Source: an uncultured Planctomycetales bacterium (GTDB lineage Bacteria; Omnitrophota; Gorgyraeia; Zapsychrales; Fredricksoniimonadaceae). Taken from it: a stretch of 64,000 bases of DNA. This document shows positions 1-64,000 of this stretch, one piece after another. The stretch covers positions 84,780 through 148,779 of the forward strand of contig CAZXSE010000001.1 of the NCBI GenBank assembly GCA_964643325.1, in the 5' to 3' direction. The notes under the pieces are model-generated. The model searched no databases. It saw nothing but the letters and a program-made list of their open reading frames with translations, and had not been told where the DNA came from. Made by a program: the position numbers and the translations under genes. The stretch's first letter is position 1, and the number at the start of each line of letters is the position of its first letter.

Positions 1-47
1 ATCTTGGATGCTTCAGGATGATCGGAAATGCCGACAATGCCGCACAT
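1..47 (-). CDS. First 15 codons of a class-II (N-terminal Cys) glutamine amidotransferase, probably amidophosphoribosyltransferase (PurF-like). The gene runs off the window.
   Basis: The reverse strand reads AAGGAAGCTT-ATG TGC GGC ATT GTC GGC ATT TCC GAT CAT CCT GAA GCA = MCGIVGISDHPEA. The MCGIxG start with Cys2 is the Ntn-amidotransferase signature, and HPEA after it resembles PurF. An SD-like AAGGA lies upstream, and the start is 15 nt after the carB stop. Confidence 0.5.
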   Translation of the reverse strand, partial: MCGIVGISDHPEASK

Positions 48-62
48 AAGCTTCCTTTGTGG

Positions 63-3000
63 CTACGCCTGCCCCTTGCTGCGCGCGTAGTACTCCTGTA
101 ACGACTCGACGGTAAATCCTTCTTTCAAGCCGGCCTCGATGCCGTGCACCGCCGCCCAGGCGCCCTGCAGGGTGGTAATGCAGGGAATGGCGTGGCGGAT
201 CGACGCGGCGCGGATGCGGCGCATGTCCGACTGGCTTTTCTTGCCGGAAGGCGTATTGATGATCAGCTGGATCGCGCCCTTCTCCAGAAGGGTGATGATA
301 TTATGCTCGCCTTCCCCGGTCTTATCCACGATCACCGTGGTAACACCACTGGAACGCAAGACCTTGGATGTGCCTTTCGTGGCAAAGACCCGGAATCCCA
401 GGTCCTGCAGGCGCTTGGCCATGAACGCGATGTGGCGCTTGTCATTCTCGTTAACGCTGATGAAGACCGAGCCCTTTTTCGGCAATGCCTGGTTCGCGGC
501 CACCTGGCTTTTCGCGAACGCCGCGCCGAAGGTCGCGGCCATGCCCATGACCTCACCCGTTGATTTCATCTCAGGGCCAAGGATGATATCCACGCCCGAG
601 AACCGGGAGAACGGCAGGACGCATTCTTTCACCGCCACCTGCTGCAGGCGGTCGATATCCGGAAGCCCCGGGAAATCCGTCAGCTTCTCACCCGCCATGA
701 TGCGCGCGGCCATCTTGGCCAGCGGCACGCCGATGGCCTTGGACACGAACGGCACCGTACGCGAAGCGCGCGGATTGACCTCGAGCACAAAAACCTTGTC
801 CCCCTTGATCGCGAACTGGATATTCAACAGCCCGATCACGTTCAGCGCCAGCGCAATGCGCCGGGTGCTGTCCTTGATCTCGGCCATGAGCCCCTCGCTC
901 ATCGTGTGCGGCGGCAGGACGCACGCGGAATCACCCGAATGAATGCCCGCGTTCTCGATATGCTCCATGATGCCGGCCACGTAAACCTCTTTCCCGTCGC
1001 AGACGGCGTCCACGTCGACCTCCATGGCATCTTCAATAAACTTATCGATCAGGATCGGATGCCCGCGCGAAACATCCGCGACCTCGTCAATAAAGGTCAG
1101 GATGGTCTCTTCGTCATAAACAATGCGCATGGCGCGCCCGCCCAGGACATAGGACGGGCGTACCAGGACCGGATACCCCACGCGCGACGCCGCGATGATC
1201 GCGTCGTCCACGGAGATGGCGGAAGCGTTCGCCGGCTGGGCGATCTTGAGCCGGTCCAGCAGGGCCGCGAACTTCTCGCGGTTCTCGGCCATATCAATGG
1301 AATCCACGCTGGTGCCGATGATGGGGACGCCGGCCTGCTGCAGGCGCCGCGCCAGATTGAGCGGCGTCTGCCCGCCGAACTGCACGATAACGCCATCCGG
1401 CTTCTCGACATCGATGATGTTCATCACATCCTCGAACGTGAGCGGCTCGAAATACAACCGGTCGGAGGTGTCATAATCCGTCGATACGGTCTCGGGGTTG
1501 GAGTTGACCATGATGGTCTCAAAACCGCGCTCCTTAAGGGCGAAAGACGCGTGGCAGCAGCAGTAATCAAATTCAATGCCCTGCCCGATGCGGTTCGGCC
1601 CGCCGCCAAGGACCATGATCTTGCGCCGCGCCCCTTTGGCCGCCCGGGAAAGTTCCTCGTTCTTGATGACGGCTTCATCCTCCGTCTCGTATGTCGAATA
1701 AAAATACGGCGTGTATGCCTCGAACTCGGCCGCGCATGTATCCACAGCCTTGAACGTGGCCACAATGCCCAGGTCCTTGCGCATCTGGCGGATCGACGCT
1801 TCCGGCAGCGCCATGACCTCGGCAAGCTGCGCGTCGGAAAAACCCCATTCCTTGGCCTTGCGCAATGTCGCAGGCGCCAGCGCCTTGGTATCCTCGAATT
1901 CCGCAATGATCTTACGCTCAAGATCAACGATCTCGGCGATCTGCGCGACGAACCACACGTCAACACGCGTGAGCTCGGCGATCCGCGCGACACTCATGCC
2001 CTTTTGCAGCGCATATTTCATGTAAAAGATCCGCGATGCGTTGGGCTCCTGCAGGCGATGCATCATCTTGTCATCATCAACAAAACGGTAATCGCTCTTG
2101 TTGTCGAGGCCGATGTGATGGATCTCGAGCCCCCGCAGGCCTTTTTGCAGGGACTCCTTGAAGGTGCGCCCGATGGCCATGGTCTCGCCCACGGACTTCA
2201 TCTGGACGCCCAGCACATCCTTCGCCTCCGGGAATTTCTCGAACGTGAACCGCGGGATCTTGGTCACGCAGTAATCAATGGTCGGCTCGAACGATGCGGG
2301 CGTTTCGCGCGTGATATCGTTGCGGATCTCGTCCAGCGTATATCCAACGGCGAGCTTGGCCGCGAACTTCGCGATCGGGAACCCCGTGGCCTTGGAAGCC
2401 AGGGCCGATGAGCGCGATACGCGCGGGTTCATCTCGATAACGACCATGCGCCCGGTCCTGGGATGCACCGCGAACTGGATGTTGGACCCGCCGGTCTCCA
2501 CGCCGATCGCGCGGATGAGCGCCAGCGCCTGGTCGCGCATCCTCTGATATTCACGGTCCGTCAATGTCTGGGCGGGCGCCACGGTGATAGAGTCGCCGGT
2601 ATGAACACCCATGGCGTCAAGGTTCTCGATGGAGCAGACAATAACAACATTGTCTTTCTTGTCGCGCATCAGCTCCAGTTCATATTCTTTCCAGCCCTCG
2701 ATCGATTCCTCGATGAGGATCTCGCTGATCATGCTGCTCTCGATGCCGAGCTTCGCCCTGGCCTCGAATTCTTCAGGAGTATTGACAATGGACCCGCCCG
2801 TACCGCCAAGCGTAAAACTCGAACGGATGATGCACGGGAAGCCAATGTCCTTCGCAACCCTGGCGGCCTCATCCAGCGTACGGGCGAACGCGCTCCGGGG
2901 AAGATCGAGCCCGATGCGCTGGCAAACTTCCTTGAACTGCTTGCGATCCTCCGCCTTCTTGATCACTTCATAATCAGCGCCGAGCATTACGACATTATAT

Positions 3001-3312
3001 TTGGCAAGGACGCCCTGCTCCCAAAGTTCGACCGCCAGGTTCAAGCCCGTCTGCCCGCCCAGCGTCGGCAGGATGGCGTCGGGCCGCTCCTTCGCGATGA
3101 TCTTCTCGAGGAACTCGGCGCTCAACGGTTCGATATAGGTCTTATCCGCGGTCTCGGGATCGGTCATGATCGTGGCCGGATTGGAATTGACCAGGACGAC
3201 CTCGAAACCCTCCTCGCGCAGGGCCTTGCAGGCCTGCGTCCCGGAATAATCGAACTCGCACGCCTGTCCGATCACGATCGGGCCCGAGCCGATGAGCAGG
3301 ATCTTCTTGATA

Positions 3313-3329
<17 letters not shown>
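63..3329 (-). CDS. carB: Carbamoyl-phosphate synthase large subunit
   Basis: 1088-aa ORF with a duplicated ATP-grasp architecture ([18 protein letters not shown] and [18 protein letters not shown]) and an MGS-like C-terminus. It overlaps the carA stop by 17 nt. Confidence 0.97.
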
Positions 3330-4410
<1,081 letters not shown>

Positions 4411-4466
4411 GAGAAAGTATACTTATCTGTGTAAGAAGAGATTACGGGCAGCTTTTGATCCTAATC

Positions 4467-4494
4467 AATATAGCACCACCCGGCCTTTTGTCAA
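4467..4494 (-). promoter_or_regulatory. Sigma70-like promoter for carAB
   Basis: The minus strand reads TTGACA (4494..4489), a 16-nt spacer, then TATATT (4472..4467), about 57 nt upstream of the carA ATG. Confidence 0.45.
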
Positions 4495-4527
4495 CAACGC
4501 ATTACGCCATTTCTCCGTCGCAAAACA

Positions 4528-5604
4528 TCACTTTCCAAGGACCCTGCGGCGGTTGCTTTCATACTCCTGTTTTCCCAGTACCTGGCGCGCCAACGCATCC
4601 TTATCGGTGCCGTTGTCAAAATCATATTCAACGATGGCCGCGTAACTGAGAATGTTCATGAACGGCGCCGCCAGGAACCCCTCCATCTCCGCGGCCAACG
4701 CGTCGATCAGCCCGGCATAATGCCCCGGCGCCTTCCTGATCTTGATGTCAAGCTTCCCGAACCTGTCGATGTATTCGGCGACCGTCAGGACCTTGATCTC
4801 CCGGTCAATGATCTGGTCCCAGGCCTCGGCGGAAACATCCAGCGCATCCCAAAGCTGACGGAGCCCGACGACCGTGTCATCTCCGGATGGGGGGCCCTCT
4901 GCCGGGTCCTGGCCTGCCATCAACGCTGCAGCCTGACGGCCTGCCGCTGCACGGGCCGCCGTCTCCGCCGCCACTTTTTGCGTGGCCGCAGCGCGGGCCT
5001 GCCTGGCCTGTGCCCGCTGAAGAGCGGCATTCTGTAAAAGTTTCTGACCTGTTGCCGCCTGCTGCATGGCGATCCCCTGGCGCGCCAATGCCGCCTTGCG
5101 CGCCGCCAGATAAGCCGCATACTCGCGCACCTGATCATTGACCTCGGCCTGGACCTTGCCGGCAACGACCTGCTGCGTGGCGCGGGCCTGCTGGTACGCA
5201 ACGACCTGCGCAACCTGTTTTTTCGCGGCCGCGACCTGATACGCCTGGACCTGTTGGGCCTGATGCTGGGCGATCTGGCCTTTGATCTGGTTCGCGGCAT
5301 TGATCTCGGCGCCGCGCCGGGCAACAGCCTGCTGCATGGTCTGTTTGTACGCCGCGTATTCCATGGCCGCCTTCTGATACGCCGCCTGCTGCTGGACCAC
5401 CGCCTGGCGCTGGGCCATGGCCTGCCGGTACGCAGCGACCTCCTGCGCCTGGCGCTGGGCGATCGCCTGCTGATAAGCCTGCTGTTGCATCTGCTGTTGC
5501 ATCTGCTGGCGGCGCTGCACCGCGGCTGCGGCAAAGACATCCGCCGACCACAACAAAACAACACAGCCCGCAACGCATGCCGGCAACAACCTCTGATACA
5601 TCAT
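4528..5604 (-). CDS. Secreted or lipid-anchored Ala/Gln-rich coiled-coil-like protein with an unassigned ~120-aa C-terminal globular domain
   Basis: I place the start at the internal ATG ATG (MMYQRLLPACVAGCVVLLWSADVFA), which overlaps the lnt stop as ATGA. A hydrophobic signal-like N-terminus contains a lipobox-like VAGC. About 230 aa of A/Q/R/K low-complexity follow, then DDTVVGLRQLWDAL...EYDFDNGTDKD. I recognise no family. Confidence 0.6.
   Translation of the reverse strand: MMYQRLLPACVAGCVVLLWSADVFAAAAVQRRQQMQQQMQQQAYQQAIAQRQAQEVAAYRQAMAQRQAVVQQQAAYQKAAMEYAAYKQTMQQAVARRGAEINAANQIKGQIAQHQAQQVQAYQVAAAKKQVAQVVAYQQARATQQVVAGKVQAEVNDQVREYAAYLAARKAALARQGIAMQQAATGQKLLQNAALQRAQARQARAAATQKVAAETAARAAAGRQAAALMAGQDPAEGPPSGDDTVVGLRQLWDALDVSAEAWDQIIDREIKVLTVAEYIDRFGKLDIKIRKAPGHYAGLIDALAAEMEGFLAAPFMNILSYAAIVEYDFDNGTDKDALARQVLGKQEYESNRRRVLGK
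5479..5509 (-). repeat. In-frame 12-nt tandem repeat (about 2.6 copies) inside the A/Q-rich gene
   Basis: The plus strand reads ctgctgttgcat ctgctgttgcat ctgctgg, which encodes QQMQQQMQQQ. Confidence 0.8.
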
Positions 5605-7106
5605 GCCGCGCCCTCCCGGCGTACCTGTTGATGATGAACGATCATGATCATGATTATAACAAACACGAGGCACGCGCAGGCAAAAACATCCCCCCATCGC
5701 GCGTAGAACGTCTGGTGCGCACCCGAGGGTATATCATAGACCGCCATGCCGGGCTGACCAACATCCAGGGGCCGGCCGATCATCCTGCCAAAAGCATCAA
5801 CGGCCATGGTCCTTCCCGTATTCGCCGCGCGGATCACAGGCACTCCTGTCTCAACAGCGCGCAAGGGCGCGGCAAGGGCGTGCAAAAAGAGCGCCTCACG
5901 ACGCGCGAACCATCCGTCGTTAAGCATGGTCACCACGAACTCCGGCCCGCCGGCCGCTGTCCGGCGCAGCAAGAGCGGATAAAATTCTTCAGAGCAGATC
6001 ACGGCCCCGAAACGCGCGCCGCCGGCCAGGACCATGGCCCCGGGCTGTGTTCCGGCCGTGAAATGATATTTCCCGATCTTCAACCCGCGCGCAAGGGCCG
6101 CGGCCAAAACGGGCGTGAACTCGGCGAACGGCACCAGGCGCTGTTTATGATAGACGGACCGCCATTCTCCCTCGGGCGATAAAAGAAGAGCGCTGTTAAG
6201 GTCCCGGCCTTCCTGCAAGAGCGCGGACCCGATCAGGATGTTCGTGCGAAAATTCCTGGCCGCGGTCTCAAGGCGCGGCCGCCACTTCATGTCGGTCAGC
6301 ACATCATCAACGAACGCGGTCTCGGGCCAGGCCACAAGGTCGCCCGGGCCGGGCCTGCCGGCCACCACAACTTTCTTCATCAATGCCAGATGCCGCGCCG
6401 CGTTGACATCATAAAGATCCGCGCGCACTTTTTCATCACGCAATATGTTCGGCTGGATCACGGCCACACGCGTGTTCCGGCCCGCCTCGTGCGATGGAAC
6501 AAGCCGCGCCTCGCCGGCCAGCCAGCACGCCAGAAAGGCCGCCACTCCCCATAACAGGAACCTCACCCGACGGAGACGGGACCGCCATGCCAGATAAAAA
6601 GCGGTATTCACAAGAACGATCGCCCATCCCACGGCATGCACCCCGCCGAACGCCGCAGGCTGGATCAATGCCGGCGTCATGCCCGGCGCATAACCCAGGC
6701 TCCAGGTGAAACCTTCCAGCGCCAGCGAACGCGCCCACTCGGAAACGACCCACGCGGACGGGACCAGAAAAAGCCTCGTGGTCGCCGGAACGACGGACGA
6801 CGGGAACAAGGCGCCGAACAAGGCGCCCTGCCAGGCAAGCGCCAGCACAAAGAGCGCCCACCCGCCGGGCGTGACCGGCCAAAGCCAGGACACCAGCGCG
6901 CCATACGATAAAAGCCCCCATGCCAGGCCAATGAACGCCCGCGCGCCAAAACTCCCCGCCTCCAGGACGCAGAACAGCGGCACCAGGCATCCCCATGCCA
7001 GCAGCGGCGCGCCCCCAAGAAAAAATATGTTCGGAAAAGAAAAATAAAAAAGGACCGATGCGCACGCGATACCGGCCACATCGGTCCTTAGTGACTTCAA
7101 TGTCAT
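5601..7106 (-). CDS. lnt: Apolipoprotein N-acyltransferase
   Basis: 501 aa. A multi-TM N-terminal half is followed by a CN-hydrolase domain (VAVIQPNI, WPETAF, and the catalytic Cys in GAVICSEEFYP). Confidence 0.85.
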   Translation of the reverse strand: MTLKSLRTDVAGIACASVLFYFSFPNIFFLGGAPLLAWGCLVPLFCVLEAGSFGARAFIGLAWGLLSYGALVSWLWPVTPGGWALFVLALAWQGALFGALFPSSVVPATTRLFLVPSAWVVSEWARSLALEGFTWSLGYAPGMTPALIQPAAFGGVHAVGWAIVLVNTAFYLAWRSRLRRVRFLLWGVAAFLACWLAGEARLVPSHEAGRNTRVAVIQPNILRDEKVRADLYDVNAARHLALMKKVVVAGRPGPGDLVAWPETAFVDDVLTDMKWRPRLETAARNFRTNILIGSALLQEGRDLNSALLLSPEGEWRSVYHKQRLVPFAEFTPVLAAALARGLKIGKYHFTAGTQPGAMVLAGGARFGAVICSEEFYPLLLRRTAAGGPEFVVTMLNDGWFARREALFLHALAAPLRAVETGVPVIRAANTGRTMAVDAFGRMIGRPLDVGQPGMAVYDIPSGAHQTFYARWGDVFACACLVFVIIMIMIVHHQQVRREGAA

Positions 7107-7117
7107 GGGGTCTGGAT

Positions 7118-7633
7118 CTACTTCTTTTCTTCCACCGGCGTTGTCGCCGCAGCCTCGGAGAGCGTCTTGGCCTGCTGCACAAGGACCCCCAACAGGATCG
7201 TGGCGCGTTTTTCTCCGCCTTCATCCTTCTTCTCGCGATAAAGATCAATACTCTTACGCGCGGAAATGATCGCCGGCATCAACTCTCCGGCACTTTCATA
7301 AGCCATGGCAAAAAGATAGTATGTCACAGGATTATCCGGGAATTTTGCGACCGCCAGGTTCAGGACACCCTTGGCCTGCTCGAATTGCTTGAGCCGGATG
7401 AATGTCTCGGCAAGCATGAAATAAGCTTCCGCGTAGTCCGGGGCTGTTTTGATCGCCGTCGCAAAGTTCTGCACGGCATTGACCACTTCCCCCTGCTTGA
7501 GCATGACAACGCCCTGCATCAGAAGCTGGCGCGCCTGTTCATTGGCTGCTGTTGCCGAAGGCGCCTTCTGCCCGCAGCCGGCCAGCATGCCCGCGGCGAC
7601 CACCATCACCATGATACCCAATGCCCTTCTCAT
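7118..7633 (-). CDS. TPR-repeat lipoprotein
   Basis: Signal peptide with the lipobox MLAGC (MRRALGIMVMVVAAGMLAGCGQ), followed by TPR-like helices (AIKTAPDYAEAYFMLAETF...). Confidence 0.75.
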   Translation of the reverse strand: MRRALGIMVMVVAAGMLAGCGQKAPSATAANEQARQLLMQGVVMLKQGEVVNAVQNFATAIKTAPDYAEAYFMLAETFIRLKQFEQAKGVLNLAVAKFPDNPVTYYLFAMAYESAGELMPAIISARKSIDLYREKKDEGGEKRATILLGVLVQQAKTLSEAAATTPVEEKK

Positions 7634-7644
7634 AACACGACTCC

Positions 7645-9081
7645 TTACTTATCCTTGCTGATCAAATATTGATGAACGCTTTCTGCCGCCGTGCGCCCTT
7701 CATGAATGGCCCACACGACAAGTGACTGCCCGCGCGTCATGTCCCCGGCAGTAAAAACCCCTGATACCGTGGTCATCTTACCGGCATCAGCCTTTACATT
7801 ACCACGCATATCAAATTCAACGCCACATTTTTTCAACAGCCCCTCCTGAACGGGCCCCAAAAAACCCATGGCCAGGAAAACAAGGTCGCACTCCACATCG
7901 AATTGCGAACCAGGGACTTCTTTCATCTGCGGACGCCCGGTCGCCGGATCTTTGGACGACCAGTCCAGCCGCACCGCGTGAAGGCGTTCAAGCTTTCCGC
8001 CTGCGCCGGAAAATCCTTTGGTCGCAATGCTGTAATCGCGCCCGCAACCCTCTTCATGCGAGGTCGCCGTGCGGCACACCAGCGCCCAATGCGGCCAGGG
8101 ATTGTCAGCGGCCCTCTCCAGAGGAGGCTTGGGCAAAAGCTCGAATTGTTTAACGGAAATGGCGCCCTGACGGTTGGCGGTCCCGACGCAATCCGCGCCC
8201 GTATCGCCGCCGCCCAATACAACAACGCGCCGGCCCTTGGCATTGATCTGTGCCGACGCATCGATCTTGACGCCCAACAGTTTCCGGGTCTGCTGCGTCA
8301 GGTATTCCATGGCGAAATAAACCCCTTTGAGCTCCCGCCCCGGAACAGCCAGATCGCGCGGCCGCTCAGCGCCGCCGCACAAGACCAGCGCGTCATACTG
8401 CCCGCGCAGCACCTGCGGATCAATGTCCACGCCGACATTAACGCCCGTCTTGAACACAATGCCCTGCGCCTCCATCAATTTAACGCGGCGCTCGACAATG
8501 CTTTTCTCAAGCTTGTAGTTCGGGATCCCCAGCGTCAAAAGCCCGCCGATAAAAGCATTCTTTTCGTAAACCGTGACCTTGTGGCCCTTCCTGTTCAGTT
8601 CGTCCGCGCAGGCCAGCCCCGACGGGCCGGAACCAACGACCGCGACCTTCTTGCCGGAACGGTGCCTGGGCGCCTCATTCTTGGCCAAGCCATCCGCCCA
8701 CGCGCGCTCCGCGACCGACAGCTCGATGTTCTTGATAGTGACCGCGGGATAATGAATAGATAATGTGCAGGAATTTTCGCACGGCGCCGGGCAGACACGC
8801 CCCGTGAATTCAGGAAAATTATTGGTCCGCGCCAGCCGCGCAGCGGCTTCCGCCCACTGCCCCCGGTAAACCAGGTCGTTCCACGACGGAATGATGTTGC
8901 CCAGCGGACATCCCCACTGACAGAAAGGAATGCCGCAATCCATGCAGCGTCCGCCCTGGCGGCGCAACGCCTCCTCGGCCGGCAGCGTGACAAATTCGTC
9001 CCAGTGCCCCAGGCGCCCGGCCACAGGCTCCTTGGCATAGTCCTCACGCGCGTACTTTAAGAACCCCTTGACCTCACCCAT
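7645..9081 (-). CDS. gltD: Glutamate synthase (NADPH) small subunit
   Basis: I place the start at MGEVKGFLKY, 8 nt overlapping the gltB stop. It has a Cys cluster (CMDCGIPFCQWGCPLGN) and the dinucleotide fold VAVVGSGPSGLACADEL. Confidence 0.9.
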   Translation of the reverse strand: MGEVKGFLKYAREDYAKEPVAGRLGHWDEFVTLPAEEALRRQGGRCMDCGIPFCQWGCPLGNIIPSWNDLVYRGQWAEAAARLARTNNFPEFTGRVCPAPCENSCTLSIHYPAVTIKNIELSVAERAWADGLAKNEAPRHRSGKKVAVVGSGPSGLACADELNRKGHKVTVYEKNAFIGGLLTLGIPNYKLEKSIVERRVKLMEAQGIVFKTGVNVGVDIDPQVLRGQYDALVLCGGAERPRDLAVPGRELKGVYFAMEYLTQQTRKLLGVKIDASAQINAKGRRVVVLGGGDTGADCVGTANRQGAISVKQFELLPKPPLERAADNPWPHWALVCRTATSHEEGCGRDYSIATKGFSGAGGKLERLHAVRLDWSSKDPATGRPQMKEVPGSQFDVECDLVFLAMGFLGPVQEGLLKKCGVEFDMRGNVKADAGKMTTVSGVFTAGDMTRGQSLVVWAIHEGRTAAESVHQYLISKDK

Positions 9082-12000
9082 GGATTCCCGGCTCCGATCG
9101 TTCCCCGCCCCCTGCGGCCCGCCTGGCCCGCTCCACAACGGCGCGGTATTCACGCGGATAAACTTTCACGAATTGCGGCAGGACAGCATCCCAGCGCGCA
9201 AGGATATCAGCCGCCACCGTGCTTTGCGTGTACCTGCCGTGCGCGGCGATCATGCTCTTAAGGGCGGCGGCATCCTCCGGATCGACAACCGATACCAGAT
9301 CGACCATGCCTGTATTGCAGCGCGCGGCGAACGCGCCATCCTTATCCAGGACATACGCGATGCCGCCCGACATGCCTGCGCCGAAATTGCGCCCCGTCGG
9401 GCCAAGGACCACGACGCGGCCGCCCGTCATGTATTCGCAGCCGTGATCACCCGTGCCTTCAACGACCGCGTCCACACCGGAGTTGCGCACCGCAAAGCGC
9501 TCACCCGCGACGCCCCGGAAGAACGCCTCGCCGCAAATGCCGCCGTAAAGCACCACGTTCCCGACAATGATATTCGCCTCGGCCTGAAGCGCAGAGCCCT
9601 TGGGCGGACGGACAATGATCCTGCCGCCGGAAAGGCCCTTGCCGACATAATCATTGCAATCTCCCTCGAGCTCGAACGTCACGCCGCGCGACAGGAACGC
9701 GCCGAAACTCTGGCCCGCGCTGCCGCTGAAAGAGACCGTGACCGTTCCCTCAGGCAAACCTGCCATCCCGTACTTCACGGCGATCGCAGAGCTTAACATC
9801 GTCCCGACGGTGCGGTTGACATTGCTGATGTTCATGGCAAACGCCACGGGCTTTTTTTGTTCAAGGGCATCCTTGCAGCGGGACAGGATCTCATTATCAA
9901 GCGCCTTCTCAAGCCCATGTTCCTGCCGCGCGCAGTGGCGCACGGAAATGTGTTTGGGCACATCCGGCTTATGCAGGATATTGGTAAGATCGACCCCTTT
10001 GAGTTTCCAGTGCGCCAGCGCATCCTTCGCCTCGATCATGTCCACGCGGCCGATCAGCTCGTCAAAAGTCCTGAAACCCAGCTCGGCCATGATCGCACGG
10101 ACATCCTCGGCGATGAACATGAAGAAATTGACAATATGCTCCGGCTTGCCGCGGAAGTTCTTCCTCAGTTCCGGATCTTGCGTCGCAATGCCCACGGAGC
10201 AGGCATCCAAATGGCACTTGCGCAGCATGACGCACCCAAGGCACACGAGCGCGATCGTCGCGAACCCGAATTCATCCGCGCCAAGCATGCCGCACAGGAC
10301 AACATCCCTGCCGGTCTTGAGCGTTCCGTCGGTCTGCACACGGATGCGGCCGCGCAGGTCGTTGATGACCAACACCTGCTGCACCTCGGCGATCCCGAGC
10401 TCCATGGGAAGCCCGGCATGCTTAATGGATGTCTGGGGGGATGCGCCCGTGCCGCCCTCATAACCCGAGACCAAGAGATGGTCGGCCTTGCCCTTGGCCA
10501 CGCCCGCGGCAATGGTCCCGACGCCGATCTCGGCAACAAGCTTAACGCTCACATCAGCCCGCGGATTGGCGTTCTTTAAGTCATGGATCAACTGCGCCAG
10601 GTCCTCAATGGAATAAATATCATGATGCGGCGGCGGCGAGATCAGTTGGATGCCGGGCAATGTCCCGCGGGTCGCGGCGATCTCGCGGGTCACCTTATGC
10701 CCCGGAAGCTGCCCGCCCTCGCCGGGCTTGGCGCCCTGGGCCATCTTGATCTGGAGCTGGTCAGCATTGACCAGGTATTCAATATTGACGCCGAAGCGCC
10801 CCTGCGCCACCTGCTTGATACGGCTACGGCGGGTGTCGCCGCCGGGCATGGGCTTGAACCGCTCGGGGTCCTCACCGCCTTCACCCGTATTAGAGAACCC
10901 GCCGAGGCGGTTCATGGCAATGGCAAGCGTCTCATGCGCTTCTTTGGAGATCGACCCATAACTCATCGCGCCCGTCGCGAAACGCCGGGCGATCGCGGCG
11001 GCCGGCTCGACCTCGGAGATCGGGACCGGGCTGCCTTTTTTGAATTTCATGAGCGAACGGATATTCGCGCAAGCCTTGTCATTCTCGTTGACCAGGCGCG
11101 CGTATTTCTCGTAAAGGGCCCTGTCATTGGTCCGTACCGCCTGCTGCAGAGCAGCCACCACATCAGGATTGATCTGGCGGAACTCGCCATCCTTGCGCCA
11201 ATGGTACCAGCCGCCTTCCTCGAGAAGATCGTGCCCGTGCGGCACGTCCGGATACGCCTGCGCGTGACGGCACAGGGCTTCCGCGGCCACCTCGGTGATG
11301 CCGATGCCCCCGATCCTCGACGGAGTTGCCGTGAAATACGACGCCACAAACTCTTCCCCGAGGCCGACCGCCTCAAAGATCTGCGCGCCGCAGTAGGACT
11401 GTATCGTGGCAATGCCCATCTTGGAAATGATCTTGAACAGGCCCTTGCGGATGGACTTGATGTAGTTCTTCTGCGCATGGTCCGCGTCAAGGCCCTGGGC
11501 ATAATGCCCCTTGCGGACCTCATTCTCGACGGTATCAAGAGCCAGATAAGGATTAATGGCATTGGCGCCGTAACCGATCAAGAGCGCGAAATGATGCATC
11601 TCGCGCGCCTCGCCCGTCTCGAGAACGATCGACATCTTCGTGCGTGTGCCCTGACGGATCAGATGATGGTGCAGCCCCGCGCATGCCAGAAGGGCGGGCA
11701 CGGGAACATCCTTCTCGCTGGAAGCCCGGTCGGAAAGGACGAGGATGTTATACCCCTGCGCCATTGCATTATCAGCGCTGACGCACAACGCTTCCATGGC
11801 TTTTGCCAGGCCGTCGTTGCCGTCCGCTTTCTTGAACAGGATCGGCAGGGTCACGGCTTTCAGGCCCCGGCGGTCGACCTGCGCGATCGCGGCAAGCTCC
11901 TGGTTGGAAAGGATGGGCCGCGGCAACCTCAGGCGGCGGGCGTGTTCCGGCGTTTCCGCCAGCAGGTTCCCCTCGGCGCCAAGATAAACATTCTCGGCCA

Positions 12001-13618
12001 TGACCACTTCCTCGCGGATGGCGTCCACCGGCGGGTTCGTGACCTGGGCAAAAAGCTGCTGAAAATAATTATACAAAAGCTGCGGCCGCCCCGAGAGCAC
12101 GGCCACGGGATTGTCCGCGCCCATCGAACCCGTGGCCTCCTCGCCGTTCTCGGCCATGGCCTTAAGGATGATCTTCAGGTCTTCCTGCGTATATCCGAAC
12201 GCGCGCTGGCGCGTCACGATCGTCTTTTCATTGAGCACCGGGACCTTCCTTCCCGACGGAAGGTCTGTAAGGTCCACGATATTCTCTTTCAGCCACCGGC
12301 CATAAGGCTGCTTGCGGGCATAGGAATCCTTGAGCTCTGCATCGTCAATGATGCGGCCCTCGACCGTGTCCACCAAAAACATCTTGCCGGGCTGCAGGCG
12401 CCATTTCGCGGCCACGCGCTCAGGCGCAACGGGAAGCACGCCGGTCTCAGAGGCCATGATGACCAGTCCGTCGGTCGTGACCGTGTACCGCGACGGACGC
12501 AGGCCGTTACGGTCCAGGACCGCGCCGATATAGCGGCCGTCCGTGAACGCGATGCACGCCGGGCCGTCCCACGGCTCCATGAGGCACGCGTGATATTCAT
12601 AGAACGCGCGTTTTTCCGCGCTCATCGTGGTGTCGCCCACCCACGCCTCGGGCACCATCATCATCACCGCGTGCGGCAGGGGCCTGCCCGCCATCACCAA
12701 AAGCTCCAGCGCATTATCAAATGACGCCGAATCGCTCCCGAAGGGGCCGATGAGCGGCTGGACCTTCTTCACATCGCCGCCAAAAAGATCATGCGCCATC
12801 TGTTTCTCGCGCGCGCGCATCCAGTTCAGGTTGCCTCTTAATGTATTGATCTCGCCGTTGTGCGCGAGCATCCTGTAGGGATGCGCCAGCGACCACGTCG
12901 GGAATGTGTTGGTGCTGTAACGGGAATGAACGAGCGCCAGGGCCGAGACCATGTCCGTGTCGGCAAGGTCCTTAAAGAAAGGCCCGAGCTGTTCGGCCAT
13001 GAGCTGCCCTTTATAGACGATCGTGCGCGCGGAAAGGCTGCAAATGTAAAAGAAGCTGCGGTGGTGCAGGGACGATTCATGGACCCTGGTCCAGCAGCGC
13101 TTGCGGATCACGTAAAGCTTGCGTTCGAAGTCCTCACGCGGGGTCGCCGCGCCGCGGCCGATAAAGATCTGCTTGAGCTCGGGCTGGACGGAATGCGCGA
13201 CCCTGCCGACATGGGCATCGTCATGGGGAACGGCGCGCCATCCCAGGAATTTCTGGCCCTCTTCATGGATGATCCGCTCGATCCATTCCTCGACGGTGTT
13301 GCGCGACTGCAATTCCATGGGAAGAAAAACATTGCCGCAGCCGTAATCACCCTCGGGCGGCAGATCGATCCCCTGGGCCCGGGCAACCTTGCGCAGGAAC
13401 GCATCCGGCAACTGCAGCATGATCCCGGCGCCGTCGCCGGTCAGCGGATCGCACCCGCTCGCCCCGCGATGCGCCAGGTTCTCCAGGATCCTGATCCCGT
13501 TGGCAATGATCTCATGGGACTTGCGCCCCTTGATATCAACGACGAAACCGACGCCGCAAGCGTCGTGTTCGAACCGGGGGTCGTACAATCCCTGTTTTGA
13601 CGGTAATCCCGTATGCAT
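9074..13618 (-). CDS. gltB: Glutamate synthase large subunit
   Basis: I place the start at MHTGLPSKQGLYDPRFEHDACGVGFV (the Ntn Cys follows a short propeptide). It has amidotransferase, FMN/Fe-S and C-terminal GXGXG beta-helix regions. The longer ORF start at 13753 would run into the upstream GT2 gene. Confidence 0.95.
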   Translation of the reverse strand: MHTGLPSKQGLYDPRFEHDACGVGFVVDIKGRKSHEIIANGIRILENLAHRGASGCDPLTGDGAGIMLQLPDAFLRKVARAQGIDLPPEGDYGCGNVFLPMELQSRNTVEEWIERIIHEEGQKFLGWRAVPHDDAHVGRVAHSVQPELKQIFIGRGAATPREDFERKLYVIRKRCWTRVHESSLHHRSFFYICSLSARTIVYKGQLMAEQLGPFFKDLADTDMVSALALVHSRYSTNTFPTWSLAHPYRMLAHNGEINTLRGNLNWMRAREKQMAHDLFGGDVKKVQPLIGPFGSDSASFDNALELLVMAGRPLPHAVMMMVPEAWVGDTTMSAEKRAFYEYHACLMEPWDGPACIAFTDGRYIGAVLDRNGLRPSRYTVTTDGLVIMASETGVLPVAPERVAAKWRLQPGKMFLVDTVEGRIIDDAELKDSYARKQPYGRWLKENIVDLTDLPSGRKVPVLNEKTIVTRQRAFGYTQEDLKIILKAMAENGEEATGSMGADNPVAVLSGRPQLLYNYFQQLFAQVTNPPVDAIREEVVMAENVYLGAEGNLLAETPEHARRLRLPRPILSNQELAAIAQVDRRGLKAVTLPILFKKADGNDGLAKAMEALCVSADNAMAQGYNILVLSDRASSEKDVPVPALLACAGLHHHLIRQGTRTKMSIVLETGEAREMHHFALLIGYGANAINPYLALDTVENEVRKGHYAQGLDADHAQKNYIKSIRKGLFKIISKMGIATIQSYCGAQIFEAVGLGEEFVASYFTATPSRIGGIGITEVAAEALCRHAQAYPDVPHGHDLLEEGGWYHWRKDGEFRQINPDVVAALQQAVRTNDRALYEKYARLVNENDKACANIRSLMKFKKGSPVPISEVEPAAAIARRFATGAMSYGSISKEAHETLAIAMNRLGGFSNTGEGGEDPERFKPMPGGDTRRSRIKQVAQGRFGVNIEYLVNADQLQIKMAQGAKPGEGGQLPGHKVTREIAATRGTLPGIQLISPPPHHDIYSIEDLAQLIHDLKNANPRADVSVKLVAEIGVGTIAAGVAKGKADHLLVSGYEGGTGASPQTSIKHAGLPMELGIAEVQQVLVINDLRGRIRVQTDGTLKTGRDVVLCGMLGADEFGFATIALVCLGCVMLRKCHLDACSVGIATQDPELRKNFRGKPEHIVNFFMFIAEDVRAIMAELGFRTFDELIGRVDMIEAKDALAHWKLKGVDLTNILHKPDVPKHISVRHCARQEHGLEKALDNEILSRCKDALEQKKPVAFAMNISNVNRTVGTMLSSAIAVKYGMAGLPEGTVTVSFSGSAGQSFGAFLSRGVTFELEGDCNDYVGKGLSGGRIIVRPPKGSALQAEANIIVGNVVLYGGICGEAFFRGVAGERFAVRNSGVDAVVEGTGDHGCEYMTGGRVVVLGPTGRNFGAGMSGGIAYVLDKDGAFAARCNTGMVDLVSVVDPEDAAALKSMIAAHGRYTQSTVAADILARWDAVLPQFVKVYPREYRAVVERARRAAGGGERSEPGIHG

Positions 13619-13652
13619 GGCCTGTTCTCTGAATTTTATTGATGCCGCGCTC

Positions 13653-14345
13653 TCAAGAAAATATCCGGAACCTGATGATCGCCCAATACATGCCCAGGGC
13701 CTTGGGCCAGTTGATCTTCTTGCCCTCTGCCACGGACCTGGCCTCATAGGCAATGGGGACCTCGACGATGCGAAGCCCCTTGCGGACGAATTTCGCGGTC
13801 ACTTCCGTCTCAAAAGCAAAATGATCCGAAACAATGGTCAGCGCCCTGATATCCGCGGCGCGGCAAAGCTTGAAACACGTATTGATATCCGTCAGCCGCA
13901 CGCCATACAAAAGACGGAAGGTGATGTTGGAAGCAACATTCGCCCAGCGGTTGACCCCCTTCATCCGGCGGATCGTCCCCATGAAGCGCGAGCCGTAAAC
14001 GACATCGGCCGTGCCATCGAGCAAGGGGGCCAAAAGCCGCGGATATTCCGACGGGCTGTATTCCAGGTCCGCGTCCTGCACCAGCATCAGATCGCCTGTC
14101 ATCGCCTCGATGCAACGCTTCAGGGCCGCGGTCTTGCCCCGATTGACCGATTGATCAAAAACCTTGACCTGCGGATCCGGCGCGAGCGCCGCAAGGACCT
14201 GCGCCGTCCTGTCCGTGGACCCGTCGTTGACCACAATGATCTCGCGCTCCATGCCCGCGGGAAGCGCGGCGGCCCGGACAGATGCGATCACGTCGCAAAT
14301 GGTAGCCTCTTCATTGTAGGCCGGGATCAATACAGAAAGCTTCAT
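13653..14345 (-). CDS. Family-2 glycosyltransferase (polyprenyl-phosphate sugar transferase-like)
   Basis: 230 aa. LSVLIPAYNEE...IIVVNDGSTDRT...VQDADLEY is the GT2 DxD-type core. Confidence 0.85.
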   Translation of the reverse strand: MKLSVLIPAYNEEATICDVIASVRAAALPAGMEREIIVVNDGSTDRTAQVLAALAPDPQVKVFDQSVNRGKTAALKRCIEAMTGDLMLVQDADLEYSPSEYPRLLAPLLDGTADVVYGSRFMGTIRRMKGVNRWANVASNITFRLLYGVRLTDINTCFKLCRAADIRALTIVSDHFAFETEVTAKFVRKGLRIVEVPIAYEARSVAEGKKINWPKALGMYWAIIRFRIFS

Positions 14346-14351
14346 GCGTTC

Positions 14352-16034
14352 CTAGGATGCCTTGTAATGGTTGGTCAACGGAAGGCGCCAGTCCTTGCCG
14401 AACGCGCACTTGGATATCTTTACCCCCGGCGGCGCCTGACGGCGCTTGTACTCGCTCTTATCGACGAGCCCCATCACGCGGCGGACGGTCTCTTCAGAGG
14501 CTTTCTTGCCTTTCATTTCTTCCAGAGAACGGTGTTCTTCCACATACCCCGTCAGGATATCATCCAGCACCGGGTACGGCGGCAGGGAATCCTGGTCCTT
14601 CTGGCCAAACCGCAATTCCGCGGACGGCGCGCGCCTGATGATCGTACGCGGGATCACGACGCGCCCGGCCTTCTGGTTCACATAAGCGCACAGATCATAG
14701 ACCCGGGTCTTTAAAATATCCTTGATGACCGCATACCCGCCGGACATATCTCCGTACAGCGTGCAATAGCCGGTCGCCATCTCGCTCTTGTTGCCCGTCG
14801 TCAACAGGAGCCACCCGAACTTGTTGGAGAACGTCATCAGAAGGTTCCCCCTGATGCGCGCCTGCAGGTTCTCCTCGGCAAGGCCGAAAGGCATCCCCTG
14901 GTTATAAGGCTTGAACGCCGCCAGGAACGCCTCAAAAACAGGTTCGATCGGGATCTCGTAGAACGTGATCCCGAGATTGTGCGCCAGCGCGCGCGCATCC
15001 GACTTGGTGTCTTCCGCGTTGAATCGTGTGGGCATGGAAACGGCAACAACGTTCGCCGCGCCGACCGCGTCGCGCGCCACAACAGCCACGAGCGCCGAGT
15101 CAATGCCGCCGCTCAAGCCCACCACGACCTTCTTGAACCCGTTCTTCTGGATATAATCGCGCGTCCCCAGCACCACGGCCGCATAGATCTCCTCGACAAG
15201 CCCCAGCGTTGGCTGATCTTTTTTCACCAGCTTCGGCAGCGCCTTCGGCGCCGGCGCTTCCATCTTAATAACACAGGCCTTGGCCACGCGCTTTTTCACG
15301 GCCGGCACATCGCAAAGCACAAGGTCCTCTTTGAACTGCGCGCCGCGCGCCAGGACTTTTCCCGACGCAGATACAACCATGCTCGCCCCGTCAAAGACCA
15401 ACTCGTCCTGCCCGCCCACCAGATTCACATACCCCACCGGCGCCCCGGTCGTGCGCGCCGCACGCGCGAGCATCTTTTCACGCTCGAGCCGCTTGCCGGC
15501 CTCATAAGGCGAACTGGAAATGTTCAGGATGAGCTTCGCGCCCGCTTTTGCCTGCTGACGAAAGATCCCGTCATCAACCCAGATGTCCTCACAGATGTTC
15601 ACCGCAAAAGGGACGCCGTTATGACTGAACAACTGAACGCCCTTGCCCGGCGTGAAATACCGCTTCTCATCAAAAACGCTATAGTTCGGGAGCGCCTGCT
15701 TGTGATACACGCCAACAACCTTGCCGTTGGCCATCACGGCCGCGGCATTGTAAAGCGCGCCGTCCGGCCCGCGGTCCACGAACCCGACCACAGCCGTGAT
15801 GCCTTTCACGCGCCGGGCAATATCCTCCATGGCCCTGATATTACGGGCAACAAAGTGCTTCTTGAACAGCAGGTCTTCCGGAGGGTAGCCCGTCACAGCC
15901 ATCTCGGGGAACGCCACGATCCCCGCCCCCGCGCGCCTGGCCCTGTCGGCAAAAGCAAGGACCCAGTCACGATTGCTGTCAAGATCGCCGACCGTCGTAT
16001 TGATCTGAGCCAGGGCGATCCGTAGTGTCGTCAT
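14352..16034 (-). CDS. nadE: Glutamine-dependent NAD+ synthetase
   Basis: I place the start at MTTLRIALAQ, preceded by GGAAGGTGG. An N-terminal CN-hydrolase (glutaminase) domain is followed by an NAD synthetase domain with the GLSGGIDSALVA P-loop. Confidence 0.93.
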   Translation of the reverse strand: MTTLRIALAQINTTVGDLDSNRDWVLAFADRARRAGAGIVAFPEMAVTGYPPEDLLFKKHFVARNIRAMEDIARRVKGITAVVGFVDRGPDGALYNAAAVMANGKVVGVYHKQALPNYSVFDEKRYFTPGKGVQLFSHNGVPFAVNICEDIWVDDGIFRQQAKAGAKLILNISSSPYEAGKRLEREKMLARAARTTGAPVGYVNLVGGQDELVFDGASMVVSASGKVLARGAQFKEDLVLCDVPAVKKRVAKACVIKMEAPAPKALPKLVKKDQPTLGLVEEIYAAVVLGTRDYIQKNGFKKVVVGLSGGIDSALVAVVARDAVGAANVVAVSMPTRFNAEDTKSDARALAHNLGITFYEIPIEPVFEAFLAAFKPYNQGMPFGLAEENLQARIRGNLLMTFSNKFGWLLLTTGNKSEMATGYCTLYGDMSGGYAVIKDILKTRVYDLCAYVNQKAGRVVIPRTIIRRAPSAELRFGQKDQDSLPPYPVLDDILTGYVEEHRSLEEMKGKKASEETVRRVMGLVDKSEYKRRQAPPGVKISKCAFGKDWRLPLTNHYKAS

Positions 16035-16059
16035 GCCACCTTCCCGTTGAACCCCTTTA

Positions 16060-18156
16060 TCAATAGAGGAACAACATTTCCGCGTATGTCGGCAACGGCC
16101 ATAATTCAGCCGGCACAAGCCCTTCAAGGGCATCCGCCGCCTTGCGCGCGGCCAGCATTGCGGCTTTCATTTGTTCCGTGTCAGACGCATCGAGCGCGGC
16201 GTCGAGCGCCTTGATGCCCGCGGCCAGCCCGTCGATGAGAACAGACACTTCCGCCAGCGCTTCACGCGCCGTTGCGGCCTTGCCGCCCGCATCCTCGACC
16301 GCTTTCACGGCCGACGCCAAATTGGTCTGATGCTGCAGCGCCGCGGGAAGGATCAGCGTGGCCGCCATGGTCCTTGCGCATTCAGCTTCATAGCTCAGGA
16401 CGCTGTTGTAATTATGCATGTAGATCTCATGACGCGACAGAAGTTCTTTCTGCGTCAGGACCGCGTATTTCGCGAACAGTGTCAGGGCCTTCTGTGTCTC
16501 ATAAGCCTTGAGCGCTTCGGGCGTGGTTTTCATATTCGCAAGCCCGCGCTTTTCCGCTTCCTTATGCCAGGCCTCGGTGTAATTGTCCCCATTGAAAATA
16601 ACGCGCTTGTGCTTCTTGATAATGCCCTGCAAGATGGCCTGCACCGACTTGTTGAAGTCCTTCTTGGCCTTCACATCCGCTTCAAGCTGCGTGCACATTG
16701 CGTCGAACGCTTCCGCTACGATCGTGTTCAGCACCACGTTCGCGGCCGCCGGATTCATGTTCGATCCGAGCGCGCGGAACTCAAACTTATTCCCTGTGAA
16801 CGCAAAAGACGAGGTGCGGTTGCGGTCCGTGGCGTCGCGCGGCAACGTCGGAATAACATCCACGCCGATCGCGATCGTGCCGCCGGACTTGGCACTGGTA
16901 GCACTGCCCTTTTCGATCTGCTCGACAATATCGGCCAGCTGATCGCCCAGGAAGATCGAGATGATCGCGGGCGGAGCCTCGTTGGCGCCCAGGCGGTGAT
17001 CATTGCCGGGCGATGCGACCGACGCGCGCAAGAGGTCCGCGTGCGTATCGACCGCCTTGATGACCGCGCACAAGGTGAACAGGAACTTCGCGTTCTCGTG
17101 CGGATTGGAACCCGGGTGCAGCCAGTTCTTGCCGTCGCAACCGACGATAGACCAGTTGTTATGCTTGCCGGAACCGTTGACCCCCGCAAAAGGCTTTTCA
17201 TGCAGCAGGCATACGAGGCCATGCTTGTCCGCGATCTGCTTCATCAATTCCATGCAGATCAGGTTGTGATCGACCGCCAGATTCAGGCGCTCGTACATGG
17301 GCGCGATCTCGAACTGCGCAGGGGCCACTTCATTATGGCGCGTTTTTGCCGGAGCCCCAAGCCGCCAGAGCGCCTGGTCCAGGTCCTCCATGAATGCCAG
17401 GATCCGCGGACGGATGGCCCCGAAATAATGGTCTTCCATCTGCTGATGGCGCGCCGGCTTGCGGCCGAACAGCGTCCGGCCCGTCTGGATCAGGTCAAGC
17501 CGCTTCTCGTAATACGCCTTGTCGATCAGAAAATATTCCTGTTCCGGCCCGAGCGTAACATACGGCCGTGTAACAGCTTTAAGGCCGAACAATTTCCCGG
17601 CACGGTCCATTTGTTTGGCGAGCGCCGCGGAAGAACGCAACAAGGGCGTCTTCTTGTCCAGCGCTTCCCCATGATAGCCGCAAAAAATGGTCGGGATGCA
17701 CAACGTCGCCCCGTCCTCGCTTTCCTTGATGAACGCGGGGCTCGTCGGGTCCCAGGCCGTATAACCGCGCGCTTCGAACGTGGCGCGCAGCCCGCCGGAC
17801 GGAAATGAGGATGCGTCCGGTTCGCCCTGGATGAGCTCTTTCGCGGAGAATGCCATCTCAACGCCGCCCTGGCCGTCAGGCGAAATGAACGAATCATGCT
17901 TCTCGGCGGTCGAACCGGTGAGCGGCTGGAACCAGTGGCAAAAATGGGTCGCGCCCTTGGACAATGCCCAGGATTTCATGGCCTGCGCCACCTCATCCGC
18001 GATCTTCGGGTCAATAACGCCGCCGTCGTTGATCGTCTTGCTGAGAGAGGCATACGCCTTCGCTGAAAGGTACTTTTTCATGGCCTTGAAACTGAACACA
18101 TTCTCGCCGTACATCGCTTCAACCGCGCTGATGAACTTTGTGGCTGCCTTTGTCAT
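16060..18156 (-). CDS. glnN: Glutamine synthetase type III
   Basis: 698 aa, the GSIII size class, with GVNGSGKHNNWS and other GS catalytic-domain motifs. An AAGGAG SD lies 7 nt upstream of the ATG. Confidence 0.9.
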   Translation of the reverse strand: MTKAATKFISAVEAMYGENVFSFKAMKKYLSAKAYASLSKTINDGGVIDPKIADEVAQAMKSWALSKGATHFCHWFQPLTGSTAEKHDSFISPDGQGGVEMAFSAKELIQGEPDASSFPSGGLRATFEARGYTAWDPTSPAFIKESEDGATLCIPTIFCGYHGEALDKKTPLLRSSAALAKQMDRAGKLFGLKAVTRPYVTLGPEQEYFLIDKAYYEKRLDLIQTGRTLFGRKPARHQQMEDHYFGAIRPRILAFMEDLDQALWRLGAPAKTRHNEVAPAQFEIAPMYERLNLAVDHNLICMELMKQIADKHGLVCLLHEKPFAGVNGSGKHNNWSIVGCDGKNWLHPGSNPHENAKFLFTLCAVIKAVDTHADLLRASVASPGNDHRLGANEAPPAIISIFLGDQLADIVEQIEKGSATSAKSGGTIAIGVDVIPTLPRDATDRNRTSSFAFTGNKFEFRALGSNMNPAAANVVLNTIVAEAFDAMCTQLEADVKAKKDFNKSVQAILQGIIKKHKRVIFNGDNYTEAWHKEAEKRGLANMKTTPEALKAYETQKALTLFAKYAVLTQKELLSRHEIYMHNYNSVLSYEAECARTMAATLILPAALQHQTNLASAVKAVEDAGGKAATAREALAEVSVLIDGLAAGIKALDAALDASDTEQMKAAMLAARKAADALEGLVPAELWPLPTYAEMLFLY

Positions 18157-18218
18157 GTCCTTGCTCCTTGATAGTGCGTATCAGATCTGTTAATGGGATC
18201 ACACCGGTCCCGGGAAGG

Positions 18219-18267
18219 AAAATAAAATAATCCTCTCCCGGAAAAACATCTTTTCTCCAAAAGAGGA
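18219..18267 (-). terminator. Terminator-like (attenuator) hairpin plus U-tract inside the glnN leader
   Basis: Minus-strand RNA: UCCUCUUUUGGAGAAA-[AGAUG]-UUUUUCCGGGAGAGGA (18267..18231; 16 pairs, of which 4 are G.U) followed by UUAUUUUAUUUU (18230..18219). The G.U pairs exist only on the minus-strand transcript. Confidence 0.4.
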
Positions 18268-18315
18268 CGTCATCGCCCTGTCTACCTTATATAAAGGAAG
18301 GCCTCACTGCCTTCC
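18264..18315 (-). promoter_or_regulatory. Candidate ANTAR-target pair of hexaloop hairpins in the glnN leader
   Basis: P1 is GGAAGGC-AGUGAG-GCCUUCC (18315..18296), a 7-bp stem with a hexaloop carrying A1/G4. P2 is AGGGC-GAUGAC-GUCCU (18279..18264), a 5-bp stem with a hexaloop carrying G4. The 3' arm of P2 shares UCCU with the 5' arm of the terminator-like hairpin. Confidence 0.35.
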
Positions 18316-18327
18316 AAAACTCGCAAA

Positions 18328-18356
18328 AGTATATCGCGGTGAAAATCCTTTGTCAA
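18328..18356 (-). promoter_or_regulatory. Near-consensus sigma70 promoter for glnN
   Basis: The minus strand reads TTGACA (18356..18351), a 17-nt spacer, then TATACT (18333..18328). Confidence 0.55.
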
Positions 18357-18389
18357 TCACAAAATTCCGGCGATTTTACCCTCTTTTTC

Positions 18390-19610
18390 CTATGTTTTCT
18401 GGATATCGGCCATCAAAAGCACTGACTCCGCGATCTCTTTCATGGTCTTGCAGGTATCCATGCTCTTTTTATGGATCAGCTTGTAGGCCGCATCCTCCGA
18501 AAGGCCCTGCATCTTCATGAGCGCCCCTTTGGCGCGCTCGACCAGCTTGCGCGTTTCAAGGGCTTCCCTGGCCTTGAGCGCCTCTTCCATCAGTTTTGTA
18601 TTCTCAACCGCCACGGCCGCCTGATTGGCCACAAGCTGGAGGGCGCCGATCTCGTCCGCTGTGAAAGAATGAGGCTCTTTCGTATAAACATTGATCACTC
18701 CCAGGGCCCTGTCCTTGACGATCATCGGCACCGCCAGCATGGACGTCAGCCCCTCCCTGATCGCCAGGTCCCGATAAAAATACCTGTTCTCCCGGCGTAC
18801 ATCTTCGATGGCCACGGCCTTGCGGGTCTTGATCACATCACCCATCAGGCTGGCATCGACCTTCAGATTGGGCTTTTTCTTGTAGTCATCGCTCAGGCTC
18901 TGCGTGGCCTTGATGACAAGTTCCTGGCCCTTGGGATCGAGCAGCATGATCGAACAGACCTTGGAGTTCAGCATTTCCGCGATAACGACCACAATAAGGC
19001 TCAGGATCTCGTCGAGGTATTTCTGGGACGTGACCGTCTGACTGACCTTGACGAGCGTGTCGAACTGCAGGGCCTTTGCGTGGGTCTCTTTATAAAGCCG
19101 GGCATGTTCAATAACGCTGCCCACCTGACGGCCGATCATCTCAAGGAGCGTGATGGCATTAGTTGGATGCTCCCGGACCTTCTTGTGCTGAAGATTGATA
19201 ACGCCGATGGCTTTGCCCTTATAAACGATCGGCACAGCCACGAACGCCTCATACTTGTCCTCGGGCAGGACATCGAACGCCTTGAACCGCGGATCAGCAT
19301 AGGCGTTCTCCTGGATAATGACCGGCTTATTGTTCTTCGCGGCCCAGCCCGTCAACCCTTCGCCAACCTTAAGAAGAATGCGGCCCAGTTCTTTCTTGTG
19401 CGGGGTCTTGGACGCGCGCAAGACCAGATGCCTTTTACCCTCATCAAAAAGATAGATGAAGACCGAATCCGCGTGCGTGATGTCGGTCACGGCCCGGACG
19501 ATCTCGTACAGAATGGTATCCAGTTCAAGCTCAGAGGTCGTGATGTCAACGACCTTGCGCAAAACTTCTAATTCATTGGCAGAAGAGAACCGCGATCTGT
19601 TCCTGACCAT
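18390..19610 (-). CDS. GAF-GAF-ANTAR RNA-binding antiterminator-type regulator
   Basis: 406 aa. Two GAF-like modules (VFIYLFDEGKRHLVLRASK... and CSIMLLDPKGQELVIKATQ...) are followed by a C-terminal ANTAR helix bundle (LETRKLVERAKGALMKMQGLSEDAAYKLIHKKSMD). The SD GGAAGGTGG sits directly upstream. Confidence 0.85.
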   Translation of the reverse strand: MVRNRSRFSSANELEVLRKVVDITTSELELDTILYEIVRAVTDITHADSVFIYLFDEGKRHLVLRASKTPHKKELGRILLKVGEGLTGWAAKNNKPVIIQENAYADPRFKAFDVLPEDKYEAFVAVPIVYKGKAIGVINLQHKKVREHPTNAITLLEMIGRQVGSVIEHARLYKETHAKALQFDTLVKVSQTVTSQKYLDEILSLIVVVIAEMLNSKVCSIMLLDPKGQELVIKATQSLSDDYKKKPNLKVDASLMGDVIKTRKAVAIEDVRRENRYFYRDLAIREGLTSMLAVPMIVKDRALGVINVYTKEPHSFTADEIGALQLVANQAAVAVENTKLMEEALKAREALETRKLVERAKGALMKMQGLSEDAAYKLIHKKSMDTCKTMKEIAESVLLMADIQKT

Positions 19611-19623
19611 ACCACCTTCCTTG

Positions 19624-20142
19624 TTATTGCGCGTGCTGTATCAGGACGCGCAGGGTCCTTGCGCCCACCAGCCCGTCGGGCTTCAATCCATTCGCCGCCT
19701 GAAATGCCTTGAGCGCCGACCGGGTCCTGCTGCCCGGACGGCCGTCGATCTTGCCGGGATCATATCCCGCCTGCACCAGGGCCCGCTGCAGGGCCGCTCC
19801 ATCCAGCGCGTCATTGCTGACCAAGGGGCTTTGAATATAATACTGTACCTTTTCCCAAGTCATTTTGTCAACAAAGCGTGTGACCTCGATGCCCTCATCC
19901 GCCTGGAACTTTGCCACGGCATCGCGCGTTCCCGCGCCGAATTTGCCGTCAGGAATGCCGGACTGATATCCCAAAAGCCGCAAATACTTCTGCAGCTGTT
20001 CCACGCGGGCATTGTACTGGTCGAACGCGACCTCGCCGAGTATCTGGCGCTCTTCTCCGCCGGGCTTGTGCAAAAGCCCGTAGATCCTGTCGCAACCCGC
20101 CAGCACGGGAAGAAGAATTAAAAGGAAAAGAATGCCCCGCAT
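19624..20142 (-). CDS. Lipoprotein with two peptidoglycan-binding (PG_binding_1-like) repeats
   Basis: I place the start at MRGILFLLILLPVLAGCD (lipobox LAGC). Two repeats follow: LQKYLRLLGYQSGIPDGKFGAGTRDAVAKFQ and LQRALVQAGYDPGKIDGRPGSRTRSALKAFQ. The longer ORF-track N-terminus has no support. Confidence 0.75.
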   Translation of the reverse strand: MRGILFLLILLPVLAGCDRIYGLLHKPGGEERQILGEVAFDQYNARVEQLQKYLRLLGYQSGIPDGKFGAGTRDAVAKFQADEGIEVTRFVDKMTWEKVQYYIQSPLVSNDALDGAALQRALVQAGYDPGKIDGRPGSRTRSALKAFQAANGLKPDGLVGARTLRVLIQHAQ

Positions 20143-20199
20143 AAGTATATGATTATAATAACAAAAGCTGAAAGCTGTAAAAATTCTTGGGATGTTGCC

Positions 20200-21969
20200 A
20201 TGCTCACCAGTATGATCGAACGCCTCAAAAAAGCCCTCTCCCGCAACGAGAACGTGTACCTGCTCTTGGCCGTCATGGCATGCGCGGCCTATTGCCTGTG
20301 CCTGCCCAACGAGATGTTCTGGGACGATCATGATTTCATCCTCAAGAACACCTACATCAAGGACTGGCGGTTCTGGCCGAACTTCTTCACCGAAAACATC
20401 ATTGCAGGCAATCACCTCATCAGCAATTACTGGCGCCCCCTGCTGCAGACGATCTTTGCGATTGAATGGCATTTATGGAGCGACTGGGCCTGGGGCTGGC
20501 ATGCCGTGGCGATCGCCTGGCACGCCGCAGCGGCCATGATGTTGTTCAAAACCGTGCATATTCTCCTGAAAGGCCGCACGCTCGCGATCCTGACAGCGCT
20601 GCTGTGGCTCGTGCACCCCGTGCATACGGAAGCGGTGGTCTATCCCAACAGCATGGGCGACGCGCTCGCCACATTCTTCGTGCTCGCCGGTATTTACGGC
20701 TACGCGCGCTTTCGCGAAGGCCGCAAACCAACGCGCTGGTATGCCATGGCACTTGCCATGTACCCGCTGGCGCTTTTGTCCAAGGAGACCGGCATCCTCC
20801 TGGTCGCCTTCATCGGGCTCGCGGACTTCCTGTTGATCCCCGACGAACAAGGCGCCGCGCCCGGCCATTACCAGCGCATCCTCAGGATCCTCAAACGCAT
20901 CTGGCCTTTTATCCTCATGGCGGTCGTTTATCTTGTACTGCGCGCCACGGTGCTCAATTTCCGTAATTCGTTCAATTTCTACGATGAGGTCACGCCCTTC
21001 ACGTCGAACTTCTGGCTGCGCCTGGGCACGTTCTTTCGCGTGATCGCGCTCGATGCCGGATTTATCTTTATTCCGTATGAACTGCGCGTGGAACGGCTGA
21101 TCGACACACCCAAAACACTCCTGGAGCCTGATGTCCTTTGGGGCATGGCCATTTGCGCGGGCATGACGATCCTTGCGATCCGTAACTGGACGCGACGTCC
21201 GGCCATCGCCTTCGGCATCCTGTGGTTCTTTGTCGCGATCCTTCCCACGTGCAACCTGTTCGTCATCATCAACGCGATGGTCTATGAACATTTCCTGTAC
21301 GCCGCGCTGGCCGGGATCCTGATCGCAATACTGACCTTCGCGCTGGAATGGGCGCATGACGCGCGCCGGCGCCGTCTCCTTTTTGCAGCCGTAATGGGTA
21401 TCATCCTGATCTTCACGGGGCGCTGTGCCTGGCGCTGCCTGGACTGGCGCACAGCCACCGGGTTCTATGAGCAGCTGCTGCCTCATGTGCCGACGAGTTA
21501 CCGCGTCATCAATAATCTGGGCATGGCTTACGCCGAAAGCGGCTCTCCGGAGAAAGCGCTGGCCACCTATGCCAAGGCGATCGCACTCGACCCGACGAAT
21601 GCCGTAGCCTATCACAATACAGCCAACATCCACCGCGACGCCGGCCGTAAGGATGTCGCCCGGATCTATTATGAAAAAGCCCTGGAGCTGCAGCCGAACT
21701 TCATCTTCTCCTACAAATCCCTGGCCCAGATCTATATCGACAACAACGAATACAACAAGGCGCGCCTTTTGCTCGAAAAGTATTACCTGATGTGCGACGA
21801 GCAGGCCTACATCCTGAAACTGCTCACCGAGCTGGCTTTCCGCGAAGGCGCCCATGCCGAAGCCAGGAACTATCTGCTCATGACCCTGCAGTTAAGGCCT
21901 AATGATCCGGATGCTCTCGCCGCGCTCAAGACGCTGGAAAAGATATCAGAAAAAAAGCCCGTCAAATGA
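20200..21969 (+). CDS. TMTC/PMT-like (GT-C type) polytopic membrane protein with C-terminal TPR repeats. The only plus-strand gene in the window.
   Basis: It has multiple TM helices and an acidic WDD motif in the first loop (NEMFWDDHDFI), as in GT-C glycosyltransferases. The C-terminus carries TPR repeats (NNLGMAYAESGSPEKALATYAKAIALDPTNAVAYHNTANIH...). The start at 20200 is preferred over 20149. Confidence 0.6.
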   Translation: MLTSMIERLKKALSRNENVYLLLAVMACAAYCLCLPNEMFWDDHDFILKNTYIKDWRFWPNFFTENIIAGNHLISNYWRPLLQTIFAIEWHLWSDWAWGWHAVAIAWHAAAAMMLFKTVHILLKGRTLAILTALLWLVHPVHTEAVVYPNSMGDALATFFVLAGIYGYARFREGRKPTRWYAMALAMYPLALLSKETGILLVAFIGLADFLLIPDEQGAAPGHYQRILRILKRIWPFILMAVVYLVLRATVLNFRNSFNFYDEVTPFTSNFWLRLGTFFRVIALDAGFIFIPYELRVERLIDTPKTLLEPDVLWGMAICAGMTILAIRNWTRRPAIAFGILWFFVAILPTCNLFVIINAMVYEHFLYAALAGILIAILTFALEWAHDARRRRLLFAAVMGIILIFTGRCAWRCLDWRTATGFYEQLLPHVPTSYRVINNLGMAYAESGSPEKALATYAKAIALDPTNAVAYHNTANIHRDAGRKDVARIYYEKALELQPNFIFSYKSLAQIYIDNNEYNKARLLLEKYYLMCDEQAYILKLLTELAFREGAHAEARNYLLMTLQLRPNDPDALAALKTLEKISEKKPVK

Positions 21970-21978
21970 CGGGCTTTT
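21951..21978. terminator. Bidirectional intrinsic terminator between convergent genes
   Basis: AAAAAAA-GCCCGTC-AAAT-GACGGGC-TTTT. The minus-strand reading gives a 7-bp GC stem followed by U7. The plus-strand stop codon lies inside the hairpin. Confidence 0.7.
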
Positions 21979-21998
21979 GATGATCGACCATCTTATTT

Positions 21999-24900
21999 TC
22001 ATTGCAAGATCGTCTTGACCGGCATGATGTTAACAATGACCGGCGTGAACCCGGCAACGCCTTCGGCCTTGATGCGTTCGATAACCGCAGGGTCGACCTT
22101 CACTGTAACGGCCTCATTCGTACGCTCGATCTTCAAGTTCAATGCCGCGAGATCAAAGTCGATGCCGCCGAGATCTTGGGAGGCCGCTATCTGCGGCAGG
22201 ATCGCCTGTGACAATCCCGCATCGCGCCCCGTGACAACCGATGCGTTCAACCACCCGAAAACGCGCCGCGCCTCAAGAACGGCATGTTCCGGCGAATCAG
22301 AACCATGTGTTGCATTGCGCATTAAGTCGCCCGGCACCCCGAATCGGGGGCGGATCACATCCTTCATGAGCGCCCTCAGCTTCTCGACAGCATTATTGCC
22401 GGACTTTAATGTCAGGAACACGGGGATCACCTGGCCTTCCCCGGAAATATAATCGACCAGCTCCTGAAAGAACGCTTTTCCGGCATGAACATCATAGAAT
22501 TCCTTTGCCTGTTCCGACGTCAACACCATCGCCGGCGCCGTGATCACGTCAAACCCCGCATCACGATACTCCTGAAAGATCGCCTCTTTGTTCTTGACGC
22601 CGTCGGGCTTGATCATGGCGTAAACAGCCCGCCCTTCACGCGCATTCTTAAGGAAATCATGTTGGAATATCGCCAAAGAGGTCACTGCCGCGGCATCGGC
22701 CGGCTCGGGCGCATCCGCAACATTCTCCAAAAGGCTCTGTGCGGCATCAATCGTTGAAACAGTGACATCCCCCTGTTCATTGACCACGACATGCACATCT
22801 TCCAGAATGATCTTTCCGTCGGGCATTAACAGGAAGTCTTTTTTGTGCTCGTTCAAGTCCACTTCCGACCCGGTGTTGTTCTCTATCAAGACCTTGCCGC
22901 GCAAGATCGCATCTTCGAACTTCACCACACCTTTAATACTGATCTCTTTTAACGCGTCGACATTCGCATGTCCGAACGCATCCATGACATTCTGGACATC
23001 TTCATAATATTTGTCCATGCTGCCAAAGCCCGGCAGGCTGCCCGGATTATTATTGACCAGTCTCCACGTAGCTGTATCGATCCTGAAATACCCCGAGTCG
23101 GCATACAGCCAATGGTCCCACGCATACTTGACCGGCGTAAAGAACGTTTCTCTTTCATCCGTATCCGCATTGACAACATAAAGCAAGCGTTCAAATCCAT
23201 ACTTCTTCATCAGACCCCGCACCTGAGGATCCTCTGTGGTCACAGCAAAACGATTGATGTTGAGCAACGCAGAGCCCATCGCGCCCTCAAGCTGGATCAC
23301 TTTCTTCTTCTCCGGACCCTTCAATTTTTCGTTCAGGATAAGGTCCGGCGTCACGATCTGCGCAAACTTGTTCGGCCCAATGATGTCGTAAAGCTCCTTA
23401 AGGAACGGCTGAAGAACGGAATAATTAACAAGCGCGATATTAGTATTAAAAAGCTGTCCGCCAGGCTCACCCGTCGTAAGCCCCATCTCCGCAAAGATCT
23501 TCTTCTGGTCATCCCCACGCACCTGTCCAAGCTCGAGCATGTCGGTCACATACCCGCCCTGGGCAAGCTTCTCACCGCCGATCAATCCGCCTTTCTTATC
23601 CAAGGCAGTCTTCGTGGTCGATATCATGACGATCGGGACTTTCTTGTCTGCCATCCAGCCGACAATATAAGGATCCGGTGCATTGTTCGTACCATCGCCA
23701 TTATAAACAGTGCGGATCAGGATCTGCCCTTCCGGAAGCTTTGCGGTCAACGCATCCTGCAGGACCATGCTACCCAACTGCCCGTGCCCACCCGGAGCAA
23801 GAAATTCATCTGTCATGGAATCTGTAGCAATGTCAATGACCGGCAAAGATGCCTGAACGATCTCAGCCGGGATCTCAATATTGTTCTCTGCTAGGACCTG
23901 CCGGTACGTTCTCTTGGCTAACTGCGGCAATTGGCCGTTGAGACGGTCCCGGAGATAGATCGTTTCATTCAGGAACTTTTGCATCGGCTCAAGGCTCTCG
24001 GAATTGACCAGCTCCTGCATGATCACCTTGCCGTAATCCCCGGCTGTGTGCAAGACCTGCAGATATTTAAGCTCTGTCGTGCTCACCGGAACTTTGGTAA
24101 CAACCACCGGATCACCATTCTCATCAACTCCCGACAGATCAAGAAAGAAATACAGGTCCGTTCCTTTGGCCCCGATCTTGTCGCGCCCCAACTGTTCCTT
24201 CAAATAACGCTCGCGGGCCACGCTCGTGCCAAGCCCGCCGTTCATCTCATCCGCCCAAAGCACAACACTCTTCGCGGCCGCCAGATTCTCCTGCAGGCGC
24301 ACCTGCGTTTTGTAATCTTTAGCCCCCAGGAACTTGTCCCTGTCCTCAGGCGTCATGCGCGCGGAAGGCAAAAAGTTCTTGTCGATAATAAGCTGTTTCT
24401 CCTGGCCGGGATTCTTTTTCATCCAGACATATTTCGCGAACAGCCCCTCCAGATAACCTTTATCAAATTCAGCCAGCCGGAGCTTATCCGCAAAAACATT
24501 CACGTCCGTGCTCATCGTCGGCACAGACGCATTGTCCTCTGCCATGTCCGCCTGGATGACCGCGACCGTGACCTGATTTAATTCCCCCGTCGATACCTGT
24601 GCCGCCCCCGGGATCTGGGCAGCGTCCGCAACCTTGTGCACGCCTACCGTGGCCGTCACCTGGGCCAGGTCCACGCCGCCCGAAAAATACTGCCGCGGCA
24701 CAGTTGCCTGCGTCACCGGGTCCGTGTCTTCCTTTATATAGTTGAATACGCCTTCCTTGTAAGCCGCCACATACCGCTCATAGATTTTTTCTTTATCCGA
24801 CGCATCCTCTGCGGCAACGCCCGCCACCTTGCCCTGATCCGCGTACACCTGGGATAACAAACTTTCCTTTAAATTCTTCTTATACCAGGCCGCCAGAATG

Positions 24901-25721
24901 AGCGCCTGATAGACCTGGCGCAACAAAGCAAAATTCTTACCCGTGTTAACTTCCTTCTCGATCTCGGGAAGAATGACCTGGCGCATGGCATCGGCAGACA
25001 CTTGCGCGGATGCCGCGGCAATATCCGTGTTGACCCCTTCAGTGCCGGCGTTCATTCTGCGTGAAAGATAATCCTGTTCCATCATGACCTTCAAATGACT
25101 GGCCCCGACAACCGCCGTACCATTGACCTCATAGACCGTGGCGCTCTCAGGCATGATCCATACTTTATTGAATGCATTCGCCGGAAGGTCCGCCGAGCCC
25201 AGGACTTCACGCGCCTTGGCATAAACGCGCGACCAGAATTCTTTTCCGAGCGTCGTTTCCGGATAGATCATGGACGCGGAAAGCTGTTTCAGGACATAAT
25301 CCTGCGCCAGCAGGTCGCGGCCCATCTGCGTCTGGCCGAACGACTCGGCTGCAATGCGGTCTTGCTCGTATGGCGAAAGGTTCACCCAAAGATCTTTTTC
25401 AGGAATGGTCAGCGCGGCGAGAAAATATTTTACCAGCTTCCTGGTCTCCGCCTTGAGCATGGCCTGATCGGCCTGCGTGTTCCCGCTGTCCACAATAAAA
25501 TCAAAGACCAGCGGCTGATCAGGATGGACCTTGACTGCGCGCAGCATGACCGGAACATAAGCATCCGATACATTGAGCATCTGCCCCGGAACCGGGAGCT
25601 CCATCACGCTTTGCGCATATGTGGTGGCAGGCAAAATAAAGCTCGTGGAAAAGAAGACCGCGGCCTGAACAAGAGAAATGCAACGGAAAAAAGAATTCCT
25701 GCGGATCCTGTGTGCTGACAT
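21999..25721 (-). CDS. 1240-aa multidomain protein: signal/anchor sequence, unassigned ~430-aa region, UDP-sugar pyrophosphorylase (UDPGP) domain, nucleoside-diphosphate kinase domain, unassigned ~85-aa tail
   Basis: N-terminus MSAHRIRRNSFFRCISLVQAAVFFSTSFILPATTYAQS. UDPGP motifs: ADEMNGGLGTSVA, LAPGGHGQ, YNGDGTNNAPD and TALDKKGGLIG (about aa 470-990). NDK motifs: YAMIKPDGV, FYDVHAGKAFF and RNATHGSDSPEHA (about aa 1030-1155). The tail contains GGIDFDLAALNL...GFTPVIVNIMPV. The SD GAGGGAGAG lies upstream. Confidence 0.8.
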   Translation of the reverse strand: MSAHRIRRNSFFRCISLVQAAVFFSTSFILPATTYAQSVMELPVPGQMLNVSDAYVPVMLRAVKVHPDQPLVFDFIVDSGNTQADQAMLKAETRKLVKYFLAALTIPEKDLWVNLSPYEQDRIAAESFGQTQMGRDLLAQDYVLKQLSASMIYPETTLGKEFWSRVYAKAREVLGSADLPANAFNKVWIMPESATVYEVNGTAVVGASHLKVMMEQDYLSRRMNAGTEGVNTDIAAASAQVSADAMRQVILPEIEKEVNTGKNFALLRQVYQALILAAWYKKNLKESLLSQVYADQGKVAGVAAEDASDKEKIYERYVAAYKEGVFNYIKEDTDPVTQATVPRQYFSGGVDLAQVTATVGVHKVADAAQIPGAAQVSTGELNQVTVAVIQADMAEDNASVPTMSTDVNVFADKLRLAEFDKGYLEGLFAKYVWMKKNPGQEKQLIIDKNFLPSARMTPEDRDKFLGAKDYKTQVRLQENLAAAKSVVLWADEMNGGLGTSVARERYLKEQLGRDKIGAKGTDLYFFLDLSGVDENGDPVVVTKVPVSTTELKYLQVLHTAGDYGKVIMQELVNSESLEPMQKFLNETIYLRDRLNGQLPQLAKRTYRQVLAENNIEIPAEIVQASLPVIDIATDSMTDEFLAPGGHGQLGSMVLQDALTAKLPEGQILIRTVYNGDGTNNAPDPYIVGWMADKKVPIVMISTTKTALDKKGGLIGGEKLAQGGYVTDMLELGQVRGDDQKKIFAEMGLTTGEPGGQLFNTNIALVNYSVLQPFLKELYDIIGPNKFAQIVTPDLILNEKLKGPEKKKVIQLEGAMGSALLNINRFAVTTEDPQVRGLMKKYGFERLLYVVNADTDERETFFTPVKYAWDHWLYADSGYFRIDTATWRLVNNNPGSLPGFGSMDKYYEDVQNVMDAFGHANVDALKEISIKGVVKFEDAILRGKVLIENNTGSEVDLNEHKKDFLLMPDGKIILEDVHVVVNEQGDVTVSTIDAAQSLLENVADAPEPADAAAVTSLAIFQHDFLKNAREGRAVYAMIKPDGVKNKEAIFQEYRDAGFDVITAPAMVLTSEQAKEFYDVHAGKAFFQELVDYISGEGQVIPVFLTLKSGNNAVEKLRALMKDVIRPRFGVPGDLMRNATHGSDSPEHAVLEARRVFGWLNASVVTGRDAGLSQAILPQIAASQDLGGIDFDLAALNLKIERTNEAVTVKVDPAVIERIKAEGVAGFTPVIVNIMPVKTILQ

Positions 25722-25772
25722 TCCGACTCTCCCTCTTTATATTATTTAAAAACCACCCAAAGATTTGTTCCA

Positions 25773-25801
25773 AGTATATCCGCTGATCTTTTGTTTTTCA
25801 A
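25773..25801 (-). promoter_or_regulatory. Sigma70-like promoter for the UDPGP-NDK fusion gene
   Basis: The minus strand reads TTGAAA (25801..25796), a 17-nt spacer, then TATACT (25778..25773), about 50 nt upstream of the ATG. Confidence 0.45.
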
Positions 25802-25859
25802 GGGCACGAAGTTACATTATTTATTATTTGTTGCCGGGCGGGAGTCAGCAGGAAAGCTG

Positions 25860-27188
25860 TTAGGGATAGAGAAAAAGGGCCTTGCGCTCATCGGAAGAAT
25901 TATAGACTTTGACTGCAGAAGAAATGCCGATGATCCTGGCTGCAATGCGCTTCTTTTTCAAATAGCGCAGGGCTTTAGGAGAGAATGTGAGCCGTTTATG
26001 TTTTCCAAGGACCACAAAAAGAACATCCGGCCCTTTTTTAGTCAGTTCTTCCACAAGGTCGCTGGTGATATGCGGCGGCACGAACTCCTCGGGCTCCTTG
26101 AGCTTGCCGTCAGCCCGGATATACAAAGGCTTCTCGATCTTGACCTTGCCTGCCATGATCCTGCCGGCAGAGGTCATCCTTAATTTCGGATAATACGAGG
26201 CCGTCAACGCCTTAAGGTCAATGCCCATGCGCGCCGCGGCCACAGCGCCGAGCATCACGGCATCATCCCCCAACTTAGCGGCAACAACTTTAGGGACGGG
26301 CAATCTTTTGAAGAACGGGTCTTTCTTCAAAGCGCTCTCAACTCTGGGCAGAAAAAAATCCCCGCACGCCTCGATCACGCCGCCGCCAAAAATGAACATC
26401 TCCGCATTAAAGACATGGTTCAATGTCACGCACGCGTGCGCCAGGGTTTCCGCCGCATGGGCCATGGTCCGCGTCACCAGCGGATCCTTGGCTTTCAACG
26501 CTTTGGCCAGCGTGCTGCTCTTGATCTGCCTGAACTTCGGGCCCGCCAGGTCCGTGATGATGGTCTTGGCGCCCTTTTTGATGGCCGCGCGGATATCGCG
26601 CTCAATGGCCCAGCGGCCTGCAACAGCCTCAAGGCATCCGGTATTGCCGCACGTGCACTGCGGCCCCTTGGGATCAACGCAAATATGCCCGAGCTCGGCG
26701 GCCGCGCCGTTACGTCCCGTGACCAGCATGCCCTTGACAATGACCCCGCCGCCAACGCCCGTTCCAGGAAAAAGCCCGATGATGTTCTGCGCCCGCGCCC
26801 CGGCCCCGAGCCACTTCTCGCCCATGACGCCGAAATTCACGTCATTGCCCACGGCCACGCGGACCTTATATTTTTTCTCAAGGACCTTCTTAAGGTCAAC
26901 CCCGCCCAGATCAATGTTCGGCGTCACCACGACCTTGCCGTCATTATCCACAATGCCCGGGACCGCAACGCCAATACCCAGCACTGCGTGGAACGGGACT
27001 TCCTTGGCCCGCAAAAGCTCCCGGACCAATTTCTCAATGACGCCCAAGACCTCTTTCACGCCCGCGCCCGGCGGAGTGGCCTCTTTGTGCTGGGCAGCAA
27101 TGGACCCCGAAGGCGTCACAAGCCCACCGTAGACCTTGGTCCCGCCCACATCAATGCCGATAAAATATTTCTCACTCTGACTTTGCAT
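25860..27188 (-). CDS. ROK-family glucokinase fused to a ~120-aa C-terminal Mth938/DUF498-like domain
   Basis: FIGIDVGGTKVYGG (ATP-binding site) and the ROK zinc motif CTCGNTGCLEAVAG. The ROK core ends near aa 320. The extra tail (PDVLFVVLGKHKRLTFSPKALRYLKKKRIAARIIGISSAVKVYNSSDERKALFL) resembles the Mth938 fold pattern. Confidence 0.85.
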   Translation of the reverse strand: MQSQSEKYFIGIDVGGTKVYGGLVTPSGSIAAQHKEATPPGAGVKEVLGVIEKLVRELLRAKEVPFHAVLGIGVAVPGIVDNDGKVVVTPNIDLGGVDLKKVLEKKYKVRVAVGNDVNFGVMGEKWLGAGARAQNIIGLFPGTGVGGGVIVKGMLVTGRNGAAAELGHICVDPKGPQCTCGNTGCLEAVAGRWAIERDIRAAIKKGAKTIITDLAGPKFRQIKSSTLAKALKAKDPLVTRTMAHAAETLAHACVTLNHVFNAEMFIFGGGVIEACGDFFLPRVESALKKDPFFKRLPVPKVVAAKLGDDAVMLGAVAAARMGIDLKALTASYYPKLRMTSAGRIMAGKVKIEKPLYIRADGKLKEPEEFVPPHITSDLVEELTKKGPDVLFVVLGKHKRLTFSPKALRYLKKKRIAARIIGISSAVKVYNSSDERKALFLYP

Positions 27189-27203
27189 AGATCCTTTGAT
27201 GTT

Positions 27204-27334
27204 TACTCGACAAGATGTCTGCAGTCCATGTCCCGTGCGAGTTCCGCAGGCCGTTCCACCAAATCATCTTATTAGAAAAAGGCCGAGGACTGTCTGAGCA
27301 CCGGGACATGGACAAAGACAGATCTTGTCGAGTA
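27204..27334. other. Long imperfect inverted repeat (hairpin A, 131 nt)
   Basis: 27204-27216 (tactcgacaagat) pairs with 27322-27334, and 27224-27235 (gtccatgtcccg) pairs with 27302-27313. Shorter inner pairings include GGCC at 27249-52 with 27281-84. The apical loop is about 28 nt. Confidence 0.6.
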
Positions 27335-27338
27335 TATA

Positions 27339-27458
27339 CATGTCGCTGGCGGCTTTTGCCATGCCTCGGCGCTCAGCAGAGAGCGGCCTTTCTTAATTTA
27401 CGGGAAGCCGCTCTCTAATTCGCGCCTCGGGCATGGCAAAATCCGCTATCGCGACATG
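27339..27458. other. Long imperfect inverted repeat (hairpin B, 120 nt), 4 nt from hairpin A
   Basis: Paired blocks are 27339-46/27451-58 (8 bp), 27349-52/27443-46 (4), 27354-65/27430-41 (12, ttttgccatgcc), 27368-72/27422-26 (5) and 27378-87/27407-16 (10, agagagcggc). The apical loop is about 9 nt. Confidence 0.6.
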
Positions 27459-27511
27459 CATCGAAACAACCTTATGAATTACACCAAAGCCGCCAGCAAC
27501 ATGCAAATCAT

Positions 27512-28831
27512 CTATTGCGTCACGCTTATAATAACATGCCGCGAAAAAGCGCGCTCGAACAGATCGCTTTTGATCTTTCCAAATTCAAGCTCCGCCGCGA
27601 TATCCTTACAGGCAGTCAATCCTATTGTAACGTTATCCGTTCCCGCTTCAACCGTAATATCGCTGACCAGGCCCTGGTGCGTGCGATCAAGCCCGTCGGC
27701 CAGGCGTACGATCCCGCCGAGTCGTTCGACCATGACTTTGTGATGATCGGGCAGTGCCGCGAAATATTGATGGCCGGGCTTGGGCAGGGACTTGCGGTGG
27801 TAGCGTGCAATGAGCGCCACGACCGCGCGCTCACGGTCCGCCAACGGCAGCGTCCTGTCCTCAAGGATCATGTCGCGCGAAGCCTTGTGATGCCCGTCGG
27901 CGCCACGCATGATCCCGATATCGTGCAAGAGCGCCGCGGCCTGCAAGAGCGCCCGCTGGCGTGCGCCATAACCATGCACGGCGTGCAATGCGTCAAAGAT
28001 CCTCAATGACAATGACGCCACCTGCAGCGCGTGCGGCTTTTCATAGCGGCAACGCTCGCCGAACCTGAGGGCCTCTTCGATCAGATCGCCTCTCACGTCT
28101 TCCGGCACCACATCCGCCGGAGAGCATGCCCCGGTGAACGCCTGGACAAGGACCCGTGGGAATCCCTGTGCCTCCATTTCCCTGACAACAAGGGCCATGT
28201 CATACGCCACACGGTGGTTGGCCACGCCAATGCCGGCCGGCGTGATCTCGAGCAAAGAGAATGACGCGCGCCCGTCGCCGCCAAAAGGCCTGCCGACAGA
28301 CCCGGGATTGACCAAAAGCGTTGTGCCGATCTCGCGCGAAAAAGCGTCATGCGTGTGGCCGGCGCAAATGATATCCGCATCCGCCCCCCGGGCCATCTCA
28401 ACAAGGCGCTCTTGCGGCGTATGCACCGTGATCCCCTCATCGGCACTGGCCGGACTGCCATGGACCAGGAGTACCCGGCGGCCATGCGCATTCACACGCA
28501 GGATCTCCGGCAATCCTTTAAGATGGTCCACAACATCCGGCGCTAGCATCTTGTGTGTCCATGCAAAAATAAAAGTTTTATAGGCCTCTTTTGCGTTGTC
28601 GAGGATCTTCTGGACTTTCGCGGCGGAAACGACCTTCGCGTCGTGATTCCCGGAAATGATATATTGCGCCTTCTCGCGGATCAGGCGATCACATTCATTG
28701 GGGAACGGGCCGTAACCGACCACATCCCCAAGGCACCAGATCGCGTCATAGGACGTGGCGGCCGCGGCGGCAAGAACAGCCTCGAGGGCCGGAAGATTGG
28801 CGTGAATATCAGCAAGAAGAAGGATCCTCAT
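27512..28831 (-). CDS. Metallophosphoesterase (YfcE/MJ0936-type) fused to a Ppx/GppA-type C-terminal HD domain
   Basis: I place the start at MRILLLADIHANL, an ATGA overlap with the CHAD gene stop. MPP motifs: DIH, GDVVGYG, GNHD and GHTHD. The C-terminal half carries LLHDIGI and ARYHRKSLP, as in the C-domain of exopolyphosphatases. Confidence 0.8.
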   Translation of the reverse strand: MRILLLADIHANLPALEAVLAAAAATSYDAIWCLGDVVGYGPFPNECDRLIREKAQYIISGNHDAKVVSAAKVQKILDNAKEAYKTFIFAWTHKMLAPDVVDHLKGLPEILRVNAHGRRVLLVHGSPASADEGITVHTPQERLVEMARGADADIICAGHTHDAFSREIGTTLLVNPGSVGRPFGGDGRASFSLLEITPAGIGVANHRVAYDMALVVREMEAQGFPRVLVQAFTGACSPADVVPEDVRGDLIEEALRFGERCRYEKPHALQVASLSLRIFDALHAVHGYGARQRALLQAAALLHDIGIMRGADGHHKASRDMILEDRTLPLADRERAVVALIARYHRKSLPKPGHQYFAALPDHHKVMVERLGGIVRLADGLDRTHQGLVSDITVEAGTDNVTIGLTACKDIAAELEFGKIKSDLFERAFSRHVIISVTQ

Positions 28832-29709
28832 GAATCGGCAAAACGGTCCAGTTTCGCCCAGATCTTCGCGCGCTTCTGGGACTGCCACAGCTGCACGAAA
28901 TCCGCGCACGCCGCGGCCCTGGCTGTTTCACATTCCCGGCGGAGGAACCGCAGGGCTTCGGAAAAACGGTTGCTGCGCCCGGAACTCGCGCGCAGGATGC
29001 CGAGAAGTCCCAACCAGACGTCATAACTATGGACCGCGCCCAGGGCCGCCTGGACATCCGCGGCCGCCTTAATATGAACGGCCAGCTTCTTGCCGTAAAG
29101 CAATTCGAGGTTCTCAAGGCAGTAACGCAGGTTCTTCGCGGCAATGCGCATCTGATGGAGTTCGGTTTCCCGGCGGGCCTTCTTGACATAAGGCTCCCAG
29201 CGCAGCATCTTCTCGAGGCGGACCGTGATGCGATTCTTGCCCCATTCATCAAGGGTGATCTCGGCGAACGCCAGATCCGGGCTGAGCTTCTCAATGGCGC
29301 GGAACACTTTTTCCCGGCGGGCGCGGTCAAAGGCCTTCGCGATCTTGGGCTGGACCTCGGCCCGGTCCTCAGCGATCTCGTCAATGATCTCACGGATCCC
29401 TGCGGCGTATGCCTTAGCGTGAGGCGCGGCGGCCATGCCCCGCAGGAACGCGATCTTGGTGTCCATGTCGCGCGCATGGCCCAGGATGCCCAACAGCGCC
29501 TTCACCCCCTCGATCGGGAGCTGCAGCTGCCGGCGGGTCATCACATCCTTGATATCCGAGAGGATGCTCTTTAAACGGCGAAGCGCCACGCGCATGCGAT
29601 GCAGCGCCTCGATATCACCCTTGGCGCGGCGCACCGCCTTTTCCTCATCGAGCGCCATGGTCAAATGGCCCTGGATGATCTGTGAAAAGAATATCTTCTC
29701 GTCGAGCAT
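28828..29709 (-). CDS. CHAD-domain protein
   Basis: I place the start at MLDEKIFF, a 1-nt overlap with the ppk stop (TGATG). Repeated His/Arg helices (ALHRMRVALRRLKS, LHQMRIAAKNLRYCLE) are typical of CHAD. Confidence 0.8.
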   Translation of the reverse strand: MLDEKIFFSQIIQGHLTMALDEEKAVRRAKGDIEALHRMRVALRRLKSILSDIKDVMTRRQLQLPIEGVKALLGILGHARDMDTKIAFLRGMAAAPHAKAYAAGIREIIDEIAEDRAEVQPKIAKAFDRARREKVFRAIEKLSPDLAFAEITLDEWGKNRITVRLEKMLRWEPYVKKARRETELHQMRIAAKNLRYCLENLELLYGKKLAVHIKAAADVQAALGAVHSYDVWLGLLGILRASSGRSNRFSEALRFLRRECETARAAACADFVQLWQSQKRAKIWAKLDRFADS

Positions 29710-31739
29710 CAGCTGTATCTCCCCAGGAACGCCTCCTGAACGCTGAACTTCTCCTTCGCCGCTTTCGCAAGAACATACTTGCGCCCCGCCACAAGTTCGC
29801 GCGCGCGCTGATTGTCCTTCCAGCAATCCTCCAGGACCCCGCGCAGCTGGTCCTTGAAGTCCTGCTTGTAGATCTCGAACAACAGCTCGATGCGCTTGTC
29901 AAAATTACGGCTCATCCAGTCGGCAGACGACAGAAAAATACGGAAATTCGAATTGTTATTGAACAAAAAGATCCGCGAATGCTCCAGGAACCTGCCGATC
30001 ACGCTCTTAACCTGGATATTCTCGCTGAGGCCCGCCACGCCGGGAACGAGGATGCAGATGCCGCGCACCACAAGGCGGACCTTCACTCCCGCGCGGGATG
30101 CTTCATAAAGTTTATCAACGATCTTCGTATCCTCCAGCGAATTCATCTTCGCGAAGATCAGGCCGGTCTTGTATTCCTTGTGGAACGCGATCTCCTGATC
30201 GATCAGTTCCATGAAATATTCCCGCAGGTCATAGGGCGCCGAGATCACCCGCTTCCAGCGCGCCGGCTGGGAATATCCGGTAATAACATTGAAAACATCC
30301 GAAATGTCGCGCGCAAAATCATCATTGCACGTGAAATAACCGATGTCCGTATAAAGGCGCGCTGTCTTCTCATTATAATTACCCGTGGACAAATGAACGT
30401 ACCGGCGGGTCCGGCCCTCCTCGCGGCGGATGATGAGCATGATCTTGGAATGGATCTTCATGCCCGCGATGCCGTAAATGACATGGCAACCGGACTCCTC
30501 GAGCTGGCGGGCCCAGTTAATGTTGCGCTCCTCGTCAAAGCGCGCCTTGATCTCGACAAGAACGGTCACCTGTTTCTTGTTCTTGGCCGCGAGCTTGAGC
30601 GCGGTCATGATCTCGGAATCTTCGCTCGCCCGGTAAAGCGTCATTTTGATGGCCAGCACATCGGGATCGGTCGCCGCGGCCTTGATCAGGTCCACGGTCG
30701 GCTGGAACGATTCGAACGGCATCTGCAGCATCAGGTCATCTTCCCTGATGCGGTCGAAAATATTCTCGTAAGCGGGCCGGGGCGGCACATGGGCCGGATA
30801 TGATAACCGCGCCTCCGGGACCTGGGCGGCCAGCTGGAACAGGAATGTCAGGTCCATCTCGCCGGGAACGAACGCCACTTCTTCTTTCGGGAACGCAAGC
30901 GCTTCGGTCAGGACATCCAGAAGCCCGCCCGCGCAATCCTTCTCAACAGCCAGGGCCACCACTTTCGCGCGCGGGCGCTTCTTGATCTCGCTCTCGATGG
31001 ATGTCAGCAGGTTCGCGGAAAATTCCTCATCCACCGATAGCTCGCTATCGCGGATCAGGCGGAACAGGGCCGCGCTCTTGATCTCATAACCGCGGAAGAA
31101 GTTCTTAAGGTTGTCCCGCAGGATCTCATCCACCAGGATGAACTCGTGCGTATCGCGGGACGACGGAAGCTTGACCAGGCGCGCCACATTCGCGGGCACC
31201 GGAATGACCGCCAGATGCATCTCATCCTTGCGCTCAAGATGCACGGCATAGGATGTCGTTCTCGACGGAAGGACGGGAAAGGGATGCCCCTGGTCAATGG
31301 CCATGGGGGTCACGATCGGATACAAGGTCGCGTCAAAGAAACGTTTGACGAATTTCTGCTGGTCCTCGTTCAGGTCGGCGCCCCGGCGCAACAGCACCTT
31401 CTCTTTCGCGAGCGCGGGCTTGAGCTTCTCCTCGTGGATCCGGTACGCTTTTTGGGTCAGCTCCTCCACGCGGCGGCGCACCTCGGCGTGGACATCCTGC
31501 AGGTAATAACCGTAATTGTCGCGGCGGTTGTACTGCGCGTCGATCAAGTTCTTCAGGCCCGCGTAACGGACCATCAGGAACTCGTCGAGATTGTTCATGA
31601 AGATGGCCACGAAGCGCGCGCGCTCGAGCAAAGGATTGTCCGCCTCAAGCGCCTCATCAAGGACGCGCTCATTGAACATCAGCCAGCTGATGTCGCGGTG
31701 GATGTACTTGTCCTGGTCCTGAAGCTGTTTTTCCGCCAT
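29709..31739 (-). CDS. ppk: Polyphosphate kinase 1
   Basis: 676 aa with the PPK1 N, H, C1 and C2 layout (RFVAIFMNNLDEFLMVRYAGL, phosphohistidine region, two PLD-like C domains). Confidence 0.95.
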   Translation of the reverse strand: MAEKQLQDQDKYIHRDISWLMFNERVLDEALEADNPLLERARFVAIFMNNLDEFLMVRYAGLKNLIDAQYNRRDNYGYYLQDVHAEVRRRVEELTQKAYRIHEEKLKPALAKEKVLLRRGADLNEDQQKFVKRFFDATLYPIVTPMAIDQGHPFPVLPSRTTSYAVHLERKDEMHLAVIPVPANVARLVKLPSSRDTHEFILVDEILRDNLKNFFRGYEIKSAALFRLIRDSELSVDEEFSANLLTSIESEIKKRPRAKVVALAVEKDCAGGLLDVLTEALAFPKEEVAFVPGEMDLTFLFQLAAQVPEARLSYPAHVPPRPAYENIFDRIREDDLMLQMPFESFQPTVDLIKAAATDPDVLAIKMTLYRASEDSEIMTALKLAAKNKKQVTVLVEIKARFDEERNINWARQLEESGCHVIYGIAGMKIHSKIMLIIRREEGRTRRYVHLSTGNYNEKTARLYTDIGYFTCNDDFARDISDVFNVITGYSQPARWKRVISAPYDLREYFMELIDQEIAFHKEYKTGLIFAKMNSLEDTKIVDKLYEASRAGVKVRLVVRGICILVPGVAGLSENIQVKSVIGRFLEHSRIFLFNNNSNFRIFLSSADWMSRNFDKRIELLFEIYKQDFKDQLRGVLEDCWKDNQRARELVAGRKYVLAKAAKEKFSVQEAFLGRYS

Positions 31740-31740
31740 G

Positions 31741-33273
31741 TCACACGTTCCCGCTGATGCTGAGTTTCAAGCGGCTGCCCGTGATCCTCTCGAACAGTTC
31801 TTTCTTGTCGTTGAATTCGGTCTTCTCGAGAAGGAAATTCGCCTGGGTGCTGACCTCAATGGTAATGTCGCTGGTGTCCGCGTGCAAAACTTTGACGCCC
31901 TTGGATTTCTGCAAATGCCCGTGATCGAGCGCGTTGGCGATACGCAAGAGCGATGCCAGTTTCTGCACCACGATCTGCTTGTCCTCCGCGAGGCTGTTGT
32001 AAAGAGGATGCGACTTCGACGGATCGCCCCGGCGGTGATAGCGCGCGGCGCAGGCGATCATCCGGATCTCCTCGTCGGTCAAACGGAACAGGTTCAGGGA
32101 ATTGATAATGTATTCCGAATGCTTGTGATGCGAGCGGTTGGAAATGAACTTGCCGATATCGTGCAGGTACGCCGCCAGCATCAGGTATAAAAGATCGCTC
32201 TCCTCAAGCCCCAGCTGAACGGACAGCCCCTCGAAAAGGCCTTTGGCGATATGCGCCACATTCTTGGCGTGCTCGATGTTGACATTGTATTGTTCACAAA
32301 TGGCGTGCGCGACCGACATCAGCTGATTCGATTTGTTATAGCGCTTCGACAGTTCAAGCCCTAAAACCTTATTGGCCAGCACTGCCTCGGCCAGCGACGT
32401 TTCCAGAATGTAAACATGCGGATTCTCGGTGAGTGTAAAGAACATCTTGAGGATCACCATATAGGGCAACAGCGTTTCCGCGCTGTCCCGCGGCAGGTCA
32501 TACTCCGCGGCGATCTCCTCGGGCGACTTGCCGGCAAGCCCGCCAATGATGCGCTCCACATCAGCCACCGTGAACTGGAAAAAGTTCGTCGCGACCTTTT
32601 TGTTGGGCAGGATGGCCTTGAGGTATTCCTGGTTCTCGTCGATGAGAAAAATGTCGTCCACATGCGCGCGCGGCAGGCGGCTGCGAAAATGATCGAACTC
32701 GTTGGCAATATACTCCTGCACGACCTCGGCAAGTTCCTCGCGGCTGCCGTCAACACGGCTCAGGATCTGCTTGAAGCGCAGCGAGCCCAGGGCCAATCCC
32801 ATATTGATCACGGTAAAGCCCTTCTTCAGGAGCGACACATCAAGGCTGCCCGCGCCCATTTCGCCGATCAGCAGGTTCTTGTTGTGGACCGGATAGGTGT
32901 CCTTGAGCTTATGCGAGATATAGGCATCAATGTAATAAACAATGTCGCCGACATTCAGGACCTCGATCTCAAGGCCGGTCTTGCGGCGCACGGTATCAAC
33001 GAAAATGTGGCGGTTGGAAGCTTCGCGCACCGCGGTGGTCGCGATGACAAAGACCTGCGCGATATTATATTCCCTGATGACCTTCTTGTATTTCTCGAGG
33101 ATGCCGATGGTCAGGTTGATAGGTTCCTGGGAGATCTGCCCCTTGAGGAACGTCGAACGCCCGATGGGCACAACGTTCTTGAGCGCCTCCAGGATCATGA
33201 TCTCCCCGTCGACAACCTCACCGATAAGGAGTTTGATCGAATTGGAACCGATATCAATGACGGCGGCGGCCAT
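31741..33273 (-). CDS. ppx: Exopolyphosphatase / GppA family
   Basis: AAVIDIGSNSIKLLIGEV (ASKHA fold) plus a C-terminal HD region (YLHDIGKFISNRSHHKHS). It ends 1 nt before the ppk ATG. Confidence 0.9.
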   Translation of the reverse strand: MAAAVIDIGSNSIKLLIGEVVDGEIMILEALKNVVPIGRSTFLKGQISQEPINLTIGILEKYKKVIREYNIAQVFVIATTAVREASNRHIFVDTVRRKTGLEIEVLNVGDIVYYIDAYISHKLKDTYPVHNKNLLIGEMGAGSLDVSLLKKGFTVINMGLALGSLRFKQILSRVDGSREELAEVVQEYIANEFDHFRSRLPRAHVDDIFLIDENQEYLKAILPNKKVATNFFQFTVADVERIIGGLAGKSPEEIAAEYDLPRDSAETLLPYMVILKMFFTLTENPHVYILETSLAEAVLANKVLGLELSKRYNKSNQLMSVAHAICEQYNVNIEHAKNVAHIAKGLFEGLSVQLGLEESDLLYLMLAAYLHDIGKFISNRSHHKHSEYIINSLNLFRLTDEEIRMIACAARYHRRGDPSKSHPLYNSLAEDKQIVVQKLASLLRIANALDHGHLQKSKGVKVLHADTSDITIEVSTQANFLLEKTEFNDKKELFERITGSRLKLSISGNV

Positions 33274-33274
33274 G

Positions 33275-35701
33275 TCAGGACACCTTGACCTTCAGGATGT
33301 CGGCAAGGTCCGTGAACGCCGCGACCCAGCGCGCGGCGTATTCATCCTGCCCGGCCGCGGCGCTCTTGGCGCGGTAACGGTCCTGGGCCAGGGCGTAAAA
33401 AATATTCTGCGCTTTCCAGAGATTCAGTTCCATGCGCAATTCAAACAGGACCCTGATCACCTTCGCCATCCGCTCCATGAGCAGGACATCGTCCGGCGAC
33501 TGCATGAATTTGGCCAGCATGGCGTCAACGCGGGCGGAAGCGATAAAATCAAGATCTTCTTTGTCGCGCTTGAACGGCCAGCTGCGGACCTCGACCGCCA
33601 GGCGCTCCAGCTTCTCAAGGGGGATCTCCTCCTCGTTCAGGAAGCGCCGCAAGTCGCAATTAAGCACATATTCCGCCAGGCTCCCGAGCGTCTTAGGCAG
33701 CGGGATATGGTTCTCGTGGATCATGCGGATCAGCGCAAAATGATCCTCGTAAATATGCCGGAAAGAAGATTCCACCTCGGCCATCGTATTATCAAAGATC
33801 TTGTCGAGGATCATCTGCTGTTCCTGCTTGAACAGATGCCACAACGAATAATTCCGGGTCCCGAAATACCGGCTGATGGACTGGATCGCGCGCGGGATGT
33901 CGCCCTCGTGGAAAATACGGCTGACCTCCCTCGAAAGGCGGTCAAAGGTCGCGTCATCCTTGTAATAATCAACGCCGCAGATGAAATTATGGTCCCCCAG
34001 ATGCAGGAGCGCAAAATACACATCGAACGATGTCCACGTCACCTCGGAGATGATCTCGGTCCGCCCGACGACCAGCGACATCTTGCCGATCGCCTGCTTC
34101 GCGTAACTCTTGCGGCGGATCGTAAAACAGTACAGCTTGGCCTCCTCGGCAAAGTCCTCGAAGAGCGAGCTCATGGCATAGTGGGCGCCCACGCGCAGGA
34201 TATCAACGACCGACGGCTCCACATACACCTTGTAGATGCGCGCGCCATTATTGGCCTCCGGCACATTGCTCTTGGCCTTACCCAGCACCTCCAGGAAGGC
34301 CAGGTCCAGGTCTTCGTCGCAAACGCGGCGGACCAGCTGGATCACACGCGCGGCATACTTGATGATCTGAACCGTCTCGATGCCCGAAATATCGTCGAAG
34401 AACCAGCCGCAGCTGGTGTACATCAAGAGCGCGTTGCGCTGGATCTCCAGGCAGCGCAAAACCCTGTTCTTGTCAACAAAAGCCCTGTCCTTGCCCAGGT
34501 AGCGGGCCAGGAACGCCTCCATGTTCTCCCGGCGGCGGTCAAGGACCACGTCGATATAGGCATCGCGCATGGCCCACGGGTCCGCGACATAACCGGCCAT
34601 CTCGCGTTCATACGTTTTAGCGGCGCGGTCGCGCAAAAAATCCAGGGCCTGGCGCAACGGGGCGCGCCACTGCTGATGCCACCCGGGCTTACCGCCCGAA
34701 TTGCAGCCGCAATCGTCGCGCCAGCGCTCGATGCCGTGAATGCAGCTCCAGGAGCTGTTCTCAACGATCTCGACCTCATACTCCGGCGGATGTTTTTCCA
34801 GGTACTCGCCATACACCGTCAGCCGCGCGCGGTCCTTCTGTTCAATATAATGAAGCGCGTACGCCAGCGCCATGTCGCCGAACTTGTGGTGATGCCCGTA
34901 GGATTCCCCGTCGGTCGCGATGTGCACCAGCTGGTCGTTCTCCGGATGTTTGTCAAAAGCGCCGAGGATCCGCTCCGCCAGCTTCTCGCCATTGTGCAAA
35001 AGGCCTTCGAACGCGACCGCGCGCGAAATGGGCCCGTCATAAAAAAAGATCGCGATCGTCCGGCCCGACGGCAGCTTGCACAGATAGGGGCGCCGCAGAT
35101 CGATATGCTCTTCATCCGACGGGTCCCAGGCGCGATTCTCGGAAAGTTTCCTGGCGCGCTTGGCCTGATGGGGCGCCAGCACCGTGAACTTGATGCCGCA
35201 CTCAGCCATGATATCCAGGCTCTCCAGGTCAACGGCCGCCTCGGCCAGCCACATCCCCTCCGGCATGCGCTGGTAACAATGCTCAAAATCCTTGATCCCC
35301 CAGATGATCTGCGTGCGCTTGTCGCGCGTGTTCGCCAGGGGCATGATCATGTGATTGTAAACCTGCGCCATGGCCGCGCCATGGCCGGAAAAACGCTGGC
35401 GGCTTATCTTGTCAGCTTCGAGGATGGCACGGTAGGCTTCGGGGTCCTTGTGCTCCATCCACGAAAGGAGCGTCGGCCCGATGTTGAAGCTGATCTTTGA
35501 ATAATTATTGATGATCTCATTGATGCGGCCATCAGCGCCCAGGATCCGGGAGGCGCCGTTACGGGCATAACACTCGGCGGTGATCCGCTCGTTCCAATCA
35601 TGGTAAGGCAGCGCGGACTCCTGCAGCTCGACTTCCTCAAGCCAGGGGTTCTCGCGCGGCGGCTGATAAAAATGCCCGTGGATGCAAACGTATCTATTCA
35701 T
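33275..35701 (-). CDS. Glycoside hydrolase family 57 protein with a long C-terminal extension
   Basis: It has the N-terminal GH57 signature (CIHGHFYQPPRENPW) and the catalytic region ATDGESYGHHH. Its 808 aa include about 400 aa beyond the GH57 core. It ends 1 nt before the ppx ATG. Confidence 0.85.
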   Translation of the reverse strand: MNRYVCIHGHFYQPPRENPWLEEVELQESALPYHDWNERITAECYARNGASRILGADGRINEIINNYSKISFNIGPTLLSWMEHKDPEAYRAILEADKISRQRFSGHGAAMAQVYNHMIMPLANTRDKRTQIIWGIKDFEHCYQRMPEGMWLAEAAVDLESLDIMAECGIKFTVLAPHQAKRARKLSENRAWDPSDEEHIDLRRPYLCKLPSGRTIAIFFYDGPISRAVAFEGLLHNGEKLAERILGAFDKHPENDQLVHIATDGESYGHHHKFGDMALAYALHYIEQKDRARLTVYGEYLEKHPPEYEVEIVENSSWSCIHGIERWRDDCGCNSGGKPGWHQQWRAPLRQALDFLRDRAAKTYEREMAGYVADPWAMRDAYIDVVLDRRRENMEAFLARYLGKDRAFVDKNRVLRCLEIQRNALLMYTSCGWFFDDISGIETVQIIKYAARVIQLVRRVCDEDLDLAFLEVLGKAKSNVPEANNGARIYKVYVEPSVVDILRVGAHYAMSSLFEDFAEEAKLYCFTIRRKSYAKQAIGKMSLVVGRTEIISEVTWTSFDVYFALLHLGDHNFICGVDYYKDDATFDRLSREVSRIFHEGDIPRAIQSISRYFGTRNYSLWHLFKQEQQMILDKIFDNTMAEVESSFRHIYEDHFALIRMIHENHIPLPKTLGSLAEYVLNCDLRRFLNEEEIPLEKLERLAVEVRSWPFKRDKEDLDFIASARVDAMLAKFMQSPDDVLLMERMAKVIRVLFELRMELNLWKAQNIFYALAQDRYRAKSAAAGQDEYAARWVAAFTDLADILKVKVS

Positions 35702-35708
35702 CGAATAA

Positions 35709-37700
35709 TTAACTCTCGCGTTTCAAGAACAGCACGCCCAGCGGCGGCAATTTGAGCCACAGCGACCGGTCGCGGCCATGCGCCCAGATCTCATCCGCCA
35801 TGACCCGTCCGTAATTCCCAACCCCGCTGCCCCAGTAGGCCGGGGCGTCAGAGTTCAGGAGCTCGCGCCACATCCCGCCGTAAGGAACGCCTACGCGGTA
35901 CTCGCGGACCACGGGCGTGAAATTACAAACGACAAGAATGTCCTGCGAACGGTCCTTGCATTTACGCAAGAACATCAGGACGCTCGACTGCCAGTCACCG
36001 CAATCGATCCATTCGAACCCGTGATAAGAGAAATCGTCCTCATACAACGCAGGCTCGGACTTATACATCGCATTCAGGTCCTGCACCCACTGTTGCACGC
36101 CCTTGTGCGGGTCCCAGGCGAGCAAATGCCAGTCCACGCTCTTTTCATGGTCCCATTCATCCCACTGCCCGATCTCACCGCCCATGAAATGCAGCTTCTT
36201 CCCGGGCTGGCCGAACATGTAGCCGAACAAAAGCCTCAAGTTCGCGAATTTTTGCCAGTCATCGCCGGGCATCTTGCGAAGCAGCGACCCCTTTCCGTGC
36301 ACAACCTCGTCGTGCGAAAGGGACATCATGAAATTCTCGGTGAACGCGTAAAGAAGCCCGAAGGTCAGCTGATTGTGATGGTGCTTGCGATAAACCGGGT
36401 CCTTGCTGAAATACACCAGCGTATCGTGCATCCAGCCCATGTTCCATTTGTACCCGAAACCAAGCCCCCCGTCCCACACAGGCTTCGACACCTTGGTCCA
36501 GGCGGTCGATTCTTCGGCGATCATCTGGATGCCGGGATGCGTGCCGTAAACGATCTCGTTGAGGCGCTGTAAAAAGTGGAGCGCCTCCAAATTCTCACGC
36601 CCGCCATTGCAATTGGGGATCCACTCGCCTTCCTTGCGGGAATAATCCAGGTACAGCATGGACGCGACACCGTCAACGCGCAATCCGTCCGCGTGATATT
36701 TCTCGAGCCAGAACAGCGCGCTCGCGATCAGGAAGCTCTTGACCTCGACCCGCCCGTAATTGAAAATGGAACTTTTCCAGTCGGGATGAAAGCCCTTGCG
36801 CATGTCCTCATGCTCGTAGAGCGCTGTCCCGTCGAACTGCCAGAGCCCGTGGCCGTCATTGGGAAAATGCGACGGCACCCAGTCCAGGATGACGCCGATG
36901 TCGTTCTGGTGGAACTTGTCGATGAGGAACATGAGTTCCTGCGGCGTGCCGAAGAACGAGGCGGGCGCAAAATAACCAACGGTCTGATAACCCCATGACC
37001 CCTGGAACGGATGCGCCATGACCGGCATCAGCTCCACGTGCGTGTAACCCATCTTTTTCACATACGCGGTCAATTTATCCGCCATCTCAACATACGTCAG
37101 CGACCGGCAGCCGTCGTCGGGAACGCGCATCCACGACCCCAGATGCACTTCATAGACGGACATGGGCTTGTTGTGCGCGCTGCGCTCGTGACGCTGTGCC
37201 ATCCAGGCCGCGTCATTCCAGGTATAATCCAGGTCCCAGATCACAGAAGCGGACTTCGGCGGGATCTCGGAATGGAACCCCAGCGGGTCCGCCTTTTCAA
37301 GTTCCCAGCCCTGGCGCGTGCGGATCGCGTATTTATACGTCTGGCTTTTGGCGGCGTTGGGAACAAAACCTTCCCAGATGCCCGTGCCGTCCCAGCGCGG
37401 CAATAACGGCGCCGCATCCTTGTTCCAATTGTTAAAGTCACCGATCACCGATACCCGCTCGGCATTCGGCGCCCAGACCGCGAACTTGACGCCCTTGACG
37501 CCGTCACGCGTCATGATATGCGCGCCCAGCTTCTCGTACATCTTGAAGAAATTGCCTTCTTTCAGAAGATAGGCGTCGAAATCCGTCATCTCATGCGATA
37601 CATCCGGCAACTTCGTTCTTTCTTCCCGGGCACAACATTCTTTCCTGGGGCCAGGGACAGTTTTATTATCCCTGGACCACGGCGCGCGCATAGACCCCAT
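35709..37700 (-). CDS. glgB: 1,4-alpha-glucan branching enzyme (GH13)
   Basis: GH13 branching-enzyme motifs are present (DWVPSHF, GLRVDGVASMLY, AEESTAW, LSHDEVVHGK). I prefer the start at ATG 37700 because GGGAGG lies upstream; ATG 37589 is an alternative. Confidence 0.9.
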   Translation of the reverse strand: MGSMRAPWSRDNKTVPGPRKECCAREERTKLPDVSHEMTDFDAYLLKEGNFFKMYEKLGAHIMTRDGVKGVKFAVWAPNAERVSVIGDFNNWNKDAAPLLPRWDGTGIWEGFVPNAAKSQTYKYAIRTRQGWELEKADPLGFHSEIPPKSASVIWDLDYTWNDAAWMAQRHERSAHNKPMSVYEVHLGSWMRVPDDGCRSLTYVEMADKLTAYVKKMGYTHVELMPVMAHPFQGSWGYQTVGYFAPASFFGTPQELMFLIDKFHQNDIGVILDWVPSHFPNDGHGLWQFDGTALYEHEDMRKGFHPDWKSSIFNYGRVEVKSFLIASALFWLEKYHADGLRVDGVASMLYLDYSRKEGEWIPNCNGGRENLEALHFLQRLNEIVYGTHPGIQMIAEESTAWTKVSKPVWDGGLGFGYKWNMGWMHDTLVYFSKDPVYRKHHHNQLTFGLLYAFTENFMMSLSHDEVVHGKGSLLRKMPGDDWQKFANLRLLFGYMFGQPGKKLHFMGGEIGQWDEWDHEKSVDWHLLAWDPHKGVQQWVQDLNAMYKSEPALYEDDFSYHGFEWIDCGDWQSSVLMFLRKCKDRSQDILVVCNFTPVVREYRVGVPYGGMWRELLNSDAPAYWGSGVGNYGRVMADEIWAHGRDRSLWLKLPPLGVLFLKRES

Positions 37701-37739
37701 GATACCTCCCGTCAATTACTTTAAAATGCCCTCGTTCTC

Positions 37740-37982
37740 TTACAAACCAAACTCGGCACGGACCAGGCGCTCCGCCTCGAACCAGTCGGCAAAGTCATTG
37801 CCGTGCTGCCCGCCGCGCTTGACATAAAGCTCATGCGCCTTGAACGCCACGCGGCCGTAGAACTCGTCCGGATGCATGGTCTTTTTCGCCGCCCTTGCCG
37901 GCTGCGTCCCGAAAGACGATGCCTGAACGACATCCTTTTTGGGCGCTGATGTTGTTTTTGCTGCACGATTTAATTTTGCCAT
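37740..37982 (-). CDS. Small (80 aa) basic DUF2934-like protein
   Basis: Perfect SD: GAAGGAGGGGTATC-ATG. The C-terminal motif AFKAHELYVKRGGQHGNDFADWFEAERLV matches the DUF2934 pattern (ERAYxLxxxRG...DxxDWxxAE). The longer ORF-track form overlaps the glgP 3' end and is rejected. Confidence 0.6.
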   Translation of the reverse strand: MAKLNRAAKTTSAPKKDVVQASSFGTQPARAAKKTMHPDEFYGRVAFKAHELYVKRGGQHGNDFADWFEAERLVRAEFGL

Positions 37983-38016
37983 GATACCCCTCCTTCTTTG
38001 CTGCATGATCGCAGCG

Positions 38017-40455
38017 TTATACTTTCCAGATGTCCCGGGCGTATTCCCGGATGGTCCGGTCGCTCGAGAACGGGCCCGCCTTGGCCACGTTGATGATCGA
38101 GGCGCGCGTCCACGCATCCCTGTCCTGATACAACGTTGAAACATCCGCCTGCGCGCGGCAATAATCCTCGAAATCCGCGCACAACATGAAAAAGTCGCCG
38201 CCATAGATCGTATTGAGCAGAGGATCAAAGAGCCCCGGCTGTCCGGGCGAAAAGAAATCATTCTCCATGAGCCGGAAGATCTCGCGCAGCTCGGGCGACT
38301 TCTTGATGAAATCGCGCGGCTTATATCCCTGCGCGCGCATGGTCAGGACCTGGTCGGCTTTCAATCCGAAAATGAAAATATCTTTCCCGCCGAGGCTCTG
38401 GGCCATCTCGATATTGGCGCCGTCATAGGTCCCGATGGTCAGCGCGCCGTTGAGCATGAACTTCATATTGCCCGTGCCGGAAGCTTCCATGCCGGCGGTC
38501 GAGATCTGCTCGGAAAGGTCCGCCGCGGGAATGATCTTCTCGGCAAGCGACACGCGGTAGTTCTCCATGAACAACAGCCGCAGTTTGTCGCGCACGGCGC
38601 GGTCCTGGTTGAGGACATTGCCCACGCTGGTCAGGAACTTAATAACGAGCTTGGCCAGATGATACCCGGGCGCTGCCTTGCCGCCGATGATGAAGGTGCG
38701 CGGCTGGATGAAAGCCCGCGGATCGTTCTTCACCCTAAGATACTGGGACATGATGTACAGCCCGAACAGGAACTGGCGCTTGTACTCGTGCAGGCGCTTG
38801 ACCTGAACGTCAAAGAGCGAATCACGATTGACCACAATATCCGTGGTCTTAAGGATGTGCTCCGCCAGCGCGTTCTTGTTGGCCTGCTTGACCGCGCGCC
38901 AGCGGTCCATGAATTCTTTATTATCCTTGTGCGCCATCAGCTTCTCAAGCTCGCTGAGTTCCGTCACCCACTTATCGCCGATCGTCGCAGTGATAAGCTC
39001 GGAAAGTTTCGGATTGGCCTTGAGCAGCCAGCGCCGCGGCGTGATGCCGTTGGTCTTGTTGTTAAAGCGCTCCGGCCACATCTCATAAAAGTCGCGGAAC
39101 AGCTGCGACGTCAGAAGTTCGGAATGCAGGGCGGAAACACCGTTGATCGAAAAGCTCCCGATGATAGCGATATGCGCCATGCGCACCCTCTTGGGATCGC
39201 CCTCCTGGATGATGGACATGCGGCCCAGGCGCGCGCTGTCCCCGGGGAATTTCTTCGCGACCTCCTCGAGGAACCTGCTGTTCAGTTCAAAAGCGATCTC
39301 CAGATGCCGCGGCAGGACCTTACCCATCAGCTCGACCGTCCAGCACTCCAGCGCTTCCGGCATGATGGTGTGGTTCGTGTAGGCAAAGGTCTGGCGCGTC
39401 ACATCCCAGGCCTCGTTCCAGTCAAAACCCTCCTGGTCGATCAACACCCGCATCAGCTCCAGCACCGCCAGCGTCGGATGCGTATCGTTAAGCTGAATGC
39501 AAACTTTCTCGTGCAGCCGGTGCATGTCATTCTTGTCAGCCCGGTGGCGGCGGATGATATCAGCAATGGAGGCCGATGTGAAGAAGTGTTCCTGCTTAAG
39601 CCTGAGCTCCTTGCCCTGGCTCACATTGTCATTGGGATAAAGGACCTTCGAAATGCTCTCGGAAAAGATCTTCTGCTGGACCGCGTGCTCATAGTCCCCG
39701 TGATTAAAGTAATCAAAATCAAATTCGTCGTTCGCGCGCGCCGACCAAAGCCGCAGCGTATTGACCACATCGTTCTTGTAGCCGGGGATCGGAACATCGT
39801 AAGGCATGGCAACGACCGTCTCGGCGCCGACCCAGCGCGCACCGAACTGCGCCGACGGATCGATGTGGCCGTAAAAATTCACCTTGACCTGATATTCAGC
39901 GCGCGGGATCTCCCAGGGATTGCCGTTACGCATCCACTCGTCGGGTAATTCGACCTGCCAGCCATCCTTGATCTTCTGATTGAAAATACCGTAGTCATAA
40001 CGGATCCCGTAGCCGTGCGCGGGAATGCCGAGGGTGGCCATGGAATCCAGAAAACACGCGGCCAGACGCCCCAAGCCGCCGTTGCCAAGGCCCGCGTCAA
40101 GCTCCTGCTCGCGGATCTCTTCAAGATTAATGTCAAGTTCACGCATGGCAACCGCGACATCCTTCTCGGTCCCCAGGTTGAACATATAATTCCCGAGCAA
40201 CCGTCCGATCAGGAATTCCATGGACAGATAATAAACACGGCGTTTGCCCTGCTGATGGTACGCGGTCTGGGTCTTCATCCAGCGGCCCACGATGCGATGC
40301 CGTACGGCAAGCGCCAGAGCATGAAAATTGTCAAGGGATGTGGCCGTTTGGGCGTTCTTGGCCAAAGAAAACGTGCGGATGTCCTGAAAAGATGCCTGGA
40401 TCTCTTCTTTCCCCAGGTCCTTGTTCGTACCCTGCGTATCAGTTGGTTTGAACAT
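38017..40455 (-). CDS. glgP: Glycogen/maltodextrin phosphorylase
   Basis: It has the PLP-Lys motif EASGTGNMKFMLNGALTIGTYDGANIE. I prefer the start at MFKPTD (GGGGAG lies 5 nt upstream) over ATG 40491. Confidence 0.93.
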   Translation of the reverse strand: MFKPTDTQGTNKDLGKEEIQASFQDIRTFSLAKNAQTATSLDNFHALALAVRHRIVGRWMKTQTAYHQQGKRRVYYLSMEFLIGRLLGNYMFNLGTEKDVAVAMRELDINLEEIREQELDAGLGNGGLGRLAACFLDSMATLGIPAHGYGIRYDYGIFNQKIKDGWQVELPDEWMRNGNPWEIPRAEYQVKVNFYGHIDPSAQFGARWVGAETVVAMPYDVPIPGYKNDVVNTLRLWSARANDEFDFDYFNHGDYEHAVQQKIFSESISKVLYPNDNVSQGKELRLKQEHFFTSASIADIIRRHRADKNDMHRLHEKVCIQLNDTHPTLAVLELMRVLIDQEGFDWNEAWDVTRQTFAYTNHTIMPEALECWTVELMGKVLPRHLEIAFELNSRFLEEVAKKFPGDSARLGRMSIIQEGDPKRVRMAHIAIIGSFSINGVSALHSELLTSQLFRDFYEMWPERFNNKTNGITPRRWLLKANPKLSELITATIGDKWVTELSELEKLMAHKDNKEFMDRWRAVKQANKNALAEHILKTTDIVVNRDSLFDVQVKRLHEYKRQFLFGLYIMSQYLRVKNDPRAFIQPRTFIIGGKAAPGYHLAKLVIKFLTSVGNVLNQDRAVRDKLRLLFMENYRVSLAEKIIPAADLSEQISTAGMEASGTGNMKFMLNGALTIGTYDGANIEMAQSLGGKDIFIFGLKADQVLTMRAQGYKPRDFIKKSPELREIFRLMENDFFSPGQPGLFDPLLNTIYGGDFFMLCADFEDYCRAQADVSTLYQDRDAWTRASIINVAKAGPFSSDRTIREYARDIWKV

Positions 40456-40523
40456 ACGGCTCCCCTGAACTGATTTCGAGTGATAAAGCATTGATCAAAA
40501 ACAAGTTACATCTTTGAGTTAGA

Positions 40524-40551
40524 ATTATACGCAAAGACGTCCCTGCGTCAA
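40524..40551 (-). promoter_or_regulatory. Sigma70-like promoter for the glgP operon
   Basis: The minus strand reads TTGACG (40551..40546), a 16-nt spacer, then TATAAT (40529..40524). Confidence 0.5.
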
Positions 40552-40572
40552 TCAAAATTACCCGTCCGCCCC

Positions 40573-42225
40573 TTATTTAAATACCGCGCCGGTCGAGGCC
40601 GATGTTACAAGCCGGGCGTAACGGCCCAGATAGCCTGTCTTTTCTTTAGGCGGCATAAGGGTTTGCGTCTTTCTACGCTGAGCGATCTCCGCTTCGCTCA
40701 GTTTTACATTAACCGACTTCCCGGGAATATTGATCTCGATCTGGTCGCCATCATTAATATAGGCGATCAAGCCCCCAGCCGCGGCTTCCGGAGAAATATG
40801 GCCGATACAAGGCCCGCGCGTACCCCCTGAAAAGCGCCCATCTGTAATGAGCGCAACGTGTTTGTTCAAGCCCATGCCCACAATGGCCGATGTGGGTGAA
40901 AGCATCTCGCGCATGCCCGGCCCGCCTGCCGGACCTTCATAACGGATGACCACCACATCACCTTTCACGATCTTGCCGCCCAAAATAGCTGCCATGGCAT
41001 CTTCTTCGGAATTGAACACGCGCGCAGCGCCTGTAAAACACAGCATGTCCGTTTCCACCGCAGCCTGCTTCACGATGGCGCCTTCCACGGCGAGATTGCC
41101 GTAAAGCACCGCGATGCCGCCCTCCTTGTGTTCAGGGGTGTCCGGCGATTTGATGACCTCGGGGTCATAATACTTAACACTGCTCATGATCTCATGGGTG
41201 CTGCGGCCGCTAACCGTGATAACATCCTGGATCCTGTTGCCAAGCATGCGCATGACCGCAGGAATACCGCCCGCATGATGCAGGTCTTCCATATACCACT
41301 TGCCCGCAGGGTTCATGCTGCACAAATGCGGGGTTTCCTTGCTGATCCGGTCAAAGTCCTTCAGGCCGAGCGGCACGCCCGCCTCATGGGCAATAGCCAT
41401 CAGGTGAAGCACCGTATTGGAAGAACCGCCGAGCGCCATGTCCGCGCGGATGGCATTCTCAATGGACTTCATGGTCACAAGATCGCGCGGCTTGATGTCC
41501 TTCTTGGCCAGATCCACAATGCGCTGGCCGCTCTCATAAGCAATGCGCTGTTTTCCCGCCGCGACCGCCATCATCGTGGCGCACAAAGGCAGCGACAGCC
41601 CCATGGCTTCGCACAGGCACGCCATGGTATTGGCCGTGTACATGCCCTGGCACGAACCGCACCCCGGGCACGCTTCCACTTCGAGCGCCTTGAGATCTTC
41701 CGCCGTGACCTCGCCTCTCTTGAGCTTTCCGACGGATTCAAATGTATCCGAGATCAGATTCAGTCGCCGCCCGGCGTGCCGGCCCGCCATCATCGGCCCC
41801 GCGGTCACGACCACCGACGGAACATTCAGCCGCAACGCGCCCATCAGCATGCCGGGCGTGATCTTGTCGCAATTGGTCAGCAGGATAAGCCCGTCGAACG
41901 CATTCGCGCCCGCCACGGACTCAACAACATCCGCGATCAGTTCGCGCGACGGCAGGGAATAGCCCATGCCCTTGTGCCCCATGGCGATCCCGTCGCAAAG
42001 GCCGGGCACGCCGAAAATAAAAGGCGTTCCGCCGGCGTTCTCGATGCCGCGCTCGATATAACGCTCGAGCGTCCTCATGCCCGTATGCCCGGGGATCGCA
42101 TCCGTGAACGACGAGGCAATGCCGATAAAGGGCCGGTCCATGTGGGAGGCGTGAAGCCCTGTCCCGTACAGCAGCGCCCGGTTGGGCATCCTCTCCTGGC
42201 CTTTTTTAATTCTGTCTGAACGCAT
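40573..42225 (-). CDS. ilvD: Dihydroxy-acid dehydratase
   Basis: 550 aa of the IlvD/Edd family, with Fe-S cluster Cys residues in CDGIAMGH and NCDKITPG. Confidence 0.95.
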
Positions 42226-42228
42226 CGC

Positions 42229-42741
42229 TCACCTTCCTTTGCCCGTAGTGGTTGTGCCGGCGGACTTTTTCGCCGTTGATTTCTTTGTTGTTATTTTCTT
42301 CCCTTTCTTCAGGGATTTCTTCGTTGATGCCTTCTTGCGCGCTTTTTCCAGGCGCGCCTTGATCGTCTTGATCTGCTCGGGTGTATAGATCTCGCGCAGT
42401 TTGAACACCACATCCACGCGATTGTCCAGCAGCTGCCCCTGCAAGAGCTTGATCTCGGCGGCAACCGCGTCAACCTTGGCGCGGTCCATTGCCTCGGCGT
42501 CAAGCCCCTGGCGCAGGGCCTCGTTCTTCGCGTTCAGGTCGCGCCGGATCACCTGCTGGCGCGCCTTAAAATCATCCCGGACCGTCCTGAGCTTTGCTTT
42601 CTGCTCGGCTGTCAGCCCCAACCCCTCTTCAAGGCTGGCCTGGACCGACTCGATCGCGGCCGTCTTCTCGGCTGCTGCTGCGTTGCCAGCCGCTATCCCC
42701 ACGGCTACTGCCACCATCATGATCCATCGTAACACCTTCAT
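42229..42741 (-). CDS. Periplasmic LTXXQ-motif (Spy/CpxP/ZraP-like) protein with a Lys-rich tail
   Basis: It has the signal peptide MKVLRWIMMVAVAVGIAAGNAAA, the motif LTAEQKAKL and a second YTPEQIKTI. The C-terminal 40 aa is Lys/Thr/Ser-rich (KARKKASTKKSLKKGKKITTKKSTAKK). Confidence 0.65.
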   Translation of the reverse strand: MKVLRWIMMVAVAVGIAAGNAAAAEKTAAIESVQASLEEGLGLTAEQKAKLRTVRDDFKARQQVIRRDLNAKNEALRQGLDAEAMDRAKVDAVAAEIKLLQGQLLDNRVDVVFKLREIYTPEQIKTIKARLEKARKKASTKKSLKKGKKITTKKSTAKKSAGTTTTGKGR

Positions 42742-42773
42742 AAATTCCTCCATTCTAAAGAACCACTCCGTCC

Positions 42774-43790
42774 TTATCTCCAAAAAATAACGATCGCGTA
42801 CACCGCGTAAAAAACCCCGCCCAGCATCATGACCCATGGCGCTATCCTGCGATGCGCGGTCACGGTATAAAGAACGATCCCCGCCGAAACAAGCGCCAGG
42901 ACCGCCGAGACCAGCGCCATGCCCTCGACCTTCCAGGGCGTGAACAACAGCCCCACGCTCACCGGGAATGTGGACTGAAAGACCATGGCCCCTGACATAT
43001 TTCCGACGGCCAACGCGTCTTTTCCCTTGAGCGTCCAGGTCACGCTGTTGAATTTTTCGGGCAATTCAGTGGCGATGGGCGCGACCAGCAGCGCGAACAA
43101 AAGCGGGCTCATGCCGCATGCGATAGAGACCACCGCAAGGTTCTTCACAAAAATATGCGCGCCCGTGATCATGAGCGTCAACGCCAGCGCGACCTGCGCC
43201 CACGCCCAGAATACATGCGCTTCGTCTTCCCGGACCCAGCCCCAGCGCGCCGGAAGCCTGAGCAGATGCAGGCCTTCAAAATGCTCCATGGCCGCGCTTT
43301 CACCGGCAATGGTCCTGAACACATAAAAAATATACCCGGCGAACAGCACGAATGCGAGCGGCTTTGCCACCACATGCCCAAAAATGATCGGCAGAAAGAC
43401 CGCCGCTGAATACAACACCAGAAAAAATGTCAGATCGCGCTTGAGGGTCTTATGTTCCGCACGAACCTCACAGCTTCGTCCGCCCCGGCGGCACGCGACG
43501 ACCGCGCTCGCGCCTACGAGAAAGAACCCGATGGTCGAAAGCATGAACGGCGCGCCCAGGATGGCGCCCACGCCGATCTCTTTGGATGATGCGCCCGTGT
43601 GCGCAAAAATAGCCACCATGGGCAGGATCGTTTCCGGCAAGGCGGTCCCCACCGCGGCCAGGATGCTGCCCACGACCGCCTGGGAAAAAGACATCCGGCG
43701 CCCGACCATTTCAATGCCATTGGTGAATCCCTCGGCAGCCAAAAGGATCATGCCCAGACTAATGATCAAAAAAACAACAGCTTCCAGCAC
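42774..43790 (-). CDS. Ca2+/cation antiporter (CaCA, YrbG-like) membrane protein
   Basis: 338 aa and about 10 TM helices. The two alpha-repeat regions carry GTALPE and ATELPE motifs. Confidence 0.75.
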   Translation of the reverse strand: MLEAVVFLIISLGMILLAAEGFTNGIEMVGRRMSFSQAVVGSILAAVGTALPETILPMVAIFAHTGASSKEIGVGAILGAPFMLSTIGFFLVGASAVVACRRGGRSCEVRAEHKTLKRDLTFFLVLYSAAVFLPIIFGHVVAKPLAFVLFAGYIFYVFRTIAGESAAMEHFEGLHLLRLPARWGWVREDEAHVFWAWAQVALALTLMITGAHIFVKNLAVVSIACGMSPLLFALLVAPIATELPEKFNSVTWTLKGKDALAVGNMSGAMVFQSTFPVSVGLLFTPWKVEGMALVSAVLALVSAGIVLYTVTAHRRIAPWVMMLGGVFYAVYAIVIFWR

Positions 43791-43806
43791 GGCGCTCCCT
43801 TTCTGT

Positions 43807-45104
43807 TCACGCGGCCAGCGACACCGCGGCCTCGCCTACCTTACGACGGCGCAATTTCCTGACAACAACAACCAGCCCTTCGGCCTTGAGCGTTTCACCG
43901 CCCTCAAAAACGCCCTCCTTGTGCCGGGCACACCAGTCCGTGAACCGCATGCCATCCTCAGCCTCAGGCGCCAGCCGACGGCCAGCCACCTTAGCCAGCG
44001 CCCCCATGGTCGCCCCGCCGCCCACGATCCAGCCGCCTGCGTATTCATGGATATGCGAAGGAAATCTGTCAAATTCATCTTCGATGTCGCCTACCAGTTC
44101 TTCGATGATATCTTCCTGCGTCAGCATGCCCACCATGCTCTTGTCCTTCGCAGCCACCAGCATGATATGGAGATTGCCCTGGATCATGGTCTCCAGCGCT
44201 GACGAGATCGAAGCATCCCACTCCACCGTTCTGATCGGACGGACGATCCCTTTGACCGTCGGGTCCGCGGGATTAAGCTTGAGCGCGGCCATGATGTCCT
44301 TGAAATTGATATATCCCAGGATCGTCTGGCGATCGTTCTCGGCGGCGCAAACCGGAAAGCGTGTGTGCATGTCCATGTGCGCGCGGATCAGCGCCTCGGA
44401 CAATGTTGCCGTAACAGCGATCATGCACATATCAGAGACCGGGATCATGATCTCGCGCACCTTGCGCGTGGCGAACTGCGCAGCCGAGACCACGATCTTT
44501 TCCTCGCGCGCGCCGATCAGCCGGGATGTGCGCGCCATAGCCGCGGCGGCCTGAAGTTCGTGCAAATGAGCGTTCTCCTCGCCCAGGCCTCCCACTTTGA
44601 ACAACCGGGCGATCACCCATTTCACGATCGCCTCAAAAGAATGCACGAGAGGCCCCGCCACCCAGAAAAGCCCTTTCATGAACGGCGAAAGCGCCAGGCA
44701 CACGCGCTCGCGCGCATTGAGCGCGATCATCTTGGGCACCAGTTCAGCAAAAACGATCGTTAAAGCGCTTAAAGGAATGACAAGAAAGACAATGGAAACG
44801 ATGCTGGCCAGCGTCGGGCCAAAACCAAAATGCGCCATAAGATACGGCGTGCACAGGTCCGCGACGCTTAAGCCCCCCGTTGCCGCCGCGATCGCGCCAA
44901 AAAGCGTGATCCCCATCTGGATCACGGCCAGGCTCGCCTCGATGTGATGCTTCATGAACGCGGCGTCAGCTGCGCCCTTGACCTTGCGGCCCTCAAGCAC
45001 ATGCAGCCGGGCGCGCGAGACCGATGCCAGCGCCATTTCATACGCGGCAAAGATACCGTTAAAGACCAGCATCACAAAGATCACGATCAGGGCGAACACC
45101 ATGG

Positions 45105-45108
<4 letters not shown>
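43807..45108 (-). CDS. CNNM/TlyC-family transporter (DUF21 + CBS pair + CorC_HlyC)
   Basis: An N-terminal 4-TM DUF21 domain ([15 protein letters not shown]) is followed by a CBS pair and a C-terminal transporter-associated domain. It has an ATGA overlap with the glnS stop. Confidence 0.8.
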
Positions 45109-46829
<1,721 letters not shown>

Positions 46830-46872
46830 GCACAGTCCTTCCCCATAAAAAAAGTATAATTTAGATTAGACT

Positions 46873-46900
46873 ATTATAGGAATTCGCGAGGAAATAGCAA
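46873..46900 (-). promoter_or_regulatory. Sigma70-like promoter for glnS
   Basis: The minus strand reads TTGCTA (46900..46895), a 16-nt spacer, then TATAAT (46878..46873), in an AT-rich 89-nt gap. Confidence 0.4.
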
Positions 46901-46918
46901 AGAAAAACGGGGATGCTC

Positions 46919-47293
46919 TTAAAACAACTCCGCAACGGCGGCGCCAAGCTTGAAAGCAATGAACCCGGCCACCAGGCTGATCATGATATTGCCGAACGCA
47001 TGCAGGAATTGCTGGGCCTTTAACAATTGCGATGTTTCCAGGATCAAAGAAGAGAATGTCGTGAATGCGGCGCAGAACCCTGCGATCAAAAGCATGCGGT
47101 GGTTGGGGTTGAGCAGAAATTTCTTATCAAGAATAACATCCAGGAAACCAATAGCGCAGCACCCGGCAACATTGACCGCGATCGTTCCCCATGGGAAAGC
47201 TGTCCCCAGCCGCTGGGATACTGCGGCGGCCAAAGCATACCTGGCAACCGTGCCCACACCTCCACCTGCGATCAACAGGATCCATTTCCCCAT
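46919..47293 (-). CDS. crcB: Fluoride ion channel CrcB/FluC
   Basis: 124 aa, 4 TM helices, CrcB motifs (GGGVGTVARY, FCAAFTTFSS). Confidence 0.85.
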   Translation of the reverse strand: MGKWILLIAGGGVGTVARYALAAAVSQRLGTAFPWGTIAVNVAGCCAIGFLDVILDKKFLLNPNHRMLLIAGFCAAFTTFSSLILETSQLLKAQQFLHAFGNIMISLVAGFIAFKLGAAVAELF

Positions 47294-47321
47294 ATCAAAC
47301 CTTTCCCGATAAGAATAAGAA

Positions 47322-48623
47322 CTACAAGATGTCTATGTTCTTTGACTTTGTCCCTTTATAAACATTGCGCGCGTCGAAGATCAATTGCGCATGGCGGGCG
47401 ATCAGCGCGTAATTCACGCGTGTATGGTCCACTGCAATGATGACCGCGTCATACTTCCTGATGTTCGCCGGCGTGACCGGCGCGGAATCCATCTTAAGCC
47501 CCTCGATGTTTAGATACGGCACAAAAGGATCCGTATAATCCGCCCCCTTGCACTGACCCTTCAATAATTCCAGAAGACGCAGCGGCGGTGACTTACGCAG
47601 ATCTTTGACATCCTTCTTATACGTCACGCCAATGACGAGGATGCGGGCTTGGGAAAGTTTCTTTTTCCTGGCCTTAAGCAGTGCTTCAACGCGGCTGATG
47701 GCATACGCCGGCATATTATGGTTCAGATCCGCGGCCAAACGGATGAACTTGGAACTGAACCCGTATTTTTTAGCTTTCCAGTAAAGATACAGCGGGTCCT
47801 CGGGGATACAATGCCCGCCCACGCCAAGCCCGGGATAGAACGGCATGAACCCGAACGGTTTTGTTTTGGCCGCGTCGATCACTTCCCAAATATTGATGCC
47901 GAATTTCTGGCACATGATGGCAGCTTCATTGATCCAGCCGATGTTCACGATACGGAACGTGTTCTCGATGAGCTTGGTCATCTCCGCGGCCTTGGGCGAT
48001 GAGACCGGATGAATGATCTTGATGATCTTGCCGTAAAGCGCGACGGTCAGCTGCGTGCACTTCGGCGTCAGGCCGCCGACGACCTTGGGAATGGCCGTAA
48101 CCTTATATTGCTTATTACCCGGGTCAATGCGTTCGGGTGAGAATGCCAGATGAAAATCCCTGCCCGCCCTGAAACCATTCTTTTCCAGGATGGGCTGGAT
48201 CAATTCTTCCGTTGTGCCCGGATAGGTGGTGCTTTCCAGGACGACGAGCGCCCCCTTGTGCATATGCCGCGCCACGCTCGCGCAAGCGCTCGTCATGAAC
48301 GAGACGTCCGGCGTATAGCGCTTCTTGATGGGCGTTGGTACGCACAGGATGATGGCATCCGCATCCCTGATGGCCGAAAAATCCATGGTCGCCATGAACT
48401 TCTTGCGGCGCGTAACGGCCATGATCTCGCTGTCTTTCACGTCGAGGATATAACTTTTACCCTTGTTCAGTTTATCGATCCGGTGCGCGGCCACATCGAC
48501 GCCGACGACCTTGTATCCTTTTTGCGCGAACGCCACTGCCAGCGGCAAGCCTACATAACCCAAGCCGACAACAGCCACTGTTGCCGTGCATGAAGAGATC
48601 TTTTTAGCGAGTGCTCTGCTCAT
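47322..48623 (-). CDS. UDP-N-acetyl-hexosamine (UDP-ManNAc/GlcNAc) 6-dehydrogenase family enzyme
   Basis: It has the Rossmann fold VAVVGLGYVGLPLAVAFA and the catalytic Cys in GVGGHCIPEDP. I place the start at MSRALAKK. Confidence 0.85.
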   Translation of the reverse strand: MSRALAKKISSCTATVAVVGLGYVGLPLAVAFAQKGYKVVGVDVAAHRIDKLNKGKSYILDVKDSEIMAVTRRKKFMATMDFSAIRDADAIILCVPTPIKKRYTPDVSFMTSACASVARHMHKGALVVLESTTYPGTTEELIQPILEKNGFRAGRDFHLAFSPERIDPGNKQYKVTAIPKVVGGLTPKCTQLTVALYGKIIKIIHPVSSPKAAEMTKLIENTFRIVNIGWINEAAIMCQKFGINIWEVIDAAKTKPFGFMPFYPGLGVGGHCIPEDPLYLYWKAKKYGFSSKFIRLAADLNHNMPAYAISRVEALLKARKKKLSQARILVIGVTYKKDVKDLRKSPPLRLLELLKGQCKGADYTDPFVPYLNIEGLKMDSAPVTPANIRKYDAVIIAVDHTRVNYALIARHAQLIFDARNVYKGTKSKNIDIL

Positions 48624-48637
48624 GATGACCTTTCCCG

Positions 48638-49606
48638 TCAAAGTTTGATTGCGGCCATCAGCTTTTTGTTGGCCTTGTACCACGCCGCGGTCCGCGCCAC
48701 GCCCTGCGCCAGGCCGACCTTCGGCGACCAGGACAAAAGTTTCTTCGCTGTTTTAATATCCGCCCAGGTCGCCTTCATATCCGTTTTATGGAAAGCATAT
48801 TGCCGGATATTGGCTTTTTTGCCAAGCGCTTTTTCGATCAAATGAATGAGCGCATTGATATCATGCGGGCTGTTGCCGCCGAGATTGACGACCCTGTACC
48901 CGACTTTCTTGAGCGCCTTAACCGTTCCCGCGGCAATATCATCCACATAGGTAAAATCGCGGCTCTGGCTCCCGTCGCCAAAAAGCTCCAGGGGCTTGCC
49001 CTCATCGATCCATTTCATGAAACGGAACACGCTCATGTCCGGCCTGCCCGCCGGGCCGTATACCGTGAAATATCGCAACACGGTCACATCAATGCCGTAA
49101 AGATAATGATACGTGTACGCCATGACCTCGGCCGCTTTCTTGCTCGCCGCATAAGGCGAGATCGGCGTATTGACCGGCAAGCTTTCCTTGAACGGCATCT
49201 TCTGCCCGGCATACAACGACGAGGTTGAGGCCAAAACGAATTTCTTCACGCCATAGGCGCGGCACATTTCCAGAAGATTGAGTGTGCCCATGCCATTGGT
49301 CGTCATATACACCTGCGGATTCTGCATGCTGTAACGCACGCCCGCGCGCGCGGCCAGGTTCATGACCGCGCTGAATTTATGTTTCTTGAAGATCTTTGCC
49401 AGCGACGAAGCACTCTCAATGTCGCATTTATAAAATGTGAAACTCTTGTGTGCTTGCAGTTCTTTCAGGCGCAAGGCCTTCATGCGCACATCGTAATAAT
49501 CATTCATGTTGTCCAGGCCGACAACATGATAGCCCTGCTTCAAAAGAAGTTTTCCCGTGCAGCTGCCGATAAAGCCCGCAACACCGGTCAACAAGATCGT
49601 TCTCAT
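48638..49606 (-). CDS. NAD-dependent nucleotide-sugar epimerase (UDP-glucuronate 4-epimerase-like SDR)
   Basis: It has TGVAGFIGS and the YxxxK motif (YAASKKAAE). The DNMNDYYD pattern is typical of UDP-uronate 4-epimerases. Confidence 0.85.
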   Translation of the reverse strand: MRTILLTGVAGFIGSCTGKLLLKQGYHVVGLDNMNDYYDVRMKALRLKELQAHKSFTFYKCDIESASSLAKIFKKHKFSAVMNLAARAGVRYSMQNPQVYMTTNGMGTLNLLEMCRAYGVKKFVLASTSSLYAGQKMPFKESLPVNTPISPYAASKKAAEVMAYTYHYLYGIDVTVLRYFTVYGPAGRPDMSVFRFMKWIDEGKPLELFGDGSQSRDFTYVDDIAAGTVKALKKVGYRVVNLGGNSPHDINALIHLIEKALGKKANIRQYAFHKTDMKATWADIKTAKKLLSWSPKVGLAQGVARTAAWYKANKKLMAAIKL

Positions 49607-49608
49607 TT

Positions 49609-49718
49609 CCCCTCCCCCTGCCCCCCTCCCACAAGGGGAGGGGGATCTTCATTCGCCCCCTCCAACAAAGGAAGGAGGATATTCTCTATACCCCCGTCCC
49701 ACGCTTCGCGGGGAGGGG
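49609..49718 (-). repeat. Array of three related C-tract/G-tract hairpins, plus a four-run G-tract overlapping the epimerase SD
   Basis: Minus-strand RNA hairpins occupy 49718..49692 (about 11 bp with a nested CGC-GAA-GCG), 49678..49656 (8 bp including 2 G.U pairs) and 49644..49622 (9 bp, CCCCCUCCC/GGGAGGGGG). Then GGGAGGGGGGCAGGGGGAGGGG (49630..49609) ends 2 nt before the ATG. Confidence 0.65.
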
Positions 49719-49725
49719 AAATCAA

Positions 49726-50766
49726 TTACAACTGAATTACTGTCCTAAAAGATCGGACAATATGTTTTGCTTGGGCGTTGGTCAACGACGGGTAGATCGG
49801 CAAAGATACACTATCTTTCATCAACCACTCTGACATCGGAAAACCTTTCAGGCCCAAATATTGATGCAGCGGCTTAAAAAGCGGGCGCTCGCAACACACG
49901 CCATGTTTTTTCATCGCCGCAATGACCTTTGCCGCCCGGCCAGGCACCTGCACCACATACCGGTAATGAACAGAACTGGACCGCGGGTCCTTTGCGGACA
50001 GCATGACCGGCAACCCTTTAAGCTGTGCGTCATAGAACCCGGCCAGGTCCCGCCGGCGCGCGATAAAAGCATCAAGCTGTTTCAGCTGGGCGCGGCCAAG
50101 TGCGGCCTGAATATCCGTCATTTTATAATTGAACCGCACCTGATACGCCGGCTTATGATCGTACGTCAAAAGGTCGCGCACGCGCGCCATGGCCTTGCGG
50201 TCAGCTGATGCCACCATGCCGCCCTCACCGGTCGTCATCATTTTGGTGGCATAAAAAGAAAAAATACTGACCTTGCCCCATGCCCCGACGAACTTTTTAT
50301 TATAACGCGCGCCAACGGCCTGCGCGCAATCTTCAATGACCGGCACGCCAAGTTTTATCAACGCCTTCATGTCCGCCGGCACGCCGAACATATGCGCCGC
50401 AATAATTGCCTTTGTCCGGCGTGTCAATTTTGCCTTCGCGCTCGCAACGGAAATATTACCGTCCTCATTCACATCCGCAAGGACAGCCTTAGCCCTGACG
50501 TAACAAACCGCGTTCAATAAAGCCGTACACACATGCGTCGGAATAATAACCTCATCGCCCGGCCCGACACCCAGCCCCAGGAGCGCCAGATGAAGCGCCG
50601 CTGTCCCCGAAGAAACAGCCGCAGCCTGTTGCAGGCCGAACTTGCGGGCAAATTCTTTTTCAAACGCCGCGACTTGCGGTCCCATGGAAACCTGGCCGCA
50701 GGCAAGCGGCGCAGCAACGGCAGCCATATTCTGATGATCGATCGTAGGACGGGAATGCGGGATCAT
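49726..50766 (-). CDS. DegT/DnrJ/EryC1/StrS-family PLP sugar aminotransferase
   Basis: 346 aa, with the PLP-Lys region FSFYATKMMTTGEGGM. Confidence 0.88.
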   Translation of the reverse strand: MIPHSRPTIDHQNMAAVAAPLACGQVSMGPQVAAFEKEFARKFGLQQAAAVSSGTAALHLALLGLGVGPGDEVIIPTHVCTALLNAVCYVRAKAVLADVNEDGNISVASAKAKLTRRTKAIIAAHMFGVPADMKALIKLGVPVIEDCAQAVGARYNKKFVGAWGKVSIFSFYATKMMTTGEGGMVASADRKAMARVRDLLTYDHKPAYQVRFNYKMTDIQAALGRAQLKQLDAFIARRRDLAGFYDAQLKGLPVMLSAKDPRSSSVHYRYVVQVPGRAAKVIAAMKKHGVCCERPLFKPLHQYLGLKGFPMSEWLMKDSVSLPIYPSLTNAQAKHIVRSFRTVIQL

Positions 50767-51389
50767 CGATCAATAACTTTCAAATAGCGCAATGGTTTGA
50801 AACCTTCCGCGTAACGGACCTTGCCCTGAAAACCCCGGAAATGCGCGACCGCCCGCACGCTCTCGAGCATATCAAGCCCGCTACGCACCGCGCTCGCGCG
50901 GCTGATCTGCGATGAGTGGCATTTGATGACCGCGATCTTCTCCTCAAGGACATCACCGATATCAACAAAGATCTCGGGATTAAAATCCTGGGATGTGTAA
51001 TCCTCGTAGAACAATACCCGCGGGCTGTAGCGCGTGGCCGAGATCGCGGCTTTCGCGAGCGCCCGGTGATCCTGGTGCGAATCATTACCGTAATTAACAT
51101 ACACCTCATCGGGTTTGACCTCGGCGCAAACGCCCTCGATCAACGCGACCATCTCACGATCGACGCTGAATTCCGTGTCCGTGCAGCCGCCCCAAAAGAT
51201 CCGCTTGACGCCGAGCCGCCTGGCCGCCTCTTCCTGTTCCGCGACCCGCAGCGCCGCATCACCACCCTGGCTGCCTTCGCTCATGATCAGATAAAAGACC
51301 TGGTGCCCGGCGCGCACATGGCAGAGCAGCGTTCCGGCGCAGCCAAGCTCGATATCATCCGGATGCGCTCCAATGGCAAGAATGTTCAT
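50763..51389 (-). CDS. PIG-L/LmbE-family N-acetyl-sugar deacetylase
   Basis: The opening MNILAIGAHPDDIELGCAGT is the family signature. HQDH lies further along. Confidence 0.85.
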   Translation of the reverse strand: MNILAIGAHPDDIELGCAGTLLCHVRAGHQVFYLIMSEGSQGGDAALRVAEQEEAARRLGVKRIFWGGCTDTEFSVDREMVALIEGVCAEVKPDEVYVNYGNDSHQDHRALAKAAISATRYSPRVLFYEDYTSQDFNPEIFVDIGDVLEEKIAVIKCHSSQISRASAVRSGLDMLESVRAVAHFRGFQGKVRYAEGFKPLRYLKVIDR

Positions 51390-51401
51390 TCATCCCTCCT
51401 G

Positions 51402-52106
51402 TTATAAAGAAGGTTTTATTATACCACGCAGGATATCCAGCGAACTCCCGCCATGGTTCATCACCAGGTCCACCGCCGACATGTACGGCTGGAACTCAAG
51501 ATAAGGACCGGTCCACACCTGCTGATAAACAGGGTGCTTGTAATCCTGAACCTCGACGGCAAAACCCGCGGCCTCACAAACAGCAAAGTCCATATAATCC
51601 GCGCAACCAGCTCCCGCGATATAAGTATCACAGCCCAGCGTCCGGCATATATCCACGAGCCGCTGTGTTCTTTCTGTTGTTATTGCCAGCGTGCTGGCTG
51701 TGACCAGGCGCGTATCGATGCCAAGGATATTGACGAGCAATTGTATAAAAGCAATGTTCAGCTGCGCAAGCGATGTCCATTCCTGCTGATAAAGCGCTTC
51801 GAACCGCGGCCAGTATTCCTTGAAGAACGGCGCCTTGCTGTAATTATACGCAATGGCATGCCGGTGCTGCGAACGCCAATCTACCGTCGGATTAATACGA
51901 ACCTCGTTGATGGCCTGACCATGATCGTGCAAGACCGGCACGGTCACCCACTGCCAGCCCTGGCAAGTCGCGATGCGGTTGCGGTTCTGCCATTCATTTT
52001 TCTTGAACTGCACATTATCAAGCAGGACGAAAACATCCGCCCGCGCCATTTTATCAAAATAGCCAAGCCACGGAAGATACTGGGGTTGATGGATGGCGCA
52101 TTTCAT
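51402..52106 (-). CDS. WbqC-family protein (function unknown)
   Basis: The opening MKCAIHQPQYLPWLGYFDKMARADVFVLLDNVQF is the characteristic WbqC N-terminus. Confidence 0.8.
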   Translation of the reverse strand: MKCAIHQPQYLPWLGYFDKMARADVFVLLDNVQFKKNEWQNRNRIATCQGWQWVTVPVLHDHGQAINEVRINPTVDWRSQHRHAIAYNYSKAPFFKEYWPRFEALYQQEWTSLAQLNIAFIQLLVNILGIDTRLVTASTLAITTERTQRLVDICRTLGCDTYIAGAGCADYMDFAVCEAAGFAVEVQDYKHPVYQQVWTGPYLEFQPYMSAVDLVMNHGGSSLDILRGIIKPSL

Positions 52107-53260
52107 AGGCCCTGATAAACCTCCTCGATGCGCCGCACCATGCGCGCGATGCTAAAATGATCGCTCACGCGCATCCGCGCGGCCTCAGCCATTTTCCGGC
52201 GCAGTTCGGGCGTCGCGGCCAGGAGGCGGATCGCCTGAGCCCAGGCCGCCTTATCCGCGGCGGCGACCAGAAGGCCTTCCCGTCCGTCAGCAACGATCGC
52301 CGGCAAGCCGCCCGTACGGCTGACAATGACCGGCAGGCCCGTGGCCATGGCCTCAAGCGCCGCGCGGCCCATGCCTTCATTGCGTGATGCCATGACAAAA
52401 ATATCCCCCGCGTTCAGAGCGCGCGCGACATCATTCCTGAAGCCGGCAAAAACCACGCGCCCCTTCAACCCGCGCATGTCCGCCTCGATGGCAAGCGCTT
52501 CCCTTTCAGGCCCTTCGCCGACAAGAAGCAGCCTGACCTGCGGCTGGTCCCTGATAACATCCGCCAGGGCTGCGATGAGCATGGCATTGTTCTTGACCGG
52601 ATCAAGCCGCGCCACGCACACGCAGACGATATCCTCATCATTAAAACCAAACTCCCGGCGCACCTCGCGCCGCGCGATATCCGACGGAGCAAAAGCATCG
52701 ACATCAATGCCGCTCGGGACCGCCACCCACTGCCCGGGGCGCCCCACGCTGCAAGCCAGATGCTCCTCGATGCCTTTTTCCGTCAACGCGATCAGCCGCC
52801 GCGTGATGCGCGCAGAAAAACGCTCCATTCTGATAAAGACGCTGGTAACACCTGGCGAAAAATACCCGTAAAAAATATGGCCATGCGGCGTATGCACGAT
52901 CTTTCGGACACCCGCAAAGAACGCGGCCCAGCGCCCGAGAATGCCGGCCTTGGATGAGTGCGTATGCACGATATCATACCTTCCCCGGCGGATAATACCA
53001 TAAAGCGCCAGAAGCGCTCTCAGGTCGCACCACGGATGCACATCACGGACCAGTTCGGGCACGAACCGGCAGCGGATGCCTTTCGCGCGGATGAACTCCA
53101 GGGCCGCGCCCCGCGGGTCCTGCGTCCTTCCGACGACAAGATCAGCCTCATACTGCCCGGGATCCAGGCGCGCCACGGTCTCCAGCGTGTTGATCGTCGA
53201 TCCGCCGGGATCCAGGCGCGTGATGATATGAAGGACTTTTTGTTTCTTATTTCCGGTCAT
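52103..53260 (-). CDS. GT4-family glycosyltransferase
   Basis: I place the start at MTGNKKQKVLHIITRLDPGGS. The C-terminal motif EGMGRAALEAMATGLPVI is present. The longer ORF-track N-terminus overlaps the upstream gene. Confidence 0.8.
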   Translation of the reverse strand: MTGNKKQKVLHIITRLDPGGSTINTLETVARLDPGQYEADLVVGRTQDPRGAALEFIRAKGIRCRFVPELVRDVHPWCDLRALLALYGIIRRGRYDIVHTHSSKAGILGRWAAFFAGVRKIVHTPHGHIFYGYFSPGVTSVFIRMERFSARITRRLIALTEKGIEEHLACSVGRPGQWVAVPSGIDVDAFAPSDIARREVRREFGFNDEDIVCVCVARLDPVKNNAMLIAALADVIRDQPQVRLLLVGEGPEREALAIEADMRGLKGRVVFAGFRNDVARALNAGDIFVMASRNEGMGRAALEAMATGLPVIVSRTGGLPAIVADGREGLLVAAADKAAWAQAIRLLAATPELRRKMAEAARMRVSDHFSIARMVRRIEEVYQGL

Positions 53261-54410
53261 TCTTGGCCTCTTGAAAGATCGGATCAAGTTCCGGGACCCC
53301 GCGCCGATAATCGAAACGCTCCATGACACGGACATGGCCGCGGCCGCCCATGTCGCGCGCCAATGCCTTGTCTTCCAATAGCCGCATAACAGTCTTCGCT
53401 GTTGCCGACGGATCAAGCGGGTCCACCAAAAAACCGTTGACGCCATCCTCTACCGCATCCGGAACGCCTCCCGAATTGCCTGCCACGACCGGTTTGCCGC
53501 AAGCGCCGGCCTCAAGATACACAATGCCAAAACCCTCCGCGTCGCCGCGCTCCTTGATCCGACGGGAGATCATGACAAAGACCTCACAGGCGGATAGGAG
53601 CGTCCGGCGCACGGTATCATTGCCTGAAATGAACACAACCGACGCCTCGACCCCCAACTGCCGCGCCAGCACGCGCAACCGGTTCTCATAAGGTCCGCGG
53701 CCAAAGATCACATAGACCACATCCGGAGATCTGCGCAAAAGGTCCGGCAGCGCCCTGAGAACAACATCATTGCCCTTGCGCTCGACAAGACGGTTGATGC
53801 TCAGGATGATCCGCCGGCCCGCAAGGCCGTGTTGCCGCAACAGGCCCTCATCGATCCGGGGCTCAAACTCCGACGGATCAAGGCGCGGCAGAGAAACGAT
53901 CATCTTCTCCCGCGCCACACCAAGCTCCAGCAAATGATCGCGCGTAAAATGACTGCTGCAGACTACATGGCGTGCATTAGCCAGGATCCGGTCAAGCCAT
54001 GGCCTGACGAACGGATTATTCTCGTGCTCCATCACGTCCGCGGAATGGATATAAAGCACATAGTCCAGTTCCAGGAGGGCCTTGAGCGTGAGCCCGATAA
54101 AGCCCGTTGAAAGCACATGCGCGCAATGCACCAGCGCCACTGGTTCCCGCCGCAAAAGAGGCTGTACCCACCACAAGGGCAATACGATCTTGACCAGCTT
54201 CTCTAATAAGGGCACAGGAACAAGATAGGGCTTGCGAACGATCGTAAAGGGCTGCGCCTGATCGAACGCCCTCGTGTCACCACGCTCCGGCGCCATGACC
54301 ACGATCTGCTCGGGTGGCAGCGCGCGGCACAACGCGTAGAGGAACGCGGACTGCCCACCCAAAATGGGCGGAAAATCGTTCACGATAAAAAGGTGCTTGC
54401 CTCGTGTCAT
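53247..54410 (-). CDS. GT4-family glycosyltransferase
   Basis: I prefer the start at [15 protein letters not shown], an ATGA overlap with the upstream stop. The motif EGFGIVYLEAGACGKPVV is present. Confidence 0.8.
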   Translation of the reverse strand: MTRGKHLFIVNDFPPILGGQSAFLYALCRALPPEQIVVMAPERGDTRAFDQAQPFTIVRKPYLVPVPLLEKLVKIVLPLWWVQPLLRREPVALVHCAHVLSTGFIGLTLKALLELDYVLYIHSADVMEHENNPFVRPWLDRILANARHVVCSSHFTRDHLLELGVAREKMIVSLPRLDPSEFEPRIDEGLLRQHGLAGRRIILSINRLVERKGNDVVLRALPDLLRRSPDVVYVIFGRGPYENRLRVLARQLGVEASVVFISGNDTVRRTLLSACEVFVMISRRIKERGDAEGFGIVYLEAGACGKPVVAGNSGGVPDAVEDGVNGFLVDPLDPSATAKTVMRLLEDKALARDMGGRGHVRVMERFDYRRGVPELDPIFQEAKNDRK

Positions 54411-55522
54411 CGTCCCGCGCTCCTTAAGCACGCCAGCATCTGCGGCATCACAAGATCATTGGCGAACAACGCGGCCCGCGCCAGACCTTTCGCGACATAA
54501 GAACGCCGCAGCGCATCATCCACCAACAGCGAACGGACGCCGCGCGCGATATCCCGCGGGTCCGCAGCATTGACCATGACCGCGCTATCCCCGACGACTT
54601 CCGGCAGTGACGCGGCATCAGAACAGACAACAGCTGTGCCGCACGCCATGGCTTCCAACGGCGGCAAACCAAAACCTTCATATAAAGAGGGCATCACAAA
54701 AATATCCGCCCCAACATACAACAACCGCCCGACGGATGTGTCGGTCACAGTCCCGGTAAAAACAACACATCCCGCAAAGCCGGCATCCTGGAACTTTTTG
54801 TGCAATGCTTCATAGCCATGTTGTTTCGGGCCCGCCAGGACCAGCGTAATATCGCCGAACTCAACAGCCAGATCAAAGAACGCATCCGCTAGCGCCGTAA
54901 CATTCTTGTGCGGCTTGAAGTTGCCGGTATAAAGGATGTACCTCCCGGGAATGCCAAAGCTTTGCCGGATATTCTTGATCTGTGCCGCATCTGCCATCGG
55001 AGCAAATTCTCGGCCCACGCCCAGAGGGATCACCGTGATCCTCTGTGCCGGCAAGCCATACACCCGCTGAATATCCCGCGACGAGAACTGCGAGCATGTC
55101 AGGACCTTCTCGGCCATGTGCGCGCAGGCGCGGCCAAAGATCGCGTAATATAATTTCCGGAACAGGGAAAGTTTCCGCCGGTATTCCGGGAACTCCAGAT
55201 AAATAAGGTCAAGGACCGACGCCACCTTACGGCACGGCGCCAGGATCGGGATCTTGTAATACGGCGAATAAAAAACATCCACACCTTCCGCCGTGATGCT
55301 CAAGGACAGCTGTATCTGGTCCCACCACCATGTCATTCGCTGCGGCAGTACGCGGTTAACGATCTTCGCCGAAAAAGCGAACGGCAAGGGCTTTGCGCTG
55401 AACACGACACACGTGTCATCGCCAGCGTGCGCATCAAAATAACACAGAAGATCATGCAGGGCCCGCCCAATGCCTGTATGAACTCCATCCTGTATCTCGC
55501 GACCGTCAATGCCAAGCTTCAT
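54407..55522 (-). CDS. GT4-family glycosyltransferase
   Basis: The motif [18 protein letters not shown] is present. It overlaps the upstream stop by 1 nt (TAATG). Confidence 0.8.
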
Positions 55523-56649
55523 TAAAGCATTTCCCCGTAGAGCCCCATCGTCTCCTGCGCGTTGCGCCTGACATCAAAAAGTTTCTCAACGCGAGCACGG
55601 GCCGCAGCCCCCATCCGTTCACGTTCTCCATCATTATCCACAAGCGCAACAACCCTGGAAGCAAAAACAGGGTTTTCTCCCGTCGGAACAAGGCTGCCGC
55701 TGTGGCCGTCTTCGATCAGTTCGGGATTGCCTCCGTCACACCACGACACGACCGGCACTCCCATGGCCATGGATTCCAGGATCGCGCGCGAACACGCTTC
55801 TTTTTCCGTCACATGAGCGGTCACATCGAACGCGGCAAGATACGGCCGTACGTCGTTCTGGAATCCGGTGAATGTGACCCGGCTCCCGAGCCCCATCTCC
55901 CACGCGCCGCGCTGCAGGACGGCCATCTGGCCAGCGCCGCCATGATCCCCGCCGACAACAACGAAATGGATGTCCTGCCGGCCGCGGCATATCAAGGATG
56001 CGGTCTCAAGGAAGGTACGGACACCTTTGCGCGCGTTCAGATTGGAAACAAGCCCGACGATCTTTTTACCTTCTAAGCCCAATACCCGCTTGGCCGCTGC
56101 CCTATCTTGCGGCGATGTAAAATACATCAGGTCAACGCCGTTAAGAATGACCCGCACGTTCCCGGGCAAAGCCCCTCTATGCTCGAAGCGTCGGGCAACA
56201 GCCCGTGAATTACAAATGACTGCGTCCGGCACATTCACCAGAAGCCGTGTCACATCCGTCTCACATCCCCAAAGCAGGTTGCGTTCATGCCAAATAACGG
56301 GAATGCCCTTCTGCCGTGCCGCGCGCGCAGCCAGGATATTGTTGCGCGGCGCGTACGAATGGATCAGATCGATCCTGTGCAACGCAAGAAGGCCGGATAA
56401 TATTTTCCCCGCCCGGAACAACGCCGCGATCGTCCATGGCCGCCATGCGGGCACGTCCAGGATATGAGCCCCGACACCGAGGCGCCGCGCCTCGGCGGCG
56501 AACGGCCCTTCGCCGGGCAATGCCAGATGCGGCATGAACCGGCTCCGGTCAAGATGCGCCCACAATTGCAGCAGGCTTCTTTCCCCGCCGCTGATCGCGG
56601 ATGAATTGTGTAAATAAAGAATATTAATCACGCCCAAGAACCTCGTCAT
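55522..56649 (-). CDS. GT4-family glycosyltransferase
   Basis: The motif EACSRAILESMAMGVPVV is present. The start is ambiguous between ATG 56649 and GTG 56631 (VINILYLH). The long ORF-track N-terminus is a shadow of the upstream gene. Confidence 0.75.
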   Translation of the reverse strand: MTRFLGVINILYLHNSSAISGGERSLLQLWAHLDRSRFMPHLALPGEGPFAAEARRLGVGAHILDVPAWRPWTIAALFRAGKILSGLLALHRIDLIHSYAPRNNILAARAARQKGIPVIWHERNLLWGCETDVTRLLVNVPDAVICNSRAVARRFEHRGALPGNVRVILNGVDLMYFTSPQDRAAAKRVLGLEGKKIVGLVSNLNARKGVRTFLETASLICRGRQDIHFVVVGGDHGGAGQMAVLQRGAWEMGLGSRVTFTGFQNDVRPYLAAFDVTAHVTEKEACSRAILESMAMGVPVVSWCDGGNPELIEDGHSGSLVPTGENPVFASRVVALVDNDGERERMGAAARARVEKLFDVRRNAQETMGLYGEML

Positions 56650-57757
56650 AAACCTGTTCAATGCGCCGGACCATGGCCTCGCGCGTGAACCCTGCCGCGC
56701 GTTCCCAGGCCGCACGCGCCAACTGCCCGGCCAGCGCGGGATCATCCAACAATCGCAAAATGGCCCGAGCCATGGCATCCGGATCTTTCGGCGCGTACAA
56801 CAGGCCTTCCTGTCCGTCGCGCACAAGCTCAGGGATCGCGGCGGCATCCGCGGCAACGATCGGGACGCCGCTTGCCATCGCTTCCAAAAGAACGATCCCG
56901 AACGCTTCCCTGACACAGGGCAGCGCGAACACATCCATCACCGACAACAGCTCCGGAACGTCGGCGCGGGTGCCGGTAAAAACAATATTATCATCAACGC
57001 CCAGCTCCCGGGCCAGCGCTTCGCACAAGAGGCGCTCTTCGCCATCGCCGATAGCCAAAAATTGCGCTTGAGGATAAGCTTCCACAACGCGGGCCGCCGC
57101 CCGGATGAACACAGGCATGGATTTGACAGGCGCGAATCGCGCCACGCATCCAATGACCGGAAGATCACCCGGCGACAAGCCCTCCGCGAGACCGAGCGCT
57201 CTTGCGATCGCGCGCTTCCGGTCATCCGTAACGACCTGCGCATAACGCGCCGTATCGATCCCGTTGGGGACCAGCGGGAGTTTTTCCATTGGCATTCCCG
57301 TGGACCGGCGCACATGCGCCCGGACGCACGCGGATACGCATATCGTCCGCGCAATACGCGGCGCCATCAATCTGTATCGCAACGACTGCCAGGCATTCTG
57401 TGGGAACGGAAAGCTGTGCACGTGGGTCACAACCGGTATCCCCGAGGACCATGCCGCCGCGACCGCCAGCAGGTCGCTATCAATAAAATGTGTGTGTACC
57501 AGGTCCGCTTGGTATTCCTTCAGGACATCTGCCAGGCGCCTGACCGAAGCAAAGGACACAATACGCCCGAACTCAAGCTTCGCAACGCGCGCCCCCGCTT
57601 CCCGAAGCGGCGCTGCCAATTCATCGTGCGCGCCCCAGAAAACAACGACCATCTCAAAACGATCCTTGTCCATGGTCCGCGCAATATCCAAAAGTACGCT
57701 CTCAGCCCCTCCCCACGAAGGGATCTGCGGGATCAGATGGACAATGACCTTTTTCAT
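56624..57757 (-). CDS. GT4-family glycosyltransferase
   Basis: It opens MKKVIVHLIPQIPSWGGAE and carries the motif EAFGIVLLEAMASGVPIV. Confidence 0.8.
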   Translation of the reverse strand: MKKVIVHLIPQIPSWGGAESVLLDIARTMDKDRFEMVVVFWGAHDELAAPLREAGARVAKLEFGRIVSFASVRRLADVLKEYQADLVHTHFIDSDLLAVAAAWSSGIPVVTHVHSFPFPQNAWQSLRYRLMAPRIARTICVSACVRAHVRRSTGMPMEKLPLVPNGIDTARYAQVVTDDRKRAIARALGLAEGLSPGDLPVIGCVARFAPVKSMPVFIRAAARVVEAYPQAQFLAIGDGEERLLCEALARELGVDDNIVFTGTRADVPELLSVMDVFALPCVREAFGIVLLEAMASGVPIVAADAAAIPELVRDGQEGLLYAPKDPDAMARAILRLLDDPALAGQLARAAWERAAGFTREAMVRRIEQVYDEVLGRD

Positions 57758-58767
57758 GATGCCGCCTTTACCATGACGCTCTCCAGTAACACCTGCATGC
57801 GCTGCGCATAAGTGTGCTGCGCCAGAACTTCCTGCCGCCCCGCGGCCGCAATACGTTCACGTTCTTCAGGGTGCGCCAGATAATGATCGACCTTGCGCTT
57901 GAGGTCCCCGGCATCCTTAAAGAATACAAGATGTTCGCCATCCTTGAACAGCGCCCGCGCATCCCGCTGGTCGTCGCACAGAACGAACGCCCCGCAGGCC
58001 ATGGCCTCGAACAGTTTCGGGCTCGCCTGATAACACGGGACTTTCCCATCTTGATAATGGACCACCACAACAATCTTTGCCGCGCTATAGGCCTTTGTCC
58101 ACTGCGCATATCCCATGCGGCACGGAAAAACTTTCGTTGCGGGCAATATACCCGGCGGCATCCGCTCCCACAAGGGACCCCAAACCCCAATGTCTTTGTC
58201 CGCAAGCGCGCCAAGCGTGTGCGCGCGATTTGGATAATACGATCCGACAAAAACAATGTCGCGGCCATAACAGCGGCGATCCCCGTCGTCAAGTGCCTGC
58301 GGTGCGTGACAGCGCGGCTCACAGCAAAAAGGCAGCCATGATGGCGCGCATGCCGGAGCCAAAGCCTCGAGAGCCTCGGTGCCGGCGCAAAAGACCCTGT
58401 TATAAAAAGGTGCGGCAAGGGTCACATTCTTAAAATGCAATGGATGCGGAACATCGGTCGTCCATAACACCACGGGAACGCCGCACGTCCGCATGCGATA
58501 TACGGTGGCGGGCAGGACGGCCTGACCCCCGACGACAAGGCACAGGTCAAAGAACCCGTCCCGGCACAGGCGCACCATGCGGGCATTGATCCGGGAAATT
58601 TCCATATCCTCCAACAGAGGCCACCACGCGCGGACGCGCCCCGGCACAAAACGCCGGCGCACATCAACGAATACAACATCGTGCCCGAGCGCGCGCAAGG
58701 CCTCCTCCCGGTACTGATTGGTGTTCGGAAAATAAGGGTTCCTGTTACCGGCCAGCAAGATCTTCAT
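57754..58767 (-). CDS. CgeB-like glycosyltransferase-fold protein (DUF3880 + Glyco_trans_1_2-like)
   Basis: I place the start at MKILLAGNRNPYFPN, an ATGA overlap. The C-terminal SPKLFEAMACGAFVLCD...HPEERERIAAAGRQEVLAQHTY matches the CgeB pattern. Confidence 0.7.
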   Translation of the reverse strand: MKILLAGNRNPYFPNTNQYREEALRALGHDVVFVDVRRRFVPGRVRAWWPLLEDMEISRINARMVRLCRDGFFDLCLVVGGQAVLPATVYRMRTCGVPVVLWTTDVPHPLHFKNVTLAAPFYNRVFCAGTEALEALAPACAPSWLPFCCEPRCHAPQALDDGDRRCYGRDIVFVGSYYPNRAHTLGALADKDIGVWGPLWERMPPGILPATKVFPCRMGYAQWTKAYSAAKIVVVVHYQDGKVPCYQASPKLFEAMACGAFVLCDDQRDARALFKDGEHLVFFKDAGDLKRKVDHYLAHPEERERIAAAGRQEVLAQHTYAQRMQVLLESVMVKAAS

Positions 58768-61247
58768 CGTGTTCTCCCGCCAACATCCAGAACGCACACA
58801 TCATTGTCAACCGGCACGCACCCGTACTCGCGGGCATGCTCAAGATAAAACCCCTGCCCCGGGGCCAGCCGCTGGCGCAGCCATGACCCGAACGGTTCAA
58901 AATACACGCGCCCGCCGAGGAATTGCGGCGTGAAGCGATGCCTCTCAACAACAACATGCGTGACCCCGTAACGGCGGGCAAACGAACGGACGCCCTCCTC
59001 ATCGGCGGCATAATAAGCCGCCAAGAGGTCCTTCGTGCGCGCCGTGACCGTTCTCCAGTAAGCATCGAACAGCGGCACGGAAAGTTCCGCACTTACCAAG
59101 ACACTGCGTTTGGCAAAAACGGGTATGGCATCAGCCGTGTCCGGCCACGCGGCAATAAGCGCGTCCTTTGGTAATGTTCCCAGGAGCGCATAAAGCTTCT
59201 GGTGTTTTCCATAATCCGTCAGGCCCGCACCACGGATCAGCGGAACACAGGCGATCACGCACAGCAAAACAACCGCCTTAAGCACATCGCCACGACGGCC
59301 GGGCCATGATGAGGCCATCATCCCGACGGGGATCATGATGAACAACAGGCCTGCCACGGCGATCGTGTAGGTCGCGTACCTGTCTGGAGCGTATAATTTA
59401 AGAACGACCTGTGCCGCGGCAGTATACAAAAAAGCGCTGGCGGCAATGATCACAGCAAGAGGCGCCAAAGAAACCCTTCTGCGCTGTTGCCACCACCAGG
59501 CCCCGGCGCCGGTCATCACCATCAGGAATAAAAGGTGCTGTCCGAGAAAGCTCTCTTTCCAGGCCGCCGGTAAGAATGTCTTATACATCCCTTTGAAAAG
59601 AAAAATGCCATTCTCCACCGATCGGATCAAGACCTGCCAAAAACTTTCCACAGGCCAGACAGACCAGCGCCCCGCCGTGGTCAATTCAGGCATATGCATG
59701 ATCTCATCACGCGTCAGCAGCGCGCCGATCACTGCCGGCGTTGTACCCATGAACTTGATTGCCAGGACCGCCAGCCCTGCGATCGCGGCGACCAGAAGCA
59801 CCTTGCCCTGTTCACGGCAAAGCAGCCAGTGTATCAGCCAGATCGCTCCCGCCAGCGCGAATACCACAGGAAAAAAGAGCGTCGCTGCCATCATTACATA
59901 CGCTGCCGCGCGATAAGCGCGCGCCGTCAAGAAATAAAAGAACAACAATAACAACGGATACCCAAACACATGCGCGTGCCCGCCGGCGGCGTGCTGCAGA
60001 TAAACGGGCGTGACCATGAACGCGACTGAACACAATAAGGCCGTATAAGAATCCCTGGTCCATGCATGGACCAGGCGAAACAACGCCCATACCGCCGCCG
60101 GAAAGAGAATGAACGGCAATATTTTTGCCATGACCAGCGGATCAACAGCCCAGGCCGTGGCCCGATATAAAAAAAGAATGCCGAAGTTCTGCAGGCTCGC
60201 GGCATAGATGCGCAAAAGGTCATTCGGAAAAAGCGCCGGATCAGTAAAAGAACGCATCCACCACAAATGCTGACAAACATCGTCGTTGATAACAAAAACC
60301 GACCGTAGCGCGGCTGCCTGCGAATAGACCGCGACCGCCAAAGAGCCGATGACCGCAAGAACAGGATACAACTGTTCACGAAAGATCAGCCAGGCGGCGA
60401 TCTTGATCCATTCGAGCGGACGGCCGTCGGCGGCACGGATAAACCAACGGCCGGCCTCAGACCAGCGGCCGGCTTCGATATGAAATTTCCCCAAACGCTT
60501 TAAATGAATACTGCGCGCCGCCTTATCCTCATCAAATTCCGCAGCGTATTTGACCAGGATCCTTTCGCGCGCCGCGATCGCGCACGCCGGATCCGATGAT
60601 ATCCGCGGGCCATGATCACGCACCATAGCCAGCACATCCGCAATGTGATCGAAATGAAATTGCCGGGACGCGCGGATCCACATATCCCAATCCTGGGCGC
60701 TGGGAAGCTTTTCATCAAAGCCGCCGCAACGCTCAAAGACCTCCCGCCGGACAAGGGCCATGATCCCGCCGGGCTTCTCCCCGCGCAAGAGGGCGCCGTG
60801 GATATCCCCTCTCAATTCCGCCCGGGGCCGGCTGATCCCGCGCCCCCCGTCTGCATCCAGCAATTCAACACAGCAATGCAAAACCCCGACATTGTTGGGG
60901 CACTGCGACATGGCCGCGGTCATTTTCTCCAAGAAATCCCGATGCCACAGATCATCATCATCAAGAAAAGCGATCAAGCCGGCGGCTGCACGGGCAATCC
61001 CTGTATTACGCGCCGCCGCGCCGCCACGATGATGATCGTGCTTCAAATAAATAATACGGCGATCCTGGAACTTTTCCGCAACAGCCGCTGCTGACCCATC
61101 GGGATCATCATCCACAATGATCAGTTCAAAGTCCTGATATGTTTGCGCCAGAACGCTAGTAATGGCCCCCGCAAGCAATTCAGGCCTGCGGAACGCAGGA
61201 ATAATAACACTGACACCCGGGGTTTTTTGTGACGCGCTAGCGTTCAT
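58764..61247 (-). CDS. Fusion of an N-terminal GT2 glycosyltransferase with a ~500-aa polytopic membrane domain and a C-terminal soluble domain
   Basis: The GT2 core is VSVIIPAFRRPELL...ELIIVDDDPDGS...FLDDDD. At least 10 hydrophobic helices follow, then a soluble tail of about 150 aa. I place the start at MNASASQK. Confidence 0.75.
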   Translation of the reverse strand: MNASASQKTPGVSVIIPAFRRPELLAGAITSVLAQTYQDFELIIVDDDPDGSAAAVAEKFQDRRIIYLKHDHHRGGAAARNTGIARAAAGLIAFLDDDDLWHRDFLEKMTAAMSQCPNNVGVLHCCVELLDADGGRGISRPRAELRGDIHGALLRGEKPGGIMALVRREVFERCGGFDEKLPSAQDWDMWIRASRQFHFDHIADVLAMVRDHGPRISSDPACAIAARERILVKYAAEFDEDKAARSIHLKRLGKFHIEAGRWSEAGRWFIRAADGRPLEWIKIAAWLIFREQLYPVLAVIGSLAVAVYSQAAALRSVFVINDDVCQHLWWMRSFTDPALFPNDLLRIYAASLQNFGILFLYRATAWAVDPLVMAKILPFILFPAAVWALFRLVHAWTRDSYTALLCSVAFMVTPVYLQHAAGGHAHVFGYPLLLLFFYFLTARAYRAAAYVMMAATLFFPVVFALAGAIWLIHWLLCREQGKVLLVAAIAGLAVLAIKFMGTTPAVIGALLTRDEIMHMPELTTAGRWSVWPVESFWQVLIRSVENGIFLFKGMYKTFLPAAWKESFLGQHLLFLMVMTGAGAWWWQQRRRVSLAPLAVIIAASAFLYTAAAQVVLKLYAPDRYATYTIAVAGLLFIMIPVGMMASSWPGRRGDVLKAVVLLCVIACVPLIRGAGLTDYGKHQKLYALLGTLPKDALIAAWPDTADAIPVFAKRSVLVSAELSVPLFDAYWRTVTARTKDLLAAYYAADEEGVRSFARRYGVTHVVVERHRFTPQFLGGRVYFEPFGSWLRQRLAPGQGFYLEHAREYGCVPVDNDVCVLDVGGRTR

Positions 61248-62742
61248 GGTCCCTCCCGGGGCTATCGAACACATAGATCGCGCCGCGCCCATCGCGCAAG
61301 GCCGCGGATAAAGAAAGCCCGGCCGCAAGCCGCTGCCACTCGAGATGCGGCTCAAAACGCTGTTCATCAAAGATGACCGCGACAGCCCGGCGCTGTGTAA
61401 AATCCTGGCGGACGTTCTCCTCAGGCGGCCAATAACCCGTGCTCATTCGCGCATGCGGAATGCGCACCGCAGGCCGGCCAGTATAGATGTAAACAGCTTG
61501 CGTATCGTTCGCATACACAGGTACATTTTCCGGCAGGGCCTTGAGCGCTTTGACCAAAGCGGTATCCGCCCACGAACGCGAGCTGTATCCATATCCTTGC
61601 GCGCGCATATCCGCGCCAAACTGTGCCGTGCGCACGAACATGGCCGCAACAAAGATCATGCACAGGACCCTCGCCAACCTGCCCGCAGCCGGCCAGAGCC
61701 CCGGCGCACCAAAGACCAAGGCCGCCAGAATGACCGGAACAAAAATGCGCACATTCAATCCGATCCCGCCCGGCAATAACAGCATGCTGGCTATTAAAAA
61801 ACATAGGTAGCAGCTCGTAAAGACGGCAACGACGGAAGATGCTGCTGTCCGCTGTCCGCGCGCGCGTACCAGAACCACGGCCAGCCCCAGCAAGACACAT
61901 GCCAATGCCGCTATCCTTACCGCCATTGGCACTGATAACGGCAGCAGGAATTGCGACAAAGAATCCACGCCCCGCATCCATACAGGCCATGGCAGCCATG
62001 CAAGCCCTGGCGCGCCGTCAACAGGGTTGCCTGTCACCTGCATGTTGCGCCAAAGCCATGCCGCCGGCAATGCCAGGGACAGCACGCCAAAAACTGCTGC
62101 CGCTTTTATTTTCCCTGCCAGAGAATGCGAGGACATCATCCAGACAATGACACCTCCGGCGAGCACCAGCGAAAATCCCACGTAACGCGTCAATGCGCAC
62201 GCGCCCGCGCACGCGGCCGCCATGACAAGCCAGCGACGGCATGGGCTCTGGGCATAGAGCGCAAGGGCCCATAAACCTCCCAGCAACAACAAAATAAAGA
62301 GCGGTTCCGATACAAGCATCAGATGCAGTTGAAGGAAATGAACCCAGCCGATGCCCAAGACCCCCGCGATCGCCGCGTCCCGCGCCCGCCGGGTCAGATA
62401 AAAAATAATGCCGCAAACCAGCATGATGTTAAGGCCAAAAAGCCCTGCTTGCAGGTATCGTGCCCAATCCATCACGCTCACGCCAAGGAACAGCCCGGCG
62501 GACAAAGCCGCGGGATAAAGCAAAGGATAATGGGTCAAAGGCTGCAGGGCCGCGTCCTTGCCATAGACCATAACGCCCTGGCCACGCGCAAGAGTTGTCG
62601 CAGCCTGACAATAAAAAGCAGCATCCGTCGTTGTGGCAAGGCCTCGGGGCGCTGTCAAAAAAAGCGCCAGTCCCGCGGCGACCGCGCCAAGAACAAGGGC
62701 CGCGATCCAGACGGCCGTTACCTCACGCCGCACGTCATGCAT
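61237..62742 (-). CDS. Polytopic membrane protein (GT-C/ArnT-like glycosyltransferase or polymerase candidate) with a C-terminal soluble domain
   Basis: 501 aa. About 11 hydrophobic helices are followed by a soluble C-terminus of about 120 aa. I see no specific motif, so the family call is tentative. Confidence 0.55.
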   Translation of the reverse strand: MHDVRREVTAVWIAALVLGAVAAGLALFLTAPRGLATTTDAAFYCQAATTLARGQGVMVYGKDAALQPLTHYPLLYPAALSAGLFLGVSVMDWARYLQAGLFGLNIMLVCGIIFYLTRRARDAAIAGVLGIGWVHFLQLHLMLVSEPLFILLLLGGLWALALYAQSPCRRWLVMAAACAGACALTRYVGFSLVLAGGVIVWMMSSHSLAGKIKAAAVFGVLSLALPAAWLWRNMQVTGNPVDGAPGLAWLPWPVWMRGVDSLSQFLLPLSVPMAVRIAALACVLLGLAVVLVRARGQRTAASSVVAVFTSCYLCFLIASMLLLPGGIGLNVRIFVPVILAALVFGAPGLWPAAGRLARVLCMIFVAAMFVRTAQFGADMRAQGYGYSSRSWADTALVKALKALPENVPVYANDTQAVYIYTGRPAVRIPHARMSTGYWPPEENVRQDFTQRRAVAVIFDEQRFEPHLEWQRLAAGLSLSAALRDGRGAIYVFDSPGRDHER

Positions 62743-63964
62743 CCGTGATCTCCTTTAATATTCTTTCCAGGTCGCGATTAAGTGTCGCGCTATCCCTCGC
62801 GGGGATCACGCTGCAACGCGCCGCCGCCGCGATATCTTTCAGGTCCGGAGCCTGCGGCAATGACCGGACCCTGTCCGCGATCGCGGCCGCACTCTTTTCT
62901 TCCACCAGGAATCCGTTCTTTTCGTTGATAACAAGCTCGCCGATGCCGCCGGTCGCTGTTGTCACAACAATGGTGCCGCCGGCCATGGCTTCCATCAACG
63001 CCACAGGGATCCCTTCCTCGTCGCCGTTCTCCGCCCGGATGCTAGGCGCCAGAAGGATGTCTGCCCGCGCCATGGCCTCGCGCACCCCATGCGCATCCCG
63101 AGCCCCCGCCAGGGTCACGCAAGATCCCAGACCAAGACGCTGAATATCCGCTTGCAGTGCGGCGCGCAACGGCCCGTCGCCGATGATCGTATATTCGAAT
63201 GCTATCTTTTCCCGCGCCAGGATCGCCATGGCCTCCAAAGCATAGATCAGGCCTTTCTTGGCGACGAGCCGCGCCACGGACAGGATCTTCATGCCCGGCC
63301 CCGTGAACCGGAGGTTACCGGCATCGGGGAATGCTGTGACATCAATACCCATTGCGTGCACGCGTATCTTTGCCGCAGGACATCCAAGCTCGAGCAACTT
63401 CTGCCTGGCATATTCGCTCACCGCCAGAAAAAGATCCCCCTTGCTAAAAAGATCCTGATAAACATTTCTGCCGCAACGCCGCACATAAGCGGAAATGTCC
63501 GACGCGTGAAAGACCGTCACCAGCTTCCCCGTGACAATGCCAAGTTCTTTCATGCGCAGCCCCTGCAGGCCGCACGGCCCGAAATGGCACAGCACGATAT
63601 CGTATGCCTGCGCGACGGAAAAAGCGTGGGCCTGAAAAAAAAGATTGAGCGACCATGCTTCGCGCCCGTAACGAAAGATATTCAGCGATCGCAGCGCCGG
63701 CCCCGGCGCGCGCCACAAAAACGACGGCAGAAGCCACAAAAACTTACCCAGCCGTGCCAGGCGCGCCGCCGGCTTATCATTGTAATACCGCGCGCGGCTC
63801 AGAAGGCCGTAACGCAGGACCTTGTCGTGAACAAGCGCCTCCGGCGACCGGGCACCGGCCAGGATGCTGACCTCATGCCCGCGGTCCATCAGGCCCGTGA
63901 TCTGCTCCAGGATGAATGTTTCTGACAGGGCCGGGAACATCCCGACCACAAAACAAATGCGCAT
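62735..63964 (-). CDS. GT4-family glycosyltransferase (WcaL-like)
   Basis: It opens MRICFVVGMFPALSETFILEQI and carries the motif EGIPVALMEAMAGGTIVV. Confidence 0.8.
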   Translation of the reverse strand: MRICFVVGMFPALSETFILEQITGLMDRGHEVSILAGARSPEALVHDKVLRYGLLSRARYYNDKPAARLARLGKFLWLLPSFLWRAPGPALRSLNIFRYGREAWSLNLFFQAHAFSVAQAYDIVLCHFGPCGLQGLRMKELGIVTGKLVTVFHASDISAYVRRCGRNVYQDLFSKGDLFLAVSEYARQKLLELGCPAAKIRVHAMGIDVTAFPDAGNLRFTGPGMKILSVARLVAKKGLIYALEAMAILAREKIAFEYTIIGDGPLRAALQADIQRLGLGSCVTLAGARDAHGVREAMARADILLAPSIRAENGDEEGIPVALMEAMAGGTIVVTTATGGIGELVINEKNGFLVEEKSAAAIADRVRSLPQAPDLKDIAAAARCSVIPARDSATLNRDLERILKEITDA

Positions 63965-64000
63965 CGTGCCTCTCTGACAGTTAGGCGTTCTTCAACCAGA

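Follow-up and report, generated by a model that had tools for sequence, protein, structure and literature searches.

How is glnN controlled where its upstream neighbour is the gene of a GAF-GAF-ANTAR protein, i.e. of a putative sensor with an RNA-binding output? In the 64-kb stretch of a Candidatus Omnitrophota genome (an uncultivated bacterium) analysed here, hereafter the window, reading of the sequence confirmed a gap of 233 nt between the regulator stop and the glnN ATG (18156, minus strand). We propose, with a probability of about 80%, this spacer to be an ANTAR-type transcription attenuator that controls glnN and probably also the genes packed behind it. That the glnN leader is an RNA on/off switch, in which a terminator and two small hairpins compete ahead of a glutamine synthetase operon, is well supported; most likely, the product of the adjoining gene, an RNA-binding sensor, flips it.

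Table 1. Features of the glnN locus in the window (positions in the 64-kb stretch).
Feature	Position	Strand	Details and basis
Regulator gene	18390..19610	-	406 aa; stop TAG 18392-18390; Pfam
Regulator domains	GAF1 ~residues 10-171; GAF2 ~199-336; ANTAR 346-398		Pfam
Sigma-70-type promoter	18328..18356	-	TTGACA-N17-TATACT; TTGACA 18356-18351, TATACT 18333-18328
P1 hairpin	18296..18315	-	GGAAGGC/AGUGAG/GCCUUCC; 7-bp stem, −12.6 kcal/mol
P1-P2 linker	18280..18295	-	16 nt; read in sequence
P2 hairpin	18264..18279	-	AGGGC/GAUGAC/GUCCU; 5-bp stem, −7.4 kcal/mol with the G1-C6 pair
Intrinsic terminator stem-loop	18230..18268	-	17 bp; fold and terminator scan
U-tract	18219..18229	-	UAUUUUAUUUU; read in sequence and terminator scan
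Alternative hairpin	18208..18243	-	UCCUUCCCGGGA, past the U-tract, paired with the terminator 3′ arm; −17.0 kcal/mol
RBS	18164..18169	-	AAGGAG, 7 nt before the glnN AUG
glnN	16060..18156	-	type III glutamine synthetase, first gene behind the leader; Pfam GSIII_N 3e-77, Gln-synt_C, Gln-synt_C-ter
nadE	14352..16034	-	Pfam/NCBIfam
GT2	13653..14345	-	Pfam/NCBIfam
gltB	~9074..13618	-	Pfam/NCBIfam
gltD	7645..	-	Pfam/NCBIfam; gltB-gltD junction from the ORF list only

The original prediction had described the regulator, promoter, P1, P2, terminator, U-tract, RBS and glnN, and each of these was recovered where it had been placed, all on the minus strand (Table 1). The promoter matches the consensus at 11 of 12 positions. 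P1 and P2 are both short stem-loops with six-nucleotide loops, as is typical of ANTAR-target RNAs, and the P1 hexaloop AGUGAG carries the canonical A at position 1 and G at position 4. The stem-loop downstream of P2, followed by the U-rich tract (U at 9 of 11 bases), has the make-up of an intrinsic terminator; its fold (−21.5 kcal/mol, z = −4.7) was equalled by none of 200 shuffled sequences, and one basal G·U extends to 17 the 16 pairs previously counted. As had been argued from its G·U pairs, the hairpin is strand-specific, with the complementary plus strand attaining only −9.8 kcal/mol. The sequence GUCCU (18268-18264) constitutes both the 3′ arm of P2 and the first five nucleotides of the terminator 5′ arm, and P2 and terminator are mutually exclusive. 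In terms of stability, P1 plus terminator (−34.1 kcal/mol) compares with −18.2 kcal/mol for P1 plus P2, and the minimum-free-energy fold of a partial transcript ending before the terminator 3′ arm is P1 plus P2. The further pairing in which UCCUUCCCGG joins the 3′ arm of the terminator, likewise put forward at the outset, is real, as only 1 of 300 shuffles produced an equally good alternative hairpin; of the 12 leaders, the window, L001, L004 and L010 alone possess the complement needed for it.

A search of the leader (18157-18389) against Rfam 15 returned no family better than E = 2.7. Over the interval 17900-18700 and at E ≤ 10, only chance-level matches to mir-611, His_leader, an archaeal sRNA and BTnc231 appeared, the one to mir-611 (E = 0.27) lying within the regulator CDS and outside the leader; beyond these, neither a glutamine riboswitch nor another known cis-RNA matched at that threshold.

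Comparison with orthologous glnN leaders supported the proposed architecture. The order of promoter, hexaloop hairpin and overlapping terminator is kept in 11 of 11 orthologs, and the −35 and −10 hexamers are readable in all of them, L012 being misplaced in the MAFFT alignment (A1). Ten of the 11 have an unaltered P2 core, GGGC-NNUGNN-GUCC (L010 reads CGGC), and every leader has the GUCC common to P2 and terminator. The check for covariation that had been suggested for these leaders revealed compensatory changes in both the terminator and the P1 stem: across the 12 leaders, 94% of the terminator-stem cells are paired, as compared to 48-63% in slid controls, with five pairs showing compensatory changes, and the P1 position retains a hairpin despite other stem sequences, with both-side changes in five of seven pairs. 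The A..G signature of the P1 hexaloop is present in the window and in L001, L002, L003 and L004; that P1 lacks it in five of the 11 orthologs (L006-8, L012, L014) counts against the proposal. Leader control is not universal, since in seven loci glnN follows a plain promoter and lacks such a unit.

The same design extends well beyond glnN. In a pattern search over 579,581 nt from 68 orthologous regulator loci, GG[GA]C-[AG]NNGNN-G[TC]CC occurred 104 times on the regulator strand versus twice on the opposite strand, and 87 of the 104 P2-type hairpins overlap a terminator at their GUCC arm. In total, the promoter-hexaloop-terminator arrangement recurs ~88 times beside orthologous GAF-GAF-ANTAR genes. 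A promoter of the form TTGACA-N17-TATACT precedes 55 of these 88 units, and a hairpin with an A..G hexaloop lies upstream of 26 (5.0 expected). The loop has A (74 units) or G (14) at position 1 and A at position 5 in 75 units, while the G at position 4 was set by the search pattern. In at least 41 of 67 loci, the regulator stop is followed by a unit no more than 650 nt away. The genes targeted encode Amt, GS-I, GS-III, a Gcw_chp outer-membrane protein, a DUF2934 protein and, in three loci, the regulator itself.

For an assessment of the window independent of its own leader, a covariance model (R1) was trained solely on leaders taken from other genomes and belonging to other genes, leaving out the window and its glnN-leader orthologs; three misaligned sequences were removed from the first MAFFT alignment (A2) to give the final one (A3), whose P1 stem statistics come from sequences chosen for hairpin formation. 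The P2 stem, GGRC/GUCC, is near-invariant and so shows little covariation, confined to a G-U/A-U alternation at one pair. Applied to the window, the model returned the glnN leader as the single significant match in 64 kb (22.4 bits, E = 5e-4; next best 10.8 bits, E = 0.5), placing the arrangement beyond chance. Across the loci it gave 73 matches at E ≤ 0.1, all on the regulator strand and none opposite. Scans of the window for further attenuators, by hexaloop plus terminator, by the P2 pattern with up to two mismatches and by unfiltered R1, yielded nothing convincing. Of the other family targets, amt, GS-I, PII and a second ANTAR gene were not found in the window, and its DUF2934 gene (37982..37740) has no unit before it.

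Two departures from known ANTAR operators count against the proposal. The P2 loop, GAUGAC, has G at position 4 and also G at position 1, where an A was required in tests of EutV and NasR, and RNAfold closes a G1-C6 pair by which the hexaloop can become a tetraloop. Moreover, linkers in eut leaders span 5-12 nt and one of 14 nt impaired EutV control (PMC3369931), whereas that in the window is longer still. The original prediction had raised both reservations, and each largely dissolves on comparison. G1 is specific to the window among the glnN leaders, all 11 orthologs having A at position 1 and G at position 4, and it is the minority base seen in 14 of the 88 family units. As for the linker, the closest orthologs have 15-17 nt, stem-to-stem distances in selected family units range from 4 to 24 nt, and a curation of ANTAR RNAs allowed 2-25 nt, a range that includes the 16 nt of the window (PMC8164766).

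The regulator itself has the features of a one-component ANTAR protein. Its C-terminal ANTAR domain (PF03861; 70.5 bits against a cut-off of 27.3, E 1e-19) follows a helical linker, aligns to those of Rv1626, NasR and EutV, and is the sole one found across the 64-kb window. In EutV, the flipped G4 is read and the loop is plugged by R142, K149, E160, Y164 and M172 (PMC8934654). EutV R142, K143, K149, E160, Y164 and M172 are conserved as R354, K355, K361, E372, Y376 and M384 of the regulator. The backbone contacts N173, R175 and R177 are replaced by D385, C387 and T389, which counts against antitermination; judging from sequence, however, this loop varies also among proven ANTAR proteins, reading D, R, T in Rv1626 and D, N, R in NasR. 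The N-terminal portion matches GAF_2 in two stretches (4e-44). GAF1 is closest to the GAF domain of PtsP (PDB 3ci6, E = 2.8e-18; NCBIfam PRK11061, 5e-35) and GAF2 to that of NifA (TIGR01817, 7e-28), and orthologs of the regulator bear the JGI name ‘signal transduction protein with GAF and PtsI domain’. Glutamine is bound by the EI-Ntr GAF domain (PMC4848567). As GAF domains cross-match widely, the likeness to PtsP and NifA is at most suggestive of a ligand.

On the output side, glnN is followed by nadE, GT2 and gltB at distances of 25, 6 and ~35 nt (three junctions read in sequence), and a terminator scan of the minus strand over 13000-22500 detected within glnN nothing stronger than a weak 5-bp stem. 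Given these short gaps and the lack of a strong terminator-like site inside glnN, we infer read-through to gltBD, with nadE, GT2, gltB and gltD (7645..16034, minus strand) likely co-transcribed with glnN as one operon.

Taken together, the 11 glnN leaders and the ~88 family units support the antitermination originally suggested, which would operate as follows. Transcription would start a few nucleotides past TATACT, and P1 and P2 would be made and folded first. Were P2 left unheld, its GUCCU would be drawn into the 17-bp terminator, which is much the more stable, and the polymerase would halt at the U-tract; the default state would therefore be OFF. In its active form, the GAF-GAF-ANTAR protein would place dimeric ANTAR domains on the hexaloops, with G4 flipped onto the conserved Tyr and P2 locked. 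The locked P2 would block the base of the terminator, allowing the polymerase to continue into glnN-nadE-GT2-gltBD. The two GAF domains would serve as the sensor and cellular nitrogen status as the signal, with low glutamine and/or high 2-oxoglutarate most likely turning the protein ON.

Could the hairpin instead be a plain, unregulated terminator that ends regulator transcripts or insulates glnN, with the hexaloop hairpins being incidental? From the regulator stop to the −35 box no obvious terminator was seen, and the leader hairpin is the first that regulator transcripts would meet. Yet the conserved promoter lies upstream of this hairpin and a promoter scan between hairpin and glnN found none. 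The near-invariant P2 core with its ever-shared GUCC, the strand bias and the occurrence of units far from regulator genes (e.g. ~2.5 kb downstream, before glnN or glnA) argue in the same direction, leaving this explanation with a slim chance. A real attenuator might also answer to another operator, such as an ANTAR protein encoded elsewhere (e.g. a response regulator) or a PII-dependent partner, the GAF-GAF-ANTAR gene then being merely a co-regulated neighbour. The visible portion of the genome amounts to 64 kb, and ANTAR hexaloops are alike across systems, the Geobacter GnfR site being much the same. We nevertheless consider this unlikely, as the first unit directly follows the GAF-GAF-ANTAR gene in so many loci, the model matches keep without exception to the strand of that gene, the units before the regulator gene are consistent with autoregulation, and the window holds neither a further ANTAR domain nor a PII gene.

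The remaining alternatives accept the RNA elements and assign them a different mode of action. A protein-RNA complex acting after transcription, on translation or on the stability of the mRNA, as has been suggested for ANTAR RNAs of mycobacteria, would agree with the frequent overlap of actinobacterial ANTAR RNAs with start sites (PMC8164766), and the alternative hairpin 18243..18208 might influence the mature mRNA. As P2 overlaps a strong terminator, with the RBS ~95 nt further downstream, and as such overlap typifies 87 of the 104 family hairpins, we regard post-transcriptional action as very improbable. Finally, ribosome-mediated attenuation could involve a 24-codon ORF that begins at an AUG in the P2 loop and runs through the terminator (18273..18199); a similar ORF is discernible by eye in L001, and the leader has a weak likeness to the Rfam His_leader (16.9 bits, E = 4.2). 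This likeness falls well short of the gathering score of 49, the ORF comes without a conserved RBS, its peptide is devoid of a run of nitrogen-related codons, and most family loops (AAAGAA, ACAGAA, AGCGAA, AUCGAA) contain no AUG. Leader-peptide attenuation was rejected on these grounds, its probability being close to negligible.

The preferred reading, i.e. ANTAR-type attenuation by the adjoining regulator, invites two linked extensions that we put forward as tentative and, on balance, doubtful. In the one, the GAF-GAF-ANTAR protein would be a master regulator of nitrogen in a large part of the phylum that directly senses glutamine and/or 2-oxoglutarate and governs amt, glnA and glnN purely via RNA attenuators; if true, this would be the first GAF-ANTAR protein given both a signal and a regulon. 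In the other, many sites would have a non-canonical layout, with the terminator-overlapping hexaloop hairpin at the transcript 5′ end, leaving no space for an upstream P1, and a second ANTAR-type hexaloop within the terminator apex. Nitrogen assimilation in these genomes appears to be governed largely by sigma-70-type promoters and attenuators, a view useful for interpreting metatranscriptomes of Omnitrophota. GAF-ANTAR proteins are a large catalogued class, to which the present family contributes a specified RNA site, targets that form a coherent set (amt and both glutamine synthetase types) and a few candidate ligands, and the class thereby becomes testable in vitro. In the literature searched, we found no description of a characterised GAF-ANTAR protein, nor anything relevant on ANTAR proteins in Omnitrophota or on GAF-ANTAR nitrogen regulators.

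Among known systems, the eut leaders of Enterococcus faecalis likewise have dual hexaloops with A1 and G4, and P2 bases common with the terminator 5′ arm (PMC3369931, PMC8934654). EutV shares its base-contacting residues with the window protein, but has a REC input, acts on ethanolamine genes through leaders with shorter linkers and A1 rather than G1 in P2, and has N, R and R in the alpha7-alpha8 loop where the window protein has D, C and T. NasR, which acts at the nasF leader of Klebsiella oxytoca, shares with the window system the layout of a one-component ligand sensor fused to ANTAR, encoded beside its target operon and placing a nitrogen-assimilation pathway under antitermination at hexaloop hairpins; its sensor, however, is a NIT domain for nitrate/nitrite and its target nitrate assimilation, as opposed to GAF-GAF and glutamine synthetase. 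The top structural-sequence match to GAF1, PtsP/EI-Ntr, differs in output, which is a phosphotransferase there and an RNA-binding domain here.

Antitermination at nitrogen-gene leaders is also the role of GnfK/GnfR in Geobacter sulfurreducens (nifH, nifEN, nifX, glnK, amtB), where GnfR binds CAGGCAANGGCGCC, overlapping the terminators of nifH, glnK and amtB (PMC2995071). This site, composed of a short GC stem, an AANGGC hexaloop and the terminator overlap, is very like CAGGGCGAUGACGUCC in the window. GnfR takes its input through a receiver domain that is phosphorylated within a two-component cascade under RpoN, whereas the window protein has two GAF domains; the targets of GnfR centre on nitrogen fixation, whereas those of the window family, amt, glnA and glnN, have sigma-70-type promoters. 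The covariance matches listed in supplementary file 6 of Ramesh et al. 2012 mention glutamine synthetase 25 times and the ammonium transporter 18 times, and also comprise PII; among them are a GS gene that adjoins an ANTAR gene in Alkaliphilus metalliredigens and at least 13 sites in Desulfotomaculum acetoxidans. That set covers Firmicutes and Proteobacteria only and ties in no sensor type, with Omnitrophota, type III GS and GAF-GAF absent from it. Since ANTAR antitermination of nitrogen genes already has precedents in Geobacter GnfR and in the 2012 predictions, the glnN leader joins an established kind of nitrogen control as a further example, whose mechanism is not new in itself and leaves the known mode of ANTAR action unchanged.

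The minus strand between the gene for the GAF-GAF-ANTAR regulator and glnN was read from 18460 to 18100, and all leader elements of the original prediction were found in place (see the table below). The two hexaloop hairpins, P1 and P2, fold with -12.6 and -7.4 kcal/mol, and the long hairpin that shares sequence with the P2 3' arm with -21.5 kcal/mol (z = -4.7), a stability reached by none of 200 dinucleotide shuffles. Since its complementary strand reaches just -9.8 kcal/mol at best, this hairpin is specific to the minus-strand RNA, in line with the proposed role of its G.U pairs. Evaluated between about +1 and the U-tract, P1 plus terminator (-34.1 kcal/mol) is far more stable than P1 plus P2 (-18.2 kcal/mol), indicating that unassisted RNA ends in the terminator form. 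P1 plus P2 is the minimum-free-energy structure if the transcript stops just before the terminator 3' arm, leaving a co-transcriptional window in which a protein could capture P2.

Elements of the glnN leader and the preceding regulator gene
Element	Position	Strand	Remark
Regulator ORF	19610..18390	-	stop TAG at 18392-18390
Promoter TTGACA-N17-TATACT	18356-18351 and 18333-18328	-	11/12 in promoter scan
P1 GGAAGGC-AGUGAG-GCCUUCC	18315-18296	-	sequence reading
P1-P2 linker	16 nt	-	sequence reading
P2 AGGGC-GAUGAC-GUCCU	18279-18264	-	sequence reading
Long terminator hairpin	18268-18230	-	then UAUUUUAUUUU
AAGGAG	7 nt before glnN AUG (18156)	-	sequence reading

Scanning species-representative genomes with the regulator protein yielded 70 loci, 68 of which encode orthologs (60-83% identity), nearly all from Candidatus Omnitrophota MAGs and some under other bin labels. 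Relatives number in the thousands in the protein database and bear no annotation beyond 'GAF domain-containing protein' or 'signal transduction protein with GAF and PtsI domain'. In 11 loci glnN directly follows the regulator as in the window, and the spacers of these loci, together with an alignment (A1), served to compare glnN leaders. Promoter, P2 core and terminator structure are conserved: -35 and -10 boxes are present in 11/11 leaders, and the P2 core GGGC-NNUGNN-GUCC is unchanged in all but one (10/11; CGGC in L010). The terminator is conserved in structure and variable in sequence, with 94% of its cells paired (48-63% in slid controls) and 5 of 17 pairs altered on both sides. P1 is likewise a hairpin with differing stem sequences, 5/7 pairs having changed on both sides. 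Its A..G hexaloop occurs in the window and in L001, L002, L003 and L004, and L065 may carry a weak version (AAUGAA); the loop reads GGUGAC in L010, while L006-8, L012 and L014 have P1 loops of other kinds or no clear P1.

The same hairpin design extends beyond glnN. Over the 70 loci (579,581 nt), the regulator strand carries 104 matches to the pattern GG[GA]C-[AG]NNGNN-G[TC]CC and the opposite strand 2; at 87 of the 104, RNAfold predicts a terminator with its 5' arm starting inside the GUCC arm. Across 88 such units, window included, loop position 1 is A in 74 and G in 14 and position 5 is A in 75, position 4 being G by construction of the search pattern. The genes behind them encode ammonium transporters, type I and type III glutamine synthetases, a Gcw_chp outer-membrane protein, a 71-aa DUF2934 protein and, in three loci, the regulator itself. 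In the latter, units lie immediately upstream of the regulator gene (L046:3875, L053:1757 and 1847, L056:510), pointing to positive autoregulation in some lineages. In at least 41 of 67 loci, a unit lies no more than 650 nt past the regulator stop. In seven loci, glnN follows a gene for a PII (GlnB/K-like) protein without any unit (L015:7428, L021:7405, L025:7798, L035:7992, L043:5016, L045:8364, L047:8779); six of them have a plain promoter of the TTGACA type, and glnN of L047 comes directly after PII. Thus, control of glnN by the unit is common, not universal. Some leaders, mostly before ammonium transporter genes, contain two or three complete hairpin-terminator units in series (L019:5323/5383/5451, L047:6791/6844/6904, L028:5279/5356, L030:2729/2801, L067:8292/8368, and L036-L038 and L042 around 5360-5450). 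In three loci (L024:5327, L025:5351, L033:2606), the unit is followed first by a gene for the small DUF2934 protein; in the window, a DUF2934 gene (37740-37982, -) directly follows a glycogen phosphorylase gene (40491..38017) and no attenuator precedes it.

A covariance model of P1-linker-P2 (R1) was built from 17 units (alignment A3) in leaders of other genomes, mostly of amt, excluding the window and its direct glnN-leader orthologs. Over the whole window, both strands and with filters off, its sole significant match was 18313..18264 (-; 22.4 bits, E = 5e-4), the next (10.8 bits, E = 0.5) falling within gltB. Over the loci, all 73 matches at E <= 0.1 lie on the regulator strand, many of them from outside the training set. 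As A3 sequences were picked for forming P1, the selection itself accounts for part of the pairing percentage in A3; counted without this bias, 26/88 units have an A..G hexaloop hairpin upstream, where shuffles predict 5.0.

In the units examined, the spacing between the -10 box and the terminator-overlapping hairpin was bimodal. In the long class (25-81 nt, most 30-61 nt), to which the window belongs with 49 nt, there is usually a P1 with a C-G-closed [A/G]NNGNN hexaloop. The short class comprises 17 units at 13-18 nt from the -10 box end, leaving no room for an upstream P1 (among them L011:7528, L016:7717, L017:7709, L018:7346, L024:5256, L025:5278, L028:5279, L030:2729, L033:2532, L034:8243, L039:7367, L044:6789, L047:6791, L058:7813 and L067:5249). 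A second ANTAR-type hexaloop (C-[A/G]NNGNN-G) sits at the terminator apex in 7/16 short-leader units versus 11/64 others, and in 5/513 and 20/734 (about 1-3%) of loosely defined control sites with a hairpin plus T-tract; such units may represent an alternative dual-hexaloop layout. Single-hairpin short leaders fit the redefined minimal ANTAR site, in which one dimer binds a single hexaloop (PMC8934654).

Two features had made the match to an ANTAR site appear partial. The 16-nt linker resembles that of the closest orthologs (15-17 nt), with selected units spanning 4-24 nt stem to stem, and lies inside the 2-25 nt accepted by curators of ANTAR RNAs (PMC8164766), although 14 nt impaired control in the eut system (PMC3369931). 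To judge from conservation, this family would tolerate longer linkers. The G at P2 loop position 1 is a local substitution, all 11 orthologous glnN leaders having A here. While G is found in 16% of family units, A1 has been shown to matter for EutV and NasR, and G1 can pair with C6 in the loop, which might weaken the window site.

The regulator comprises two GAF domains and one ANTAR domain. GAF1 (residues 10-171) is nearest to the GAF of PtsP/EI-Ntr (3ci6, E = 2.8e-18; NCBIfam PRK11061, 5e-35) and GAF2 to that of NifA (TIGR01817, 7e-28), a likeness at whole-domain level among domains that cross-match broadly. The NifA GAF responds to 2-oxoglutarate. Given these relationships and the binding of glutamine by the EI-Ntr GAF (PMC4848567), the input would most likely be nitrogen status. 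In an alignment to EutV (PDB 6wsh; residue roles from PMC8934654), the residues reading the flipped G4 and plugging the loop (R142, K149, E160, Y164, M172) as well as K143 are conserved, as R354, K361, E372, Y376, M384 and K355. At the backbone-contact positions N173, R175 and R177, the regulator instead has D, C and T, in a loop that also varies in Rv1626 and NasR.

ANTAR-type antitermination is the best-supported reading of the glnN leader. By default, transcription would terminate at 18219-18230; under nitrogen limitation the regulator would bind the hexaloops and hold P2, letting polymerase read into glnN and, presumably, the genes packed behind it. The anatomy, the mutual exclusivity of P2 and terminator, their conservation, the set of target genes and the adjacency to the regulator gene are direct observations, from which protein binding, sign and ligand of the response and operon length are inferred. 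A plain terminator at 18268-18230 would account for the hairpin and U-tract, and is disfavoured alongside the conserved, mutually exclusive P2. Operation of the attenuator by a different trans-factor is likewise disfavoured, the regulator gene being adjacent and its strand bearing all 73 model matches in the loci, as is post-transcriptional action of a protein-RNA complex, set beside a P2 that overlaps a terminator in unit after unit. Leader-peptide attenuation is also disfavoured. A 24-codon ORF (18199-18273, -) starts with an AUG within the P2 loop and extends across the terminator; the AAUGA-type loop consensus probably gives rise to it incidentally. The predicted further pairing of the terminator 3' arm was recovered (18243..18208, -17.0 kcal/mol); its partner is a complement just past the U-tract, absent from all of the 12 leaders except the window, L001, L004 and L010, and transcribed after the termination decision.

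Downstream, type III glutamine synthetase (glnN) is followed by glutamine-dependent NAD synthetase (nadE), a family-2 glycosyltransferase, GltB and GltD, with gaps of 25, 6 and about 35 nt from glnN to gltB (sequence reading). The same-strand cluster 63-19610 (-) contains glnN, nadE, gltB, gltD, a TPR lipoprotein gene, lnt, a 389-aa protein without Pfam match, carA and carB, uniting several enzymes that make or use glutamine. A 1240-aa ORF (21999-25721, -) combines UTP-glucose-1-phosphate uridylyltransferase and nucleoside diphosphate kinase domains and ends at a strong terminator (21978-21953).

Among systems studied by experiment, Geobacter GnfR is the closest analogue; it binds CAGGCAANGGCGCC overlapping the nifH, glnK and amtB terminators (PMC2995071). 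The RNA rules for ANTAR sites derive from EutV and NasR (PMC3369931), and, for other phyla, the supplementary file of that study already contains covariance matches before genes for glutamine synthetase and ammonium transporters. GAF-ANTAR is named as an architecture in papers of 2012, 2020 and 2025, none describing a characterised member, and a targeted search found none in the literature covered. Thus, ANTAR control of this kind, including predicted sites before nitrogen genes in other phyla, is already known; new are the link between the GAF-GAF-ANTAR sensor architecture and a regulon, the phylum (Omnitrophota) and type III glutamine synthetase as a target.

Follow-up and report, generated by a model that had tools for sequence, protein, structure and literature searches.

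A polyphosphate/sugar gene cluster runs along the minus strand of the 64-kb stretch of DNA analyzed here (the window), in the order GH57, Ppx/GppA, PPK1, CHAD, Metallophos-HD, spacer, ROK glucokinase and UDPGP-NDK. The first two genes, of the GH57 type (33275–35701) and the Ppx/GppA type (31741–33273), are named by their position in the gene order of relatives, and are followed by PPK1 (29709–31739) and CHAD (approximately 28828–29826). The last gene of the polyphosphate cluster before the spacer (27512–28909) combines Metallophos and HD (Ppx-GppA domain III) domains, with Pfam matches PF12850/PF00149/PF21447/PF01966. Its product has a C-terminus of normal length, which in alignment ends at the same point as those of its orthologues. 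Downstream of the spacer, a ROK-family glucokinase fused to DUF498 (25860–27188) precedes a UDPGP-NDK fusion of 1240 amino acids (21999–25721). The Metallophos-HD and ROK/DUF498 genes, both on the minus strand, stand in a conserved operon order. The ROK protein of the window is a singleton; its nearest homologues all come from Candidatus Omnitrophota MAGs, the next relative being only 78% identical.

The spacer between these two genes measures 323 nt (27189–27511) and reaches from the TAG stop codon of Metallophos-HD (27512–27514) to the ATG of ROK/DUF498 (27186–27188), coordinates that bear out the non-coding gap described between the polyphosphate operon and the glucokinase gene in a first-pass annotation of this DNA. 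It is plausibly the largest non-coding stretch of the window, the other big gaps being spanned by long open frames in what is a crude map of open reading frames. Its GC content is 0.50–0.52, versus approximately 0.60–0.65 in the flanking genes. Open reading frames lying wholly inside it are short (67 amino acids at most), with no transposase gene within either of the hairpins described below, and comparison of its six-frame translation with 5.8 billion predicted protein clusters returned nothing at E-values up to 10. At its downstream end, a Shine-Dalgarno sequence read from the DNA, AAGGA (27196–27192, minus strand), precedes the ROK start codon (27188–27186).

Inverted-repeat search and folding agree on two rod-like hairpins set 4 nt apart in the spacer, with the block lengths that the earlier annotation had given. 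Hairpin A is an imperfect palindrome of 131 nt (27204–27334). It is closed by a perfect terminal block of 13 bp (27204–27216 / 27322–27334; TACTCGACAAGAT / ATCTTGTCGAGTA) and contains a second perfect block of 12 bp (27224–27235 / 27302–27313). Hairpin B, an imperfect palindrome of 120 nt (27339–27458), consists of blocks of 8, 4, 12, 5 and 10–13 bp; its termini pair over 8 bp (CATGTCGC / GCGACATG), or over 22 nt if a complementarity of 86% is accepted. The 4-nt junction between the two, TATA (27335–27338), is the center of a higher-order symmetry relating A to the reverse complement of B, rc(B). On the other side of B, a non-palindromic linker of 27 nt (27459–27485), for which the minus-strand fold predicts nothing beyond a small local hairpin, leads to a solo arm. 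A and B are the sole long local inverted repeats in the 64-kb window.

The predicted folding energies of hairpin A are −63.3 kcal/mol on the minus strand and −61.4 kcal/mol on the plus strand (z-scores of −7.9 and −7.6), and those of hairpin B are −75.8 and −77.6 kcal/mol, respectively (z-scores of −10.7 and −11.3). The z-scores refer to 200 dinucleotide-preserving shuffles, none of which folds as well as A or B (0/200); the whole spacer gives values of −10.5 and −11.6. A preference for the plus strand had been proposed from the pairing near the tip of B. In both hairpins the gap between the strands is below 2 kcal/mol; it favors the minus strand in A and the plus strand in B, and that argument fails. 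An RNA that had been shaped on one strand is expected to favor it, and the near-equal energies on both strands point to an element that is palindromic as DNA.

At the gathering threshold, Rfam returned no match anywhere in the window. A permissive search of positions 27000–27700 (E-values up to 10) gave sub-threshold matches of the miRNA type only, the best of them mir-281 with 26.5 bits versus a gathering score of 70. Sub-threshold miRNA-like matches are given by any long hairpin. A tRNA/tmRNA scan of the window was also negative. A 6S-RNA-like rod was considered and discarded, as Rfam gave no 6S match, the fold has no two-sided central bubble, and the structure is not conserved in relatives. 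An integron attC site was likewise set aside: neither of the core-site patterns, RYYYAAC and GTTRRRY, occurs in 27150–27560, and the flanking genes form a conserved operon and not cassettes. The very stable folds could be taken to indicate an independent small RNA gene, for which the promoter, the terminator, the Rfam match and the conservation are all missing, or else an artefact of assembly. Fold-back assembly chimeras are perfect inverted copies of adjacent DNA, whereas the arms of these hairpins match imperfectly and do not copy the flanking sequence. We consider a small RNA gene or an artefact extremely improbable.

The two hairpins proved not to be independent of each other; they are homologous in opposite orientation, a relation absent from the earlier annotation. 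In local alignment, A(+) and rc(B) are identical at 36 of 47 positions (27271–27317 against 27353–27397), with a score of 19 that none of 2000 shuffles reaches, palindrome-preserving ones included. The alignment of A(+) with B(+) scores 7, against 19 for rc(B), which places the copies in alternating orientation. The segment of A homologous to rc(B) (27271–27317, plus strand) contains an arm motif of 24 nt, CTTTNNCCATGNCNCGGNGCTCAG, found at 27294–27317 (minus strand) and at 27353–27376 (plus strand). With up to three mismatches allowed, the motif occurs in the window exactly twice, in these two arms only, versus 0.01 occurrences expected by chance. The A arm at 27294–27317 is 79% complementary to the B arm at 27353–27376. 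Of the arm, the homology takes in the inner three quarters, together with the loop-proximal AAAGGCCG, and the outermost 13–17 nt differ.

The 12-bp core helix is GTCCATGTCCCG / CGGGACATGGAC in hairpin A and TTTTGCCATGCC / GGCATGGCAAAA in hairpin B. Three aligned positions differ between the two and, as read from the sequence, every difference has its counterpart in the partner arm, both helices staying perfect. These mirrored changes fit three models equally well, namely concerted evolution of the arms through quasi-palindrome correction, selection for pairing, and derivation from distinct symmetric master copies; with two sequences alone, the models are inseparable.

The solo third arm, B' (27486–27503), was detected by inverted-repeat search and by blastn (94.4% over 18 nt). 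It repeats the B arm at 27437–27458 in direct orientation, with divergence, and is complementary to 27339–27356 at 17 of 18 positions. The outer arm of B (27339–27356) has two possible partners, 27437–27458 or, 49 nt further on, 27486–27503, and the MFE and centroid folds alternate between these two outer pairings. Via B', the inverted repeat extends to 27334–27356 / 27486–27508; palindromic DNA reaches approximately position 27508, about 3–6 nt from the stop codon.

The first-pass annotation had found no second copy of the hairpin arms elsewhere in the 64 kb, and motif search and blastn both confirm it. An 11–13-nt match of the A terminus at 33796–33808 lies inside the GH57 coding region and was attributed to chance. 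Among approximately 185,000 GTDB representative genomes, a collection that does not include the source genome, no dispersed copy of the 24-nt motif was found. The two matches obtained there, in a cyanobacterium and in Albidovulum, are located inside long open reading frames, are not hairpins, and were dismissed; their number is close to the chance expectation for 19 specified bases. The motif was absent from viral contigs, the spacer had no blastn match among plasmids and phages, and no copy of A or B was present in approximately 150 kb of related Omnitrophota loci. The known copies are two related hairpins and one fragment, all at one site, in a source genome examined over 64 kb. The literature searched yielded no small palindromic repeat elements described for Omnitrophota.

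A search for target-site duplications gave TA/TA at the ends of A, which is inseparable from the palindrome, and a 4-nt ATGT, which is chance-expected given the end shifts tried; none was found for B. The target-site duplications of MITEs may decay with age (PMC10969869). Neither flanking genes nor the rest of the window hold a donor sequence for the arms, and approximately 300 nt at lower GC are more easily explained by imported DNA. Both observations argue against a local, non-mobile origin, in which template switching or inverted duplication would have produced a quasi-palindrome, with an inverted copy around TATA and a partial copy B', all of it junk. Such an origin is consistent with the lack of any other copy in the collections searched, which in the source genome covered only 64 kb, and of a convincing target-site duplication. 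It would also fit the resemblance of A(+) to rc(B), by which A and B together form a larger palindrome centered on 27335–27338, the different outer ends of A and B, and a 10-nt direct repeat shared between the loop of A and the region of the stop codon. We regard a local origin as unlikely, though it deserves serious consideration.

A comparison of the Metallophos-HD/ROK junction with its counterparts in relatives reveals large differences. The gap between the two genes is 4 nt in P0002, whose ROK protein is 78% identical, and in L015 (TGA TCTT ATG), and 7 nt in L001 (ROK 72% identical; TAA GGATATT ATG). In L003–L006 and L010 it is approximately 127 nt long and contains an unrelated stem-loop of 46 nt. 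In L016, L017 and L011 it measures approximately 60 nt; a GC hairpin of 10 bp comes first, then TGGACA-18-TATAAT (11/12) just upstream of ROK. The two genes are separated by an open reading frame of 179 amino acids with no Pfam match in L018, and by a gene of 501 amino acids in L019 and L020, and the gene order is rearranged in L021. Compared with the junction hairpins of L003, L015 and L016, neither A nor B scores above shuffles. In this clade the junction is exceptionally variable, with different lineages carrying hairpins, a promoter-like site or genes.

The gaps of 4–7 nt in relatives, the same end of the Metallophos-HD protein and the start context AAGGAT-N2-3-ATG, which is retained in the window and whose AAGGAT also precedes the ATG in L001, together show that the approximately 300 nt separating stop codon and Shine-Dalgarno sequence are a lineage-specific insertion. 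Of all the evidence, this comparison of junctions weighs most. Absence of the structure from orthologous spacers had been named beforehand as a result that would speak against a regulator. It is what the closest relatives display, and it counts against a conserved local regulator.

This comparison bears on the possibility that the hairpins form a selected cis-acting RNA module in the operon mRNA, be it an intercistronic stabilizer, an RNase III or other processing site, or an insulator. A module of this type would shield the polyphosphate genes from 3' exonucleases, offer a site for RNase III, or set the output of glucokinase independently. Three lineages, those of the window, L003 and L016, do independently have a stem-loop right behind the stop codon of Metallophos-HD, but the hairpins of these lineages are unrelated in sequence and size, and the closest relatives, with their 4–7-nt gaps, have none. 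The mirrored changes that keep the helices of A and B perfect are consistent with a module; however, mirrored changes also arise unselected, through quasi-palindrome correction, and the pairing displays no strand preference. The predicted fold of the spacer leaves its last 15 nt unpaired, and with them the ROK Shine-Dalgarno sequence, which begins 7 nt below hairpin A's base. The two outer stems that B can form as alternatives begin 6 nt past the stop codon, where a ribosome that terminates would melt them. These two features also agree with a module. The ends of the spacer, i.e., the stop-codon region and the Shine-Dalgarno/AUG region, are complementary at 10 of 12 positions (−12 kcal/mol, better than 98.7% of shuffles). 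Segment pairs taken at random from genomic DNA do as well in 40% of cases, however, and an end-to-end closing helix was rejected as evidence. We judge a selected RNA module to be unlikely.

The spacer was also inspected for signals of transcription. The terminator scan found only an internal 5-bp stem (27370–27385) on the plus, non-coding strand. The scan and a reading of the sequence agree with the earlier statement that no U-tract follows either hairpin on either strand, and the hairpins are not intrinsic terminators. A consensus promoter/terminator scan of the spacer was negative, with a consensus that may not suit Omnitrophota. The TATACT hexamer that had been singled out as a possible promoter element is present at 27336–27331, but no acceptable −35 element lies upstream of it. 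By reading, no −35 hexamer is better than 2/6 and, the consensus scan being negative too, a promoter at this position was rejected. These results weaken a further explanation, in which the spacer would be the boundary of two transcription units: hairpin B would end or insulate the polyphosphate unit without a U-tract, the TATATACT box (27338–27331, minus strand) would be the promoter of glucokinase, and hairpin A its structured 5' leader. The TATACT/TATATA box is positioned exactly between the hairpins, and the L016 junction, with its GC hairpin and the promoter-like site upstream of ROK, offers a parallel. The poor −35 match and the missing T-run argue against such a boundary, as does length, since all intrinsic terminators known to us are far shorter than these rods of 120 nt. 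We consider it very improbable.

The reading that we favor, with a probability of about 0.55, is that the spacer represents a small cluster of MITE/REPIN/ERIC-like palindromic elements, a lineage-specific insertion that is transcribed with the operon and folds out of its mRNA, the mobility of the elements being putative. Among the four candidate readings offered by the first-pass annotation, the decayed MITE-like element gains from the absence of the hairpins in relatives, the homology of A and B, and their neutrality with respect to strand, while the independent small RNA falls for lack of a promoter, a terminator and an Rfam match. Effects on the operon mRNA as a 3' stabilizer, a processing site or a structured leader, the remaining candidates, are possible as secondary roles. 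The hairpins are thus most likely a new two-copy representative of a known type of element, and not a conserved regulator.

Bacterial palindromic repeats are typically found in transcribed intergenic DNA, and the transcripts of MITEs form stable stem-loops (PMC10969869). Hairpins A and B have the terminal inverted repeats, the size (131 and 120 nt), the lower GC, the intergenic location and the stable stem-loop fold of MITEs. Their termini, however, are the least conserved part and the inner arm is shared, whereas in typical MITE families the termini are best conserved. We therefore withhold the assignment to MITE proper, considering the diverged termini, the known copies all standing at one site and the lack of a convincing target-site duplication.

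REP/BIME/REPIN sequences are extragenic palindromes clustered in alternating orientation, between cistrons and at the 3' ends of operons. Inverted doublets of REP form hairpins of approximately 100 nt, and are the classical barrier to 3' exonucleases that stabilizes upstream mRNA, as in the malE-malF REP. The REPIN model, in which REP doublets form hairpins, is reportedly due to Bertels and Rainey. The spacer resembles these systems in its clustered copies of alternating orientation, A and B being oppositely oriented, and in the adjoining solo arm. It differs from them in that REP units measure approximately 35 nt, are highly repeated and are tied to a RAYT (Y1) transposase, while the spacer is known from one site.

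Correia elements, which have a TA target, end in TA...TA, as does hairpin A. The Correia elements of Neisseria (CREE/NEMIS) are described as non-coding palindromes of approximately 100–155 bp that lie between genes or inside operons, are co-transcribed and form long hairpins (PMC2649163, PMC10969869), all of which applies by analogy to A and B. RNase III can cut or protect them, and promoters may arise at their termini (PMC2649163, PMC10969869). No sequence similarity links the spacer to Correia elements, which number in the hundreds, have conserved termini of 26 bp and contain an IHF site. By contrast, the spacer has two related copies known and termini that are unlike each other, and RNase III or promoter roles would be ascribed to it by analogy.

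ERIC elements are imperfect palindromes of approximately 127 bp in transcribed intergenic DNA, with a copy number that varies strongly between taxa (PMC10969869). When located at the 3' ends of genes they affect mRNA decay (PMC10969869). ERIC belongs to another phylum and its consensus is absent from the spacer, whose copies stand at one site. Identity with ERIC was rejected, as blastn of the spacer (word size 11) against 5,426 E. coli genomes gave no match. Finally, quasi-palindromes corrected by template switching share with A and B the mirrored, symmetry-preserving differences between arms and the lack of strand bias. This process explains the upkeep of a palindrome but not the source of 300 nt of new sequence.

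Under the favored reading of a small cluster of palindromic elements, the ancestral junction would have been tight, and probably translationally coupled, within a polyphosphate/sugar operon. The insert would consist of A and B, full copies that have diverged and face opposite ways, and of the solo arm fragment B', and would be co-transcribed on the minus strand within the operon mRNA. Each copy is predicted to fold into a rod and, with approximately 300 additional nt looped out in this way, the single-stranded ROK Shine-Dalgarno sequence may remain near the upstream stop codon in space, which would explain why the insertion is tolerated. Any function would be secondary; the long, near-perfect helices (12–13 bp) could serve as substrates of RNase III or as barriers to 3' exonucleases, in the manner reported for Correia and ERIC elements. 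Processing or protection of this kind could shift the ratio of polyphosphate-gene mRNA to glucokinase mRNA.

A bolder proposal is that selection maintains the paired rods as an RNA device, or else that they are the first examples of a REPIN-like family restricted to Omnitrophota, with concerted evolution of the arms; this we consider distinctly improbable. As a device, approximately 300 nt folded out of the mRNA would hold the stop codon beside the glucokinase ribosome-binding site and so preserve coupling. As double-stranded sites of processing or stabilization, the rods would determine the ratio between transcripts for polyphosphate metabolism and for glucose phosphorylation. The mutually exclusive outer stems of B (27437–27458 or 27486–27503, each with 27339–27356) might be toggled by the ribosome that terminates 6 nt upstream.

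If the insertion is an ordinary palindromic one, its importance is local. It would then indicate that the junction of a conserved polyphosphate/glucokinase operon, normally abutting and probably coupled, tolerates approximately 300 nt of self-folding DNA, and that elements have landed or innovations arisen at this place repeatedly within Omnitrophota. A dispersed family, if true, would be new for Omnitrophota and could provide a strain marker. Wider interest would come only with transcript mapping that revealed processing or effects on coupling. A minor observation concerns the annotation of the upstream gene: its orthologues begin, in alignment, at residue 27 of the open reading frame, and the true start of Metallophos-HD is thus probably the ATG at 28831.

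In loci L016, L011 and L017 of Omnitrophota relatives, the stop codon of the Metallophos-HD gene is followed immediately by a 10-bp GC hairpin, GGGGCGGGTT-CTA-AACCCGCCCC, which is accompanied by a promoter-like site (positions 2938–2988 of L016, and likewise in L011 and L017). The site in L016, TGGACA-18-TATAAT, is located 3' of the hairpin and close 5' of the ROK ATG, and constitutes a near-consensus sigma-70 promoter (11/12). The Metallophos-HD/ROK junction in this lineage looks like a transcription-unit boundary. Inserted whole genes occupy the same junction in loci of other relatives, a 179-aa ORF in L018 (2448–2987) and a gene for a 501-aa protein in L019 (1006–2511), with no Pfam match on record for either product.

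Within the window, short sequence relationships occur in and around the spacer that separates the two genes (27189–27511). An exact 10-nt direct repeat, CAAATCATCT, is present on the plus strand at 27504–27513, where it overlaps the Metallophos-HD stop codon, and at 27260–27269, in the loop of hairpin A (27204–27334). The repeat, with a chance probability roughly estimated at ~0.05, may represent a trace of insert formation. The two spacer ends, 27187–27198 and 27504–27515, are complementary at 10 of 12 positions, such that the stop-codon region pairs with the Shine-Dalgarno sequence and AUG of the ROK gene. The resulting duplex (−12 kcal/mol) is better than 98.7% of shuffles; compared with genomic segment pairs it is unexceptional, as 40% of these are equal or better.

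A rod-like imperfect hairpin of 149 nt is found directly 3' of the ROK stop codon in locus L003 of an Omnitrophota relative (7353–7501), and recurs with identical sequence in L004–L006 and L010. The rod, which yields folding z values of −5.3/−6.9, is unrelated to the hairpins of the window. Intergenic spacers of this clade may repeatedly carry long rod hairpins.

The mechanically called Metallophos-HD ORF begins with GTG on the minus strand and carries an extra N-terminal stretch (28832–28909). All orthologues begin 26 codons further downstream, with MRILLLAD, and translation probably starts in fact from the ATG at 28831. The glucokinase gene (25860–27188, minus strand) encodes a ROK protein with a C-terminal DUF498 domain, a fusion common to many homologues from Omnitrophota and Elusimicrobia, and three relatives (P0007, P0011 and P0012; 691–730 aa) are annotated as ROK and Metallophos fusions. 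Directly adjoining it on the downstream side is a minus-strand gene (21999–25721) for a 1240-aa protein that joins UTP-glucose-1-phosphate uridylyltransferase to nucleoside diphosphate kinase, an unusual two-domain fusion that fits the theme polyP to glucose-6-P to UDP-glucose.
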